A stretch of DNA of 61,546 nucleotides from Actinomycetes bacterium (GTDB lineage Bacteria > Actinomycetota > Acidimicrobiia > Acidimicrobiales > JAJYXR01). Of the stretch, positions 1 through 61,546 are shown in pieces (the first letter of the stretch is position 1; each line of letters opens with the position of its first letter). The position numbers and the translations under genes are program-made. The stretch covers positions 1 through 61,546 of the forward strand of contig JAJYXW010000040.1 in NCBI GenBank assembly GCA_021801525.1. The letters run 5' to 3'. The notes under the pieces are model-generated. The model saw only the letters and a list, made by a program, of their open reading frames with translations, made no database searches and was not told the origin of the DNA.

Positions 1-25
1 CGGGCGGCTCGCTGACCATGGCTCC

Positions 26-1399
26 TTGCGGCCCCTGCCTGTGGACAGGCCGGTGAGCACCCGGATCCTCGTCCTCGCGACGGACTTCCCGTGGCCTGCG
101 AACACCGGCTACCGCCGGCGCCTCGCGATGCAGGTCGAGGCCCTCGCTGAAATGGGCGACGTCGAGCTGTTCGCGATCACCCCCCCGGGGCGGCGCGAGC
201 CCTGCGAGCTGCCGGAAGCGTCAGGGGTCGTCGCGAGCGCCGCGCTTTCGAGAGCGCGGGTAGTGCCCGGTCCCCTCACCCGCCTCCTCGTCCGCCCACC
301 AGGCCCGGCGGCCAAAGCGATCGAGAGTGAGCGGCTCGGGAGCGAGTGGCTCGCGAAGGCTGTGGCCCGGGCCGAGTTCGCCACCCGTCGCGCATGGAGC
401 CTGGTCACAGCGCCGCTGCCAGCCGACCTGCCCGCGCCCAACGCCGCGGCGCTGCGCGACGGGCTCCGCCGGTTCGCGAGGCCGCCGTACGACCTCCTCT
501 GGTGCTCGCGCCCCGAGGCATTCATCGACCTCGGCTGCCCCCGGCTCGGCCGGACGGTACTCGACCTCGAGGACCTCGAGTTCGTAAAGCTCGAGGCCAT
601 GCGCGCGCATCTCGTGGAAGCTGCAAAGGCCACCGGTCTCCTCAGCTCGCGTGGGCTGCACCTGCGCGCAGCCTGGGCCGCATCCGAGGCGCGCCGCTGG
701 CGCCACGCGATCTCCTTGGCTGTGTCCCGGGTGGACCTTGCAGCGCTCTGCAGCGAGGAGGACGCCGCTCGCCTCGCCCTGCTCGGTTGTGCAGCCGAGC
801 TGCGCGTAGTGCCCAACGGCTACCCAGCGCCGAGGGCGCCCGCTGGGAGCTCTGCCCTGCACGACCCACCGGTCGTAGCACTTCACGGGCACCTGTGGTA
901 CGGCCCGAACCGCGATGCCGCCCTCGTCCTCGTGAACGAGGTCGGGCCGCGCCTCAGGCGCCTCGTGCCCGGCGTGCAGGTGCGCCTGATCGGTGAGGCC
1001 CCTCCCGAGCTCCACGCGCTCCACGACCCCCCGAGGGTGGTGGTGACCGGAGGGGTAAAGGACATGGCGGCGGCGTTGGCCGAGGTAGACCTCGTCGCGG
1101 CACCCATCCCGTACGGGAGCGGCACCCGTACGAAGCTGGTGGAAGCCTTTGCCCACCGCATCCCGGTCGTGTCGAGCACCGTTGGGGCAGAAGGCCTAGG
1201 AGCAGAGCACGGACAGCATCTCCTCCTGGCGGACGCCCCCGGCGCTTTCGCCGTGGCCTGCTCCCGCCTGCTAGGTGACGCCGCACTGCGAAGGGATCTA
1301 GCCGGAGCCGCCCAGGCCCTCTTCGAAGAGCGCTTCGAAGCGGCCTCGGTGAAGCGAGCCGTCAGCGAGGCTGCCGCTTCGGTTCTCTCCAATCGATAG
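26..1399 (+). CDS. glycosyltransferase, GT4-like (GT-B fold)
   Basis: 457-aa ORF. The C-terminal half carries a group-1 GT region (VVSSTVGAEGLG..HLLLADAP..LRRDLAGAAQALFEERF). TTG start at 26; the alternative GTG at 53 (VSTRILVLATD) gives a more typical N-terminus. Confidence 0.8.
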   Translation: MRPLPVDRPVSTRILVLATDFPWPANTGYRRRLAMQVEALAEMGDVELFAITPPGRREPCELPEASGVVASAALSRARVVPGPLTRLLVRPPGPAAKAIESERLGSEWLAKAVARAEFATRRAWSLVTAPLPADLPAPNAAALRDGLRRFARPPYDLLWCSRPEAFIDLGCPRLGRTVLDLEDLEFVKLEAMRAHLVEAAKATGLLSSRGLHLRAAWAASEARRWRHAISLAVSRVDLAALCSEEDAARLALLGCAAELRVVPNGYPAPRAPAGSSALHDPPVVALHGHLWYGPNRDAALVLVNEVGPRLRRLVPGVQVRLIGEAPPELHALHDPPRVVVTGGVKDMAAALAEVDLVAAPIPYGSGTRTKLVEAFAHRIPVVSSTVGAEGLGAEHGQHLLLADAPGAFAVACSRLLGDAALRRDLAGAAQALFEERFEAASVKRAVSEAAASVLSNR

Positions 1400-1839
1400 C
1401 GCACCGACTTCTGCCGCACTATGTGCTCTGGTGCCCACGTCAGGTGTCTATCGAAGCGCCCGCCTGCCACTGTGTCCCCCATCTATCACGCCGGCCTGGA
1501 CATACCGGCCAGGCCGCTGCCTGTTTAGCCACTACCCGTAAGTACATAGGTGCATATTGGCAGGCATATCGCGAGCACATTTCCTACATGAGCGCGAATA
1601 AGTGCGGGGCCTCATTCGTCCATATAGTGCCGAGCGAGCTTAGTGACATTGTGGCCTCTGGATTTCGCCACATTGATCATTGACAAGGGCATGCAATCCG
1701 TGTTCTCTTGTCGGTAGCATCACCCCGGCGAGGGGCTGTGCGCGCCGCGGAGGGGAGGGGTTTTCCGCTTGACGGTAACCGCAGTGTCCCTGAAGCGGGA
1801 CCACATACACGACCAGTAACGAAAAAGGAGAATCACCGT

Positions 1840-2328
1840 ATGATGAAGAAACTCATCCTAAGCAGTGTGGCAGCTGCCACCCTCGCCGGAGGGATGGCCG
1901 TCGCGTTCGCCGCGCCGGCCTTTGCCGAGGCGAGCGGCCCGAACCTCGACGCGTGCTCTACTAACGGAGCGCCTATCGCGGTGAACGGGGTCAACCCGGG
2001 CAGCCCGTCGGCGACCGGCGGAGCCCAGGTCTGCCTCGCTCCGAACAGCGCGAACCCGGTCCTGCCGAACGGCGGGTCCGTCACCGCAAGCGGCAGCGCG
2101 ACGAACCAGTCCGGCTACGTCATCGCCCAGGGCGGGGATCACAACAAGGGCGCGCTCGCCGGCTACATCGGCGTGAGCGGCAGCGCTACGGGCGGCTTCA
2201 ACGTGGTCGGCTGCAACCACGGCGACTTCACGAACAGCAATGCTGACAACGTGATCGTCGGGACCAGTGGGCCTGGCCCGCAGAACCCGGTGACGGGTAG
2301 CTGCAGCGCGGTTCCGGCAGTTCCCTGA
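1840..2328 (+). CDS. small secreted Gly/Asn/Ser-rich protein, unknown function
   Basis: In-frame ATGATG at 1840, 9 nt after AAAAAGGAG. Sec-type signal peptide MMKKLILSSVAAATLAGGMAVAFAAPAFA/EA. Four Cys residues. The upstream part of ORF 1708..2328 lacks an RBS and looks non-coding. Confidence 0.6.
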   Translation: MMKKLILSSVAAATLAGGMAVAFAAPAFAEASGPNLDACSTNGAPIAVNGVNPGSPSATGGAQVCLAPNSANPVLPNGGSVTASGSATNQSGYVIAQGGDHNKGALAGYIGVSGSATGGFNVVGCNHGDFTNSNADNVIVGTSGPGPQNPVTGSCSAVPAVP

Positions 2329-2387
2329 GCCCGTCATGACCCAAGCTCACCGGGGCTGACACAACGGCGCAACCCGGTGAGGAGTGA

Positions 2388-2426
2388 GAAGCCGGAGGGA
2401 TCCTCGTGCTCCCTCCGGCTTCTTCG
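2388..2426 (+). terminator. putative intrinsic terminator hairpin after the small secreted protein gene
   Basis: GAAGCCGGAGGGA (2388-2400), a 9-nt loop, TCCCTCCGGCTTC (2410-2422), then TTCG. This is a perfect 13-bp stem but the T-tract is weak. Confidence 0.45.
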
Positions 2427-2569
2427 CGTCTCGTGCCGGAGCGACCACTCAGTTCGCCACGCTCATCGCATTGGCCGTGATTAGCGGCGCTCTGGAGCGT
2501 TACCCAGCCATGGTGAACGCGACAGCCCTCCCGGGCACCCACAGGAGGCCGAGGCGGCGCACACGCCCC

Positions 2570-3580
2570 ATGGGGCGCCCCGAGCGCTCTGTACGCCCTG
2601 TGCTCGGCGTGCTCAGTGCCCTGGCTGCCACGGCGCTAGTCGCGACATCTTGCGGGTCGAGCACGCCTCGGGGTGGGGCCGCGAAGTCCGCGTCCAGCGC
2701 GTCAGGCAACGCCGGCGCCAGGTCCGCTGCCATTGCCAAGGGATCGCCGGGCACGAAGCCAGGCAGCAGCTCCTCCCAGGCCGCCACTAGCTCCAAGCCA
2801 TCTCAGGGACGATACGCTACCCCTGGCGGCGGCACGAGCACGGGCTCTGTGGGCCAAGGCGCTGGCAGCTCCTCCACCAGGCAGGCCGAGGTGGCCGCTG
2901 CAGACCATGCGCTCTCCTCGTACTTCGCCGCGCTCTCCTCCCACAACGCGAGTGCGCTCGGGTCAGTCTCCACCGGCCCCGCACAGGACTACGGCGTGGT
3001 GCTCGTGGACATCGCCTCTATCGACCAGAAGAAGGGCGCGACGGTATCCACCAGGACCTCGCCTTCCTTCACGGTCAGCTCAGCTACCCCCACGCAGGTC
3101 GTCTTCGGAGGTTCTGGGACCGTCACCGGCACGGTGTCGGGCCCGAAAGGATCCAACACCTCCACCGACACCCTCTCGGGCCCGCTCGTCGTGGTGAGAG
3201 GCAGCTCCGGTTGGCTCGTCTCCTCGTTCCTCGTGAACGCGAAGCCAATGGTCGAATGGGTGGAGGCGCAGACGCAATCGGAGGGGGGCATCACAGTCGA
3301 GGTTGGCAGCATCCTCTCCTACGGCGACATCACCATGGTGCTCATAGCCCTCGGAGCCCCCTCGGGCAGCTCGCACGTGGTGCTCCAGAGCGCAGTGCTC
3401 ACGAGCCCGTCCGGCAGCGAGACCGGAACCGGCAACTTCACCGCCCCGCCCACTCCTGTCGGCGTGCTCCGCTTTGCGAGGATTGGCGGCAATCCGAGCG
3501 CCCTCGCCCTCTCCTTCTCGACCTCGAGCGGGTCCACCCTCTCCTACCACTTCGGGCTGAGCGCCGGTCCCACCTCCTGA
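2570..3580 (+). CDS. putative lipoprotein, Ser/Gly/Thr-rich linker plus globular domain, unknown function
   Basis: The internal ATG at 2570 gives MGRPERSVRPVLGVLSALAATALVATSCGSS, a signal peptide plus lipobox-like ATSC. The ORF-track start at 2384 lies inside the upstream hairpin, so it was rejected. ATG 2510 is also possible. Confidence 0.55.
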   Translation: MGRPERSVRPVLGVLSALAATALVATSCGSSTPRGGAAKSASSASGNAGARSAAIAKGSPGTKPGSSSSQAATSSKPSQGRYATPGGGTSTGSVGQGAGSSSTRQAEVAAADHALSSYFAALSSHNASALGSVSTGPAQDYGVVLVDIASIDQKKGATVSTRTSPSFTVSSATPTQVVFGGSGTVTGTVSGPKGSNTSTDTLSGPLVVVRGSSGWLVSSFLVNAKPMVEWVEAQTQSEGGITVEVGSILSYGDITMVLIALGAPSGSSHVVLQSAVLTSPSGSETGTGNFTAPPTPVGVLRFARIGGNPSALALSFSTSSGSTLSYHFGLSAGPTS

Positions 3581-3603
3581 GGAGCCGACCTCCTGAGGAG
3601 GCA
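3572..3603. repeat. 16-bp tandem duplication spanning the lipoprotein stop codon
   Basis: ACCTCCTGAGGAG occurs at 3572-3584 and 3588-3600. Each copy contains the CCTCC-TGA-GGAGG palindrome. Confidence 0.8.
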
Positions 3604-3656
3604 GCGCCGGCTCGTGTCAATCATCCGGCTCGCCTGAGCCAGCCGGACAGGCGCCC

Positions 3657-5474
3657 TCAGCCGGCTGCCTCGACCTCTTCCAAGGGAGCATCGTCCGCCG
3701 CGTGCGGCGTGCCGTCCGCGGACGGCACCCCGAAGCCGGCGCCAGGAGCGGAGATCGTCCCTTCCTCTCCGGTACGGGCCGGAGCGTGGAGCAACCTCGG
3801 CGACTCCGGGGCGAAGGCGGGTCGACCGAGCCCGTGCAGGCGCAAGAAGCGCGCCATGCTCCTGAAGTGCCAGATGGTGGCACGCGTGAGGAACCGCTTT
3901 GACGTGAGCGCGCCCAGGTCGTGCTCCGCCAGGGCGCCCGGTACGTAAGCGACTGCGTAACCCGCGTCCCAGGCCCGCCGGCAGAGGTCGATGTCCTCGC
4001 AGTAGAGGCGGTACCCCTCGTCGAGACCGCCGAGGTCGTCCCATACCTGACGCCGGACGGCCATGGCCGCCCCGAGCACCCAGTCGACGCTGCATGGGCG
4101 CTTCAGGCGTGCGAGGTGATCCGCCTCCATCATGTGTCGCCGCTCTCCCTCGAATCCTCCTGGGAAAGCCCAGCGCAGAGGCGTCCTCCGCACCAGCGAT
4201 ACCCAGCCTGTCGGGAAGCGCCGTGCCGAGTGCTGGTCGGAGCCGTCGGGGTACACGAGGCGCGGCCCGCAGATCCCGACCTCGGGGTGAGCGTCGAGCA
4301 CTTCGATCAGGGTCGCGAGCGCGCCCTTGCGAAGCCTTGCATCGGGGTTCAACAGCACGATCACCTCGCCCAGCGCCAGGCGCGCGCCGAGGTTCGCGTT
4401 AGCTGCAAATCCCCGGCGGCGCGCAGAGCGCACCACCCTCGCCTTGGGGTACGCCTCTGCCGCAACGTCCGCAGAGGCATCCCTCGACGCGTTGTCGACC
4501 ACCACGACCTCGAGCGAACAAGCGGCCGCCTCGCCCCTGACGGCGGCCAGGCATGCGCCTATGTCGTCCGCTGAGTCGTGGGTGACGATGACGACGCTGA
4601 CATCAGGGAGCACCTCGCGGCCCGGCTCGGGCTGCAACGAGAGCGACCCTCCGCCTGCGAGCGCGTGCACAGCCTCGCCGGAGGGCTTGGGACGTCCAGG
4701 GTGCCTCCAAAGCGCGACCGCTCTCGACACGGTGCGAAGGGCGATCCGCATGTCGAACCACAGGCTCCAGCGCTCCAGGTACGCGCGGTCGATCTGCCGA
4801 CCCTCCTCCGGGTCGAGCCACCAGCTCCCGGCAACCTGCCACAGGCCGGTGATCCCGGGAAGCGTCGGGAGCCGCCAGCGGAACAGCTCCGGCGCTTCGC
4901 TCATCTCCGAAGGGAGGAAGGGCCTCGGACCAACCAAGCTCATCTGCCCCGCGAGCACGTTCAGGAGCTGCGGCACCTCGTCGAGGCAGGTGCGCCGGAG
5001 GACGCTGCCCACCCTGGTCACCCTGGGATCAGCACTCATCTTGAAGAAGGGCCCTCTCGCCTCGTTCGACGCGGCGAGCCCGGGCAGCATCGCCTCCGCG
5101 CCCGTCACCATCGAGCGGAACTTCCACATCCTGAAGGTTCTCCCCCCGCGCCCGACACGCACCTGGCGGAAGAAGACCGGCCCCGGGCTCTCGACCTTGA
5201 TGGCCAGGGCGACCACGAGCGCGAAGGGTGCGAAGGCCACCAGCGCCGCCAGGGCAAGCAAGTAGTCCGCCACCCGCTTGCAGGCCCACGCGGTGCGTCC
5301 TGGCGCGAACTCCAAGTTCGCGGTGCGTCCTGGCGCGAGCCCGCAGGTCTCGCGGCTTCCCGGTGCGGATCGGGCGGCGTCATCGTGCAGGCTGCCAGTT
5401 CGACCCGACAACTTGCCTCCCCACTGCAAGAGGGCGTCGCTCATCGCCGAGGTCGCCATCTTCACGGCCGGCAC
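3657..5474 (-). CDS. bifunctional phosphoglycosyl transferase (bacterial sugar transferase domain) fused to a GT2 glycosyltransferase
   Basis: N-terminal half: reentrant helix plus VESPGPVFFRQVRVGRGGRTFRMWKFRSM..DEVPQLLNVLAGQMSLVGPRP (WbaP/PglC-type). C-terminal half: VSVVIVTHDSADD..VVVVDNASRD..GFAANANLG..LNPD..CEDIDLCRR (GT2). Confidence 0.8.
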   Translation of the reverse strand: MPAVKMATSAMSDALLQWGGKLSGRTGSLHDDAARSAPGSRETCGLAPGRTANLEFAPGRTAWACKRVADYLLALAALVAFAPFALVVALAIKVESPGPVFFRQVRVGRGGRTFRMWKFRSMVTGAEAMLPGLAASNEARGPFFKMSADPRVTRVGSVLRRTCLDEVPQLLNVLAGQMSLVGPRPFLPSEMSEAPELFRWRLPTLPGITGLWQVAGSWWLDPEEGRQIDRAYLERWSLWFDMRIALRTVSRAVALWRHPGRPKPSGEAVHALAGGGSLSLQPEPGREVLPDVSVVIVTHDSADDIGACLAAVRGEAAACSLEVVVVDNASRDASADVAAEAYPKARVVRSARRRGFAANANLGARLALGEVIVLLNPDARLRKGALATLIEVLDAHPEVGICGPRLVYPDGSDQHSARRFPTGWVSLVRRTPLRWAFPGGFEGERRHMMEADHLARLKRPCSVDWVLGAAMAVRRQVWDDLGGLDEGYRLYCEDIDLCRRAWDAGYAVAYVPGALAEHDLGALTSKRFLTRATIWHFRSMARFLRLHGLGRPAFAPESPRLLHAPARTGEEGTISAPGAGFGVPSADGTPHAADDAPLEEVEAAG

Positions 5475-7072
5475 CGGGCCCGGCCGCCCTGTCCCGCCAG
5501 AGCAGCGCTCGACAGCTCGTGGGCTCGGAGCGCGAGGGCGACGAGCAGCGTGTCGTCGGGGTCGTCGAACACCAGGCCGGTAAGGCGCTCGAAGCGCTCC
5601 AGGCGCGTCGAGAGGGTGTGGCGGTGCACGCCGAGACGCCTGGCGGCGCCAAGCACGTTGCCGCCCTGCGCGATGAACGCTGACGCGGCGGCCAGCAGGC
5701 TCGCCGCTTCCTCGGAGGGCGCACGACCCGCCTGGACACCGAGCGGGCCCAGTACAGCAGCCTCTATCTCCGCAGCGCGCGCCGAGTCACCGAGCAGCAG
5801 CAGGGGCACGAGCGCCCTGCGATGGCCGATTACCATGAGCCCCTCCGAGCCCGGTCGCCACCCGGGCCGCTCCGAAGAGAGGCAAGCGACTCGAAGCGAC
5901 TCGAGCGCCTGCTCGTAGCTCGCCCTGATGCCCGCAGGACCGGTTCCCGCGAGGCCCACGCCGGCCGCGACCCGCGTGCCCTCGGGGAGCACCAGACCCG
6001 AGAGTGCCTTCGAGAGGAAGGCTTCCACCTTGTCGCAAGCATGCTCGCCGGCGCTGTCCTCATCACCACGGACCGGGAACGCCGCAACCAGCCCCCGGTC
6101 GCGCCCGGAATCGTGATCCACATCGATCTCGAGGACTCGCCCGGTATCGCGTCCGGTATCGCGTCGGCCTAGCGCGTCCCTGGCGAGCCGGCTGACGCGC
6201 CTCGAGCACATCGGCGGGCCGGCTCCGATGTCCGCACTCTCGATCTCCGACAGCAGTTTGTCGAGGAGAACCCCCGGGTCCTCGACCCCACGCGCCAGGG
6301 TGCTGAGCGCCACCACTGCGAGCACATAGAGGCCTCCTGCAAGCCAGGCCGGCTCTGGCACCTGGCCCGACCCGGGGCCTGATGCGGCAGGGGCGGCGTC
6401 CAGCAGCTCGTCAAGCGCGTTGCCGCCCGGCAACGGATCCTGCGCCTGGAGGTTCTCGTGAAATCCTTCGGTGAGCGCAGCCGTGCTGCGCCCGCTGCCC
6501 ATCACCGCGGCCTTCGCGAGCATGGCGAGCATCGTCCTGGCGCTCTGCGGATCCCCGACCTCCCCGTCGAGCCCTGCGATGAGGGTCTCGAATGCGGCGC
6601 GGCAGGCCGCCTCGTGGCAGGCGAGGACAGTGTCGAGGCCAAGGCCCTCACGGCGGAGGATGCGACCGAGCGCGCGGTGGCAGCCGAATGGCGCTCCGGG
6701 ATGCGGCGGCTCACCCTGGAGGGCGGCGCTCAACAGGTAGCCCGCGTACTCGCGCCCGGCCGCGTGCAACATCGATACGCAGGACTCACCGAGTGGCGTA
6801 GTCCCCCCGGCGCCGTAAGCCCCGAGGAAGGCGTCGCGCAGGGTCGCAGCCAGCTCGTCTAGCCGCTCGATCAAGCCGCCCGGCGCGCCATGAGCAGAGC
6901 CCCCGCTGGAATCGGGATCGGGCCCCCAGGTGTCCGTAGCCGCGATCTGCCCATCCGAGTCATCCATCACGACGAGAGCCGGCACCGCCAGGTTGCCTCG
7001 AGTGCCGCCGGTTCCGGCGTCACCAAGACGACTGGGGCTTGCTGCCACGGCTCCTCCCGAACTCGCAACCAT
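5462..7072 (-). CDS. PucR/CdaR-like transcriptional regulator
   Basis: C-terminal HTH NVLGAARRLGVHRHTLSTRLERFERLTGLVFDDPDDTLLVALALRA, typical of the PucR C-terminal domain. The gene overlaps the downstream transferase gene by 13 nt. Confidence 0.7.
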   Translation of the reverse strand: MVASSGGAVAASPSRLGDAGTGGTRGNLAVPALVVMDDSDGQIAATDTWGPDPDSSGGSAHGAPGGLIERLDELAATLRDAFLGAYGAGGTTPLGESCVSMLHAAGREYAGYLLSAALQGEPPHPGAPFGCHRALGRILRREGLGLDTVLACHEAACRAAFETLIAGLDGEVGDPQSARTMLAMLAKAAVMGSGRSTAALTEGFHENLQAQDPLPGGNALDELLDAAPAASGPGSGQVPEPAWLAGGLYVLAVVALSTLARGVEDPGVLLDKLLSEIESADIGAGPPMCSRRVSRLARDALGRRDTGRDTGRVLEIDVDHDSGRDRGLVAAFPVRGDEDSAGEHACDKVEAFLSKALSGLVLPEGTRVAAGVGLAGTGPAGIRASYEQALESLRVACLSSERPGWRPGSEGLMVIGHRRALVPLLLLGDSARAAEIEAAVLGPLGVQAGRAPSEEAASLLAAASAFIAQGGNVLGAARRLGVHRHTLSTRLERFERLTGLVFDDPDDTLLVALALRAHELSSAALAGQGGRARCRP

Positions 7073-7225
7073 CCGAGCCGACCAGGTGTGGTCAGCCGGT
7101 CACTGCGTGCCCCCACGACGCGGCCCCCGCCGGTCCTCGGCGCCCTGTCATCGAGGGCAACGGGACGAAGCGCCACACCTTGCGGTGGAATGACCATCCC
7201 TGCGCTCCGACGCTCGCAATGAGCC

Positions 7226-8479
7226 TTGCGTTCGGGCGTTCCCGCTTTGATGACCTCACGAAGCCTCACGCCTCGGCACGCGGACCTCGCCGAGGCCTCC
7301 TCTTCCTCTGACGGGATCGCCTCTGACGGGATCGCCTCTGACGGGATCGCCTCTGACGGGCTCTCCACCGCTGGGCAGTCGCCGATCGGCCACGTCGTTG
7401 CCGTGTGCGCCACAGCCGGCTGGCTCGCCGCAGGTGCAGGTGACACCCGCGTGCTCTGGGACAGCCGCGTGCTCTACCAGTCACTTCTCAGGTGGGGAGC
7501 GGGGTCGGTAGTGCCGCTGGCCCGCTTCGCCCGCTGGCAGGCACCGTTGGTACCGGCGGCGAGGCTGGCGTCGCACCCGCCCGGCAGCACGTCGCGCTGG
7601 AGGTCCACGACGCTGGCAAGGAGCATTCGCGACCTCGCCCAGGTACGCCACGTGGTGCCACCGGCCGGCACCGAGGTCCTCTACGGCCATATCGCATTTC
7701 CGGCCTGCGGCGGGCTCCCGACCATATGGAGCACCCAGGGAGTGCTGGACACCTATCCGGGCGTCTGGTTCCCCGAGCAGTCTGCCCGCACCCACGAGCG
7801 ATTCGCCCAGCGCGCAGCGGTCGTCCAGTGCTGGTCCGAGCTCGGTCGCCGCGGCATGCTCGAGCGCTGCGAGCACCTCGAGCAGTCCCGCGTCCTTGTG
7901 GTCCCTCCCCTCGTGTACGTCGACCTCGACTTGGCGGACGGCACCGGCCAGCCGTCGCGAAATCGCGAGCCCGGCGACGTGAAGGCGATCTTCGTCGGTG
8001 CCGAGGGCGCCCGAAAAGGGCTGCGGGAGCTCGTCTCCGCCGTGGATCGCACCGGTCCGGGCCTCCGCTTGGAAGTGGTTACCGCAGATCCCCGGCCGGA
8101 GCAGCTCCCTTCGTCAGTGGACTGGCTCGGACCGCTCCCCCGTGCCGAGGTGCTGCGCCGTTTCACAGAGAGCGACATCCACGTGCTGCCGAGCCTTACG
8201 GAGTCCTTCGGCGGCGTATGCGTGGAGGCGCTCGCGGCGGGCATTCCCCAGGTGCTGGCTCCCGGCACCGTGCCGGCCGAGATAGCCGGGGACAGCGCAA
8301 TCCTGGCGGACCCCTCCGACCCGGCGGCAATTGCCGGTGCACTCGCTAGGCTTGCCGGGGACGCCTCGTTGCGCGCACGACTCGGCCGTCTCGCCCGGCA
8401 GCGCTTCGAGAGCTTCTACTGCCCCGAGGCCGTGGGCCCGAGAATGGCCGAGCTCGTCGAGCAAGCTTGCGCCAGCTGA
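7226..8479 (+). CDS. glycosyltransferase, GT4-like
   Basis: C-terminal motif VLPSLTESFGGVCVEALAAGIPQV..DPSDPAAIAGAL..LRARLG. The start is uncertain. The first ~85 codons contain two tandem repeats and may be leader sequence rather than coding. Confidence 0.7.
   Translation: MRSGVPALMTSRSLTPRHADLAEASSSSDGIASDGIASDGIASDGLSTAGQSPIGHVVAVCATAGWLAAGAGDTRVLWDSRVLYQSLLRWGAGSVVPLARFARWQAPLVPAARLASHPPGSTSRWRSTTLARSIRDLAQVRHVVPPAGTEVLYGHIAFPACGGLPTIWSTQGVLDTYPGVWFPEQSARTHERFAQRAAVVQCWSELGRRGMLERCEHLEQSRVLVVPPLVYVDLDLADGTGQPSRNREPGDVKAIFVGAEGARKGLRELVSAVDRTGPGLRLEVVTADPRPEQLPSSVDWLGPLPRAEVLRRFTESDIHVLPSLTESFGGVCVEALAAGIPQVLAPGTVPAEIAGDSAILADPSDPAAIAGALARLAGDASLRARLGRLARQRFESFYCPEAVGPRMAELVEQACAS
7306..7363. 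repeat. 15-bp tandem repeat, about 3.8 copies (CTCTGACGGGATCGC)
   Basis: Read directly. If translated in the frame of ORF 7226 it gives SDGIASDGIASDGIASDG. Confidence 0.9.
7447..7482. repeat. 18-bp tandem duplication (CCGCGTGCTCT core)
   Basis: CCGCGTGCTCT occurs at 7447 and 7465. Each copy carries a candidate GTG start (..RVLWDS RVLYQS..). Confidence 0.7.
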
Positions 8480-8506
8480 GGAGAGCAAGCCTGCGGAACC
8501 TGCGGA
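8459..8506. repeat. 24-bp tandem duplication spanning the stop codon of the GT4 gene
   Basis: GAGCAAGCTTGCGCCAGCTGAGGA followed by GAGCAAGCCTGCGGAACCTGCGGA. Confidence 0.7.
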
Positions 8507-8535
8507 GAGAGACGGAGACGTGAGAGGCCCGGCGG

Positions 8536-9732
8536 ATGGGCGAGGTGAACAAGGCACGCGAGGTATCGTCGATGCCGGTGGCACCAACCGGGACGGTAGC
8601 AGTCATTGCACAAGCCCGGTGGTCGGGATTTCGCCTGAGCAAGCAGTTCATCGCCCTCGCGTTCGCCGAGCTCGGCTGGCACGCGCTCTACGTCGATCCC
8701 CCCCTCAGCCCGATGTCGGTCGTCCGCCACCGCGAACGTGTGGCAGACCTGCTCGCCCCCCGCAGTGAGCGCCACTCGGAAAGGCTCTCGATCTGGCGGC
8801 CGGTGGCCATTCCGGGCCAGAACGCACGCTTGGGCCAACGCTCGAACGCCGGGCACCTGGCTCGCGGCATCCTCCGGCGGCTCGGCCAACCCGACCTCAC
8901 CGTCGCCTTCTCACTCGAGTCCCGGGCGACGCTGCCCCGACTGGATGGTCGGAGCATCTACCACTGCACCGACAGTGACGAGGACCTGCCGGGAGCCGAC
9001 GCCGAGCGTATCCGCCGCTACGTGCGCGAGATTGCGTCGATAGCCGGCACGGTGACAGCTTGCTCCGTGCCGCTCGTGCAGCAGCTGCGCGAACGTGGCA
9101 TCCGCGCCACATACGTGCCTCACGGATGTGACGGCGAATCGCTGGCGCCGGCGGTCCCGGCGGCAGAGCTCGAGCACCTGCCTCGGCCGCTGCTCGGCTA
9201 CGTGGGAAGCGTCAACTTCCGGGTAGACCCTGCCTTGCTCGGGGCCGCCCTCGACTCGGCCCACGAGGTATCCGGGAGTGGCACGCTGGTGCTCATCGGC
9301 GGATCGTTCGGCCCGAGAGCGCCCGCTTCCCTCGCGTCGCTCCTCGGGCGTCGTCACGTCGTGCGCCTTCCCCAGCAGTCCCCGAAGGCTCTGCGGTCCT
9401 ACATGGCCGCGCTGGACATAGCCCTCGTCCCCTACAGCGCACACCCGTTCAACCGCAAGTCCTTTCCCATAAAGATCCCGCAGTACCTCGGGGCGGGCTT
9501 GCCTGTCGTCTCCACGCCCAACGGTGCCACCGACGAGCTTGGCAGGCACCTCTACGTCGCCGAGGGCACCGACGGCTTCGCCGCCGCCGTAGCTCGGGCG
9601 CTCGAAGACGACACGCCGCAGCTTCACCAGGAGCGGCGCCAAGCGGCGCTCGCGCGCCCGTGGAGCCAGGTGGCCGAAGACCTCGTCGCAGCAGCCTGCG
9701 GAGGAGAACCTTCCCTCGGAGAGCAGCCGTAG
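8536..9732 (+). CDS. glycosyltransferase, GT-B fold (TuaH-like/group 1), tentative
   Basis: 398-aa ORF. The C-terminal half (LLGYVGSVNFRVD..LVLIGG..ALDIALVPY..FPIKIPQYLGAGLPVVSTP) resembles the nucleotide-sugar-binding half of a GT-B enzyme. It sits inside a GT cluster. Confidence 0.55.
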   Translation: MGEVNKAREVSSMPVAPTGTVAVIAQARWSGFRLSKQFIALAFAELGWHALYVDPPLSPMSVVRHRERVADLLAPRSERHSERLSIWRPVAIPGQNARLGQRSNAGHLARGILRRLGQPDLTVAFSLESRATLPRLDGRSIYHCTDSDEDLPGADAERIRRYVREIASIAGTVTACSVPLVQQLRERGIRATYVPHGCDGESLAPAVPAAELEHLPRPLLGYVGSVNFRVDPALLGAALDSAHEVSGSGTLVLIGGSFGPRAPASLASLLGRRHVVRLPQQSPKALRSYMAALDIALVPYSAHPFNRKSFPIKIPQYLGAGLPVVSTPNGATDELGRHLYVAEGTDGFAAAVARALEDDTPQLHQERRQAALARPWSQVAEDLVAAACGGEPSLGEQP

Positions 9733-9754
9733 CGCAATCGATCCAGAGGCCCGT

Positions 9755-9805
9755 TCCCCGAGGAGGCCGGCTATGGCTCTTCCCCGAGGACGCCGGCTAT
9801 GGCTC
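9755..9805. repeat. 26-bp tandem duplication spanning the stop codon of the minus-strand GT4 gene
   Basis: TCCCCGAGGA(G/C)GCCGGCTATGGCTC occurs at 9755-9779 and 9781-9805. The unit is not a multiple of 3, so the TAG is in frame only in the distal copy. Confidence 0.85.
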
Positions 9806-10991
9806 CGGCGAGCAGCTCGGCTCCCATGTCCTCGCAGAAACGCTCCTCCACGATCCGCCTGCCCAGCTTGCCCATGGCCGACCGCTCCTCGGGCGGACTG
9901 CGCAGCACTGCGGCCAGGGCTCCTGCCAACGCCTCCGGTTCGCCCGGAGGAACGAGCACCCCGCTCCCGGGTTCCACTAGCTCGGGTATTCCGAACGCGT
10001 CGCTCGCCACGACCGGCAGCTCCATCGCCATCGCCTCCTTCAGGACCACTGGCATCGAATCGCGGTCGCCCCACGACGCGATCCTGCAGGGAGCTGCGAG
10101 CACGTCGGCCCCGGCCAAGAGCTCCATGACATCCCCCGGGGAGATGTCCCCGATCAGCTCCACGCTCTCTGTCAGGCCAAGCCTTGCAATCAGCTTTCGG
10201 AGTGGTTCCTCCTCGCTGCCCGAACCTGCTATGCGGCAGCGCACCCCTGGGTCGTGCGTGAGCGAGAGCAGTCCTACGGCCCTCACCAGGACGTCGAAGC
10301 CCTTCTTTTCCTCGAGCCTGCCGACGCCCACGATCACCTTTCCCGGGCGCGCAGGCCGCGGCTCCTCGAGTCGTACTCGGGCTGTATCTACGCCCGCGTA
10401 TTTCACGAGGACGTCGCCGGCAGCAATCCCCGGGCACCTCTCTACGATCTGCTCCACGTTGTAGCGGCACACGGTGACCCTGAGCGCAGCCGAGCCGAGA
10501 ACACGCCGGAGGGTCCCCTGCCTCACGTACAGGTCCGCACCGTGGACGGTGACGCCGAAGGGAACACCGGCAAGGCGCGACGCGAAGTACGCCACCTCCC
10601 CCGCTACGTCGGCGAAATGGGCGTGCAGGTAGCGGATCTCGCGCTTTGCGACCAGGTGCGCCACGACGAGCGCCCTGCCGAGGTCAACCAATGCCAGCCT
10701 GCTCGGATGGCGGGCCACGACTGCCGCGCACGCGAGGCTGCGCCACGGATGGCGGGTGATCGTCGCCAAAACGGCCGCCAGACGCGCCCTCCTGGTGAGT
10801 TCCTCGATCCAGAGCGCGCGATCGACGAGCGCCTGCACGCCCGGATGCTCAACCGAGTCCTCCTGACGCTGACAGGCGATGATGGCCGGGGAGATCCCCC
10901 GGCGCTCCAGAGCCAGGAGCTCTTCCACGATGAACGTCTCCGACAGCTTCGGGAACTTCCAGAGAACATATGCGATCGGCCCGAGCGTCAC
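9771..10991 (-). CDS. glycosyltransferase, GT4-like (WcaL-like N-terminus)
   Basis: IAYVLWKFPKLSETFIVEELLALERRG at the N-terminus. EEKKGFDVLVRAV..PCRIASWGDRDSMPVVLKEAMAMELPVVASDAFGIPELV in the C-terminal half. GTG start. Confidence 0.8.
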   Translation of the reverse strand: MTLGPIAYVLWKFPKLSETFIVEELLALERRGISPAIIACQRQEDSVEHPGVQALVDRALWIEELTRRARLAAVLATITRHPWRSLACAAVVARHPSRLALVDLGRALVVAHLVAKREIRYLHAHFADVAGEVAYFASRLAGVPFGVTVHGADLYVRQGTLRRVLGSAALRVTVCRYNVEQIVERCPGIAAGDVLVKYAGVDTARVRLEEPRPARPGKVIVGVGRLEEKKGFDVLVRAVGLLSLTHDPGVRCRIAGSGSEEEPLRKLIARLGLTESVELIGDISPGDVMELLAGADVLAAPCRIASWGDRDSMPVVLKEAMAMELPVVASDAFGIPELVEPGSGVLVPPGEPEALAGALAAVLRSPPEERSAMGKLGRRIVEERFCEDMGAELLAGAIAGVLGEEP

Positions 10992-10992
10992 A

Positions 10993-12024
10993 GTGGTCGT
11001 CCCCGTTCACGGCCGTCTGGAGCTTGCACAGCGGTGCATCGCGTCGATACCGCAGTGGGCAGAGGTGGTCGTGGTAGACGACGGCTCGCCGCAGGATGCG
11101 CGTTCCCGGCTCCAGCCGACCTGCCCCCGGGCTCGGTTCATCGTCCACGAGGAGGCCAAGGGCTTTGCCGGTGCCGCCAACGCCGGGCTCGAGGCTGCCG
11201 GCGGCGAGGTACGCGTGGTCCTGAACAGCGATGCCCGGCTGATGCCCGGTGCGCTCGAGGCCCTGACTGCTGCGTTCGCGGACCCCTCGATAGGCATAGC
11301 CGGACCACGCCTCGTCTTCCCCGACGGCAGCCACCAAACCTCTGCTTCGAGGTTCCCGACTCCCCTGCGCCTTCTCACGGGCTCCTTTGCATTGAACGAA
11401 GCCTACAGGGCGATCAGGCCCCGCTCCCGCTTTCCTTTCGAGCTAGGCATGGCACGCGCCGAGCATCGTAGCGACCGCGACGTGGACTGGGTGATCGGCG
11501 CCTGCATAGCGCTGCGCGACACCTGCCTGGTCGAGCTCGGTGGCTACGACGACGAATACCCCTTCTACGTCGAGGAGACCGACCTCTGCTGGCGAGCGCG
11601 CCAGCGAGGCTGGAGGGTCCGCTACGTCGCTTCTGCCACCGTGGTCCACGAAGGCGGAGCGTCGAGCGCACCCCCGGCTCTGCTCGCGGAACACCTGCTC
11701 CAGGGCGAGGCGCGCTTCATGGTGCGGGCCTACGGTGAGCGGTCGCTCCCCCGATGGTGGGCAAGCCGGGTGTTGGGAAGCGCCATCAAGGCTTCCGCGT
11801 TCGGGGCACTGGCGCCGTTCGACTCCAGGATGCGTAACCATGCTCAGTGGCAACGTTCCGCCCTCGCGCACCTCATAGGCACGGCGAAGGAGAATTTCGG
11901 CCGACGTAGCGCGCAAGGTCTCGCGGAGCGGGGCGTTATCAACCTGACGGACTGCATGGGGCGCCGGCTCGGCGCCCAAGCAGAGCGGGTGGCGTCACAG
12001 GGTACGCAGGCCAAGGGGGGCTGA
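10993..12024 (+). CDS. glycosyltransferase, GT2 family
   Basis: VVVPVHGRLELAQRCIASI..VVVVDDGSPQD..GFAGAANAGL..LNSDA..VEETDLCWRARQRGW. The GTG at 10993 is preferred because ORF-track start 10879 overlaps the divergent gene by 113 nt. ATG 10930 is also possible. Confidence 0.7.
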   Translation: MVVPVHGRLELAQRCIASIPQWAEVVVVDDGSPQDARSRLQPTCPRARFIVHEEAKGFAGAANAGLEAAGGEVRVVLNSDARLMPGALEALTAAFADPSIGIAGPRLVFPDGSHQTSASRFPTPLRLLTGSFALNEAYRAIRPRSRFPFELGMARAEHRSDRDVDWVIGACIALRDTCLVELGGYDDEYPFYVEETDLCWRARQRGWRVRYVASATVVHEGGASSAPPALLAEHLLQGEARFMVRAYGERSLPRWWASRVLGSAIKASAFGALAPFDSRMRNHAQWQRSALAHLIGTAKENFGRRSAQGLAERGVINLTDCMGRRLGAQAERVASQGTQAKGG

Positions 12025-12036
12025 GAGGAGAGCCCG

Positions 12037-13539
12037 ATGGCCACGAAGCAGCTTCGTACTGCGTTCTTCCCCATTAGGGAAGCGCTCGCGCGAGCCGCGC
12101 GACATAGCGTACGCGGCATTGCGGCGTCGCTCCTGGCCGGGGGTGTCCTCGTGGCAGTGATGCTGGCAGGTGTCCAGAGCGCGTCGGCGCAGGTGGGATC
12201 GAACCCTTTCTCCACGGACGGCAGCGTGGTGTCGAGCGGGCAGCCAGTCCCGAACGTCCCCGGAACCACCGGCAGCTTCGTCCTCGGCAGCCTCACCAAC
12301 ACTACCGGGTACATATCGCCGGCCGAGAACGCGAGTGGGCAGGTGACGATCGACGAGACAAGCTCCACTTCGTACTACTCGTGTAACTCCGCCGGTAAGA
12401 GCTGCACTGTCTCGAGCGCGGCCAGCGTGGTCGCACCCGGGAACGAGCTGTTCGTGTCCGGCCACTATTTCGTCGAGAACGGCACCTACGAGCTGATCGC
12501 CGAGTATGTCTTCAGCCCGCCGCCGGCATCTTCGACGGCGCCGCCCGCGCCTCCGGCGCCGCAACCCACCGGCTTCTACGACTACATACCGGCCAACGCC
12601 TTCGGCGTCACGGGTTATGTCACGTCACCGGGCACCTACCTCGTCAACCAGCTCCTGTGGAGCCCGCTGTGGGGGTTCACGCTCGGCCACTTCGGGAGGT
12701 TCCCGAACGGCTACGGATGCGGATCTGCGAGCAACTGTACGACTGAGCAGATCGCGCTCTCCAACTCCAACCATCTATTCATCGACGCGACCTCCTTGAC
12801 GACCACGTTCTGGCTGGCCAGCGCCACGGCCACCACTTCGAGCGGCGAGGTTGTGGGCTGCAGCTACAGCCAGAGCACGGACACCTTCGCCGTCATCGAC
12901 TACTACGGATCGAAGGACGGTCTGACCGCCACCGGGAGGTTCCTCTACAGCGGGAACCAGTGGCGCTTCACAGCGTCCAATGTGTTCTCGCCGCCGCCGG
13001 CGCCGCCAAGCGCCTACGCGGCGGGAGGTGTCTGCGCCTCGACTCCCCAGAGGATCGGCCCGGTGAGCGCCTCGTCTCCTGCCGTGTCGGAGTCCTCGCA
13101 TGGAACCGCCCAGCCGGGAGGCACCGGCTACGACAACACGACCTGGCAGGGCACGTTCGGCACAGGGTTCGGGCCCGAGGGCGGGGTCTTCTCGGACGGA
13201 ACGATCCAGCTCACGCTCGACTGGGCACTCGTTCCCGCCGCCGGAAACCTGCCGGAGCACTGGCACTTCTATGGCACCTATACCGCATCCAACCAGTCAG
13301 GGTCGACAACCCTGGCAGGACAGATAAGTGGCTCGGCGGGGGTGGCGTCCACTGGCGCGGGGACCGAGCCTGTCAACGCGACCATGACCATGGACCAGGG
13401 AACCGGCCAGTTCGCCGGATTCAGCGGGTACGGGACCGTCTCCGGTGACGCCGCTTACAGCGCCGGCCAGCCGCTCCCCGTGCTCCAGAGCCTCGACTTC
13501 GTCTGGAACATTCAGTCGACGTCGAGCTCCGGCACGTAG
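12037..13539 (+). CDS. secreted protein of unknown function with internally duplicated segment and Pro-rich linkers
   Basis: RBS GAGAGGAGAG lies upstream of the start. N-terminal TM/signal sequence GIAASLLAGGVLVAVMLAGVQSASAQ. The motif (Y/N)VFSPPPA(S/P).. occurs twice, about 155 aa apart. Confidence 0.6.
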   Translation: MATKQLRTAFFPIREALARAARHSVRGIAASLLAGGVLVAVMLAGVQSASAQVGSNPFSTDGSVVSSGQPVPNVPGTTGSFVLGSLTNTTGYISPAENASGQVTIDETSSTSYYSCNSAGKSCTVSSAASVVAPGNELFVSGHYFVENGTYELIAEYVFSPPPASSTAPPAPPAPQPTGFYDYIPANAFGVTGYVTSPGTYLVNQLLWSPLWGFTLGHFGRFPNGYGCGSASNCTTEQIALSNSNHLFIDATSLTTTFWLASATATTSSGEVVGCSYSQSTDTFAVIDYYGSKDGLTATGRFLYSGNQWRFTASNVFSPPPAPPSAYAAGGVCASTPQRIGPVSASSPAVSESSHGTAQPGGTGYDNTTWQGTFGTGFGPEGGVFSDGTIQLTLDWALVPAAGNLPEHWHFYGTYTASNQSGSTTLAGQISGSAGVASTGAGTEPVNATMTMDQGTGQFAGFSGYGTVSGDAAYSAGQPLPVLQSLDFVWNIQSTSSSGT

Positions 13540-13598
13540 AAAGAACCACCGAGAGGTCCGCCAGCACGGGGAGCGTTGCGGAAAGGGGGGCAGGCTGC

Positions 13599-14690
13599 AT
13601 GCGGATACTACTCACTCACCCCACCTCGTGGCCGGCTGTGCGCCGCGGGATGGAGCGGCTCTTCGCGGACCTCGAGCGATACCTTCGCGACGAGGGGCAC
13701 GAGGTTCACACCGTAACGGCCCGGCGGAGCTCGGGCTCCCGGCCGGTCCATGGTCGGCTCGCTCGCAGGATCCCCGATCCCGCTGTCACTTACCAGCTCC
13801 GGGTCGCGCTCGCTATTAGGAGACACCGGCCGGATATCGTCCACGGCCTCCACTATCTCGACGGCGCCGGGCACAGGCTTGCCGGTCGGGCAGGCGAGGT
13901 CGCTCCGCTGGTGTTGCACATTCCTGGCATCCCCAGTGCAGCCGCACTCGCCTGGCGCCCGTACCATGGGACCATCTTCCGCGCCTCCTCCAGGCGCGCC
14001 ACTGCGGTGATAGCGATGAGCAGGGCTGCCCAGTCCGCGCTGGCTCGCGACTTCGGCCGCCGTGCCGTCGTCGTTCCGAACGGGGTCTTCACCTCGGAGA
14101 TGGCGGCACTCGCCTGCAGGGTCGAGCGCTCCGAACGTCCCACCGTCCTCTTCCCGGGGGACGCGACCGATTCGCGCAAGCGCGTCCACCTCCTTGCCGA
14201 CGCGTTGGCGTTGCTCCGGGAAAGCTTCCCCGGCCTGCGGATGCTGGTGGCCTGGCCGATAGACGAGAACACGCGGCTAACTCTCCAAGCGCGATCGGGC
14301 GTCCCGGTGGAGGTGCGCGACGTACCCGAGCCGGCGATGATGGCGGCTCTCTACGCCGAGGCTTGGGTCACCTGCCTACCCTCTGTCGACGAGGCGTTCG
14401 GGCTCGTGCTCGTCGAGTCTCTTGCGTGTGGCACGCCGGCCGTCGGTGCCCGCCACGGCGGGGTTCCCGAGGTTCTCGGTGAACCCGCCTGGCTGGCTGA
14501 GCCCGATGACGCACGGGACTTGGCCCGGACGCTCGAGCGGGCCCTGGCTGATTCGAGCACGCCGCAGTCGCCGACCCACTGCAGCGAGCTTGCCGCACCC
14601 TTCGACTGGTCGGCTGTCGGGCCGCGTCTGGTCACTCTGTACGAGGAGGTCCTGGAGTCGAGACCGCGTCTCGCCTGGGCGCGGTCATGA
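13599..14690 (+). CDS. glycosyltransferase, GT4 family
   Basis: MRILLTHPTSWP..; LPSVDEAFGLVLVESLACGTPAVGARHGGVPEVL. Confidence 0.85.
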   Translation: MRILLTHPTSWPAVRRGMERLFADLERYLRDEGHEVHTVTARRSSGSRPVHGRLARRIPDPAVTYQLRVALAIRRHRPDIVHGLHYLDGAGHRLAGRAGEVAPLVLHIPGIPSAAALAWRPYHGTIFRASSRRATAVIAMSRAAQSALARDFGRRAVVVPNGVFTSEMAALACRVERSERPTVLFPGDATDSRKRVHLLADALALLRESFPGLRMLVAWPIDENTRLTLQARSGVPVEVRDVPEPAMMAALYAEAWVTCLPSVDEAFGLVLVESLACGTPAVGARHGGVPEVLGEPAWLAEPDDARDLARTLERALADSSTPQSPTHCSELAAPFDWSAVGPRLVTLYEEVLESRPRLAWARS

Positions 14691-15871
14691 CTCACACCAC
14701 CGGCAGCCACACCACCGGCAGCCACACCACCGGCGCGCGCGGTGGTGACAGTAGGAAGGTCGTGCTCGCCAACCCTTGGCTGCCCCCCGATGTCCGCCGG
14801 GGAAGCGAGGTAGTCATGTCCGAGCTCGCCGGCTGGCTGAGCAGGCATGGCTGGGAACCGGAGCTACTCGGCGGGGCCTTGCCCCAGGCCCGCTCCCGCC
14901 CCGCGTCGCGCCCGCGCGGAGAAGATCCGATCGAGGGGGTTGCGTCACGGCGTGTCAAGGCTCCCATCGAGCGAAGCTGGCCCGGAGGGCTCGATCGCGA
15001 CGCATCGCTTGTGCCGGTCATGGCGCGAGAGATGCGGCGTGTACGGCCAGCGGTAGTCCACTCTTTCCACTACACGGACGCCGCTGCCGCTCGCCTCGCC
15101 CGCCTGCCCTACATCGCCACCTGCGAGGGCATACCCCTCCGCTGCTCGTTCTCGGGCAAGCCTCTGCACAGGGCCCTGCTCGCCATGGGCTGGTCGGGCG
15201 CAGCCATCCTGGTCAGCCCGAGCCGGGCAGTTGCCGACCACTTGCGGATCACGTTCGCCCTGGCTTCCGAGGTCGTCCCCAACGGGATCGACATCTCGCG
15301 CTACGAAGGTCTCAGCGAGCAGCGCATCCCTGGGATGATCGTCTGCGCGGCGGCACCCGAGGACCGCCGCAAGCGAGCCGAGGTTCTCGTCGACGCGTTC
15401 GGCATCCTCGGGACGCGCATGCCAGAGGCTCAGCTCGTCTTCGTGGCAGGCCCGGTGAGCAAAGTGCGCGAGGAAGCGCTGCTCGCGCGGCTCGATGCAC
15501 GCCGGCGTGAGCGCGTCCGCTTCCTCGGCCAAGTGGAGCGTGCCGAGCTCCTACGCTGGTACGCGCGCGCCTCGGCGACGTGCCTGCCCAGCGTGAACGA
15601 GGCGTTCGGCATGGTGCTCGTCGAGTCCATGGCGGCGGGCACCCCTGTCGTCGGCGCCCGTCACGGAGCCATCCCCGAGATCGTGACGGACTCGACCGGC
15701 GCGACCTTCGCGCCCGACGACCCGTCCTCGTGCGCGAGAGCTCTGGAGGAGGTCCTCTCGTGGGACGACGAGCGCTGCGTCGCCGAAGCCTGCCGTGCCC
15801 GCGCTGCCTGCTACGACTGGTCCTGCGTAGGCCGGCTCGTCGCCGAGCTCTACACCCGTGCTGCCCCATGA
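14687..15871 (+). CDS. glycosyltransferase, GT4 family
   Basis: ATGA overlap with the preceding GT4 gene. LPSVNEAFGMVLVESMAAGTPVVGARHGAIPEIV. Confidence 0.85.
   Translation: MTHTTGSHTTGSHTTGARGGDSRKVVLANPWLPPDVRRGSEVVMSELAGWLSRHGWEPELLGGALPQARSRPASRPRGEDPIEGVASRRVKAPIERSWPGGLDRDASLVPVMAREMRRVRPAVVHSFHYTDAAAARLARLPYIATCEGIPLRCSFSGKPLHRALLAMGWSGAAILVSPSRAVADHLRITFALASEVVPNGIDISRYEGLSEQRIPGMIVCAAAPEDRRKRAEVLVDAFGILGTRMPEAQLVFVAGPVSKVREEALLARLDARRRERVRFLGQVERAELLRWYARASATCLPSVNEAFGMVLVESMAAGTPVVGARHGAIPEIVTDSTGATFAPDDPSSCARALEEVLSWDDERCVAEACRARAACYDWSCVGRLVAELYTRAAP
14693..14735. repeat. 15-bp tandem repeat, about 2.9 copies (CACACCACCGGCAGC), in frame at codons 3-16 of the GT4 gene
   Basis: Encodes HTTGSHTTGSHTTGA directly after the ATGA junction. 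Confidence 0.9.
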
Positions 15872-15940
15872 GACTGGGCTGCCCATGAGACTGGGCTGCC
15901 CATGAGACTGGGCTGCCCATGAGACTGGGCTGCCCATGAC
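15860..15940 (+). repeat. 17-bp tandem repeat, about 4.7 copies (GCTGCCCATGAGACTGG), forming four ATGA-linked 6-codon mini-ORFs between the GT4 gene and the flippase gene
   Basis: ATGs at 15868, 15885, 15902, 15919 and 15936. Each ATG AGA CTG GGC TGC CCA TGA ends on the A of the next ATGA. The first ATGA contains the GT4 stop and the last ATG is the flippase start. Confidence 0.95.
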
Positions 15941-18584
15941 GCCTATCCTTCCGAGCACCGACACTGCGTCCCCCGAGGGCGCCCGGCCTTCGCTCGTGAC
16001 CCTCGCCGGGCGTGGCGCGCTCGTCAGCTTCGGCTTCAGTGTCGCGATGCAGTTGCTTTTTTCCGTACAGGGCATCGTGCTCGCGCGCATGCTCGGACCG
16101 GCCGTCCTCGGCCTGTACGCGATCGCCGTCGCCGTAGTCGGCATCGCTGGAGCGCTGAAGAACACCGCTATCGCGCAGAAGCTGGTCCAAGAGCGCGACG
16201 TCGACCTGTTCACCGCCTACCGGGTGGCTCTCACCCTCGAGCTCCTGCTCTCGAGTGCCTGTGCCGGCGTCCTCCTGGTGGCGTCTCCGATCCTGGCAGC
16301 GGTGTACCACCGCCCGCAGCTTTGGCCGGTCACCAGCGCGCTCGCCGCGTCGCTGCTCGCTACATTGCTCGTGGAGCTGCCCGTCGCGCTCTTGTACCGC
16401 CAGATGCGCTTTGCGCGCCGCGCAACCCTGCTCGCCGTCGCCCCCGTGTCCGGAGCCGCGACGAGCCTCGTAGCTGCGTACCTCGGAGCTGGCATATGGA
16501 GCCTGGTCGCCGGCGACCTGACCGGGCTTGCAGTCGCAGCTGCCGTGGTCGGCTTCGCGGCACCGATGCGTCCGGGGCTGTGCTTGGACCGGCGCGTGCT
16601 ACGGCGCTACCTCAGCTTCGGATGGCCGTACTGGGGCAGTGGGATGCTCTCGGCAGCAGCGGGGTGGGGAGCCATAGCAGCTGTGTCCGCGACAATGGGG
16701 ATATCGGTTGTCGCCTTCTTCGAGCTCGCCCTCGCTTGGAGCCGGCAGGTGCTGAAGGTCGATACCGCTCTCGCCGATGCCGCATATCCTGCGCTCTGCG
16801 CGCGCCCTGCCGCTTCTGATAGCACGATACGCGCGTTCTCGCTGACTAACCGCATCTCCATGCTGTTCGCGGCGCCCGCGGGCCTAGGGCTGGCCGTGCT
16901 TTCAGGGCCGGCGGTCGCGGTGCTTCTCGGTCCCCCCTGGATGCCGGCCGTACCTCTCGTCGCCGCCGCGGCTATTGCCGTCACGCTCGACGCCCTCGGA
17001 CACAACTGGCACGTCTTTCTTGCATCTCGTGGAATCACCTGGCCGCGTCTCGTGACCACTGCCCTCGCGGTCGCGTGGACGGGCCTGGTGCTCGTGCCCG
17101 CGCTGGTCACCTTCGGCATAATCGGTGCGAGTGCCGCCATTGCCGGCATGGGAGCCGTCTCCCTGGTGGTGAGGCAGCACTTCGTCCGCCGCTTCGTCGG
17201 TCCTGTCAACCTGGTGCATATGGTGAGGCGCGAAACCTTCGCCGCTGCGATCGCCGCCGGTATCCTCCTCGCTGCTCGGATCCTCGGCTGGGACCCGGGC
17301 GGTGCCGTGGGCCTGGTGGAGCAGGGTGCGTTTTACCTTGCGATCTTCGGCGCAACGGCGCTCCTCGTCAGCCGGGACCTCATCGCGCTGGCCATCTCCA
17401 TCCTGCGCGTTCCCCCCCAACCCATCTCCGCAACTCCTCCCCAGCCCTCTCCTTCCCGCACGCCGACCGGCGTCGCCTGGCGCCGCGAGCTAGAGCTCAC
17501 AGCTCGCATGACAACCCCCGAGCCGATGGCCTTCCCGTTGCTCGTGGCAGCTGACCAAGCAGGTGGAGCCATGTGGGTCACCACGCGCGACTGGCCGGCG
17601 CTGGGCCGCCTGGACTTGGCGACAGGCACGTGGCGCTGGACACGCCTTCCCGCGTTTCCCCACGCCCCGACTCCCGACGGGTATGGCGGGTGCTGGAGCG
17701 CCCTCACACGCTCGAGTGCACTAGCCCACGTCGGCGCGGACGGCAACGCCTACCTGGTGAGATTGCCGCGTACTAGGGAGCTCCTCGTGACGGCAATCTC
17801 CGCGGAGCGCCTGTTCGCCGTGGACGCGGATCGCAAGCTGCTCTGGAGCCTTCCGGCGATCCGCCCCGAGGCTCCGCACAACCTGCCAGGTGCCCTGGAG
17901 CCCACTGAACCCCTGGCCCTCGTGCTCCCAGAGGAAATGGTCCGCCCGGATTTCGCCGTGCGCGCCATCGGCGGCGAGGTATGGGTTGGCGACACCCAGA
18001 GCGCTGTCATCGCGGTCTTCGAGCTCGGAATGTCGGGAGTGCCCCGAGCCTCGGGAGCCGCGGGAGCCGCCCCCGAGGCCTCCCTGCGCACCCTCGCTGG
18101 GCCCCACCCCTGCAGGGCGATGGTCGCCGACGAGCGCCGGGGAGGAGTATGGCTCGGCGCGTCGGAGCGCAATGCGCTCAGCCTGGTCGACCCGGCAGGC
18201 CGGGTGCTCTCCAGCATCGAGCTGCCATCCACACCCTTCGGCATCGCCCTACTAGCCGACGGGAGGCTTGCCGCCGCACTCAGAGAAAGCGATGCCGTCG
18301 TCCTCGCCGATCCCGAGCTAGGCAAGCTCGAGATGCTCGACCTGCCCGATGGCTCCGCGCCACTTGGGTGCGCCGCGGGCGTCGTGCCTGGGATCCACGC
18401 CGGCGAGGAGCGCGCACAAGGCTCTGTCTACGTCACGCTGTCCGGGCGCTCCGAGATAGCCGTGCTCGCGACTCCTCCGCCCTGCAGCGAAGGCGAGCCC
18501 GGAAGCCTCAGGCGCCCCGGGGCGATCCAGCCACAGGTTCCGTCGCTTGGCCTGCCGCACCAGGCAAGCGCACATCTTCGTTGA
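15936..18584 (+). CDS. Wzx/MOP-family polysaccharide flippase fused to a ~380-aa C-terminal extracytoplasmic domain (beta-propeller-like, tentative)
   Basis: The first ~490 aa are polytopic and match a polysaccharide-biosynthesis-protein layout. A Pro-rich linker (PPQPISATPPQPSPSRTP) follows. The soluble region after it has repeated strand-like segments (..MWVTTRD..LGRLDL.., ..VWVGDTQSAVIAVFE.., ..VWLGASERNALSLVD..). Confidence 0.7.
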   Translation: MTPILPSTDTASPEGARPSLVTLAGRGALVSFGFSVAMQLLFSVQGIVLARMLGPAVLGLYAIAVAVVGIAGALKNTAIAQKLVQERDVDLFTAYRVALTLELLLSSACAGVLLVASPILAAVYHRPQLWPVTSALAASLLATLLVELPVALLYRQMRFARRATLLAVAPVSGAATSLVAAYLGAGIWSLVAGDLTGLAVAAAVVGFAAPMRPGLCLDRRVLRRYLSFGWPYWGSGMLSAAAGWGAIAAVSATMGISVVAFFELALAWSRQVLKVDTALADAAYPALCARPAASDSTIRAFSLTNRISMLFAAPAGLGLAVLSGPAVAVLLGPPWMPAVPLVAAAAIAVTLDALGHNWHVFLASRGITWPRLVTTALAVAWTGLVLVPALVTFGIIGASAAIAGMGAVSLVVRQHFVRRFVGPVNLVHMVRRETFAAAIAAGILLAARILGWDPGGAVGLVEQGAFYLAIFGATALLVSRDLIALAISILRVPPQPISATPPQPSPSRTPTGVAWRRELELTARMTTPEPMAFPLLVAADQAGGAMWVTTRDWPALGRLDLATGTWRWTRLPAFPHAPTPDGYGGCWSALTRSSALAHVGADGNAYLVRLPRTRELLVTAISAERLFAVDADRKLLWSLPAIRPEAPHNLPGALEPTEPLALVLPEEMVRPDFAVRAIGGEVWVGDTQSAVIAVFELGMSGVPRASGAAGAAPEASLRTLAGPHPCRAMVADERRGGVWLGASERNALSLVDPAGRVLSSIELPSTPFGIALLADGRLAAALRESDAVVLADPELGKLEMLDLPDGSAPLGCAAGVVPGIHAGEERAQGSVYVTLSGRSEIAVLATPPPCSEGEPGSLRRPGAIQPQVPSLGLPHQASAHLR

Positions 18585-19515
18585 CGCCCTGGCCCGTGCT
18601 CTTCTGCCCCGTGCTGTTCTGCCCCGTGCTGTTCTGCCCCGTGCTGTTCTGCTGGGCCTGCCCTGTCTCCGGAGCGCCACCGCCCCCGATGCCGTCAGCG
18701 GGTACGCCCGGTAAATCGCCCGCACCCGTGCCGGTGATACCGGCCGCCCGGAGCGCCACCTCGCGCAGAGTGTCCAACGCCTGCCTGCGTATCTCCAAGA
18801 AAGCGGGCTCGAGCATCATCTGCTCGGTCCTCGGCCGCGGCAGCTCGATCGGCAGCTCCAGGGCTATGCAGCCCGGGCGAGTCCCCATGACGAGCATCCG
18901 GTCTCCGAGGAGGATCGCCTCCTCCACGTCGTGAGTGATGAACATCACCGCGACCTGGAGCCTCTCCCAGAGCGAGAGCAGGAACTCCTGCAGGTCCTGG
19001 CGCGTCTGGGCGTCGAGCGCGCCGAAGGGCTCGTCCATGAGGAGGATCTTCGGCGACATGACGAGCGCCCGGGCGAGCGCCGCGCGCTGCTGCATGCCCC
19101 CGGACAGCCGATAAGGCGGGTAGCTGCTGAATCCTGAAAGGCCGACGACGTCGATCATCTCGTCGACCCTCTTCCAGTCGACCCGGCCGCCCTGCAGCTC
19201 GAGGCCGAAGGCGACGTTCTTCCTGACGCTCAGCCACGGATAGAGCCAGGGTTGCTGGAACACCATGACACGCTCGGACCCGGGCGCCTTCACCTCCGAG
19301 CCGTCGAAGAGCACTCGGCCGCTCGTCGCCTTCTCGAAGCCCGCGACGATGCGCAGGAGCGTGGTCTTCCCGCACCCGCTCGGACCGAGCACCGTGAGGA
19401 ACTCGTTGTCGCCCAGCTCGAGGCTCACACGCTCGATGGTGGCCGGCCCGGCGTCACCGCCGGACCGGCCCTCACCGAAGCGAAGGGTGACGTCTCTCAT
19501 CTCGAGGATTGCCAT
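18508..19515 (-). CDS. ABC transporter ATP-binding protein, NitT/TauT family (TauB/SsuB-like)
   Basis: Walker A GPSGCGKTT, signature LSGGMQQR, Walker B LLMDEPFGALD. The C-terminal ~70 aa form a low-complexity tail that includes the QNSTG repeat. Confidence 0.85.
   Translation of the reverse strand: MAILEMRDVTLRFGEGRSGGDAGPATIERVSLELGDNEFLTVLGPSGCGKTTLLRIVAGFEKATSGRVLFDGSEVKAPGSERVMVFQQPWLYPWLSVRKNVAFGLELQGGRVDWKRVDEMIDVVGLSGFSSYPPYRLSGGMQQRAALARALVMSPKILLMDEPFGALDAQTRQDLQEFLLSLWERLQVAVMFITHDVEEAILLGDRMLVMGTRPGCIALELPIELPRPRTEQMMLEPAFLEIRRQALDTLREVALRAAGITGTGAGDLPGVPADGIGGGGAPETGQAQQNSTGQNSTGQNSTGQKSTGQGVNEDVRLPGAAGQATEPVAGSPRGA
18592..18651. repeat. 15-bp tandem repeat, 4 copies (CCCCGTGCTGTTCTG)
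   Basis: Lies just 3' of the flippase stop (18582-18584). On the other strand it falls inside the C-terminal tail of the ATPase ORF (QNSTGQNSTGQNSTGQKSTG). Confidence 0.9.
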
Positions 19516-19541
19516 GGCGCTCGTCCCCTTACGTGCTTGTC

Positions 19542-19568
19542 CAGACGCCTCGGACGCCTCGGACGCCT
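19542..19568. repeat. 9-bp tandem repeat, 3 copies (C(A/G)GACGCCT), between the binding-protein stop and the ATPase start
   Basis: Read directly. It abuts the TAG stop at 19567-19569. Confidence 0.85.
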
Positions 19569-20652
19569 AGCCGAGCGCGCTCTGCGCCGGTACGGGGTCG
19601 ACGTAGGCGGCCATGTCCGAGGGCGGAGCGCTCGAGAGGAATCCCTGGCTGTGGAGCTCCTTCCAGTTGTTCGTGAGCGACTCGGTCGTACCGGAGGTCG
19701 CCACGCCGGAGCCGGATCCGAGCACCGCGGACGTCACCTGGTCGGCCAGGTTGTAGATGTCGTAGCCGGCCAGCTCCTCCTTGGCGGTGGCCGTGGTGAT
19801 GCCAGCTTCCTTCACCATGAGGGCGATGGCCTGCGACGGGTTGGTGTGGTAGTAGTGCACGCCCGCCTCCATGGCCTTCTCGAAGTTCACTGCGGCACTC
19901 GGGTGGGCAGACACGAAGCTCTTGTTGGCCACGCAGATGTTGAAAGACGTGCCGGTGGACGGAAGGCTTGCATCGGTGGCGAGGATCCGTCCGCCGTGTG
20001 AAGCCAGGTAGCCGAAGGCAGGGTCCCAGACGATTGCAGCGGAGATCTCCCCGTCGGCCCAGGCGCTCTCCATGGTAGCCGGGCTCGACATATTAAGCTG
20101 ACTCACAGTAGACAGCGGAAGCCCCTTTTGCGCGAGCAGGGCAGGCAGCTCGAAGGATGACTCGGAGCCGGTGACTATACCGATCTTCTGCCCCTTCAGC
20201 CCTGCGAGGGTGGTAATCCCGGTGGACGCCTTCACCACTATCCCGGCATCCGTAGTATAGCGCTCCTGGTTCCAGATGACTTCGAGCGGGATGCCCTTGG
20301 CCATTGCCGAGATGACCGGCGGGAGACCTATGCCGCACATGAACTGGAGCGAGTCCGAGGCAATGGCGCCGAGTGCCACGGGTCCCGAGCTGAAGAGCTT
20401 CAGCGTGACGTTCGATCCCAGGTACTTCTGGAAGTAGTTGTTGGCGATCGTCACCATAGAGGGATCCGCACCGTTGTTCTCGTAACCGATCACCACCGGC
20501 ACGCTCGTCGGCGGCTTCGACACGGCTTTCTTCGGAGCGGGAGTCGAGCTGCTGCACGCCGCCAGCGTGATCGCGCCAGCGCACAGGAACGCCACGGCGC
20601 CGAAAGCCCGTCTCGCCGGCAACTTTCCCCCAATTCGCGTATGGAACATCAT
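19567..20652 (-). CDS. ABC transporter substrate-binding lipoprotein, NMT1/TauA/SsuA-like
   Basis: ATG at 20652 is preceded by GGGAGGAG. Signal peptide plus lipobox (AITLAACSSS). The mature part resembles taurine/sulfonate/nitrate-family binding proteins. Confidence 0.75.
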   Translation of the reverse strand: MMFHTRIGGKLPARRAFGAVAFLCAGAITLAACSSSTPAPKKAVSKPPTSVPVVIGYENNGADPSMVTIANNYFQKYLGSNVTLKLFSSGPVALGAIASDSLQFMCGIGLPPVISAMAKGIPLEVIWNQERYTTDAGIVVKASTGITTLAGLKGQKIGIVTGSESSFELPALLAQKGLPLSTVSQLNMSSPATMESAWADGEISAAIVWDPAFGYLASHGGRILATDASLPSTGTSFNICVANKSFVSAHPSAAVNFEKAMEAGVHYYHTNPSQAIALMVKEAGITTATAKEELAGYDIYNLADQVTSAVLGSGSGVATSGTTESLTNNWKELHSQGFLSSAPPSDMAAYVDPVPAQSALG

Positions 20653-20742
20653 CTGTATTGTCTCCTCCCTTTCGGTGGACTTGCCTTTCGATGAACTAAC
20701 CAGCATGGAACGTCCTTGTCGTGACCCAATGCCCGACACCGA

Positions 20743-21621
20743 CTACACGTTTCCCCGCCAGGGGATCACCGCACGTTCGACCAACCTTATACCGAGCTCC
20801 ATCAGGTAGCCGAGGATGCCGATCACGATTATCCCGGCTATCACTATCCCGGTACGCAGCTGGGTGGCCGCCTGCTCGACGAGCCATCCCAGGCCGACGC
20901 TAGCTGCGATCAGCTCTGCTGCCACGAGGGTACTCCAGGCAATCCCTATACCAACCTTCATCCCTGTGAAGATCTCCGGTAGGGTCGAGGGAAGCGTCAC
21001 CCTCGCGAATATCTGCCGGCGCTTAGCACCCAGGCAGCGCGCCACCTCGTAGCGCTGCTGGGGGATGCTACGCACCCCGCCGATCGTCGAGATGATCATG
21101 ATCGGTATCGTGCCGACGAGGATGAGGAGGATCTTCGGCAGCTCGCCGAGTCCGAACCACACCACGAAGAGCGGAATGTACGCAAGTGGAGGAACAGGCC
21201 GGCCGAGCTGCAAGAACGGGTCAACCACCCGGTGCACGAGAGCGCTCTCCGCCATGAGGAGCCCTATGGGCACCCCGAGCACTACGGCGCCGAGGAAGCC
21301 GATACCCACCCGGACCACGCTGTAGAGGATGTCCTGGCCGAGCGTCTTGCCCAGGTAGCCCTTCGTGGCGGTCTTCGCGAAGGAGTGCAGGACGTGAACC
21401 GGCGATGGGAGCGCTACCGCGGGGAACAGGTGAGCCGCCACTATCAGCTCCCAGAGCGCGAGCGCGCCCAGCATCACGAGCACGTAGCTGCCACGCCGCC
21501 CCCACCTCTTCACACGCGATTCCCTGCCTGGCGTGTGGCTCTCAGCACCAGCTGGCTCGCTCCCAGCTGCGCGCCGGTCCTCGGTCGCCTCGAGCAATGC
21601 CGTCTGCGGCTCTACTGCCAT
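20743..21621 (-). CDS. ABC transporter permease, TauC/SsuC-like
   Basis: Six-TM binding-protein-dependent permease with an EAA-like loop (..YEVARCLGAKRRQIFARVTLPSTLPEIFTGMK..). Confidence 0.85.
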   Translation of the reverse strand: MAVEPQTALLEATEDRRAAGSEPAGAESHTPGRESRVKRWGRRGSYVLVMLGALALWELIVAAHLFPAVALPSPVHVLHSFAKTATKGYLGKTLGQDILYSVVRVGIGFLGAVVLGVPIGLLMAESALVHRVVDPFLQLGRPVPPLAYIPLFVVWFGLGELPKILLILVGTIPIMIISTIGGVRSIPQQRYEVARCLGAKRRQIFARVTLPSTLPEIFTGMKVGIGIAWSTLVAAELIAASVGLGWLVEQAATQLRTGIVIAGIIVIGILGYLMELGIRLVERAVIPWRGNV

Positions 21622-21630
21622 GCAGCCTCC

Positions 21631-21675
21631 CCTCCGGTCGTTCGGGCCCCTCCAGTCGTTCGGGATCCTCCACTC
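21631..21675. repeat. 18-bp tandem repeat, about 2.5 copies, each carrying a GGAGG Shine-Dalgarno-like motif upstream of the permease start
   Basis: Minus-strand reading: GGAGGATCCCGAACGACT GGAGGGGCCCGAACGACC GGAGGGGAGGCTGC ATG. Confidence 0.85.
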
Positions 21676-21707
21676 CTACGGAACCCTCTCCTCCCCAAGA
21701 CCCCTCC

Positions 21708-22733
21708 CTAGGACCCCGCACCAGCTGCCAGTGCCGGAACGCGCCGTCTCGCCAGTACAGCGGCAACCCTCACCATGGATACCACCTCTTCGACTCCCGC
21801 ACCTCGCGAGAGGTCGTGCATCGAGCCCGCGAGCCCCTGTATGACCGGCCCGATGGCTCGCGCGCCTGCGAGACGCTCCGCGAGCTTGTACGCGATGTTC
21901 CCTGATCCGAGGTCCGGGAACACGAGCACATTGGCAAGCCCTGCGACAGGCGAGCCGGGCGCCTTGATCGCTGCCACGCCGGGTGCGAGCGCAGCATCTG
22001 CCTGGAGCTCCCCGTCGAACACGACGCCCTCGAGCCGCTCCGCAGCCAGGCGTGTCGCGGAGCGCACCACCTCGACGCGCGGATGTACGGCGCTGCCCTT
22101 GGTGGAGAAGGACAGGAAGGCCACGCGTGCCGCCTCGCCCGTGAGCACCTCGAAGGTCGCAGCCGACGCCGAGGCGATCTCCGCGAGCTGCGCAGCGTCG
22201 GGCTCGGGGATGACGGCACAGTCTCCGAAGCAAAAGGCCCTGCCATCAGGCATCACCATGAGGAAGCAGCTCGTCACCCATCGGGACCCTGCTGCCAGCC
22301 CGATCACACGGATTCCGGCCCGGATTACCTCTCCGCTCGGCCTGGTTGCGCCGGCAACCGCTGCGCCCGCGTAGCCCGCGGCTACCGCTGCCGCCGCCAC
22401 GTACAAAGGGTCGGACTCGAGCGCTGCGCTCCCCGGATCGCCCGACCCGTGCGACAGCACGGTTCCCTCGAGCGCAGACCTCACTCCTGCCTCGGCGAGG
22501 AGGTCCTCCGGCTCCACGATGCTCAGACCTGCTGGAAGGCCCACACCGGCTTCGCCGGCCACCCGGGACACATCGGTGGGGTTGCCGACCAGCATCGGGA
22601 TGACTCCTTCGAGGTGGGCGAGCCTCGCCGCGGCAGCGATCACGCGCGGATCCCCGGACTCGGGCAGCACGACGGTGACCGGCTCCCCTGCCAGCTCGCG
22701 CTCCCAACGATCCTCCAGCTCTGCGAGTGTCAT
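21708..22733 (-). CDS. pta: phosphate acetyltransferase (PTA_PTB family)
   Basis: VVLPESGDPRVIAAAARL..PMLVGNP..; C-terminal ..ANVLVFPDLGSGNIAYKLAERLAGARAIGPVIQGL, typical of Pta. Confidence 0.8.
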   Translation of the reverse strand: MTLAELEDRWERELAGEPVTVVLPESGDPRVIAAAARLAHLEGVIPMLVGNPTDVSRVAGEAGVGLPAGLSIVEPEDLLAEAGVRSALEGTVLSHGSGDPGSAALESDPLYVAAAAVAAGYAGAAVAGATRPSGEVIRAGIRVIGLAAGSRWVTSCFLMVMPDGRAFCFGDCAVIPEPDAAQLAEIASASAATFEVLTGEAARVAFLSFSTKGSAVHPRVEVVRSATRLAAERLEGVVFDGELQADAALAPGVAAIKAPGSPVAGLANVLVFPDLGSGNIAYKLAERLAGARAIGPVIQGLAGSMHDLSRGAGVEEVVSMVRVAAVLARRRVPALAAGAGS

Positions 22734-22754
22734 CGCTCCTTCACCTGGGAGAGC

Positions 22755-23870
22755 TCATGCCAGTGCCTCGGCCAAGGTAGTCGGCTCCATGCCGTGGGCT
22801 TCGGCCACTGCAGGGTAGACGACCTTCCCGCCGACCACGTTCACACCGAGGGCGAGGGAGGCATCACGCCCCACGGCCGCTTTCAGGCCGCGATCGGCGA
22901 TCTCGAGCACGTATGGAAGCGTGACGTTCGTGAGCGCGTACGTGGAGGTGTGCGGCACTGCCCCCGGCATGTTGGCCACGCAGTAGAAGACGCTGTCGTG
23001 GACCCTGAAGGTGGGCTCCGAATGCGTCGTCGGGCGGCTGTCCTCGAAGCAGCCACCCTGGTCGATCGAGATGTCCACGAGCACCGAGCCAGGCCGCATC
23101 TGGCGGACGAGGTCGTTGCCCACGAGCTTCGGAGCCTTTGCCCCAGCCACGAGGACAGCCCCGATGACGAGGTCCGCGTCGAGCACGGCCCGCTCCACCT
23201 CGTAGGTGTTCGACGCCACCGTCTGGAGCCGGCCCTGGTACATGCGGTCCAGCCGCCTCAGCTTGTCGATGTCACGGTCGAGCACGCACGTGGTCGCGCC
23301 CATGCCGAGCGCGACCGCCGCTGCGTTCATCCCGGTCACCCCGGCTCCGAGGATCACCACGCGCGCGTCACGAGCACCCGACACCCCGCCCATCAGCACA
23401 CCGCGCCCGCCCGCCTCGCGCTCCAAGCAATGGGCGCCGACCTGAGGGGCCATCCGTCCTGCCACCTCCGACATCGGGTACAACAAGGGAAGCATGCCGT
23501 CTGCTCGCTGGACGGTCTCGTACGCGATAGCCGTAGTGCCCGACGCCACGAGCGCGTCGGTGCACTCCTTGGAGGCCGCCAGGTGCAGGTACGTGAAAAG
23601 CACCTGGTCGCGCCGGAGAAAACCGTACTCCGCGGCGATCGGTTCCTTCACCTTCAGCAGCAGCTCCGCCTCCCCCCAGACCTCGGGTGCACCGGGTAGG
23701 GTCTTCGCCCCGGCCGACAGGTACTCCGCGTCGGTTATCGAGGAGCCCTCCCCGGCACCTGTCTCGACGTACACCTGGTGCCCGGCCCGGACGAGCTCGT
23801 GCACGCCCGCAGGAGTTATCGCTACCCGGTACTCGTTGTCCTTCACCTCACGAGGCACACCTATCCGCAT
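22755..23870 (-). CDS. ald: alanine dehydrogenase
   Basis: MRIGVPREVKDNEYRVAITPAGVHELV..; Rossmann motif VVILGAGVTGMNAA; full length of 371 aa. Confidence 0.9.
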   Translation of the reverse strand: MRIGVPREVKDNEYRVAITPAGVHELVRAGHQVYVETGAGEGSSITDAEYLSAGAKTLPGAPEVWGEAELLLKVKEPIAAEYGFLRRDQVLFTYLHLAASKECTDALVASGTTAIAYETVQRADGMLPLLYPMSEVAGRMAPQVGAHCLEREAGGRGVLMGGVSGARDARVVILGAGVTGMNAAAVALGMGATTCVLDRDIDKLRRLDRMYQGRLQTVASNTYEVERAVLDADLVIGAVLVAGAKAPKLVGNDLVRQMRPGSVLVDISIDQGGCFEDSRPTTHSEPTFRVHDSVFYCVANMPGAVPHTSTYALTNVTLPYVLEIADRGLKAAVGRDASLALGVNVVGGKVVYPAVAEAHGMEPTTLAEALA

Positions 23871-23904
23871 TCTTCATACCTCCTTGCGGCGTAGAGCACC
23901 CTGC

Positions 23905-25278
23905 TCAGCCATTCACGAACCGTCCTGCCTCGTCGAGCACGGCGTCGACCTGCCCGAGCAGCTCGTCGACAACGGCAGCGTCAGCTATGAGCGGTGGCGC
24001 GAGCACGAGCATCGTCGCACCCCTGTCGTCGGGCCTGGTCAGGAGGTTCACCTTGCGCATGGCGGCCGGGAGCACGGAGCGCAGCAGCGATGTCGACTGG
24101 TCGTGCGTGAGCTCGCGCCCCGTCTCACTGTCGGCCATGAGCTCCAGTGCGTAGAAGTAGCCCGTCCCCCGCACTTCCTTCAGAACCCTGTGGCGCCCGA
24201 CGAGCTCGTTCAGACCCGCCGCCAGCCGAGGGGCATTGGCCTGGACGTTGTCGAGCACGTGCTCGTCGGCGAGGGCGTGGATGTTCGCGATGGCGACCGT
24301 CGTGGAAACAGGATGCCCGCCCCAGGTCGCTCCGTGCGAGAACATCCCATCCGGCGCCTCGAAGAGCCTGTCCACGAGCGGGCGGCGGGCGATGAGACCG
24401 CCCAGGGGCGCGTAACCCGATGTCGACCCCTTGGCAAAGGTGAGGAGGTCCGGCACGACCCCCTCTCGTTCCACCCCGAACCAGCGGCCGAGACGCCCGA
24501 AGGAGTTGATCACCTCGTCGGCTACGAGGAGGATGCCGTGGCGGTCGCAAATGGCCCGCAGCTCGGCCCAATAGCCCTCCGGCGGCACGAGCGCGCCGCG
24601 ACCGTTCTGCACCGGCTCCGCGAATATCGCGGCAATCGTGTCCGCCCCCTCGCGCTCGATCACCTCCTCGATCGCCTCGACGCACGCGAGGTCGCGAGCG
24701 GATCCCCCTGGTGGCACGGTGGCCCCGAGCGTGTTCGGCACGTGGAAGACACCCGGCAGGAGCGGCTCGAACGGCTCGCGATACGACGGAAGGCCGGTCA
24801 CCGAAAGCGCCCCCATCGTAGTGCCGTGGTAGGACATCTCCCGCGAGATGACCTTCGTCCGCCCCGCCTGGCCCTGGCTTCGATGGTACTGGCGGGCGAA
24901 CTTTATTGCGGACTCCACGGCCTCCGAGCCAGAGCTCACGAAGAAGACCGCGTCGAGGTCACCGGGTGCCAGCCCCGCGATCAGCGATGCGGCCTCGATC
25001 GAGGCCGGGTGCGCTGCCGACCAGTTGGTCGCGTACGCGAGCGTCTCCATCTGCTTGGCCGCGGCCGCTGCTATGTCGCTACGGCCGTGGCCTATGTTCA
25101 CGCAGAAGAGGCCAGAAAGCCCGTCGAGGAACCTTCGCCCCTGGTCGTCGTAGACGTAGCAGCCCTCGCCGCGGACGATTACGGGTAGATCGGGGCTCTG
25201 CCACGCAGAAGCCCGGGTGAAATGCGGCACGAGATGAGCTCTGGCTGCCTCACGTATGTCCTCGCCCATCGGCGCCAC
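23905..25278 (-). CDS. class-III (omega) aminotransferase, taurine/beta-alanine:pyruvate aminotransferase-like
   Basis: 457 aa. ..FFVSSGSEAVESAIKFARQY..DEVINSFGRLGRWFG..TFAKGSTSGYAPLG. The PLP-lysine context is typical of class III. Confidence 0.85.
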   Translation of the reverse strand: MAPMGEDIREAARAHLVPHFTRASAWQSPDLPVIVRGEGCYVYDDQGRRFLDGLSGLFCVNIGHGRSDIAAAAAKQMETLAYATNWSAAHPASIEAASLIAGLAPGDLDAVFFVSSGSEAVESAIKFARQYHRSQGQAGRTKVISREMSYHGTTMGALSVTGLPSYREPFEPLLPGVFHVPNTLGATVPPGGSARDLACVEAIEEVIEREGADTIAAIFAEPVQNGRGALVPPEGYWAELRAICDRHGILLVADEVINSFGRLGRWFGVEREGVVPDLLTFAKGSTSGYAPLGGLIARRPLVDRLFEAPDGMFSHGATWGGHPVSTTVAIANIHALADEHVLDNVQANAPRLAAGLNELVGRHRVLKEVRGTGYFYALELMADSETGRELTHDQSTSLLRSVLPAAMRKVNLLTRPDDRGATMLVLAPPLIADAAVVDELLGQVDAVLDEAGRFVNG

Positions 25279-25310
25279 CTCCTCGGCTGCTTCGGTATGT
25301 GCGCTACGGC

Positions 25311-25360
25311 TGCTGGCCGCTGCTGGCCGCTGCTGGCGGTTGCTGGCGGTTGCTGGCGGC
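25311..25360. repeat. 10-bp tandem repeat, 5 copies (TGCTGGC(C/G)G(C/T)), in the divergent promoter region
   Basis: Read directly between the aminotransferase start (25278) and the regulator start (25447). Confidence 0.9.
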
Positions 25361-25369
25361 GCCTTCGAT

Positions 25370-25393
25370 TACCACGTTAGGTACCACGTTAGG
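25370..25393. promoter_or_regulatory. direct repeat TACCACGTTAGG, 2 copies; candidate MocR-family operator
   Basis: Two exact 12-bp direct repeats, plus a third GTACCAG at 25438-25444. MocR/GabR-type regulators are known to bind direct repeats containing ACCA-type half sites in divergent promoters. Confidence 0.4.
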
Positions 25394-25446
25394 AGGCAAC
25401 TGGTCGCATCACAAGGGCCAGTCATGGTGTATCTTTTAGTACCAGA

Positions 25447-26907
25447 ATGGCTACCCAAGTGGACCGCGAGTCCCCGGAGCCTCTTTACCGCCAGCTCCGC
25501 AAGGTCATCGAGGAAGGCATCGTCGCCGGCCGCTACGAACCCGATGCTCCCCTTCCGTCTTCCCGTGGTCTCGCGCTCGAGCTGGGTGTCTCGCGAAACA
25601 CGGTGAACCTCGCCTACCAGGAGCTGATGGCCGAGGGGTTCGTGGTGAGCCGCCCCCGCAGCGGCCTCTACCTGAATGACGAGCTCCACCCTGGCCCCCC
25701 AGGCAGTCGTGAAGCAGGCCCTGGCCGGAACCCGAGCCGTGTGGACTGGAGCTCGCGCCTCACGGCTGCCTTGGACTCGGGCCTCCCTTCCATAGAGAAG
25801 ATCCCCGACTGGCAGCGCTACCCCTACGTCTTCGTAGCAGGCCAGGTCGATCCAAGCGCCTTTCCCACCCTCGCATGGGCGCGCGTGCTGAGAGAGGCGC
25901 TCTACCAGCCGCACGCCCACTTCAGCCTGCGCGACGGCGTCTCCTCCGACGACCCGCTCCTGGTCGACCTGCTCTGCCGGAAGATCCTCCCTGCGCGCGG
26001 CATCGACGTGTCACCTGCCGAAGTGCTCCTCACCATGGGCTCCCAGGAGGGTCTCTCGCTGCTCGCAAGGACCCTCCTCGGAATGGGCCATCTCGTCGCG
26101 GTGGAGGATCCCGGCTACCTCGACGCGCGCCACATCTTCGTCCGCGCCGGTGCCCAGCTCGTGCCCCTCGCGGTGGACGGCTCCGGAGTCGTGCCAGCAG
26201 GGGATCTGGCGGATATCGCGCTCTTGCACCTGACCCCCAGCCATCACCACCCCACCAACGTGACCTTGTCCATCGGCAGGCGCCGGCAGCTGCTCGCCCA
26301 GGCCGCGGCGAGTGGCACGATAGTCGTGGAGGACGACTACGACAGCGAACTTCGCTACCAGGGAAGCCCGAGCCCCGCCCTGAAGGGGCTCGACGAGGAA
26401 GGCCGTGTCGTCTACCTCGGCACGTTCTCGAAGTTCCTCGCCCCCGGGCTCCGGCTCGGATACATAGTTGCCGATCCGGAGCTAATCGAAGCGCTGCGCG
26501 AGGACCGCCGCTACGACATCCGCCACCCCCCGGGACACGTGCAACGCGCCATGGCATTGTTCATCGAGTCAGGCCAGTACCAGCGTTCGGTACGCCAGCA
26601 CCGGGGCGCTCTCCGCCGCAAGTGGGAGGCCATGTGCGAGGCGATAGAGCGCTACTTCGACTGGCCTGTCCCGGTGCCGCCCGGAGGGGTGAGCATCTGG
26701 GTCGAAGGGCCCGCCGGCTTGGACGCCCCGCTGCTCGCCCGTGACCTCATGGGCAAGGGCGTGATCATCGAGCGCGGTGACATCTGCTTCCTCGATGCCG
26801 CCGCGCACCGGCACTGCTTCCGTCTCGGCTTCGCCGCCACCCGCCTCGAGTCCGTGGATACAGGGGTTCGCCTGATCGCCGAGGCTGTGGCGGACCAGCT
26901 CGAGTGA
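25447..26907 (+). CDS. MocR/GabR-subfamily GntR regulator (wHTH plus aminotransferase-like domain), TauR-like by context
   Basis: LYRQLRKVIEEGIVAGRY..LPSSRGLALELGVSRNTVNLAYQELMAEGFV, followed by a ~350-aa fold-type-I aminotransferase-like domain. Confidence 0.85.
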   Translation: MATQVDRESPEPLYRQLRKVIEEGIVAGRYEPDAPLPSSRGLALELGVSRNTVNLAYQELMAEGFVVSRPRSGLYLNDELHPGPPGSREAGPGRNPSRVDWSSRLTAALDSGLPSIEKIPDWQRYPYVFVAGQVDPSAFPTLAWARVLREALYQPHAHFSLRDGVSSDDPLLVDLLCRKILPARGIDVSPAEVLLTMGSQEGLSLLARTLLGMGHLVAVEDPGYLDARHIFVRAGAQLVPLAVDGSGVVPAGDLADIALLHLTPSHHHPTNVTLSIGRRRQLLAQAAASGTIVVEDDYDSELRYQGSPSPALKGLDEEGRVVYLGTFSKFLAPGLRLGYIVADPELIEALREDRRYDIRHPPGHVQRAMALFIESGQYQRSVRQHRGALRRKWEAMCEAIERYFDWPVPVPPGGVSIWVEGPAGLDAPLLARDLMGKGVIIERGDICFLDAAAHRHCFRLGFAATRLESVDTGVRLIAEAVADQLE

Positions 26908-26979
26908 GACTGTGCTCAGGGCGTCTCTACAGACTTTGCTCAGGGCGTCTCCAAAGACTGTGCTCAGGGCGTTTCCACG
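26908..26979. repeat. 24-bp tandem repeat, 3 copies (GACTGTGCTCAGGGCGTCTCTACA-like), at a convergent gene junction
   Basis: Starts 1 nt after the regulator stop. The last copy overlaps the 3' end of the rfbG-like gene. Confidence 0.9.
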
Positions 26980-27968
26980 ACCCCGCGCTCCAGCCACGAG
27001 CGGTACCACGAGACTGTGCGCCCGAGTCCCTCGGCACGACTCGTGGCCGGCTTCCATCCGAGCCGTTCCCGCGCCCTCCCGGCCGAGAGGAACTGCCGCG
27101 AGATCTCTGATGTCGCCCTGGACTCCACGAGCGGCTCCAAGCTCGAGCCGGCAGCCTCGAGGATCTCGCCCACGAGGTCGAGGACGCTCACGGGGCTTTC
27201 GTCGGAGATGTTGAACGCCTCCCCCCCCACCCTGCCTGCATGGATCGCACCCGCGAGAGCGAGGTACGCGGCGGCGGCGTCGCCCACGTAGAGGTAATCG
27301 CGCACAGGGCTACCGTCCGACCGCACCACCGGGCGCGTACCGTCAATGATCGATCGGATCGTGCCGGGGACTATGCGGCTCCAGTTGCGGTCCCCCGGCC
27401 CGTAGAGGTTCCCGCAGCGCGTGACGCACGCGGGCAGGCCGTAAGTCTCGGCATACCCGAGGGTGATCATGTCGGCGCAAGCCTTCGAGATGTCGTATGG
27501 GTGGCGGGCGAGGAGCGGCGCTTCCTCGGGGGTCGGGAGCTCGCTCTGCTCACCATAGGCCTTGTCCGATGATGCCACCACCACCGCCTTCACCCACGGG
27601 CTGCGGCGGCAGGCCTCGAGCAGGTTGTACGTTCCGCGGATGTTCGACTCGAACGTGGCTATCGGGTTCCGATTCGCGAGCGGCACTATCGCCTGCGCCC
27701 CGACGTGCATCACCGTCGATATCTCGTGCTCGTTCAGCACTCGCTCCAGCAGGGCCAGGTCTTCGAGAGATCCCTGCACGCAGGTCGCGCCGTCGATGCG
27801 CGCGCTCGGCCAGAGGTGGTCCTGGACGACCGAGTCGCGTACCAGCGCAACCACTCCTGCTCCTGCCTCACGTAGCAGGCTGAGAAGCCAGCCGCCCAGG
27901 AACCCCGTGGCACCTGTGACGAGGACGCTGGCGCCGGCCCAGTCGAGCTCCTCCAAACGCTCTCTCAC
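26964..27968 (-). CDS. rfbG: NAD-dependent sugar 4,6-dehydratase (CDP-glucose 4,6-dehydratase-like)
   Basis: VLVTGATGFLGGWL, SSDKAY, YDISK catalytic motif. The GTG at 27968 forms a GTGA overlap with the rfbF stop. The gene symbol is assigned from context with rfbF. Confidence 0.6.
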   Translation of the reverse strand: MRERLEELDWAGASVLVTGATGFLGGWLLSLLREAGAGVVALVRDSVVQDHLWPSARIDGATCVQGSLEDLALLERVLNEHEISTVMHVGAQAIVPLANRNPIATFESNIRGTYNLLEACRRSPWVKAVVVASSDKAYGEQSELPTPEEAPLLARHPYDISKACADMITLGYAETYGLPACVTRCGNLYGPGDRNWSRIVPGTIRSIIDGTRPVVRSDGSPVRDYLYVGDAAAAYLALAGAIHAGRVGGEAFNISDESPVSVLDLVGEILEAAGSSLEPLVESRATSEISRQFLSAGRARERLGWKPATSRAEGLGRTVSWYRSWLERGVVETP

Positions 27969-28816
27969 GACGGCCCACCCGCCATCTTCGCTCCCCGGCT
28001 CCAAGCCGCCCAGCGCCGCGCCCAGGGCGCGCCCTGCGCCCAGGCGTCCTCCAGCTGCTCGCGGTCGTGGACGGTGTCCATGCATTGCCAGAACCCACGG
28101 TGGCGGTAAGCAGCCAGCCGCCCTTCCTTCGCGAGCCTCTCCAGGGGATCACGTTCGAGAACGCAGGAGTCGTCGTCGTCGAGGTACTCGAATATCTCCG
28201 GTTCGCAGACGAAGAACCCGCCGTTCACCCAGCTGGCGTCGTGGCGCTCCTTTTCGGCGAAGCGACGCACGAGTGGCCCCTCGAGATCCAAGTCGCCGAA
28301 TCGCGGTGTCGGGGACACGGCAGTGAGCGTCACTACCGCTCCGGCCGACTCGTGAAAGGCGACCAGCTCGTCGATATCCACGTCGGAAAGGCCATCCCCG
28401 TAGGTGAGCAAGAAGCGCGAGCCTTCGACGAGACAGCGCACCCTGGCGAGCCTTGCGCCGGTCATTGCACGCTCGCCGGTGTCCACGCACGAGATGCTCC
28501 AGCCGTCGGCGAAGCTGGCCTCGGCCGATCCTGTAACCCCTTCGCCCAGGTGGACACGCTCCACCCGACCCGAGGAGACGTCGAGTGTGAAGGAGCTGTC
28601 CATCAGCTCGAAGTCGAGCACGAAGCGCTTGATCGCCTCGCCCATATATCCGAGGCACAGCACGAAGCGGTTGCAGCCGAAGGATCCGTACGCCCGCATC
28701 AGGTGCCACAGGATCGGCTTGCCACCTATCGTGACGAGGGGCTTGGGCCGGCTCGACGTCTCCTCTACGAGCCGCGTGCCGAAGCCGCCGCAGAGCACCA
28801 CCACGGGCAGCTGCAC
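27965..28816 (-). CDS. rfbF: glucose-1-phosphate cytidylyltransferase
   Basis: VVVLCGGFGTRLVEETSSRPKPLVTIGGKPILWHLM..GYMG..TGERAMTGARL..LTYGDGLSDVDI..VNGGFFV..GFWQCMDTVHD. GTG start at 28816. The 160-aa N-terminal extension in the ORF track was rejected. Confidence 0.85.
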   Translation of the reverse strand: MQLPVVVLCGGFGTRLVEETSSRPKPLVTIGGKPILWHLMRAYGSFGCNRFVLCLGYMGEAIKRFVLDFELMDSSFTLDVSSGRVERVHLGEGVTGSAEASFADGWSISCVDTGERAMTGARLARVRCLVEGSRFLLTYGDGLSDVDIDELVAFHESAGAVVTLTAVSPTPRFGDLDLEGPLVRRFAEKERHDASWVNGGFFVCEPEIFEYLDDDDSCVLERDPLERLAKEGRLAAYRHRGFWQCMDTVHDREQLEDAWAQGAPWARRWAAWSRGAKMAGGPS

Positions 28817-28908
28817 CGCCAGACCGGCCTGTGCAGCCAGACCAGCCGGGACCGGCTGAGCGGCTTGTGTATCGTGCTCCGCCGCAGCAGCACCCGAGCG
28901 AGCCGCGA

Positions 28909-29877
28909 TCACAGCGGACCTCCGGCTGTCCCCAAAGCCGGCTTGGCAAGCACCGCCACCGTTGGAACTCCCCTTCCTCGGCACATCAGATCTCCGAGGA
29001 CCCGGCCAAGGCTCTGGCGTACCGGTGGGTGCGCGCTCCCGAACGGCGTGGCATACGGGCGTGTGGACTCGACGACGTCGAAACCTGCCACCTCGATCAT
29101 CCTGCTCACACCGAGGCGACTCGGCACGAGCCACTGGCCTATCTCGCCCCTCAGGCTGAAGGCACCTCGACGCCGGTCGAGGAGGGTGAGGCGTGGATCG
29201 ATCTGCTCTATGGACAAGAACCATTTCCGGCAAACGCCACGGATCGCCTCGAGGGCCCTGAACGGGTCTCGAAGGTGGAGCATGAGCCACCCGCAAACGA
29301 CCACGTCGAAGGTGCCCAGGCTCGCAGGGCTCAGGTCGTAGACGCTCGTGACGCGCCTCTTCACCGACGAGCCCAGAGCTGCAGCCGCCACTTCGAAGCT
29401 GCGACCCTTGGCCCCCGACAAGGCGCTCAGCCCCGCCGGCCCGCTCTCGCGCTCGCGCGGGAGCCAGTCCCAGTCCTCGTGGTCGGCGATGTCCACGGAC
29501 ACCACCTCGGCCGCTCCCCGCCGTTCGAGCTCGAACGCTAGGAAGCCGTCGGAGCTCGCGACGTCTAAGCAGCGAAGGCCCCGTACGTCAGGCCAGGGAG
29601 CCCGCGCGGCCACCGTGCGCAAGTCGAACCACCCGGGCGTGACCACACCGGGAGCCAGCTCGATCGTGTGGTACCACAATGGCACCTCGGCGACGGCGCG
29701 CCGAAGGTCACCTCTTGTTCCTGGGGTCAGGTTGCCTGCCGCCTCGATCACCACCTCGTCGTTCTCCCCCGTGCTCGGGTATTGCTCGCGAACGCCGCCC
29801 TCGGAGAGGTCTCCCGTGGAGGCTCTCTCCGGCAGGTGGCCGCGCGATGCGTGGCTGTCCGTACAGGAAACCGCCAC
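28909..29877 (-). CDS. class I SAM-dependent methyltransferase (CmoB/DUF1698-like)
   Basis: WYHTIELAPGVVTPGWFD..RCLDVASSDGFLAFELERRGA..VVSVDI..FDVVVCGWLMLHLRDP. Confidence 0.7.
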   Translation of the reverse strand: MAVSCTDSHASRGHLPERASTGDLSEGGVREQYPSTGENDEVVIEAAGNLTPGTRGDLRRAVAEVPLWYHTIELAPGVVTPGWFDLRTVAARAPWPDVRGLRCLDVASSDGFLAFELERRGAAEVVSVDIADHEDWDWLPRERESGPAGLSALSGAKGRSFEVAAAALGSSVKRRVTSVYDLSPASLGTFDVVVCGWLMLHLRDPFRALEAIRGVCRKWFLSIEQIDPRLTLLDRRRGAFSLRGEIGQWLVPSRLGVSRMIEVAGFDVVESTRPYATPFGSAHPPVRQSLGRVLGDLMCRGRGVPTVAVLAKPALGTAGGPL

Positions 29878-30018
29878 GGGCGGTCGAACTTGCGGCCCTC
29901 ACCGCTGCGCCTGCAATACGGTCCACTGCCTCGCTCGATCTCTGCACAGGTCGCCCTCCACGCAGTTCACCCTCTGCACAGCGAGCTTCAACAAGAACAG
30001 GTTCCGGGGCGGCGTCGC

Positions 30019-31257
30019 TCAGCCGAGAACGGCCTCCCAGCGCGGACGGAGGGCTTCTGGCGCGAAGCAGGCCTCGTAGCGCCGGCGAGCGGCGGCACGC
30101 AGTCGCTCGAGATCGCCGCGGTCGGCTGCCAGCCCCCGCAACACCTCTCCGAGCGCTCCGGCGTCTCCCGGCTCCACGAGAAGCGCGGCATCGCCCGTGA
30201 TCTCCTTCACCGTTCCGATCGTCGAGCCGACTATGGCGACGCCTGCCCGCATCGCTTCGATGAACGTCACACCGAGCGTCTCGTATCGTGCGGGCATCAC
30301 GAGCACGTCAGCTCCGGCAAGGAGGGTGGCCACACTGCGGGGGGGCATGCTCGGGTGCCAAACCACTCGCGGAGAGAACGCGCCGACCGGTTCATGGCCG
30401 ACCACGTGGAGCACCATCCCCTCGACTGCCTCTACTGCCTGGAGCACCTCGGGCAGGCCCTTCAGCCAGCCCCACGAGCCCACGTGCACTGCCACCAGCG
30501 AGGCGCCGCTCTTCCGAGTCGCCTCGCCCCCCCCTGGGAATCTCAGCTTCGCAGGTGGCTCGCCTTCAGGGTCGGCAAGGTCGAGGATCGGCGGGATGAC
30601 CACGACCTTCCCGCTGTCCACGCCCGCCCGCAGCAGGTTGTCAGCGCCATAGTCGCTCCAGCAGACGACGAGGTCCGCTCGTCGGGCAAGGTCACACTGG
30701 AGTCTCGTGTGCAAGTCGCGGACGCGCTCGGCCTCGCCGCCCTGTCGCCAGTTCCAGATCTCGGGAATGACCCCGTTCGTGCTCCAGACAACCGGGGGAC
30801 GCGATGGCCAGGTGAGCACTCCGCGCAGGTGGCTGTAGACGACGTCTACCTCGCGCTTCGCCCATATCGGATCGACGTGCGCAAGTGCCCGCGCATGCCG
30901 CCCTGCACGCGAGCCGATAGACCTACCAAGCTGCACGGGATCGGCCCAGGTCGCACGTGCCCGGCTCGCTGTTGCCCGGCTCGCTGTTGCCCGGCTCGCT
31001 GTTGCCCGGCTCGCTGTTGCCCGGCTCGCATCACGTGGCTCTGGCGTCTTTCGAGCTGCGAGGTCTCGAGCACTTCGCAGAGCCCGGATCACTACCTCGT
31101 CGGCGTGTGGCACCAGCCTTGCCGTGAGCAGACGCGCCTCTAGGTTCTCCCATCGTGTCCACGCCATCGCTCCATGGACTGCGACGTCCCAGGCCACCGG
31201 GCCCACCCGTGCTCGCTCGACCTCGCGTGCGGTCGCGTTCAGGAGAACCTGGCGCAC
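30019..31257 (-). CDS. glycosyltransferase, GT4-like, with an in-frame repeat insertion
   Basis: C-terminal ..VLVMPARYETLGVTFIEAMRAGVAIVGSTIGTVKEI..LLVEPGD. Confidence 0.75.
   Translation of the reverse strand: MRQVLLNATAREVERARVGPVAWDVAVHGAMAWTRWENLEARLLTARLVPHADEVVIRALRSARDLAARKTPEPRDASRATASRATASRATASRATASRARATWADPVQLGRSIGSRAGRHARALAHVDPIWAKREVDVVYSHLRGVLTWPSRPPVVWSTNGVIPEIWNWRQGGEAERVRDLHTRLQCDLARRADLVVCWSDYGADNLLRAGVDSGKVVVIPPILDLADPEGEPPAKLRFPGGGEATRKSGASLVAVHVGSWGWLKGLPEVLQAVEAVEGMVLHVVGHEPVGAFSPRVVWHPSMPPRSVATLLAGADVLVMPARYETLGVTFIEAMRAGVAIVGSTIGTVKEITGDAALLVEPGDAGALGEVLRGLAADRGDLERLRAAARRRYEACFAPEALRPRWEAVLG
30961..31029. repeat. 15-bp tandem repeat, about 4.6 copies (CCGGCTCGCTGTTGC), in frame in the GT4 gene
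   Basis: Encodes (SRATA) about 4 times near residue 80. Confidence 0.9.
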
Positions 31258-31263
31258 GACCGA

Positions 31264-32748
31264 TCACGAGGTCGCTTCGTCGGGCCAGCCCCTGCGAATC
31301 GCTGCAAGGGCTGCGAGCAGCACGAAGAAGAGCTCCGGCGGTGCATAGAACGTGTAGACGTCTGCAACCCCACCCATGAGCGCCCATGCCTCTACGACCG
31401 CGATCAACCCAAGCACGAGGACCCGGTCACGCTGCTCGCGTGCGGCCGCGAAGGCCTTCCAGCCGGTGCCATATGCACGCACGAGCAGGAGCACGATCGC
31501 GCCCAGGCCGAGGATCCCCATGCTGCCGAGCGTCCCGAGGTAGGAGTCGTCGAGCGTCGCATGGGGGGTCATCACCTTTGTCAGCTCGCCGTATCCGAAG
31601 GTACGCGGCCCGTAACCGAGCAGGGGACGCTTGGAAACCGCGTGGAGTACCGGCCCGACCTCCTGCAGGCGGTGGTTGACGGTGTTGCTCGCCTGGGACC
31701 CCGGTTTCAGGACCCACATGGCAAAGACGATGTGGCGCACTCCTGGCTGGGTCGCCAAGAGTAGGAGGCCCCCGACCGCCACCGCCAGAGCGAGGGTTAT
31801 TCTCATACGGCGCGTTGGAGCGAAGAGCATGAACGTGACCAATGTGCTGGCCGCGAGCACGAGCGTGGAGCGCGCGAAGGTGAAAAGCATCGCAAGCACG
31901 TCCAGGCCGGACACGAGCACCCAGCCGAGGCGCGAACTGCCCCGCTCGCGCAGGGCAAATGCGATCGCCAGTGGCAGGCCCATCCCGAGCACCACCCCGA
32001 AGGAGAGGGGCTGCGCGAAAGTGGAGTGTGCTCGGGCCTCTCCCCGGTAGAGCGCGCTCGCCTGGCTGAGCGCGTTGATCGTCGCGTTCACATGCGCGGG
32101 AAGCACCGGAGCGAGGTATTGGAAGATGTTGCGCCCGGTGAAGTGCTCTATGACACCGAACACCGCCGTCACGCCAACCAGCAGCGCGACGAAGCGCAGT
32201 AGCTTCTCGGCCCTCTCCCGGGTGTCGAGGACGCTCGCGACGATCCAGAAGAGCAAGAAGAAGTCCACGCCGAAGACGAGCGTCCTCCGGAACATCCCGA
32301 CCAGCTCGTAGTGGTCGAGGAGGGGCGCGTTCAATGCCGTAGACGCGGCCAGCACGCCGAGCACGGCGACCATCGGCACGTCGAGCTTCGTCCGCCTGAA
32401 GCGGATATTCGTTCCGGGTCGCCGGAGAGCGACAAGCCAGCCTGCAGCCAGGACGAACAGGAAGAAGCGCCCGATCGTGATGGTCGATCCGCCCACGTAG
32501 AGGGCGAACGGCGTTGGGAACAGCAACGTGAGCGCGATCACCAGCAGGGTCCCGTGCCATGGACTCCCGAGGCACAGGGCGATCCCCGCCAGCACCAGCA
32601 CAACAGCGACTACGGCGGCCGGCAGCGCAGCTCCCACCACCACGCAGAGCGCGACGACGCCGAGGACCGTTATCACCGCGCCGATCCGGCGTTTCCTCGT
32701 AGGTTCGAAAGCTGCGAGCTCCGGCGTCTCGAGCACGCCTTTCAGCAC
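31264..32748 (-). CDS. O-antigen ligase/polymerase-family membrane protein (Wzy-like)
   Basis: 494 aa with about 10-12 TM segments. A large loop is followed by ..FTFARSTLVLAASTLVTFMLF.. as in Wzy_C-type proteins. It sits in a polysaccharide gene context. Confidence 0.6.
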   Translation of the reverse strand: MLKGVLETPELAAFEPTRKRRIGAVITVLGVVALCVVVGAALPAAVVAVVLVLAGIALCLGSPWHGTLLVIALTLLFPTPFALYVGGSTITIGRFFLFVLAAGWLVALRRPGTNIRFRRTKLDVPMVAVLGVLAASTALNAPLLDHYELVGMFRRTLVFGVDFFLLFWIVASVLDTRERAEKLLRFVALLVGVTAVFGVIEHFTGRNIFQYLAPVLPAHVNATINALSQASALYRGEARAHSTFAQPLSFGVVLGMGLPLAIAFALRERGSSRLGWVLVSGLDVLAMLFTFARSTLVLAASTLVTFMLFAPTRRMRITLALAVAVGGLLLLATQPGVRHIVFAMWVLKPGSQASNTVNHRLQEVGPVLHAVSKRPLLGYGPRTFGYGELTKVMTPHATLDDSYLGTLGSMGILGLGAIVLLLVRAYGTGWKAFAAAREQRDRVLVLGLIAVVEAWALMGGVADVYTFYAPPELFFVLLAALAAIRRGWPDEATS

Positions 32749-32816
32749 CGTGCCGGCTCCTCAGCCCCGGTACTGGCCGCCAGGCGGCCCTATCCTCCCG
32801 AGGGGCGCGAGCGTCA

Positions 32817-33485
32817 TCACGAGCGGTCGAGCACGACGGCTGCCGCGACCGAGAAGAGGAGCCCTATCACCAAGGCGAGGAGGATCGTCCGGGACGCGTG
32901 CGAAGCGACCTTGGTCGCCACCGGACGCTGGAGCGTGATCGCCGCAAAACGCGTTGCACCCGTCGCCACCCCCTGGCTGAGCACTCCGAGCGCTCCGTTC
33001 AACTGGGCGACAAGATCGTTGGCCACGGCCGTGGTGTCGTGGGCGCTCGGCATGTGGACGGCGATATCGAGCGTGATTGTCGACGTGACGGTCGTCACTT
33101 GGACCGCCGAGCGCAGCGCAGACACCGGCTCGGAAAGTCCCACCTGTCGACGCACCGCCGCGAGCACCGAATGGCTCACAGCCAGCGCAGCAATGGTCGG
33201 CATGAGGCTCGAGATCTCCTGGACGCTGGCCAGACCTGCCGTGGGGACGCCGCCAAGGGCAGGCTGATCGATGAGCACAACTGCCGTCGCGTCATAGCCG
33301 GTCGGCGCTCCGGCGGAGGCGAATATACCCACCAGCAGCGCCACTACGACACACCCAGCCACTAGCAGCCTCCAGCGCCGCAGGATCCCGAAGAATCGCC
33401 GCATGCCACCAGCGACGTCGCTCATGACGGAGTCCGAAGCGCCGGCTCGTTCACCTTCTATCACTGGATCACTGTAGATAGTCAT
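32817..33485 (-). CDS. Wzz-like chain-length-determinant protein (two TM, short), tentative
   Basis: ATG at 33485. N-terminal TM (LLVAGCVVVALLVGIFA) followed by ..YDATAVVLIDQP... C-terminal TM (ILLALVIGLLFSVAAAVVL). Confidence 0.45.
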   Translation of the reverse strand: MTIYSDPVIEGERAGASDSVMSDVAGGMRRFFGILRRWRLLVAGCVVVALLVGIFASAGAPTGYDATAVVLIDQPALGGVPTAGLASVQEISSLMPTIAALAVSHSVLAAVRRQVGLSEPVSALRSAVQVTTVTSTITLDIAVHMPSAHDTTAVANDLVAQLNGALGVLSQGVATGATRFAAITLQRPVATKVASHASRTILLALVIGLLFSVAAAVVLDRS

Positions 33486-33719
33486 GTTGGCCTCAGCTGC
33501 CCCTGGCACCCGCACAGCCGGCAGAGGTCGCCCGCGGGCCGCGACGAGAGCGCGCCGTAGTGCGATCCGGTTCTCTCCACGACCTGCACTGCCGGCAGCC
33601 GGCACGACGTCGCCACCCTGAGCGGCGGGTATTTCCCGCTGTGACAGGTAACGCCCTGGAAGCAGTTATCTTGCGCCACGAATAGTGATCCACCGACACG
33701 TGAAGCCAGTTCGAGCTCG

Positions 33720-35516
33720 TCAGACCCGGCGGCCTCGCAGGCGACGATAGGCGCCAACCAGCCCGTTCGTCGAGCCGTCGTGCCGGGCGGCAGGTGGGGC
33801 CTCCGAGGAAAGGTCGGGTGCAAGGTCTCTGGCCATCTCCTTGCCGAGCTCCACCCCCCACTGGTCGAAGGAGTCGATGCCCCAGAGCGCCCCCTCCGTG
33901 AACACCGTGTGCTCGTAGAGCGCAACGAGCTGGCCGAGCACCGACGGGCTGAGCCTCGGCGCGAGGATGGTGTTGCTCGGCCTATTGCCCGGCATGACCT
34001 TGGGAGCGATAAGCGGAGCTGGCACTCCTTTGCTCGCGAGCTCCGCCGCGTCTCGTCCGAAGGCAAGGGCTGCAGACTGAGCGAAGCAGTTTGCGACCAG
34101 AAGGTCGTGCTGGTCTCCCTCGTCGTGAGCCGGCTCCGCGAAGCAGATGAAATCCGCGGGCACCAGTCGCGTGCCCTGGTGTAGAAGCTGATAAAAGGCA
34201 TGCTGGCCGTTTGTGCCGGGCTCGCCCCAGAAGACCTCGCCCGTGTCGTAGTCGACGGGCCGACCGTCGGAGCGCACCGACTTGCCGTTGGACTCCATCG
34301 TGAGCTGCTGTAGGTACGCGGGGAAACGAGCGAGGCGTTGAGCATAGGGCAGCACTGCGTGGGACTGTGCTCCGAAGAAGTTGGAATACCATGCGTTCAG
34401 CATCCCGAGGACGACAGGCATGTTCTCGGCAAGCGGGGAGCTGCGGAAGTGCTCGTCGAGGGTATGAAACCCTGTGAGCATCTCCCCGAAGCGCTCCCGG
34501 CCTATCGCCACCATCAACGTGAAGCCGATTGCCGAGTCGACCGAATAGCGTCCTCCGACCCAGTCCCAGAACTCGAGCATGTTGGCAGTATCTATGCCGA
34601 ACGCCCCAACCTCCCTGGCATTGGTCGACACAGCGACGAAGTGGCGCGCAACCGCCTCGCTACCCGCTCCGATGCCATCGAGCAGCCACCTGCGCGCGGC
34701 GGCCGCGTTCGTGAGGGTCTCCAGGGTGGTGAAGGTCTTGGACGAGACGACGAAGAGCGTCTCGGCTGGGTCCAGGCCCTCCGTCTTCGAGCGGAGGTCT
34801 ACCGGGTCCACGTTCGAGACGAAACGCACGCTGAGCGCCGGATCTGCAAAGTCCCGGAGTGCCTCGTATGCCATGGCAGGCCCGAGGTCGGAGCCGCCTA
34901 TGCCTATGTTGACGACGTTTCTGATCGGCTTTCCCGTATGGCCGAGCCAGGCTCCGCCGCGGATCGAGTCCGAGAGCCGACCCATGCGGTCGAGCACCTC
35001 GTGCACATCGGCGACCACGTCGCGGCCGGCTATGTAGAGGTGAGTACCCCTGGGCATCCGGAGGGCCACGTGCAGGGCAGGCCTGTCCTCGGAGGTGTTC
35101 ACGTGCTCGCCCGCGAACATCGCCGCGACGCGCTCCTCCAAGCCGGCTCGCCTAGCCAGAGCCATGAGCAGGCCTAGCGTCTCGCTCGTGGCGCGGTGCT
35201 TCGAGTAGTCGAGCAGGAGGTCGCCAGCCGCGACCCGCATTTCCTCGGCGCGGCCGGGTTCCTCTGCGAAGAGCTCCCGAAGGTGCCTGGGCGCGATCCG
35301 CCTCTGGTGGGCCTCGAGTGCCCTCCACTCCTCCGTCTGCGAGATCACCAGGGTCTTGGTGCTGCCATTGGCCTCTGTGCTGCCATTGGCGTCTTTGCTC
35401 CCCCCCGAGTCGGTGTTGCCATTGGGATCGTTCACGGCAACACCTTCGCACACGAGCGGGCGAGGCTTCGCAATCCGAGAGGCCCCGGGGCGACGCTCCA
35501 GGTTCTCCCCGTACAA
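33720..35516 (-). CDS. pgi: glucose-6-phosphate isomerase
   Basis: Conserved Pgi sequence from ..[13 protein letters not shown].. through ..GIGGSDLGP.. and ..[10 protein letters not shown]... The first ~55 codons are low-complexity ([22 protein letters not shown]). The GTG at 35348 is an alternative start. Confidence 0.9.
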
Positions 35517-35545
35517 TTGCTCGAGTGCGACAGGAACCTCTATTG

Positions 35546-36352
35546 GTGAGCAGAGACAGCGGCCCGGTGGACCTCCGGGGGGTGAGGGTAGTAGTCACCG
35601 GCGCAACCAGCGGGCTCGGCGCCGCGATGGCCGATGCCCTGCTCGAAGCGGGCGCCACCGTTGCGATGGCGGCGCGACCCGGCCCCCGGCTCGACGAAGC
35701 AGTCCGCCGCCGGAGCGCCGCCGGGCTCAGCGCGCAGGCGATGCCACTCGACGTACGCGTCGCGGCCTCCGTGGAAGAAGCAGCTCGGAGCATCCTCGAT
35801 CAATGGGGGGGCGTAGACCTTGTAGTCAACAACGCCGGCATCGGCATGCGGACGGTGAACCCCCGCTTCTTCGACGACCCGCGGCCGTTCTTCGAGGTCT
35901 CACCCGAGGGCTTTGCCGACGTTATTGCCACCAACTTGACCGGCTACTTCCTGGTGGCCCGTGCCTTCGCTACCGCTTTCGTCGAGCAGCGCCAAGGGCG
36001 CTTCGTGAACATCTCCATGAACCACGAGACCATGCGGCGAAGAGGATTCGTTCCCTACGGTCCCTCGCGTGCCGGAGCCGAGGCGCTGAGCCTCATAATG
36101 ACCGCGGATCTGGAACCATACGGGATCACGGTGAACATGCTGCTCCCCGGGGGCGCCACGGACACGGGGATGATCCCCGACACCATGGAGGACGCGACCA
36201 GGCGCTCCCTACTCCGTCCTCAGGTCATGGGACCACCGGTGGTGTTCCTCGCCTCGTCCGAAGCAACAGGCGTCACTGGCGAGCGCATCGTCGCGAAGGA
36301 CTTCGACGCCTGGCTCGCCGCCTTCCGGTCCCGAGCACGAGCCGACGGGTGA
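35546..36352 (+). CDS. SDR-family oxidoreductase
   Basis: The GTG at 35546 gives ..[17 protein letters not shown]..; NNAG motif; classical SDR length. Confidence 0.8.
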
Positions 36353-36405
36353 AGCGCTGAATGACAAATCTTGTCGATCCCAACGGTCACGTCGCCGGCA
36401 AGCCA

Positions 36406-36666
36406 CTACCGGTCATAGACCTCGCGGCGATTTCCAAGAGCCACGACCACGATCAAGAGCACGTCATCGGCAATGGTGTAGATGATGCGGTAGTCGCCTA
36501 CGCGCACCCGGTAACCAGGGCGGCCTCGCAGAGGTCGGGACGCTGGCGGCCTCGGGTCGTCGGCAAGTAACCCGATTACGCCTTGGATACGGGGACGAAC
36601 TACCGGGTCCAGTTCCCGCAGTGCCCGGGCCGCAGCGGGACGCAACTCAATGCGGTAGGTCGTCAC
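36406..36666 (-). CDS. RelE/ParE-family toxin
   Basis: ..RPLRGRPGYRVRVGDYRIIYTIADDVLLIVVVALGNRREVY. GTGA overlap with the upstream antitoxin gene. Confidence 0.85.
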   Translation of the reverse strand: MTTYRIELRPAAARALRELDPVVRPRIQGVIGLLADDPRPPASRPLRGRPGYRVRVGDYRIIYTIADDVLLIVVVALGNRREVYDR

Positions 36667-36911
36667 TTCCAGCCGAGATCGGCCTTCACCTCATCCCAGG
36701 GAATACTGGGACCTTCCTCTGCCATCGCTGCGTCGAAAGCCTGGGCGTCTTCGGCATCCTCGAGCGCCTCGATCAACTCCTCATACCGTTCGGGGCTGAC
36801 CAGCACCGCTGCAGGCCGGCCATAGCGCTCCAGGAACACCGCTTCGGTGTGGGCCGTCTCCACCGCCTCGGAGAGTCGTTCCCGAGCTTCGCTCACTGCC
36901 ATCTTTGCCAT
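36663..36911 (-). CDS. Phd/YefM-family antitoxin
   Basis: ..VSEARERLSEAVETA..EAVFLERYGRPAAVLVSPERYEEL.. Confidence 0.85.
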   Translation of the reverse strand: MAKMAVSEARERLSEAVETAHTEAVFLERYGRPAAVLVSPERYEELIEALEDAEDAQAFDAAMAEEGPSIPWDEVKADLGWK

Positions 36912-36918
36912 GCACTCT

Positions 36919-36947
36919 ATTGTACAAGAGCTCTATGGAGTTGTACA
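36919..36947 (-). promoter_or_regulatory. putative leaderless promoter/operator of the phd-relE module
   Basis: Minus strand: TGTACA-N15-TGTACAAT. The -10-like TACAAT ends 7 nt before the ATG (36911). The two TGTACA palindromes are spaced 21 bp apart. Confidence 0.45.
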
Positions 36948-36995
36948 GATCGCCGGCAAGAATCGTACTGGCGGTTCGCGCACCGGTCCGATGAT

Positions 36996-37049
36996 GGTGC
37001 GAACCTGTAGGTCACGGAGTCGGTGGGCCGTAGGCGCTCGTATTCGAAC
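36996..37049 (+). repeat. degenerate copy (R0) of the inter-cassette repeat, tentative
   Basis: GGTGC..AGGTC..GTGGGC..GCGCT CGTATTCGAAC has the same block order as R2/R3 and the tRNA junction, but is much diverged. Confidence 0.3.
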
Positions 37050-37199
37050 TTCGATGACATGCACCTTCGCGTGACTCGACTTCACTCAGCGGCGTACCTC
37101 CGTTCGTAGGGACGGATGGCCGGCAATGCTTTCTGCGGGGCGGCGGCGAAGCGGGCTGTGTCGCCCCTCTTGACAAACCTGGCTCGTACTGCCATTGTG

Positions 37200-37484
37200 A
37201 TGCCAATGACTACGACGAAGGAAGACCGGCTCCAGATCCGGGTGGAGCCCAAGGCCAAGCGCCTCCTCGAGGAGGCGGCAGCCGCCAGCCACCTGACCGT
37301 CTCGGCATTCGTCCTTCAAGCAGCTGGAATGAGAGCCGACCAGGTGCTCTTGGACCGCGAGACGATCCGACTGAGCCCGCGAGCAGCGGCCACCTTCGCC
37401 AGCGCTCTCGCGGAGCCCGCAACGGTGAATGAACGCCTGGCCAAGGCATTGACTCGACCCCGCGGCTTCACTTGGGCCGATTAA
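37200..37484 (+). CDS. DUF1778 (TacA-like, RHH) antitoxin
   Basis: ..RLQIRVEPKAKRLLEEAAAASHLTVSAFVLQAA.. Confidence 0.8.
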   Translation: MPMTTTKEDRLQIRVEPKAKRLLEEAAAASHLTVSAFVLQAAGMRADQVLLDRETIRLSPRAAATFASALAEPATVNERLAKALTRPRGFTWAD

Positions 37485-37996
37485 AGCTCTGCCGCCCCGA
37501 GCTCCTCGACGTCGATCGGCACGATCGAGGAAGCTTCGCGTCCACCGACGGGGCCATGAACGAGTGGCTGCGCCGGTACGCGAGGCAGAGCCGGCGAGAC
37601 GACACGGCGGCTACCTGGATCATCGCCACGCCCGAGGGTCGGATCGCGGCGTTTGCCTCACTGAGCATGACGGGCATCGACCGGTCCGAAGCCCCTGCGA
37701 GTCTTGGGAAGGGATCACCCAATCCGGTTCCGGGACTGCTCATTGGGCGGTTGGCGGTCGACCAGGACTTCGAGGGCCGGGGCGTCGGAACCGCCCTCGT
37801 GCAGCATGCCCTGGCCTTGGCCGTCGGGCTGAACATCTCTGCCGCCTGCAAGGCAGTCGTTGTCGTGGCGCTCAATGCCGAGGCCAAGGCTTGGTGGCTA
37901 CGTCTCGGCTTTCACTGCTTCGATGAAGAGGACGACGACTGCTTCGACCTATTCCTCCTGACGGCCGAAATCGAAGAGACGTTCGGTGCAACGTGA
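37472..37996 (+). CDS. GNAT-family acetyltransferase toxin (TacT-like)
   Basis: 13-nt overlap with the DUF1778 gene. ..LIGRLAVDQDFEGRGVGTALVQHAL.. acetyl-CoA-binding motif. Confidence 0.8.
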   Translation: MGRLKLCRPELLDVDRHDRGSFASTDGAMNEWLRRYARQSRRDDTAATWIIATPEGRIAAFASLSMTGIDRSEAPASLGKGSPNPVPGLLIGRLAVDQDFEGRGVGTALVQHALALAVGLNISAACKAVVVVALNAEAKAWWLRLGFHCFDEEDDDCFDLFLLTAEIEETFGAT

Positions 37997-38018
37997 GAGC
38001 GGTGTGGTTGTGGCGGGC

Positions 38019-38053
38019 GGGTTCTGGTGGACCTTGGGTCACACAATACGAGC
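38019..38053 (+). repeat. inter-cassette repeat R1 (core TGGGTCACACAATACGAGC at 38035-38053)
   Basis: The core is shared with R2 and R3. A looser shared tail extends to about 38100. Confidence 0.7.
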
Positions 38054-38144
38054 CGCTCCCCGATCATCGAGGGTCCGGTCGTCGGCCTCGAGCCGGCGGT
38101 CGGTACGCACGCCGCTCACTCGCGAGGTCCAACCTTCACCATAA

Positions 38145-38166
38145 GTAGCACTACTCATGCTACAAT
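38145..38166 (+). promoter_or_regulatory. putative leaderless promoter/operator of phd-vapC module 1
   Basis: Palindrome GTAGCA-N7-TGCTAC overlaps TACAAT (38161-38166), 6 nt before the ATG at 38173. Confidence 0.45.
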
Positions 38167-38172
38167 CACTCC

Positions 38173-38451
38173 ATGACGAGGATCGGCGTACGAGAGTTGC
38201 GCCAGCACGCGAGCCGTTACCTTGAGCAGGTGAAGGCCGGGGAAGTCGTCGAGGTCACCGAGCGGGGAACACTCGTCGCCCTGCTGGTGTCCCCCACTCC
38301 GGCCGTGGCCGAGCGGGACCGCCTAATTGCGTCCGGTCGGCTCGTGCCGGCGAAGAGCGCATTCCGCCTGCCAGAGCGCCGTCATGCCGCCCGTGGAGAG
38401 CAGACCGCGTCTGAAGTCCTAGCTGAGCTCCGCCGGGACCGAATTGCGTGA
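38173..38451 (+). CDS. Phd/YefM-family antitoxin
   Basis: MTRIGVRELRQHASRYLEQVKAGEVVEVTERGTLVALLVSP. Confidence 0.8.
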   Translation: MTRIGVRELRQHASRYLEQVKAGEVVEVTERGTLVALLVSPTPAVAERDRLIASGRLVPAKSAFRLPERRHAARGEQTASEVLAELRRDRIA

Positions 38452-38840
38452 TCTACTTCGACACGTCCGCGCTCGTGAAACTGGTGTTCGAAGAGGCCGA
38501 GAGCTCCGCCTTGGCGGCGTGGCTGACCGAGAGAGCAGACGTTCCCAAAATCAGTAGCGACCTGTCGATGGTTGAACTGCTCCGTACGTGCCGGCGAATC
38601 GACGAGGAGGCGGTCAGGGACGCAGCGCTGCTTCTTGGGGGGATCGACCTTCTTCCCATCGATCGTCCCATCGTCGAACGGGCTGCAACCCTCTTCCCGC
38701 ACGAGCTCCGGATCCTTGACGCGATCCACCTGGCAAGTGCGTTGTCGGTGAGGGCGGATCTGACCACCTTTGTCGTCTACGACAGCCGACTCCGCTCGGC
38801 CGCGACGGAAGCAGGCATCGACGTGGAGTCGCCCGCCTGA
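38448..38840 (+). CDS. vapC: PIN-domain toxin VapC
   Basis: GTGA overlap. IYFDTSALVKL.. plus downstream acidic residues (..DAIHLASAL..). Confidence 0.85.
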   Translation: MIYFDTSALVKLVFEEAESSALAAWLTERADVPKISSDLSMVELLRTCRRIDEEAVRDAALLLGGIDLLPIDRPIVERAATLFPHELRILDAIHLASALSVRADLTTFVVYDSRLRSAATEAGIDVESPA

Positions 38841-38964
38841 TCCGGCTCCTGGCCGGCGAACCACGCCTGTTCCATGGAACTCGGCGGGAACGACCGACGC
38901 ACCACGCTCAGAACCTTCCGTCGAACCGGATCTGGCCCACGCGAATGACGACTGGGTGGCAACA

Positions 38965-39012
38965 GGTTCGTGCAGGTCGAATTTGTGGGCGCTGGTTCAC
39001 ACAATACGAACC
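38965..39012 (+). repeat. inter-cassette repeat R2
   Basis: GTGCAGGTC (38970-38978), GTGGGCGCTG (38985-38994), GGTTCACACAATACGAACC (38994-39012). The tail extends to about 39052. Confidence 0.8.
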
Positions 39013-39113
39013 TCTCTCCGGTGGTTGCCGGATCGCTCATCGACCTTGGCTAAGGGCATCATTTGCCGTAGAACAGCTACACGGTATTGCGGAATGCCTG
39101 CTATGCTGCGTCC

Positions 39114-39401
39114 ATGGCAGACGATCAGACGTTCGTCACTGTGCAAGGCCGGGGTCTCATCGCCATCCCGACCGCCATCCGGCGCCACTTCGGTTTGGAC
39201 CAGCCCGGAGCGCAGCTCGAGGTCATCGAGCGAGAAGGAGAGATCGTGCTGCGCCCACACGTTGCAGTGCCAGCCGACCAGGCGTGGTTCTGGACCGAGC
39301 GCTGGCAGCAGATGGAACGCGAGGCTGACGACGCCATCGCCGCAGGGCAAATCATGACCGTCGAAGGTCTCGAGGAGCTCTTGGCCGACCTCGACTCGTG
39401 A
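39114..39401 (+). CDS. AbrB/MazE/SpoVT-type antitoxin
   Basis: MADDQTFVTVQGRGLIAIPTAIRRHFGL..GAQLEVIEREGEIVLRP. Confidence 0.7.
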   Translation: MADDQTFVTVQGRGLIAIPTAIRRHFGLDQPGAQLEVIEREGEIVLRPHVAVPADQAWFWTERWQQMEREADDAIAAGQIMTVEGLEELLADLDS

Positions 39402-39724
39402 GGTTCGAGCGGACCGAACCATTCAAGGCTGACTACCAGCGACTGTCCGAGGACGAACGCGAGAAGTTCCGCACCGCGGCCCGTGCCTTCAACGCGGCCT
39501 GTGATCACTTCGTCGAGACCAAGGACCCGTCGTCATGGCCAGGCAACCTGCGGGTCAAGGCGGTCGCGAGCGCTCCGGGTATCTTCGAAATGACTTGGAA
39601 CTTCAGCGGGCCTGACGGCCGAGCCACCTGGGAGTGGGTCACGGTCATCGACACTGATGGACGCCATTGGCCGGCGGTGCGCTGGCGCAGACTGGGAGCT
39701 CACCGGATCTTTCGCGAACCATGA
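39398..39724 (+). CDS. putative RelE/ParE-superfamily toxin
   Basis: GTGA overlap with the AbrB-like gene. ..GNLRVKAVASAPGIFEMTWNFSGPDGRATWEW.. resembles RelE-fold toxins. The family assignment is tentative. Confidence 0.5.
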   Translation: MRFERTEPFKADYQRLSEDEREKFRTAARAFNAACDHFVETKDPSSWPGNLRVKAVASAPGIFEMTWNFSGPDGRATWEWVTVIDTDGRHWPAVRWRRLGAHRIFREP

Positions 39725-39835
39725 CCGCCCCAGCCACTCGTCGTGACCTCGATGGCGTTCCGCGAACGCAGACTCACCCCGGTGCCCTCCGGTTCGTATG
39801 GCGTGAACCATGCTCCGCGTTGTTGCTGCTCAGGG

Positions 39836-39879
39836 GTGCCAGTCTACGTGTGTGGGCGCTGGGTCACACAATACGAACT
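39836..39879 (+). repeat. inter-cassette repeat R3
   Basis: GTGCCAGTC (39836-39844), GTGGGCGCTG (39852-39861), GGGTCACACAATACGAACT (39861-39879). The tail extends to about 39918. An inverted imperfect copy of the core lies at 39791-39809. Confidence 0.8.
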
Positions 39880-39965
39880 GTGCCCCCACGATCGCCGGCC
39901 CCAACATCGACCTCGGCTGACAGGGCGACGGGGGCGTTCGATCAGTCTGAGGCCACCCAGAGACT

Positions 39966-39996
39966 CGTAGCTGATCGTAGCTCTGTATGCTACAGT
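39966..39996 (+). promoter_or_regulatory. putative leaderless promoter/operator of phd-vapC module 2
   Basis: CGTAGCT occurs twice (39966, 39976). The GTAGC-N7-GCTAC palindrome overlaps TACAGT (39991-39996), 6 nt before the ATG at 40003. The layout parallels 38145-38166. Confidence 0.45.
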
Positions 39997-40002
39997 CATC
40001 TC

Positions 40003-40251
40003 ATGACAAAGACCATCGCGCAGCGTGAGCTGCGGAACGACAACGCCAAGGTGATCGAGGCCGTCGCCGCTGGCGAGAGCTTCGTCGTCACTCGCAATGG
40101 CGTGCCCGTGGCAGAACTACGTCCGATCCAGCAGACGCGCCGGACCTTTGTGCCTACGGCTGAGCTTCTGGTGCTCGCCGCCACCGGGCCACGGGTCGAC
40201 CGAAAACGATTCAGAGCGGATCTCGACCGGGTCGTCGACCAAGGCCTGTAG
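40003..40251 (+). CDS. Phd/YefM-family antitoxin
   Basis: MTKTIAQRELRNDNAKVIEAVAAGESFVVTRNGVPVAELRP. Confidence 0.8.
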   Translation: MTKTIAQRELRNDNAKVIEAVAAGESFVVTRNGVPVAELRPIQQTRRTFVPTAELLVLAATGPRVDRKRFRADLDRVVDQGL

Positions 40252-40647
40252 ATGCCAACGGGCCTACTCGACACCTCGGTTGTCATTGACTGGGACGATC
40301 CGACGGTTGCTGCTGCCCTTCCAGAAGAGGTCGCTGTGTGTGCGATCACCCTCGCCGAGCTGGCTGCTGGGCCACACCTCGCTACCTCCAGTTCCGAGGG
40401 CGCACGCCGTCAGGCTCGTCTCCAACAGGTAGAGGCGGCCTTCGAGCCACTTCCCTTCGATGCCACCGCGGCTCGGAGCTACGGACAGATCGTGGCCGCC
40501 GTCGCAGAGACGGGTCGGTCACATCGACGGCGCGTTGCCGGCCTGCTCATCGCCGCCACCGCGCACGCCAACGGCTTGGCGCTCTACACCCGAAATCCCG
40601 ACGACTTCGCCGGGCTTAGCGATCTCGTCCACGTCGTCGGCATCTGA
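40252..40647 (+). CDS. vapC: PIN-domain toxin VapC
   Basis: The start codon immediately follows the antitoxin TAG. LLDTSVVID..; ..LLIAATAHANGLALYTRNPDDF. Confidence 0.85.
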   Translation: MPTGLLDTSVVIDWDDPTVAAALPEEVAVCAITLAELAAGPHLATSSSEGARRQARLQQVEAAFEPLPFDATAARSYGQIVAAVAETGRSHRRRVAGLLIAATAHANGLALYTRNPDDFAGLSDLVHVVGI

Positions 40648-40735
40648 CCGCCGAACGGTCACCCCTCTGGTGGAGGAGTACGCGGTTCGCGCAGCGTTCC
40701 GATCACCGACGCGAAGGTGCAGGTCAGGATCCTCG

Positions 40736-40809
40736 TGGGCGCTGCCGGACTCGAACCGACGGCCTGCTGGTTGTAAGCCAGCTGCTCTGACCAACTGAGC
40801 TAAGCGCCC
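40736..40809 (-). tRNA. tRNA-Val (anticodon TAC)
   Basis: Manual cloverleaf: GGGCGCT-TA-GCTC-AGTTGGTCA-GAGC-A-GCTGG-CTTACAA-CCAGC-AGGCC-GTCGG-TTCGAGT-CCGGC-AGCGCCC-A. 74 nt. CCA is not encoded. Confidence 0.9.
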
Positions 40810-40956
40810 GATCTGTGGCTCCTTCTCGGCTGACCATCTTTGCACCAGGTGGCCCCGCGCACCCACGAGCTAGCCTGAGAGAGCCCCGAGAGTCGCGCGC
40901 ACACGCCTGAGCCGGGCAGCTTTCGCCACGCACCCTCCTTCCGCTAGACCAGCACC

Positions 40957-43155
40957 GTGACGACAGGGCGGAACGATCGAGGACGAGCAGCGAGGCCGGG
41001 CCCAGCGGGGCCGGCACACGGCCCCCGGCGCGCCAAGAGCTCCAGGCGGCATCGCTCCCTTCGCTACCGGCGAATCCGCTCGCTCGGGTTCCTCACCGCA
41101 CTCGTCGCCGGCGTGCTCGTCGCTCTCCTGCTCAGCTCAGGCGGGCCGCCTGCCACCGGGCACCGTGCCACAGAATCCCGCCCCCGTGCGATATCCACAG
41201 GTGAATCCAACGTCGGCGCCTCGGGCATACCTGCCGCTGAGTCCGGGCAGCTCCCCTGGTCGCTGCCCAACCCCATCAGCCGCCTGACGCTGCTCCCAGG
41301 TCCGGCTCCCAACCAGCTCGTCATCCTCGGAGGCCTACTGCCTTCGGGCAGCTCTGCGAGCGGTGTCTACACGCTCGGCACAGCAAATGGGCGCCTGACT
41401 TGGGTCGCGAACCTCAGCGCACCGTCGCACGACGCCTCCGGGGTCGCCCTGGCAGGAACGGACATCCTCTTCGGCGGCGGTAACGCCTCTGGATCGGTGG
41501 CGACAGTCCAGTCGCTCCCCGCCGCCGCTTACCCGGCCACGAACCCGACGGCAACCCGGCCGGGGCTCACAGCTCGAGTGACGGGTCAGCTGCCGCAGCT
41601 TCGGTCGGACTCGTCTTCCCTCGTCATGGGTTCCACCGCATACGTGATCGGCGGCTACAACGGCACCACGGGCGACCGCTCCGTACTGGCTATCGACTTG
41701 GCGAGCACAAGCCCGAGCACCAGCGGCATGAGCTTCCGCACCGTGGCGACCCTGCCTGTCGCCGTCCGCTACGCGGGCGTTGCCGCGCTCGGCGGGAAGA
41801 TCCTCGTATTCGGAGGACTCGGCGTGAGCGGGCCTGACGCCGGCAAGCCGATAGCGAGCATCCAGGAGGTGGACCCGGCGACCGGAAAGGCGAGCATCGT
41901 GGGCACCCTCCCGGAACCCCTCTACGGGGCAGCCGCAGCCAACCTTGGCGGCGTCGTGTACCTGGCCGGTGGGATGACCGGCGCCAGTGGCGCGACCGGA
42001 TCGGGCTTGCATCCCGTCGCGACGATTTGGGCGTACGACCCCTCCACCCGCCAAGTGCTTCGCGCCGGGCAGCTTCGCGTACCCGTAGCCCACGCGGGCG
42101 CAGCGGTCATCGGCAACCGGATGTGGCTGATCGGGGGCAAGTCAACCGGTGGGACCGCGGTTGCAGCAGCGCAGATGGTCGAGCCCAACCGCACCTTCGG
42201 AACCGCAGGCGCACCCGGGGCAGGATCGCCATACTTCGGCGAGAAGCTGCTCGTGGCCGACGAGGGCAACAACCGCCTCCTCCTGCTGTCCGACACCTCC
42301 AGGATCCTATGGACCTACCCTTCGCAAAGCGCGCCTGCTCCCCCCGGGGGATTTAGCGCGGACGACGCCTTCTTCGCTCGCCACGGCACCATGATCGTCA
42401 CCAACGAGGAGACCAAGGACGTCCTCGCGGAGGTCGCGTACCCCTCGGGGAAGATCCTCTGGACCTACGGTCACTTCGGCGTGCGCGGCAGCGCGCCCGG
42501 TTATCTCAATACCCCCGACGACGCGTACCTCCTGCCCGACGGCAACGTCGTGACAGCGGACATCGCCAACTGCCGAGTAATCGTGATTGATCCCAAGACC
42601 GACCAGATCGTCACCCAGATCGGCACGACGGGCCGCTGCATCCACGACATGGACAAGCCCATAGCGCTCGGTTCACCGAACGGTGACACACCGCTCCCGA
42701 ACGGCAACATCCTCGTTTCGGAGATAAACGGCTCCTACGTGGACGAGTTCACCCCTCAGGGCAAGCCGCTCTGGTCGGTCCACCTTCCGATCTCCTACCC
42801 TTCAGACCCCCAGCAGATCGGGCCGAACCGCTACCTCATCGCCGGCTACACCAAGCCCGGCAGCCTGCTCGAGTTCAACCGCCAGGGCCAGGTGCTGTTC
42901 CGATACCAGCCGACTTCGGGACCTGGCATGCTCGACCACCCGTCGCTCGTCGAGATGCTCCCGAACGGGATACTGATGTTGAACGACGACCACAACGACC
43001 GCATGATCGCCATCGACCCGGCAACCGGCGCACTCGTGTGGCAGTACGGCGTCACCCATACTCCGGGCATCGCGCCCGGGATGCTGAACGAGCCCGACGG
43101 GTTCGACATCCTTGCACCGGGAGGGCTGACCCCGACCCACACCGGCACCGGCTGA
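40957..43155 (+). CDS. membrane-anchored/secreted protein with two predicted beta-propeller regions (Kelch-like, then ASST/NHL-like), unknown function
   Basis: N-terminal TM LGFLTALVAGVLVALLL. Repeated ..(F/I/A)GG.. blades (ILFGGGN, YVIGGYNGT, LVFGGLG, YLAGGMTG, WLIGGKS). These are followed by ..LLVADEGNNRLLLL.., ..VTADIANCRVIVID.., ..MLNDDHNDRMIAID... Non-ATG start. Confidence 0.55.
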   Translation: MTTGRNDRGRAARPGPAGPAHGPRRAKSSRRHRSLRYRRIRSLGFLTALVAGVLVALLLSSGGPPATGHRATESRPRAISTGESNVGASGIPAAESGQLPWSLPNPISRLTLLPGPAPNQLVILGGLLPSGSSASGVYTLGTANGRLTWVANLSAPSHDASGVALAGTDILFGGGNASGSVATVQSLPAAAYPATNPTATRPGLTARVTGQLPQLRSDSSSLVMGSTAYVIGGYNGTTGDRSVLAIDLASTSPSTSGMSFRTVATLPVAVRYAGVAALGGKILVFGGLGVSGPDAGKPIASIQEVDPATGKASIVGTLPEPLYGAAAANLGGVVYLAGGMTGASGATGSGLHPVATIWAYDPSTRQVLRAGQLRVPVAHAGAAVIGNRMWLIGGKSTGGTAVAAAQMVEPNRTFGTAGAPGAGSPYFGEKLLVADEGNNRLLLLSDTSRILWTYPSQSAPAPPGGFSADDAFFARHGTMIVTNEETKDVLAEVAYPSGKILWTYGHFGVRGSAPGYLNTPDDAYLLPDGNVVTADIANCRVIVIDPKTDQIVTQIGTTGRCIHDMDKPIALGSPNGDTPLPNGNILVSEINGSYVDEFTPQGKPLWSVHLPISYPSDPQQIGPNRYLIAGYTKPGSLLEFNRQGQVLFRYQPTSGPGMLDHPSLVEMLPNGILMLNDDHNDRMIAIDPATGALVWQYGVTHTPGIAPGMLNEPDGFDILAPGGLTPTHTGTG

Positions 43156-43181
43156 CAGCACTGTTGGGCAGATCACCCTGG

Positions 43182-43226
43182 CTCCTACCACCAACGGCTC
43201 CTGCCACCAACGGCTCCTGCCAGCCA
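43182..43226. repeat. 16-bp tandem repeat, about 2.8 copies (CTCCT(A/G)CCACCAACGG), in a convergent intergenic region
   Basis: Read directly between the stop at 43155 and the dapE stop at 43270. Confidence 0.85.
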
Positions 43227-43269
43227 TCCTGGCTGCAACCTAGGAGCATCTGCGGATCTGCCTGGGTGG

Positions 43270-44346
43270 TTATGCGGAGATCAGCGCCGCCAGCACCCCG
43301 CGGGCCTCGGCGAGCTCCGCTTCGCTCACGTGCTCGTCCGGAGAATGCGCAAGCGAAGGGTCGCCAGGCCCGAAGTTGGCTGCTGGCACGCCTGCGGCGA
43401 AGAACGTCGCCACGTCAGTCCAACCGACCTTGGCCTCAGGAGGGCGACCGGTGGCCCCGACGAGCTTCGCTATCAGCGGGTGGCGGAGAAAGGGCGGCGC
43501 GCCAGGCGCGATGTCCAGGACCTCCACTCTGTCGCCGATTACTTCGTCGAGCACAGGGGAAAGCAGGCGGCGCAACTCGGCTTCGGCCTCAGCTTCGGAG
43601 CGGTCCGGCGCGAAGCGATAGTTCAGGGTGAGCTCTGCCTCTCCGGGCACGACGTTACCTGCCACTCCCCCCTCGACGCGCACTGCCTGGAGCTGATCGG
43701 CATACTCGCAGCCGTCGAGCTCCACCCTGCGTGAGTCGTAGGACCCGAGCAGCGCGAGCAGGGGGGCCATGCGGTGGATGGCGTTCGTGCCCATCCAAGG
43801 GCGTGCAGTGTGCGCCGGACGCCCGCTGAGCCTCACGCGAGCACGCATTGTGCCCTGGCACCCGGCCTGCACGACTCCGCCTGTCGGCTCACAGAGCACG
43901 GCTGCGTCCGCGGCGATCACCTCGGGGCTCTCCACGGCGATGCGGCCGAGAGCGTTCTCGGAATGGTCGATCTCCTCGCAGGCGTAGAACACGTAGGTGA
44001 GGTCCACGACCGGCTCCTCAACAGTGCGCGCCAGGTCCAAGAGGACCGCTATGCCACCCTTCATGTCGACCGAGCCCACGCCCCAGAGTGTGCCCTCCTC
44101 CACTCGTGCGCGCTCGTTGCCGGCGGGACGCACGGTGTCCATATGGCCGGCCAAACAGACTCTCTCAGCACGGCCGAGCCCCGTCCGTGCCACCACTGAG
44201 TCACCCACTCTCAGCACGTCCAGATGTGAGCACGAGCGCAGGTCCGCCTCGAGGATCCCGGCCAGCCGGCCCTCCTTCCGGCTCTGCGAGGGGATGTCCA
44301 CGAGGGCAGCCGCCAAGTCGAACAGGTCATCGGGCAGCTCCTTCAC
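43270..44346 (-). CDS. dapE: succinyl-diaminopimelate desuccinylase (M20 peptidase)
   Basis: ..LVDIPSQSRKEG..LAGHMDTV..GSVDMKGG..; actinobacterial DapE layout; GTG start. Confidence 0.85.
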   Translation of the reverse strand: MKELPDDLFDLAAALVDIPSQSRKEGRLAGILEADLRSCSHLDVLRVGDSVVARTGLGRAERVCLAGHMDTVRPAGNERARVEEGTLWGVGSVDMKGGIAVLLDLARTVEEPVVDLTYVFYACEEIDHSENALGRIAVESPEVIAADAAVLCEPTGGVVQAGCQGTMRARVRLSGRPAHTARPWMGTNAIHRMAPLLALLGSYDSRRVELDGCEYADQLQAVRVEGGVAGNVVPGEAELTLNYRFAPDRSEAEAEAELRRLLSPVLDEVIGDRVEVLDIAPGAPPFLRHPLIAKLVGATGRPPEAKVGWTDVATFFAAGVPAANFGPGDPSLAHSPDEHVSEAELAEARGVLAALISA

Positions 44347-44408
44347 GACCGGCGCGCCTTCACGAGCTGTGCGCCTTCACGAGCAGTGCTTCTTCACGGG
44401 ACGTGATC
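44341..44408 (-). repeat. 17-bp tandem repeat, 4 copies, forming three GTGA-linked 6-codon mini-ORFs that end on the dapE start codon
   Basis: Minus-strand GTGs at 44397, 44380, 44363 and 44346. The mini-ORFs are GTG AAG AAG CAC TGC TCG TGA, GTG AAG GCG CAC AGC TCG TGA and GTG AAG GCG CGC CGG TCG TGA. Each TGA overlaps the next GTG, and the last GTG is the dapE start. Confidence 0.95.
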
Positions 44409-44458
44409 CCTGACGAACAGTGCTCGAGTCCAGATGATCTCTTGAGCACGGGAGGCGC

Positions 44459-45340
44459 CTACGTGGCTACGCCGTGGTCGCGAAGCAGCGACTCGAGCTG
44501 TGTCTTGTCGTGGCGCTCGCCTTCTTCGAGGTACCTCAAGACGAGAACGCACGGGAGGAAGAACTCCCCTCCTGGCAAGACACGGCGTCGGGAGGCGCTC
44601 ACCGCAACACACCACGGCGGGACCTCGCCTCGGGCAAGCTCATCACCGGTCTCGGCGTCGATGACGGGAATGGACGGGTTCAAGATGGTGCCCGCCCCGA
44701 GCACGGCCCCCTCTCCCACCCGGGCACCGTCGGTCACCATGCATCGGCTCCCGATGAAGGCGTCGTCACCCACCACGACCGGCTTGGCCCCAGGGGGCTC
44801 GAGCACACCACCGATACCTACACCGCCCGACAGGTGAACGCGCTCGCCGATCTGCGCGCAACTCGCTACCGTCGCCCAGGTGTCGACCATGCTGCCGGCG
44901 CCGACTCGGGCGCCGATGTTCACGTAGCTAGGCATGAGCACCACCCCCGGCCCCAGATAGGAGCCCCAGCGTGCGGAGGCACCGGGCACCACCCTCACAC
45001 CTGCGCGTGCGAAGCCTCTCTTCAGCGGGAGCTTGTCGGCATACTCGAAAGGACCTACCTCGGTCGTTGCGATCTCCTTCAGGCGGAACAGGAGCAATAT
45101 CGCGTACTTGAGCCACAGGTTCACCTTCACCGTGCCGCTTCCCGACACCCCGCCGCCACCAGGCATCGCGTCGCCACCGTGCGCCCCGGCGTCTACGGGC
45201 TCCACGTACGCGACACGCGCCTCTCCTGCGTCAAGGAGCTCGATGGCCTCGGTCACGCTCCCGAGCGCGTCCTCGTCGCCGGGCCGGAGCTCGCCTGCCC
45301 GCTCCCACAACTCCTCTATCCTCTCCTGCAAGCCGGGCAT
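44459..45340 (-). CDS. dapD: 2,3,4,5-tetrahydropyridine-2,6-dicarboxylate N-succinyltransferase
   Basis: Hexapeptide-repeat C-terminal half (..IGARVGAGSMVDTWATV..GVGIGGVLEP..VGDDAFIGSRC..). The N-terminal domain is typical of actinobacterial DapD. Confidence 0.85.
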   Translation of the reverse strand: MPGLQERIEELWERAGELRPGDEDALGSVTEAIELLDAGEARVAYVEPVDAGAHGGDAMPGGGGVSGSGTVKVNLWLKYAILLLFRLKEIATTEVGPFEYADKLPLKRGFARAGVRVVPGASARWGSYLGPGVVLMPSYVNIGARVGAGSMVDTWATVASCAQIGERVHLSGGVGIGGVLEPPGAKPVVVGDDAFIGSRCMVTDGARVGEGAVLGAGTILNPSIPVIDAETGDELARGEVPPWCVAVSASRRRVLPGGEFFLPCVLVLRYLEEGERHDKTQLESLLRDHGVAT

Positions 45341-45364
45341 CTCCCGAGGCTAGCAAGCCTGGCC

Positions 45365-46615
45365 TCAGCGCTTGCCGGGTCCCAGGGTCCCTACTGCCTC
45401 GAGGCGCCTGCAGGCTTCCTCGATGCGCTCGTCTGGCTGGACCGCGGCCACCCGCACGTACTTCGACCCTGCTTCACCATAGAAGTCGCCCGGGCTCACG
45501 AGGATGCCTGCTGCTTCGGCGAGCGCTTCGGCAAGCACCCATGCGGGCATGGAACCAGCGCTATCGCGTGCCCATTCGGGAGCCTCGACCCACAGGTAGA
45601 ACCCCCCGTCGGGCAGCCCGCAGGCGACCCCCGCGGATCCGAGAGCCCCGGCGAGCCGTTCCAGACGATGCCGGTAGCGCCCGCGCTGCTCGGCGACGTG
45701 ACGGTCGTCCACTAGTGCGTGTACTCCCGCGAGCTGGGCCGGGCCCGGGACCATCAGGCCGGCGTGCTTTCGCACCTCCGACAGGTAGCCGACCAGCTCG
45801 GCGTCCCCGGCATAGAACCCCACCCGTACGCCTGCGAGATTGGAGCGCTTGGAGAGTGAATGGACGGCAAGCAGCCCCTCCAGGCCGTGCTGGAGGATGC
45901 TCTCGGGTGGCCTGGCCCAGGTGAGCTCCACGTAACACTCGTCCGAGAACACCGGTACGCCGTTCTCCCGACCCCAAGCTGCAGCCGCTCCGAGGTCGGT
46001 GAGCCTACCCGTAGGGTTGGCGGGGCTGTTCACCCATAGGACCAGCGCCCGCCCGGCATCATCGGGGTCGATCGCACCGAGGTCTACACCGCCCCCAGGG
46101 GCCTCGGGCACCCCGACCGAACGGCAACCGGCGAGCGTCGCGCTCATGGCGTAGGTCGGGTACGAGAGTGCCGGATGGAGCACGGTGTCGCGGCCCGGCG
46201 AACGCAGCCTGAGGTACCAGGCGCTCGAGGCCACCATCTCCTTGGTGCCTATGCAGGCGGCGATGGAATCTGCCGGGAGCTCGACCCCGAATCGCCTCGA
46301 CATCCAAGACAGCGCCGCCTGGCGAAGCTGCAGGCTGCCGGCCGACGGCGGGTAGCCACGCTCTGCCCCCGATGATCCAAGAGCCGCCAGCACGTCCGGC
46401 GGAGGAGGATCGCATGGATTTCCCACCGACAGGTCGATCAGGCCAGCGCCACCCGCGTGCAGGATCCGGGCGCGCTCTGCAAGTGCCGCTAGGCGGTCGT
46501 AGGGATACGGCGGCGGGACGAACCCGGGCGCGACACCTGCCGGGCACCCTGGTCCAGCACCATTCACAGGACCGCTCGCGGGAGCATTTACGGGATCACT
46601 CGCTAGACCACTCAC
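45365..46615 (-). CDS. dapC: succinyldiaminopimelate aminotransferase (class I/II aminotransferase)
   Basis: ..SVGNPCDPPP..; PLP-lysine motif SLSKRSNLAGVRVGF. GTGA overlap with the hflX stop. Confidence 0.75.
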   Translation of the reverse strand: MSGLASDPVNAPASGPVNGAGPGCPAGVAPGFVPPPYPYDRLAALAERARILHAGGAGLIDLSVGNPCDPPPPDVLAALGSSGAERGYPPSAGSLQLRQAALSWMSRRFGVELPADSIAACIGTKEMVASSAWYLRLRSPGRDTVLHPALSYPTYAMSATLAGCRSVGVPEAPGGGVDLGAIDPDDAGRALVLWVNSPANPTGRLTDLGAAAAWGRENGVPVFSDECYVELTWARPPESILQHGLEGLLAVHSLSKRSNLAGVRVGFYAGDAELVGYLSEVRKHAGLMVPGPAQLAGVHALVDDRHVAEQRGRYRHRLERLAGALGSAGVACGLPDGGFYLWVEAPEWARDSAGSMPAWVLAEALAEAAGILVSPGDFYGEAGSKYVRVAAVQPDERIEEACRRLEAVGTLGPGKR

Positions 46616-47874
46616 GGGAGCGCGAACTCCGCGAAACGGCCGGCGGCTGCGTCGTCTAGCACCACGTCCACCATCGTCGCACCTTCGGACATGGCAGTGC
46701 CTATGACCTCTCCTTCCCGGTGCAATGCGGCAAGGACGTCACCGCGGCCGAAGGGAACCACCAGGCGCATCACCTTGTCAGACCGCCGCAGCCGAGCCGC
46801 GAGGGCCGCCACGAGCTCCTCTGCCCCCTCGCCGGTCGCCGCCGAGACGACGACCGATCCGTCCTCAGCGCGTGCCAGGCGCGACGCCGATACGCGGTCC
46901 CGATCGGACTTGTTCACCACGAGGATCTCCGGCACTTCCCCGGCCCCGATCTCCGCCAGGACGATGCGAACAGCCCCCATGCGCTCGGCAGCATCTTCCG
47001 CGCTGCCGTCCACTACGTGGAGCAGCAGGTCCGCGTCACGCACGACGTCGAGCGTCGACTTGAACGCCTCCACCAGCTGGTGAGGCAGCTTGCGCACGAA
47101 CCCGACCGTGTCGGAGAGGAGCACTGTCTCCCCCCCGGGCATCGCAAGGCGCCTTGTCCTCGGGTCGAGAGTCGAGAACAGTCGGTCCTCCACTAGCACC
47201 CCTGCGCCCGTGAGCATGTTCAGCAGCGTGGACTTGCCGGCGTTGGTGTACCCGACGAGCGAGACTGACCTCTGGCGCGAGCGCCTCCTCGCGCGGGCCT
47301 GTGTCTGGCGGGTGCGCCCGACATCGCGCAGCTCACGTTCCAGGCGGGCGACACGCTCGAGCAGTCTCCGACGGTCCACCTCGAGCCGGGTCTCGCCCGG
47401 GCCCCGCGTGCCGATCCCACCCGCCTGCTGGCTGAAGCTCGCTCCCCTGCCGCGCAGCCTGGGCAGCCGGTAGCGGAGCAGGGCCAGTTCGACCTGTGCC
47501 TTTCCCTCCTCGGAGCGGGCGTTCTGGGCGAATATGTCCAGGATCACGGCGGTCCGGTCGATAGCCGTTCTACCCAGTATCTTCTCGAGGTTGCGCTGCT
47601 GGGCAGGGCTCAGCTCGTCGTCGAACACGACCGTGTCCGCGTCCTCGCTCTCGGATCGCTCACGCAGCTCCTCCACCTTGCCCCGGCCGACGAAGGTAGC
47701 GGGGTCGGGCCGGTCGCGCCTCTGCACGACGCGGTCCACCACGTCGGCCCCGGCAGTGTCGACAAGCAGGGCCAGCTCGTCGAGCCCCCGTTCGACCTCG
47801 TCGAGGGAGCTCCAGGGGAAGGCTACGCCCACGAGGACTATGCGCTCCCTGAAGCGCCTCTCGATGAGAGTCAC
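46612..47874 (-). CDS. hflX: GTPase HflX
   Basis: ..DELSPAQQRNLEKILG..DRTAVILDIFAQNA..LRYRLPRL..; G1 motif GYTNAGKST. The GTG at 47874 forms a GTGA with the dapF stop. A start further upstream through the GHEAH(R/G) repeat cannot be excluded. Confidence 0.8.
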   Translation of the reverse strand: MTLIERRFRERIVLVGVAFPWSSLDEVERGLDELALLVDTAGADVVDRVVQRRDRPDPATFVGRGKVEELRERSESEDADTVVFDDELSPAQQRNLEKILGRTAIDRTAVILDIFAQNARSEEGKAQVELALLRYRLPRLRGRGASFSQQAGGIGTRGPGETRLEVDRRRLLERVARLERELRDVGRTRQTQARARRRSRQRSVSLVGYTNAGKSTLLNMLTGAGVLVEDRLFSTLDPRTRRLAMPGGETVLLSDTVGFVRKLPHQLVEAFKSTLDVVRDADLLLHVVDGSAEDAAERMGAVRIVLAEIGAGEVPEILVVNKSDRDRVSASRLARAEDGSVVVSAATGEGAEELVAALAARLRRSDKVMRLVVPFGRGDVLAALHREGEVIGTAMSEGATMVDVVLDDAAAGRFAEFALP

Positions 47875-49016
47875 CGGCTGCCTCCCGTGCGCCTCATGTC
47901 CCCTGTGCGCCTCGTGTCCCCCGTGCGCCTCATGTCCCCTGTGCGCCTCGTGTCCCCCGTGTGAAGCTCTCCTTGCAGGCTCTGGTCCCTGAGTGCGTCG
48001 GCTGGGGGCAGCTCTGCCAGGATCTCGCCTACTCGCACGCTCGGACCCCCGAGGCGCGCCCGGTATGCGGGGCTTACTTCCGGGCCGCTCCCCTGCCCGC
48101 CAACCTCGCCAGGCTCCAGGTGGACCTCCAGGACGCCACCGGGGTTTCGCACCCGCACGTCGCTCGCGCACATACCTGCGTCGTGCACGACCGCGACGGC
48201 AGCGCAGGTGCCTGTGCCGCAGGCAAGAGTCGCGCCGGCACCGCGCTCCCACACGACGAGCTCCAGGTCGCCGCACTCCAGAGGCGAGCCGGCGCTTACA
48301 GCAGGCCACACGAGCTCGAGATTGGTCCCACCCGGCAGGCACTTTTCTATGGCCGGACCGTGGGCATAGAGAACATCTGCGTCGGGTCGGGAGGCGAGCA
48401 CTACCACGAGGTGAGGGTTTCCGACGCTCGCCAACCGGGCCATCAGGAACGGTACGGCATCGGGGAGGATGGCCTCTCCCACCCGCGGCCAGCGATCGTC
48501 CGAGGCGTCCCATGTCCCCCCGAGCGACACCTCGCCCATGTCCACGCTGGCGAAGCCACTCGCCCTCCCCGTAACCCGGTAATCCACGAGGCGCAGACCT
48601 GCCGCTGTCGACACTCCAATGCTCCCCGGTTCGACAATCCCCACATCGACCGCCGCCTGGACGAGGCAGCGGATCCCATTCCCGCTCATCTCCGCCACCG
48701 AGCCGTCCGCGTTGCGAAGCTCCATGCAAAGTGCAGCGCCGCCAACCGCTGCACGCGACCGAGCACTCGCGCGCGACAGCGCAGTGGCCGGCGACCCAGC
48801 GCTCGCGCGCGCTCCCACGGCAGCTCCCCCCGGGCTGACCCTCATCACGCCGTCGGCCCCGATGCCGTGGTGGCGGTCACAGAGCCAGCGCACCTCGTCC
48901 GGGTCGAGGGCATGGTCCCCAGTCATGTCGACGATGACGAGGAAGTCATTGCCTGCTCCTTGGTACTTGGTCAGGCGGAGCGTGCCGGAGGGTTGGGTTG
49001 GTGGGCTTTCGCTCAC
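47871..49016 (-). CDS. dapF: diaminopimelate epimerase
   Basis: LRLTKYQGAGNDFLVI..; ..SGNGIRC..; ..ACGTGTCA... GTG 49016 forms a GTGA with the miaA stop. The C-terminal ~45 aa tail runs through the 18-bp repeat. Confidence 0.8.
   Translation of the reverse strand: MSESPPTQPSGTLRLTKYQGAGNDFLVIVDMTGDHALDPDEVRWLCDRHHGIGADGVMRVSPGGAAVGARASAGSPATALSRASARSRAAVGGAALCMELRNADGSVAEMSGNGIRCLVQAAVDVGIVEPGSIGVSTAAGLRLVDYRVTGRASGFASVDMGEVSLGGTWDASDDRWPRVGEAILPDAVPFLMARLASVGNPHLVVVLASRPDADVLYAHGPAIEKCLPGGTNLELVWPAVSAGSPLECGDLELVVWERGAGATLACGTGTCAAVAVVHDAGMCASDVRVRNPGGVLEVHLEPGEVGGQGSGPEVSPAYRARLGGPSVRVGEILAELPPADALRDQSLQGELHTGDTRRTGDMRRTGDTRRTGDMRRTGGSR
47887..47958. repeat. 18-bp tandem repeat, 4 copies (GTGCGCCTC(A/G)TGTCCCC(T/C)), at the dapF/hflX junction
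   Basis: Translates as TGD(T/M)RR in the dapF frame and GHEAH(R/G) in the hflX frame. Confidence 0.9.
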
Positions 49017-50014
49017 CGGGCTCCCCCCGCAGGCACGGCCCGGACCGGCTGCGCGTCCGCGGACGCGTCGTAGGCCTGGAGGAGCTGCGCCAGCAGATCG
49101 CCACTCGGGTCGAGCCAGGTGATCCGGGGATCGCGCCTGAACCACGCCCATTGGCGGCGGGCGAATGCTTTCGTCCGGCGCTTGGCCTCGGCGATCGCGC
49201 GCTCTAAGGCAGCCTTGCTCCCTTCGCCTCCCTCGACGTAAGCGAGCAGCTCCCTGTATCCGAGCGCCTGGCGGGCGGTTCGTGAGAGCCCACCGGGCCT
49301 CCTCGCCAGCGCCCTCACTTCGTCCAGCAGGCCGAGATCCATCATGGCGTCGAAACGTTCGTCGATGAGCCTCCCGTGGAGCTCCGGGTCGAAGCGGATG
49401 CCGACCATGTGCACCTTCGTCACGGGGAACGAGCCGAGCCCGGGGCCATAGGAGGAGAAGGGCCTGCCCGAACCGATCGTCACCTCGAGGGCCCTCACCA
49501 GGCGCCTGCGATTGCCTGGCTCCATCCTCGCGGCCGCGATCGGGTCCAGGCGCTGCAGGCGGGCGTAGAGCTCGGCAAGACCGCCTCGACGATCGGCCTC
49601 CGACTCCAGTGATGCCGCGACGACCGGGTAGCGACCCGGCAGCTCCAGGCAGTCCACGACCGCCCTCAGGTAGAGACCCGTTCCCCCCACGAGGAGCGCC
49701 TTGTGCCCCCGGTCCTCGATTGCTGCGAGCGCCGCGCTCGCCCACGCCTGGAAGTCCCGGACCGACACCTCCTCGTCAGGATCGACCATGTCGACGAGAT
49801 GCATCCTCACCTCGCCGAGCTCCCCGGCAGCCGGTTTCGCAGTCCCGATGTCCATACCCCGGTATAGAGCCATCGAGTCCACCGAGACGAGCTCGATCTC
49901 GGGACGGGGCCGAGCGCGGCACAGCGCCAGCGAGAGCGATGTCTTGCCCGAAGCGGTCGGTCCCACGAGAGCGAAGGGGTCCACGGCCTGGCAGCTACCT
50001 CCACGCGGCAGCAA
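49013..50014 (-). CDS. miaA: tRNA dimethylallyltransferase
   Basis: ..LVGPTASGKTSLSLAL..VSVDSMALYRGMDIGTAKP.. Confidence 0.9.
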   Translation of the reverse strand: MLPRGGSCQAVDPFALVGPTASGKTSLSLALCRARPRPEIELVSVDSMALYRGMDIGTAKPAAGELGEVRMHLVDMVDPDEEVSVRDFQAWASAALAAIEDRGHKALLVGGTGLYLRAVVDCLELPGRYPVVAASLESEADRRGGLAELYARLQRLDPIAAARMEPGNRRRLVRALEVTIGSGRPFSSYGPGLGSFPVTKVHMVGIRFDPELHGRLIDERFDAMMDLGLLDEVRALARRPGGLSRTARQALGYRELLAYVEGGEGSKAALERAIAEAKRRTKAFARRQWAWFRRDPRITWLDPSGDLLAQLLQAYDASADAQPVRAVPAGGAR

Positions 50015-51473
50015 CCGGAATGGCCCGCCGGCGGGCCGGTGTGCTCACGAGCTCGACGGGCACGCCCGTCAGGTGGTGAGGAGCCGCTCCGGTGACGCGT
50101 ACTTTCAAGTACGACCCGGGGTGGCTCTCGGCCACCTCCTCGGCGCGGAAATGCACCAGCTTGCCCTGGCGCGTCCTGCCGCTCAGAAGTGCCGGGTTCC
50201 TCTTGGAGGGACCCTCGACCAATACCTCCTCCTCGCGTCCCACCCTGGCCCGGTGGCAGGCGAGGGCAGAGCGCTGGACCACCTCCGCGAGGCGAGCGAA
50301 GCGCTCGGAGACGATCTCGGGCGCAACGAAATCCGCCTCCATCGTGGCCGCCCTGGTGCCTGGCCTGGGAGAGAAAACGAAGGTGTAGGCGCTGTCGAAA
50401 CCGGCCTCGGCTACCACCTCGAGGGTCCTCTCCGCGTCGTCGTCGGTCTCACCGGGGAAGCCCACGATGAGGTCCGTGGTGACCGCCAGGTCTGGTATGG
50501 CCTTCCGTGCAGCCGCCAGGCGCTCGAGGTAGCGCTCCGCGCTATAGCCACGTCGCATCCGCGCTAGCACCCGGTCGCTCCCCGACTGCAAAGGAAGGTG
50601 CAACTGCTCGCAGATCGCCGGGGTCGTCGCCATTGCCTCGATCGTCTCCGGACGCAGGTCTTTGGGATGGGGGCTGGTGAAGCGAACACGCCGGATACCC
50701 TCCACCGACCCCACCTGGCGCAGCAGGTCCGCGAACAAAGGGCGGCGGCGCGTGATGTCGCGCCCGTAGGAGTTGACGTTCTGGCCGAGCAGCGTCACCT
50801 CGGTGACGCCTCGGCGCGAGAGAGCACTGACCTCGGCGAGGATCGCCGATAGAGGCCGGCTCACCTCCGCACCCCGGACCATGGGAACTGTGCAGAACGT
50901 GCAGGAGTTGTCACAGCCCCGTTGGATGGTCACGTACGCCGACGGCGCTGCCCCCCGAAGCGACCCGGGCGCGCCCTCACCAGCCTGGCCACTCGAGCCC
51001 ACCAGGGCCCACTCTTCGCTCTCCAGATCTACATCCCGGGGGTCGTCGCTCGGGGGACCGTCCAGCACCTCCACCACCGGTTCGTCACCTACCTGATCGA
51101 GCAATCGCGCCAGGCTCGCGATGTTGTGGGTGCCAAACACGACGTCGACGTGGCTTGCACGATCGAGCAGGCTGTGACGCTCGCGCTGGGCGAGGCAGCC
51201 TCCGACCGCGATCACGAGACCGGGCCGGCTCTCCTTCAGCGACTTCAGATGACCCAGGTGCCCGTAGAGCTTGTTGTCGGCGTTCTCCCGGATGCAGCAG
51301 GTGTTCAGGACCACCACGTCGGCGTGCTCGGCGTCATCCGCAGGCTCCATGCCCTCCCGGGCCAAAAGCGCCGCGATCTGCTCCGAGTCATGGTCGTTCA
51401 TCTGGCACCCGAAGGTGCGGACGAAGAAGCTTCGGGGCACCGCCCAAGTGTAGACACCGCGCCGGCTGGGCAC
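49995..51473 (-). CDS. miaB: tRNA-i6A37 methylthiotransferase (radical SAM)
   Basis: FFVRTFGCQMNDHDSE..; radical-SAM motif CDNSCTFC; TRAM domain at the C-terminus. Confidence 0.9.
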   Translation of the reverse strand: MPSRRGVYTWAVPRSFFVRTFGCQMNDHDSEQIAALLAREGMEPADDAEHADVVVLNTCCIRENADNKLYGHLGHLKSLKESRPGLVIAVGGCLAQRERHSLLDRASHVDVVFGTHNIASLARLLDQVGDEPVVEVLDGPPSDDPRDVDLESEEWALVGSSGQAGEGAPGSLRGAAPSAYVTIQRGCDNSCTFCTVPMVRGAEVSRPLSAILAEVSALSRRGVTEVTLLGQNVNSYGRDITRRRPLFADLLRQVGSVEGIRRVRFTSPHPKDLRPETIEAMATTPAICEQLHLPLQSGSDRVLARMRRGYSAERYLERLAAARKAIPDLAVTTDLIVGFPGETDDDAERTLEVVAEAGFDSAYTFVFSPRPGTRAATMEADFVAPEIVSERFARLAEVVQRSALACHRARVGREEEVLVEGPSKRNPALLSGRTRQGKLVHFRAEEVAESHPGSYLKVRVTGAAPHHLTGVPVELVSTPARRRAIPVAAAWR

Positions 51474-51484
51474 GGGCGGAGTCA

Positions 51485-51504
51485 GCTGGGACCGGCTGGG
51501 ACCG
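51485..51504. repeat. 10-bp tandem duplication (GCTGGGACCG), 2 copies, upstream of miaB
   Basis: Read directly. Confidence 0.7.
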
Positions 51505-51564
51505 TCCTAGGCCGGAGCCGCCTTCAGGATATGCCGGGCGTGTGGCGAATCCCGGGACGGTGGT

Positions 51565-52431
51565 TCACGGATCGATCGTGAGCCCCTGTAGGTCGGGATG
51601 AACTTCGAGCGCGCGACCCGGAGTGCCGAAATACTCGAGGATGCCCTCGGCCTCGTCCCTGACGCGCTCGGATTCGGCTCCGTCGCAGATGGCAAGCAGG
51701 CTCGGACCGGCTCCGGACCAGCAAGCCGCCAGCGCCCCCTTCTCGACCAGCCGGGCGAGTATCTGTGGGGCCTCCGGGAAGAGGGGGATCCGGTAGTCCT
51801 GGTGAAGCCGGTCCTCTGTCGCCTCGTGCACCAGCACGTTACGGTCCGCGAGCCCAGCTAGGAGCAACGCGAGGCGACCCAGGTTGAACGTGGCATCGCT
51901 ACGGCTCACCTGGTGGGGAAGCAACTGGCGCGCTCGGGCAGTCGGGAGCGGCCGCTCGGGGACCACCACCACGAAGCCGAGCCGCATGTCGAGCGGCAGC
52001 CGCACCGCACGCACCGCACCCCGCACGAGCGTGGCCGCTACCAGCCCCCCGACGACCGATGCGGCAGCGTTCTCGGGATGGCCGTCGACCCTTGCCGCTA
52101 CGGCCAGGGGATCGCGCGAGCCCGCCGCAGCCGCAGCAGCTACGGCCAGCGACGCGGAGGAGCCGAGTCCTCGGGCGACCGGGATCTCCGAGGTCACGCT
52201 CACTGCAAGGCGCTCGTGCCCGGCCACGTCGATAGCAACACGTGCAGCGAGGTGCGAGGCGTCGTCGGCCAATCCTGCCCCCTCCCCTTCGGTGCGAACG
52301 ATCAGGCGGTTCGCCGGACGTACGTCCACCTCCACGTAGAGCGACATGGCCAGCGCGAGCACGTCGAAACCGGGTCCGAGGTTTGCACACGAGGCAGGGG
52401 CGCGGGCACGCACGCTGACACGGTAATGCAC
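51565..52431 (-). CDS. thrB: homoserine kinase (GHMP kinase)
   Basis: ..APASCANLGPGFDVLA..; GHMP motif ..IPVARGLGSSAS.. Confidence 0.8.
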   Translation of the reverse strand: MHYRVSVRARAPASCANLGPGFDVLALAMSLYVEVDVRPANRLIVRTEGEGAGLADDASHLAARVAIDVAGHERLAVSVTSEIPVARGLGSSASLAVAAAAAAGSRDPLAVAARVDGHPENAAASVVGGLVAATLVRGAVRAVRLPLDMRLGFVVVVPERPLPTARARQLLPHQVSRSDATFNLGRLALLLAGLADRNVLVHEATEDRLHQDYRIPLFPEAPQILARLVEKGALAACWSGAGPSLLAICDGAESERVRDEAEGILEYFGTPGRALEVHPDLQGLTIDP

Positions 52432-52523
52432 GCGCGCCCTCTTCTGCCCGAGAAGCCACGACGGAGCACGCAGGCGCCGGCGCGTTCAGTGATCGCTTCC
52501 GCCGCCGTTGGTAGTCTTTCGCG

Positions 52524-53162
52524 ATGGCTGGGGGTGACCTCGATGACCTCTACGGAGGCGACGTAGAAGCGGAAGAAGAGCGCGAAGAAGAGGCAGAAGT
52601 GGCGCGGATCCGTTGGAGCATTCCTGAGATGGCGGTCGTTGTCGCGCTGGTGACAACTGGTGCGTTGGCCGTGAGCGGTGTGGTCGGCGGAGTGGCGGTC
52701 GCCCTGACCGTGAACCCCCTCGCCATGGGTCCGGGTTTCTCGATCACGGCGGACGCCATGACGGCAGCATCGTGGTGGGCCAGCTTCGTGCTGGCACTCG
52801 TGCTTCTCGGTGCCCTATGGGTATGCCTGCACGAGGTCGACGCCGGATCGGTGGCCCTGCCAGATGAGGGCACGGCAGGTGAGGGAACCGGTCAGGGCGT
52901 CCTCCAACCCGATCCCATGGAGCGGGTGCGGCGGGCCGCCTTGCTCTCGGCGTGGGTGCGGGCCGCGCTAGCTCTCATCGCGCTCGGAGCCGCGGCCTCG
53001 TTCGCTGGCACGGTCATCATGGAGACCGGCCCCGCGTCGCGAGGAGCGTCGTGGGTCGGCTTCATCCCAGGCCTCTCCAGCGACGTCGTGACCATCGCGC
53101 TCGGCGTCACGGGGATCATTGCCTGGAACCTCGTTGGCCGTCCCCCTGCGCGCGAGGCCTAG
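52524..53162 (+). CDS. membrane protein of unknown function (acidic N-terminus, about 4 TM)
   Basis: The ORF has hydrophobic segments (MAVVVALVTTGALAVSGVVGGVAVAL.., ..WWASFVLALVLLGALWV..). No recognisable family. Confidence 0.4.
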   Translation: MAGGDLDDLYGGDVEAEEEREEEAEVARIRWSIPEMAVVVALVTTGALAVSGVVGGVAVALTVNPLAMGPGFSITADAMTAASWWASFVLALVLLGALWVCLHEVDAGSVALPDEGTAGEGTGQGVLQPDPMERVRRAALLSAWVRAALALIALGAAASFAGTVIMETGPASRGASWVGFIPGLSSDVVTIALGVTGIIAWNLVGRPPAREA

Positions 53163-53181
53163 CTCCGCCCCGCCACACTGT

Positions 53182-54039
53182 CTAGGCCGCACCTGCACCT
53201 ATGGCGTGCCCGATGGACCACGTGACTGCCGCGGCGAGCACCGCTATGGCGAGCTGGCGGATCGCCGACCACACACGTGGTCGATCAGTGAAGAACGACA
53301 GCGCGAAGCCGATCACGAGGGCGGAGGCACCCCCGGCCGAGACCGACGCCACCGTCGCCGCCTCGCCTCCGGTGAAGAGCCAAGGCACCAGGGGCACCAG
53401 GGCGCCGACGGCAAATGTGACGAACGAGGAGGTTGCCGCCTGGAACGGTCGGCCCAGGGAGCCCGGGTCTATGCCGAGCTCCTCGCGGGCGTGCGTCTCG
53501 AGCGCCTTCTCCGGATCGCTCATCATCGCGTCGGCGAGCTTCCGGGCGAGGTCCGGGGCAAGCCCGCGCGCCTCGTAGATATGGACCAGCTCTCGCCGCT
53601 CGCCTTCGGGGCGGTGCCTTATCTCATGACGCTCCAGTGCGAGCTCGCGCTCGAGGAGCTCGCGCTGGGCTCGCATGGAGACGTACTCACCTGCCGCCAT
53701 CGAGAACGCGCCCCCGACAAGGCCGGCGAGCCCGGCGAGGCGCACCACGCCCTGCGCGGGATGAGCCCCGGCCATACCGAGGATCAGAGACACGTTAGTA
53801 ACCAGGCCGTCGCTCACGCCGAAGACGGCAGCCCGGGCCCACCCGCCTGTCAGGTTCCGGTGATGGTGGTCCGGGAGCGCCGTCTCACCGCCTGGGCGCT
53901 TGGCGGCCCCAGGAGCACCAGCGCGCCTGGCTCTGCGAGCCGCGTCCGCTCGCTCGGCGCGACTGCTTGCCGGGGCACGCGGCGAGGGCCTGCCAGCCGG
54001 CTTCCCCCCTTGCGGTCGTCGCCTCGGAGCGCTGCTCAT
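53182..54039 (-). CDS. VIT1/CCC1-family iron/manganese transporter
   Basis: ..AAVFGVSDGLVTNVSLILGMAGA..; ferritin-like linker ..RELLERELALERHEI..; C-terminal TM bundle. ATG at 54039. Confidence 0.75.
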   Translation of the reverse strand: MSSAPRRRPQGGKPAGRPSPRAPASSRAERADAARRARRAGAPGAAKRPGGETALPDHHHRNLTGGWARAAVFGVSDGLVTNVSLILGMAGAHPAQGVVRLAGLAGLVGGAFSMAAGEYVSMRAQRELLERELALERHEIRHRPEGERRELVHIYEARGLAPDLARKLADAMMSDPEKALETHAREELGIDPGSLGRPFQAATSSFVTFAVGALVPLVPWLFTGGEAATVASVSAGGASALVIGFALSFFTDRPRVWSAIRQLAIAVLAAAVTWSIGHAIGAGAA

Positions 54040-54097
54040 TGCTTGGAGCCTAGCTGGGCGCCCTGCCAGCCAGGCGAGTAGGTGCAACAATGGGCGG

Positions 54098-54448
54098 ATG
54101 GAACAGCGCCGCTGGCTGGACTCGAGCCAGCCCCAGACGTTGCAACTCGCCTCGTTGCTCCAGTACTTCAACGCGGCGATAGCCCTCCTCTTCGTGCTCA
54201 TCGGCGCCTATCCCGCGTGGTTCCTGCTGCTCGTGGCAGAGGGACCGGCAGCGTTCGGGATGGCCAACGACCGGAGGTGGGGCTACTACCTCGCTGTAGG
54301 AGCTTCAGTCCTTTACCTGCTGGTCAGCCTGGTTGCGATGCTGAGCGGACAGGGCGCGAGCATCCTGACGCTCATCTTCTCCGTCGCCCTGGTGGCGCTA
54401 CTGCTCCACCCGATGAGCCGCAGCTACCAGCGAATCTGGTACCACTGA
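54098..54448 (+). CDS. small membrane protein (3 TM), unknown function
   Basis: The ATG at 54098 gives MEQRRWLDSSQPQTLQLASLLQYFNAAIALLFVLIG... The upstream part of ORF 53900 overlaps the VIT gene on the opposite strand. Confidence 0.45.
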   Translation: MEQRRWLDSSQPQTLQLASLLQYFNAAIALLFVLIGAYPAWFLLLVAEGPAAFGMANDRRWGYYLAVGASVLYLLVSLVAMLSGQGASILTLIFSVALVALLLHPMSRSYQRIWYH

Positions 54449-54470
54449 TCCAGGGCATTCTCTAGCCAGC

Positions 54471-55715
54471 TCAAAGCGGCAGGTCCCCGGTGGCGGCACG
54501 AGTGGTCCCGCTTGCCCGCCAGGCTTCGATCGCAGCCTCTGCCACACGCCATTTGTGGACCTCGTCGGCGCCATCGGCGAAGCGGCTCCAGCGCGCTTGG
54601 AGGAGCATCTCCGAGAGCGGGGAGTCCCTGGAGTAGCCGAGCGCGCCATGCACCTGGACTGCGCGGTCGCAGATCCTCCACAGCGTGTTAGCCACATGGT
54701 GCTTGGCCATGGAGACCTCGGTCAGGAACGGTAAAGAAGCCTCGATACGGTACGCGGCGTGGAGCACCATCAGCTTCGCCTGGTAGAGCTCTATGGCCGA
54801 CTCGCTTATCAACCACTGGATACCCTGCTTGTCCGCCAGGTACGAGCCATGCGCGTACCGAGAGGTAGCCCGCTCGACCATCATGTCGAGCGCGGCCTCG
54901 GCTTGCCCGATCCAGCGCATGCAATGGGCCAGCCGCGCGGGTCCGAGCCGGTACTGCCCGAGCCGGTGCCCCTGGCCGCGTCCTCCGAGCAGCGCTTCCT
55001 CGGGCACCCTCACGCCCGACATGCGGATCTCGCAGTGGTTGTGGCTCCCAGACATCGTCTCCACGTCGCGGACTATCTCGAACCCTCCGGTCGGTATGTC
55101 GACCAGGAATGCCGAAGTAGCGGCCTGGGGGACGGGAGGCTCGTCCTCGGTACGCGCTATGACAATGGCGAACGACGCACCTCGCGCGCCGGAGACGAAC
55201 CACTTGTGGCCGTCGATAACCCAGTCGCTCCCGTCCCGGATCGCTCGCGACTGCATGAGGGTTGGATCCGACCCAGCGACCTCGGGCTCGGTCATGGCGA
55301 AGCACGATCTCGTGCTGCCCTCGGTGAGCGGACGAAGGTACCTCTCCTTCTGCTCTGCAGTTCCCCAGTGGAGGATCGTGTGCATGTTGCCCTCGTCGGG
55401 CGCGTAGCAGTTCACGACGTAGGGGCCCATCCGCGCCTTGGCCAGCTCAGCCGAAACCGCTGCAAGGGCTGTCGGCCCGAGCCCCATGCCGCCCCACTCC
55501 GCAGGCATGTGCGGCAGCCAGAGCCCCTGGTCGCGCGCTGATGCTCGTAGAGCCTGGAGCGTCGCCCGCCAGTCCGCACGCCCAGCCCCTTCAGCCGCCA
55601 GGCGCTGCTCCCCCGGCCTTACCTCCTCGTCCACGAAGGCCCGGACGCGTTGCCGGACATCCTCCACTTCCGGCGGGAAGCTGAAGTCGATGGCCATCGC
55701 CGGATCTTGCCACAC
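54471..55715 (-). CDS. acyl-CoA dehydrogenase
   Basis: ..CFAMTEPEVAGSD..; ..GHKWFVSG..; C-terminal ..QVHGALGYSRDSPL.. Confidence 0.85.
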   Translation of the reverse strand: MWQDPAMAIDFSFPPEVEDVRQRVRAFVDEEVRPGEQRLAAEGAGRADWRATLQALRASARDQGLWLPHMPAEWGGMGLGPTALAAVSAELAKARMGPYVVNCYAPDEGNMHTILHWGTAEQKERYLRPLTEGSTRSCFAMTEPEVAGSDPTLMQSRAIRDGSDWVIDGHKWFVSGARGASFAIVIARTEDEPPVPQAATSAFLVDIPTGGFEIVRDVETMSGSHNHCEIRMSGVRVPEEALLGGRGQGHRLGQYRLGPARLAHCMRWIGQAEAALDMMVERATSRYAHGSYLADKQGIQWLISESAIELYQAKLMVLHAAYRIEASLPFLTEVSMAKHHVANTLWRICDRAVQVHGALGYSRDSPLSEMLLQARWSRFADGADEVHKWRVAEAAIEAWRASGTTRAATGDLPL

Positions 55716-55777
55716 CGTGGCCTCCGGACCGAGACGACCGGCGCTAAGGCACGGAGCGGCTCTAACATCCCTCTCGT

Positions 55778-56413
55778 ATGTCCAGCCGAGGCCATCCCAT
55801 GTTCGCTCGGGCGTGGCCGCGCATAGCGTCGGCGGCAGAGCGAGCCGGCGCGTCCGAGCACCGCGACGAGGCGCTCCGTGGCCTCGCGGGAAGGGTCATC
55901 GAGCTCGGAGCAGGAGCAGGGACCAACTTCCGCCACTACCCCACGAGCGTCGACACAGTGCTCGCCGTGGAGCCCGAGCCCCACCTGCGCGAGCACGCTG
56001 TGGCTGCAGCCGGCCGAGCCCCGGTGAGGGTGGTAGTCGTCGCGGGCACTGCCGGAGCGCTCCCAGCCTCCGCCGGCAGCTTCGACGCTGCAGTGGTCTC
56101 GCTGGTCCTGTGCTCGGTCCCGGACCAGGCTGAAGCGCTCGCGGAGCTGCACAGGGTGCTGAGGCCCGGAGGCGAGCTGCGACTCTACGAGCACGTACGC
56201 GCCGAGAGCGCCGGCACGGCCCGGCTCCAGCGAGTTGTCGACGTCGTCTGGCCCCTCTTCGCTGCCGGTTGCCACACGTCGCGTGACACCGTCGGCGCGC
56301 TCTCTCCTGCCGGCTTCGACCTGGTGGCAGCCAGGCACTTCCGCTTCGAGCCGTGCGCGCTCGCAGCCCCGGTGGCGCCACATGTGATTGCCACGGCTCG
56401 ACGCAGGCCCTGA
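55778..56413 (+). CDS. class I SAM-dependent methyltransferase
   Basis: Motif I VIELGAGAGTNF; ..LRPGGELRLYEH.. Confidence 0.7.
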   Translation: MSSRGHPMFARAWPRIASAAERAGASEHRDEALRGLAGRVIELGAGAGTNFRHYPTSVDTVLAVEPEPHLREHAVAAAGRAPVRVVVVAGTAGALPASAGSFDAAVVSLVLCSVPDQAEALAELHRVLRPGGELRLYEHVRAESAGTARLQRVVDVVWPLFAAGCHTSRDTVGALSPAGFDLVAARHFRFEPCALAAPVAPHVIATARRRP

Positions 56414-56421
56414 GCCTTCAG

Positions 56422-56473
56422 AGGCCAGGCGGATAGGCCAGGCGGATAGGCCCACCGGACAGGCAAGCCTGCC
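56422..56473. repeat. 13-bp tandem repeat, about 3-4 copies (AGGCCAGGCGGAT; later copies degenerate)
   Basis: Read directly in the intergenic region before the merR-like gene. Confidence 0.8.
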
Positions 56474-56552
56474 TCGTCGCCTCCCATACGGCCATTCGCG
56501 ATCGGCAATCATCTGCTCGGACCGTTGGAGCAACTGCTCGTATAGTTGCGGT

Positions 56553-57383
56553 ATGGAGATGCGGGTAGGTCAGTTGGCCGAGCGGGCCGGTGTGAGTGTG
56601 GACACGGTCCGCTACTACCAAGCCCGGGGCCTGCTCGAGCCTCCCCGGCGTTCCGGAAGGGATGCCTGGTACGGAGCAGCTCATCTGGAGCGCATCGCCC
56701 AAGTGCGAGCCCTGCGGGCGCGGGGCATAACCCTCGCTGCGATCGCACGGATGACCAGTGGCGAGCTCGACGACGCCGACAAGGCCCTGGCAGGTGCCCT
56801 CGCGCTCCGCACGCTGCCGGAGGGCTCCGGAGAGCTCATCGATGTGGAGGAGCTCGCCCTGCGCACGGGTGTGGCCGTGCCCATCCTGGAGGCGCTCGCT
56901 GCGGAGGGTTTCCTCGTGCCTCGCCGCATAGGCACGAAGGAGGGCTACACCGCCGAGGACGTGGAACTGGCTCGTGCAGGGTTCAGGCTGCTTGGATGGG
57001 GCCTGCCGCTGCCCGAGCTCCTCGAGCTCGCCCGGGCGCACGACCACGCCACCAGGGACTTCGCGGAGAGAGCTGTGGCCCTCTTCGACGAATACGTACG
57101 CAAGGGAACGCGCGTCAACGCCGCCGGCCCAGAGGCGAGCGTGAACCTGGTCACCGCCTTCGAGGAGATCCTCCCCGCGACGATCGCACTCGTCACACAC
57201 CACTTCACGCGAGTCCTCCTCGAGACTGCAATGACCCACATGGAGCACGTCGGGAGCCCTGACGAGCTCGAGGCAGTCCGCCGCGCCGCTGCCGGGGAGC
57301 CGGCCGGAGGTGGCCTTGCACGGGACACCAGCGCCAGCCAGAGGCGTGCCGGAGAGCCGGCCAGGCAACGGAGCGGGCAGTGA
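56553..57383 (+). CDS. MerR-family transcriptional regulator with an extended C-terminal domain
   Basis: MEMRVGQLAERAGVSVDTVRYYQARGLL..HLERIAQVRALRARGITLAAI. Confidence 0.8.
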   Translation: MEMRVGQLAERAGVSVDTVRYYQARGLLEPPRRSGRDAWYGAAHLERIAQVRALRARGITLAAIARMTSGELDDADKALAGALALRTLPEGSGELIDVEELALRTGVAVPILEALAAEGFLVPRRIGTKEGYTAEDVELARAGFRLLGWGLPLPELLELARAHDHATRDFAERAVALFDEYVRKGTRVNAAGPEASVNLVTAFEEILPATIALVTHHFTRVLLETAMTHMEHVGSPDELEAVRRAAAGEPAGGGLARDTSASQRRAGEPARQRSGQ

Positions 57384-58159
57384 GCATATCCACTGGCCAG
57401 GACAGCAGGCCGGCCCGGACCGGCCTGCCTGCGGGCCAGGAGAAAGCGATGATGGTCGAGCACATGTTCGACTCGATATCGGGTCGATACGACCTCGTCA
57501 ACCGGCTGATCACCTTCGGTCTCGACATACGCTGGCGGCGCTCGTGCGTGTCGGCCCTCGGTCTGCCGGCAGGCTCGGTTGTGATCGACCTCGCCTGCGG
57601 CACCGGCGACTTCTGCCGCGTGCTCGCTCGCCGCGCAATGCGTCCGCTCGGAGTCGACTTCTCCGCAGGCATGCTCGCCGCCCACAAGTCCCCGGCGCCC
57701 CTGGTTCGCGCGGATGCGCTCACCCTGCCACTCCGGGACGCGAGCATGGACGGCGCCACCTCCGGGTTCGCTCTGCGGAACTTCTCCGACCTCGCGGCTG
57801 TCATCGGAGAGCTCGGAAGGGTCGTGCGCCCCGGGGGACGGATAGCGCTCCTCGAGGTGTCGACTCCAAGGTCCAAGCTTCTGCGACTGGGGCACTCGGT
57901 GTGGTTCAACCGCTGCGTACCCGTCATCGGATCTGCGCTCTCGAACGGCGACGCGTACCGGTACCTTCCGCGCTCCGTCGCGTACCTGCCTGGAGCACGC
58001 GAGCTTGCCGGTCTGGTACGCGACGCGGGCTTCTCCGGCGTGCAGCGCCGCGAGCTCGCCGGCGGCGTAGCCCAGATAATCACGGCCACCCGGTGCGGCA
58101 TCCCGCCCTCCGCCCATGCCAATGGCGCCGGAGCCGGTGCCAGCTTTCCCCAGCCATGA
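57380..58159 (+). CDS. menG: demethylmenaquinone methyltransferase (UbiE/MenG)
   Basis: ..MFDSISGRYDLVNRLITFGLDIRWRR..VIDLACGTGDF..FALRNF... GTGA overlap with the merR-like gene. Confidence 0.85.
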   Translation: MSISTGQDSRPARTGLPAGQEKAMMVEHMFDSISGRYDLVNRLITFGLDIRWRRSCVSALGLPAGSVVIDLACGTGDFCRVLARRAMRPLGVDFSAGMLAAHKSPAPLVRADALTLPLRDASMDGATSGFALRNFSDLAAVIGELGRVVRPGGRIALLEVSTPRSKLLRLGHSVWFNRCVPVIGSALSNGDAYRYLPRSVAYLPGARELAGLVRDAGFSGVQRRELAGGVAQIITATRCGIPPSAHANGAGAGASFPQP

Positions 58160-59526
58160 AGAGCGCCCTCACAGACCGGGGACTGCGTGCTGTTTGCGTC
58201 CAGCTTCCTCCGGGGCGCCCGCTCGATCCGGCAAGACTCGCCCTCGGGGAGAGCCGGGCTGTCGGAGCTCTGTTCGCGAGCTCATGGCGCACGTTGGCGG
58301 GTATAGGCAGCGTTCTCGACATACCACTGCACGAGGGGCTCGAAGGCGAAGCCCGAGCCCCACACGTGCTTGCCACGCTCGAGGCGATACCGTGCACCGG
58401 TGACCTTTCCGTGCCCGGGAGCGGGCCGGTAGCCCTGGGTGCCATTCCATTCGATAGGAGAGCGCCTACCCGTTTGACGGTGCCCGAGGTCATCTACGGC
58501 TCCGAACCGGGCGGCACCGAATGGGTGACCTTCGTAGGCGACGGACGCCTACCGGTCCCAAGGGACGAGCTGCGCGACCACCTCGCGGCGCTCGCAGCCA
58601 GCTCCCCTCGGAGCGAGCTGTCCCCGGTGCCGGTGGTCCGCGAGCTTCGCCTCGACGTAGACGATCGTGACCTGGGCCGGCGCGTGGCGCATGCACTCTC
58701 CTCGATAGCGGCCGGCCATTTGCAGAAGGTGGTGCTGGCAAGGTCGCTGCAGATCGTGCTCGAGGCACCCGTGGACCCCTACGCAGTTCACTGCAGGCTG
58801 GCAGGGGTCGAGCCGACTGCCATGCAGTTCGCTTTCGTGTCGGGTAAATCCTCCTTCCTCGGCGCCAGCCCCGAGCTGCTGGTCCGGCTGGAGCGGGGTG
58901 CCGTGACGTCGGAGCCTCTGGCCGGCACCGTGCGCCTGTCCGGGGATCGGGCCGGGGACGCCGCAGCGCTCGAAGCTCTACAGCGCTCGGCCAAGGAGGC
59001 CCACGAGCACAGACTCGTAGTCGACGCTGTTGCAGACGCACTTCGCGAGCATTGCTCGTCGGTGCTGGTACCGAGCAGAGCGCGTACGGTGCGCCTTCGC
59101 GATCTCGCGCATCTCGCCACTCGGATCGAAGGCACGCTCCGGGCCGATGCGGGTACGGGCGTCCTCTCCCTCGCGGCAGCCCTGCATCCCACCCCGGCCG
59201 TCGCGGGCAGCCCGAGGCAGGCCGCGCTGGCGCTGATCGAGGCCATAGAGCCCGATGGAAGGGGCCTCTACGCGGGGCCTGTCGGCTGGATGGACTCCAG
59301 GGGCGACGGTGAAATGGCCGTCGCTATCCGTTCACTCAGCGTCTCTTCGAACCGTGTCCGGGCGCTGGCGGGAGCGGGGGTCGTGGCAGGCTCCGACCCC
59401 ACTTCCGAGGCTAGGGAGACCGCCGTGAAGCTGGCCACCGCTCTGGCTGGCTTGGGCCTATCGAGCTCCTTCGCGCTCGACCCGCCTCACGGCGAGAGCG
59501 ATCGCCTCGGGGGCGTCGCGAGTTAG
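58156..59526 (+). CDS. menF: isochorismate synthase
   Basis: ATGA overlap with menG. ..GASPELLV..; ..KEAHEHRLVVDAV..; ..LHPTPAVAG.P..; ..GLYAGPVGW..GDGEMAVAIRS.. Confidence 0.8.
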   Translation: MKSALTDRGLRAVCVQLPPGRPLDPARLALGESRAVGALFASSWRTLAGIGSVLDIPLHEGLEGEARAPHVLATLEAIPCTGDLSVPGSGPVALGAIPFDRRAPTRLTVPEVIYGSEPGGTEWVTFVGDGRLPVPRDELRDHLAALAASSPRSELSPVPVVRELRLDVDDRDLGRRVAHALSSIAAGHLQKVVLARSLQIVLEAPVDPYAVHCRLAGVEPTAMQFAFVSGKSSFLGASPELLVRLERGAVTSEPLAGTVRLSGDRAGDAAALEALQRSAKEAHEHRLVVDAVADALREHCSSVLVPSRARTVRLRDLAHLATRIEGTLRADAGTGVLSLAAALHPTPAVAGSPRQAALALIEAIEPDGRGLYAGPVGWMDSRGDGEMAVAIRSLSVSSNRVRALAGAGVVAGSDPTSEARETAVKLATALAGLGLSSSFALDPPHGESDRLGGVAS

Positions 59527-60261
59527 CAGGTGCCCAGCCCTCGGCAGCGTGACAAGCCTGGCCCCCGGGATGGCATCCGCAACGGCTGCTGCCGACCAGG
59601 GCCGGACCACCAGGTCCCAAGTGCCCGACAAGACCTCGGTCGGCACCCTCACCGCTGCAAGCGACTCCTCGACGGCACGGATCTCGTCCAGGAGGAAACG
59701 CTGCTCGGCCACGAAGCTCCTCCAGACCCTGCGCCCGGCGGCCGCGGCAACCTCACGGTAGCGCTCGTCGGGGAGGGTCGCCGACAGCCATTCTCCAAGG
59801 GGAGCCGGAGCGCGGGCACCTGCCCGCCTGAGCGGCGGCAGCAGGACCCCGAAACTGCTGAGCGCCCCCATCGCCATGACCTCGCCCGCCCCCCGAAGGG
59901 CAACCAGGCGGTCGGGCACGCCGAGCGCCCTTGCCACGCCGACAGGCGCCACGAGGACCAGGCCCCTCACAGAGGAGGGATATGTGGCCGCCAGTAGTGA
60001 GGCGATCCCCGCGCCGAAGCTGTGGCCCACCACCACCGCGGGTGCCAATGCGCGCTCCTCGACGAAGGCGGCGAATCGCCGTGCAGCTTCTGCAATCCCG
60101 ATCGCCTCTTCACCTGATGCGCCATATCCGGGGCGATCAGGGGCTATTACCAGGTGGTCGCGCTCGAGCAATCCCGCTAGCTCGCTGAAGTCCGAACCCA
60201 GTCCGGGCTGGCCGTGAAGTGCTAGGACCGCAGGCCCAGCGCCACACTCAAGGGCGTGCAT
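59458..60261 (-). CDS. alpha/beta-fold hydrolase (MenH-like by context, tentative)
   Basis: ..LALHGQPG..; nucleophile elbow VGHSFGAG; convergent with menF. Confidence 0.65.
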   Translation of the reverse strand: MHALECGAGPAVLALHGQPGLGSDFSELAGLLERDHLVIAPDRPGYGASGEEAIGIAEAARRFAAFVEERALAPAVVVGHSFGAGIASLLAATYPSSVRGLVLVAPVGVARALGVPDRLVALRGAGEVMAMGALSSFGVLLPPLRRAGARAPAPLGEWLSATLPDERYREVAAAAGRRVWRSFVAEQRFLLDEIRAVEESLAAVRVPTEVLSGTWDLVVRPWSAAAVADAIPGARLVTLPRAGHLLTRDAPEAIALAVRRVEREGAR

Positions 60262-61546
60262 TGCCTACCTCATTACCTACCTTATTGCCTACACCGCGGC
60301 CTACACCATGGCCTACACCGTGGCCTACACGCTCGCGACCACCCCGATCGAGGCTCCTGGGCGCCGGGTGCGAGCCAGAAGGCTCGCCTGCAGGGAAGCT
60401 CGCGAGAGGAAGCTCGATCTCGAAGGCGGCACCCCTCGAAGCGCTGCGCACGACACGCGCGCTGCCTCCGTGCGCCTCGGCGATTGCGGCCACGATTGCA
60501 AGACCGAGACCGCTGCCCTCGCGAGCCGGGGCGCCGGGTGCGCGGTAGAAGCGGTCGAAGACTCGCTCGGCTTGATCGTCGCTGAGCCCCGGGCCCTCGT
60601 CCTCGACCCTCAGAAACACCCGGCCGCCGTCCGCTCTCAATCCCACGTGAACCGGGGTACCGGACTGGGTGTGCACGCGCGCGTTGGACAGCAGGTTTCC
60701 CACTGCCTGGCGCAGCCTGTCGGAGTCTCCGAGCACGACGAGCGGACCAGGGGAGTCGAAGGTGTGAGGGCGATCGGGAGAGGCCACGGCGGCATCTTGG
60801 ACTGCCTCGCCCACGAGCTCGGTGAAGTCCACCGGCGCCAGGTCGAGCGGACGCCCCTGGTCGAGGCGAGCAAGTAGAAGGAGGTCGTCCACCAGGACGC
60901 CCATCCGTGCGGCTTCACGCTCGATGCGATCTGCCGCGCTCTGGCGATCCTCTTCGCTCTCCAGCGCACCCTTGCGCAGAAGCTCCGCGTAGCCCCGGAT
61001 GGAGGTGAGCGGCGTGCGGAGCTCGTGGGACGCGTCAGCGACGAAGTGCCTCAGGCGCGCTTCGGACGCGGTCCGGCCACGGAAGGCCGCCTCGATCTGC
61101 GCGAGCATCCCGTTCAGCGCCCGGCCGAGCCGCCCCACCTCGCTGCGCTCGTCGGCATACGCGACCCTCCTCGACAGGTCCCCGTCCGCTATCGCACCTG
61201 CGGTGGCTGCCATCTCCTCGAGGGGTCGGAGGCCGGCCCGGGTGATCCACCACGTGAGCCCGATCAGCGCAAGCACCACCAGCAACGAGACCAGGATCTC
61301 CACATGGTCGAGGGATTCGATCGTCTGGCTGGACGGACTTCGCGCGACGAGCGTAACCAGCGTCCCGCCGGGGAGCGCCAGCGCGGCAGCCTCGTAGTGA
61401 GGGCCCCCCCGAGTGGCTGCCTTCACCATGAAGAACGAGGCGCCGGGGGTGTAAACGCCGTGGCGTGCTCCGAAGCGGTAGTGCCTCGGGTGCGACTGCA
61501 CGGGGAGGTGCGCCGGGAGCAGCGGGGGCGGATCCTGCTGGTCACG
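60248..61546 (-). CDS. sensor histidine kinase (HAMP-HisKA-HATPase), 5' end outside the window
   Basis: ..FVADASHELRTPLTSIRGYAELL..; N/G boxes ..GNLLSNARVHT.., ..DEGPGL.., ..GSGLGLAIV... The reading frame stays open upstream of 61501 to the window edge. The C-terminal tail is repeat-encoded. Confidence 0.85.
   Translation of the reverse strand, partial: RDQQDPPPLLPAHLPVQSHPRHYRFGARHGVYTPGASFFMVKAATRGGPHYEAAALALPGGTLVTLVARSPSSQTIESLDHVEILVSLLVVLALIGLTWWITRAGLRPLEEMAATAGAIADGDLSRRVAYADERSEVGRLGRALNGMLAQIEAAFRGRTASEARLRHFVADASHELRTPLTSIRGYAELLRKGALESEEDRQSAADRIEREAARMGVLVDDLLLLARLDQGRPLDLAPVDFTELVGEAVQDAAVASPDRPHTFDSPGPLVVLGDSDRLRQAVGNLLSNARVHTQSGTPVHVGLRADGGRVFLRVEDEGPGLSDDQAERVFDRFYRAPGAPAREGSGLGLAIVAAIAEAHGGSARVVRSASRGAAFEIELPLASFPAGEPSGSHPAPRSLDRGGRERVGHGVGHGVGRGVGNKVGNEVGNARP
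60261..60332. repeat. 12-bp tandem repeat, about 6 copies (GCCTACAC-type), in the kinase 3' end next to the hydrolase start
   Basis: Encodes GHGVGHGVGRGVGNKVGNEVGN at the kinase C-terminus. The array begins at the hydrolase ATG (60261). Confidence 0.9.

Follow-up and report, generated by a model that had tools for sequence, protein, structure and literature searches.

A 17-bp tandem array at the dapE start of an uncultured Acidimicrobiales lineage: probably a locus-specific minisatellite with a tolerated start/stop relay

In the 61.5-kb window (the whole stretch of 61,546 nucleotides that we analysed), dapE is preceded by head-to-tail copies of a 17-bp unit, a length within the 10-100 bp range of variable-number tandem repeats (VNTRs). 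Each intact copy forms a tiny open reading frame whose stop codon overlaps the next start codon, so that a relay of starts and stops leads up to dapE. We think it probable that the array is a locus-specific minisatellite (VNTR) and that the relay is a tolerated by-product rather than a designed device. As a repeat, the array is far beyond chance; as a pattern of starts and stops in register, it is not. The features discussed are collected in Table 1.

Table 1. Coordinates of the dapE array, its surroundings and the second 17-bp array of the window.
Feature	Position	Strand	Remarks
dapE, succinyl-diaminopimelate desuccinylase, 358 aa	43270..44346	minus	TIGR01900 match, 5e-130
dapD-dapE spacer, 112 nt	44347..44458	minus	85 nt = five 17-nt units; no TA dinucleotide
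Unit 3, GTGAAGGCGCGCCGGTC	44347..44363	minus	opens mini-ORF 3, 44343-44363, MKARRS*; its TGA overlaps dapE GTG
Unit 2, GTGAAGGCGCACAGCTC	44364..44380	minus	GTG 44380 overlaps mini-ORF 1 TGA; opens mini-ORF 2, 44360-44380, MKAHSS*
Unit 1, GTGAAGAAGCACTGCTC	44381..44397	minus	GTG 44397 opens mini-ORF 1, 44377-44397, MKKHCS*
Two decayed units, GGACTCGAGCACTGTTC + GTCAGGGATCACGTCCC	44398..44431	minus	exact 17-nt register; without GTG/TGA
dapD, tetrahydrodipicolinate N-succinyltransferase	44459..45340	minus	PRK11830 match, 1e-83
Sister 17-bp array, GCTGCCCATGAGACTGG x4.6	15860..15939	plus	spans glycosyltransferase TGA and ATG (15936) of Polysacc_synt gene

On the minus strand, GTG codons are read at 44397, 44380, 44363 and 44346, the last being the dapE start. 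They open three mini-ORFs of six codons each (GTG AAG AAG CAC TGC TCG TGA, GTG AAG GCG CAC AGC TCG TGA and GTG AAG GCG CGC CGG TCG TGA), and the TGA of each overlaps the following GTG by 4 nt as GTGA. These GTGA junctions, at 44380, 44363 and 44346, lie on the dapC-dapD-dapE strand. Directly after unit 3 comes GTGAAGGAGCTG, the beginning of dapE, and the first ~7-10 nt of the gene (GTGAAGGAGC) make up a last, partial copy of the repeat. TRF reports the array at 44340-44398 with a period of 17, 3.5 copies, 85% matches and a score of 76, and the units have diverged from each other at 5-7 of their 17 positions. All of the GTG positions, mini-ORF sequences and TGA/GTG overlaps given in an earlier, sequence-only reading of this DNA hold on the sequence. 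The further degenerate unit that it placed toward dapD is also real and larger than described, comprising two decayed in-register units, each with an 11/17 match to the three intact ones (P~0.014 each). Since these copies carry no GTG or TGA, the relay covers the three proximal units only. Subtracting all five units from the spacer leaves 27 nt.

Downstream of the dapD stop codon (TAG, 44459-44461), dapE starts after 112 nt; dapC is upstream of dapD, and the gene calls of the same operon show 4-nt overlaps at miaA-dapF, dapF-hflX and hflX-dapC. The -10 consensus of actinobacterial promoters is TANNNT, and a search of the dapD-dapE spacer for such a box returned none, as the spacer is without a TA dinucleotide; neither a sigma-70-like promoter nor an intrinsic terminator or terminator-like hairpin was predicted there. 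Because the spacer holds no -10-like box or terminator-like site, dapE is probably co-transcribed with dapD, which would put the array inside a dapC-dapD-dapE mRNA. The dapE start is called at the same site in all strain-level contigs examined, and the N-terminus is colinear with that of homologues.

The nearest species-representative genome shares only 63% DapE identity with the window, and public assemblies contain a 90% protein cluster with 14 DapE variants. Our strain-level set consists of the window and 24 recovered contigs (25 sequences), the contigs coming from few projects and not representing independent strains. The spacer of the window recurs identically in 20 contigs, and three units are present in 24 of the 25 sequences, the copy number being nearly fixed. 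In the remaining sequence, L040, the spacer measures 95 nt, exactly one 17-nt period having gone, and the unit that now comes first joins the 5' part of unit 1 to the 3' part of unit 2; neither the relay nor the dapE frame is disturbed by the loss. This exact, chimeric -17 allele is the signature of slippage or unequal exchange, proves the periodicity and, as a whole-unit copy-number difference between strains, makes the array a genuine but slow VNTR. An exact-pattern scan of metagenome contigs for further alleles of the dapE array gave 0 matches. Every three-unit allele still has its three GTGA junctions, including the divergent lineage of L027 and L028 (DapE 93% identical), which differs from the window by 6 substitutions in the 51 array nt, all nonsynonymous in the mini-ORF frames, and by 5 differences in the other 61 spacer positions. 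A unit 2 variant, GTGAGGAAGCACAGCTC, is present in L024 and in L027/L028. Intra-array gene conversion in L024 was considered and rejected, as its unit 2 is identical to that of the L027 lineage; this is a case of allele sharing or of recombination between lineages.

A syntenic relative (L030-L033; 68% identity, gene order hflX-dapC-dapD-dapE-kelch) has no array and a spacer of 20 nt as called, and the single-copy TGAAGGCCTGCCGGTG of L030 aligns gap-free and colinearly to unit 3 plus the dapE start. This single-copy homologue in an array-less spacer indicates that the unit arose by duplication of part of the dapE start region of the ancestor, and that its amplification dates from after the split from the L030-L033 lineage and before that of L027. 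At the dapE 5' ends of L001 and L004 we found arrays unrelated to this one, of 12 bp x6.8 and 15 bp x3.2, which form the in-frame N-terminal extensions (VAGP)n and (DPPVS)n. No such extension turned up when 133 DapE homologues were scanned crudely, L001 and L004 being the only cases, and the idea that N-terminal repeats are a general DapE feature was rejected on this result. Comparison of dapD-dapE junctions in relatives, as the sequence-only reading had advised, speaks for a slippage origin (L040, L030) and against a shared architecture, since L001 and L004 carry unrelated in-frame arrays with periods of 12 and 15. The slippage-driven junction amplification that it had proposed is supported, as slippage or unequal exchange, by the L040 allele, the L030 single-copy homologue and the polymorphism of the array at 15860.

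That sister array stands at the end of a glycosyltransferase gene (14687-15871) and is built around an ATGA gene junction. Its similarity to the dapE unit (0.53) is at background level, and the description of the two arrays as having the same geometry and unrelated sequences is confirmed in the window. In strains L044 and L045 it has one unit fewer, the second unit is 18 nt long and the relay is changed. Both of the window's multi-copy period-17 arrays end on a gene start, a recurrence that had been taken to argue for a general mechanism rather than coincidence. This step is unsupported. The distance from a start to the next stop equals the period plus one, and since 18 is divisible by 3, any 17-nt unit containing NTGA is forced into the six-codon, 4-nt-overlap geometry; where the unit includes a start codon, the sole extra requirement is an A at +4, which 11 of the 22 called genes have. 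On a given strand, NTGA ([AGT]TGA) occurs in 9.7% of the 17-mers of the window and 9.3% would form a relay if repeated; ~96% of the NTGA-containing 17-mers give a relay in this way, and with either strand counted the share is ~20% of all 17-mers. The suggested check on how often random 17-bp arrays would keep start and stop in register thus ends with the relay being expected, and a comparison with 16- and 18-bp arrays is uninformative, since those periods cannot by construction yield a relay at all. Our census covered 295 kb (the window and related loci, with 12 distant loci from a protein-based metagenome scan) and 72 arrays; of the 11 independent arrays with a period of 2 mod 3, 4 form a relay on either strand versus ~2.6 expected (P~0.25). 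For the window only, the figure was 2 of 5 (P=0.08 strand-specific, 0.26 either strand). From the arithmetic, the frequency of A at +4 and this census count, the shared geometry reflects many arrays plus arithmetic, with no dedicated mechanism, and the L001 and L004 arrays differ from it.

Short arrays are abundant in this DNA, with 19 non-overlapping arrays scoring at least 50 in the window versus 0-3 in 20 dinucleotide shuffles. Short arrays at gene boundaries are ~30-fold enriched in the window, and they occur at all kinds of boundary, including divergent and co-directional spacers, convergent spacers (3' ends) and protein termini. The period is divisible by 3 in 13 of the 19 window arrays (P=0.002) and in 55 of the 72 census arrays (76%), an excess that indicates the footprint of a tolerance filter, with arrays persisting where the frame is unbroken. 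An interspersed family or shared motif was rejected: a search for the dapE unit elsewhere in the 61.5-kb window with 3 mismatches allowed gave only two chance-level 3-mismatch matches, both coding, and k-mer enrichment across 17 strong window arrays revealed no shared motif beyond the null. No relevant publication came up in a literature search on tandem repeats in Acidimicrobiia. More remarkable than the dapE relay is how rich in short boundary arrays this lineage is as a whole.

Under the minisatellite explanation, replication slippage or unequal exchange would have made tandem copies of 17 nt from the translation-start region of the ancestral dapE, which consisted of TGAAGG, a 10-nt spacer and then GTG. 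An ancestral dapD-dapE spacer of ~20-27 nt would have grown to 112 nt in five rounds of duplication; the two distal copies have decayed, and GTGA still stands in the three proximal ones. With a start codon in the unit, an A next to it and 17+1 being a multiple of 3, each copy automatically becomes a six-codon ORF whose UGA overlaps the next GUG. A ribosome starting at an upstream GUG would then terminate exactly on the next start and either reinitiate, as at natural NTGA overlaps, or leave. On this most economical reading, the relay is what renders a frame-shifting start-codon duplication harmless: since such ribosomes would stop on the next start, dapE expression would hardly suffer and the duplication could persist; one that carried ribosomes past the dapE start in another frame would presumably be removed. 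Weighing against the by-product view are the presence of GTGA in all alleles, the near-fixed copy number and the fact that both period-17 arrays of the window end on a gene start. The near-fixed copy number has to be read with the degeneracy of the array, which itself lowers the slippage rate.

Alternatively, the relay may be a selected rheostat, in which the upstream GUGs serve as extra ribosome entry sites that hand ribosomes on at GUGA and the number of units tunes DapE heritably, by attenuation or boost; we consider this unlikely. The geometry does permit termination-reinitiation, NTGA overlaps couple translation in bacteria (PMC6728339, PMC12548453), the array very probably lies inside the operon mRNA, GTGA is found in all alleles, unit number does vary, as L040 illustrates, and the length of VNTR3239 correlates with fpg1 expression in M. 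tuberculosis (PMC2734929). Were unit number to tune translation, the array would be a simple natural model for setting expression in heritable, graded steps. Against this, the pattern is what arithmetic and chance lead one to expect, relatives manage with a 20-nt spacer or in-frame arrays, and nothing obvious calls for heritable tuning of dapE, a housekeeping gene. Evidence of selection on the relay was sought in substitutions, Shine-Dalgarno (SD) pairing, RNA structure and GTGA columns, and none was found. With an anti-SD sequence that was assumed rather than read from this genome, duplex energies upstream of the four GUGs are -1.5 to -4.7 kcal/mol, no better than at random GTGs of the window (mean -3.8), and the suggestion that GAAGG of each unit acts as the SD for the next GTG was dropped on these values. 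Called starts in the genome are weak in SD generally (median -2.8). SD motifs often matter for reinitiation in E. coli. No variable column falls inside GTGA, with 7 of 17 columns variable (P~0.09), and the column tests overall are not significant (P 0.09-0.2); the retention of GTGA may be a weak hint of constraint. The hexapeptides are not conserved, as each of the 6 substitutions that separate L027 from the window alters them, and apart from the AAG that comes from dapE codon 2 the mini-ORFs contain no Lys/DAP-related codon runs. RNA around the array folds with no excess stability over shuffles (z=0.27), and an Rfam scan of 43900-44900 (E<=10) returned only two chance miRNA matches. A known RNA element or attenuator was rejected on these two results and the negative promoter and terminator scans. 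Looking for the marks of a leader-peptide attenuator or regulatory uORF, we found no conserved peptide, no alternative RNA structures and no known riboswitch or leader family.

Also unlikely is the proposition that this lineage makes short (10-26 bp) boundary duplications at an unusually high rate and that those at start junctions with periods of 2 mod 3 survive as heritable, copy-number-tunable ribosome relays built of overlapping mini-ORFs. If true, relays would set the translation of dapE and of the polysaccharide flippase-like gene at 15936, and would constitute a miniature, locally generated counterpart of the mycobacterial MIRUs and a general, evolvable expression knob. We give little credence to a role at the level of DNA or transcript, in which the repeat would be a reiterated regulator site or spacer length would affect transcript level or stability, a proposal also made for VNTR3239. 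Repeat length correlates with fpg1 mRNA in M. tuberculosis (PMC2734929), and unit 3 contains the palindrome GGCGCGCC, but the units differ from one another at 5-7 of their 17 positions and share no motif with other window arrays, the spacer shows neither a promoter-like site nor excess structure (z=0.27), and the array is absent from the sister lineage. It is very improbable that the mini-ORFs encode functional hexapeptides, or that dapE starts further upstream with the array as coding sequence. The five dapE-frame codons before GTG 44346 read EGAPV, comparable to EGLPV in the annotated L030 N-terminus, and the L001 and L004 arrays are read in frame; on the other side, the 17-nt period shifts the frame at each unit, a TGA stands in the dapE frame at 44377-44379 with no start codon from there to 44346, all 6 between-lineage substitutions alter the peptides, and the LVDIPS motif is preceded by 10 residues in most homologues and by 14 in the window DapE. 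An assembly or sequencing artefact is scarcely credible, for although short-read metagenome assemblies may collapse or break at repeats (the L021 contig being a nearby case), the same 112-nt spacer occurs in 20 other contigs from NCBI, ENA, JGI and Logan, a diverged version of the same length is found in another lineage, and the array, at 51-85 nt, is shorter than a read.

Among known systems, the MIRUs of Supply et al. (1997), as summarised in PMC12548453, PMC4473831 and PMC3184786, are intergenic operon repeats that carry small ORFs; these overlap the ORFs on either side with their ends and are coupled at -4 nt. The arrangement is described as "facilitating insertion with minimal impact" (PMC12548453), and the accepted view is that it allows a repeat to occupy a start codon while hardly affecting expression. 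With units of 40-100 bp (PMC3184786, PMC2734929), MIRUs form a sequence family dispersed at ~40 loci and possibly mobile. Like a MIRU, the dapE array is actinobacterial, intergenic within an operon, oriented with the flanking genes, variable in copy number and joined to the downstream start through an NTGA overlap of -4 nt. Unlike a MIRU, it has a unit of 17 nt (6 codons), occurs at a single locus in the 61.5-kb window and is demonstrably derived from the local start region, and there is no overlap between its first mini-ORF and the dapD stop. The array works like a MIRU but, by unit size and the lack of a dispersed family, is not one. The nearest structural analogue appears to be VNTR3239 (ETR-F) in the rnc-fpg1 spacer of M. 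tuberculosis, which ends at the fpg1 start codon and whose repeat length was correlated with the fpg1 mRNA level (PMC2734929). By the same source, relatives have 1-20 bp at that place, similar to the 20-nt spacer of the array-less L030, and in both cases the downstream gene is near-invariant between strains. At 279-358 bp, the region in M. tuberculosis exceeds the dapE spacer in length and is also more complex; the text consulted describes no start/stop relay for it, and the expression correlation was measured there.

Termination-reinitiation coupling at NTGA is well documented (PMC6728339, PMC10666635, PMC12548453). The dapE array has the identical 4-nt stop/start overlap, read from the sequence, and its co-transcription is likely; however, coupled pairs of that kind join real genes, and the relay joins six-codon ORFs with unconserved products and weak SD. 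The array also shares with phase-variable contingency loci a slippage-prone repeat at the 5' end of a gene and a copy number that can change heritably. Contingency repeats are typically 1-9 nt long and lie in surface or restriction-modification genes, which they switch on and off at high frequency through the reading frame or the spacing of the promoter. At dapE, a housekeeping gene, a one-unit change in contrast keeps relay and frame, and only 1 of 25 sequences differs; frequent on/off unit switching is not seen.

The array provides an example of a start-region duplication that automatically creates a start/stop relay and is tolerated only in certain period classes, and it extends the mycobacterial MIRU/VNTR description to an uncultured Acidimicrobiales lineage. 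Its practical value is modest. It calls for caution in gene calling, both for start sites and for N- and C-terminal repeat extensions. Together with its neighbours, especially the perfect 18-bp dapF and 17-bp 15860 arrays, it provides markers that can be used directly to type strains of this population. Polymorphism is high in the perfect arrays, and the degenerate ones are stable; the perfect 18-bp array at the dapF 3' end takes the states 0, -18 and -36 among 10 contigs, and at a neighbouring 16-bp array the L021 contig ends inside the repeat.

Short tandem arrays are abundant across the window, with 19 arrays scoring 50 or more compared with 0-3 in dinucleotide shuffles, an enrichment of about 30-fold. 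The periods of these short arrays range from 9 to 26 bp, with a significant excess of those divisible by 3, and nearly all of the arrays are found at gene boundaries. No motif common to the window's short arrays was found.

Tandem arrays and neighboring features (window coordinates unless another contig is named)
Feature	Position	Strand
Example short arrays	7305-7360, 18589-18652, 26907-26977, 30958-31029, 56422-56452	
15-bp in-frame array, (HTTGS)x2.8, from codon 3 of GT4 glycosyltransferase	14687-14734	+
17-bp x4.6 array spanning glycosyltransferase stop and Polysacc_synt ATG	15860-15939	+
tRNA beside variable stretch	40736-40809	-
16-bp x2.7 array in convergent spacer 3' of dapE	array 43180-43222; spacer 43156-43269	
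Out-of-frame 39-codon ORF inside dapE	44211..44330, start 44330	-
dapF	about 47871-49016	-
18-bp perfect in-frame array, DAP epimerase C-terminal tail	47884-47961	-
12-bp x6.8 perfect array, extreme dapE 5' end	L001 2870-2951	
15-bp x3.2 perfect array, extreme dapE 5' end	L004 1943-1990	

The array across the glycosyltransferase stop and the start codon of the Polysacc_synt (flippase-like) gene, which encodes an 882-aa product, differs in the strain-level contigs L044 and L045, where the second unit is 18 nt and the total is one unit fewer. As a target of repeat-mediated expression variation, this surface-polysaccharide gene is more plausible than dapE. The nearby (HTTGS)x2.8 array lies directly 3' of an ATGA overlap joining the GT4 gene to the preceding glycosyltransferase gene.

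Within the dapE operon, 4-nt stop/start overlaps chain miaA, dapF, hflX, and dapC (gene calls on the related contig L034, corresponding to window ~45365-49984), and the dapC-dapD spacer is 24 nt by the same calls. At 112 nt, the dapD-dapE spacer is the operon's outlier. The dapF array, which sits 13 nt upstream of the dapF stop and right before the overlapping hflX start, is highly polymorphic: across the 10 strain contigs compared, its length differs by 0, -18, or -36 nt, which yields a DapF of 381, 375, or 369 aa, respectively. Arrays at the dapE 5' end are also present in L001 and L004, contigs from distant Acidimicrobiia relatives, where they encode in-frame N-terminal extensions, (VAGP)7 and (DPPVS)3, respectively; in L004, the array falls precisely at the junction of codons 2 and 3 of the typical MTDLLAL N-terminus.

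The out-of-frame ORF inside dapE opens at the ATG of GAAGGAG-N7-ATG, the sole strong SD-plus-start of the region, with a duplex energy of -8.4 kcal/mol versus -3.9 for the dapE GTG. It is conserved in strain-level relatives and not conserved in L030, a syntenic 68% relative. This motif is probably a by-product of Lys-Glu codons, and the predicted start could compete for ribosomes.

The spacer 3' of dapE also varies. The strain-level contig L021 terminates within its 16-bp array and carries at least one extra copy, and L027 and L028 (the lineage with 93% DapE identity) lack the entire ~115-nt spacer, such that the dapE stop adjoins the convergent kelch-repeat gene. The stretch past this gene (~36600-40810) differs between strains, containing, depending on the contig, PIN/PhdYeFM and TacA/GNAT toxin-antitoxin pairs, a phage-type integrase, IS110 and IS21 elements, or a Fic protein, and the adjacent tRNA is likely an integration hotspot. 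TANNNT-like boxes are present immediately 5' of the starts of several toxin-antitoxin genes in this island, which suggests that these genes may be expressed from leaderless mRNAs.
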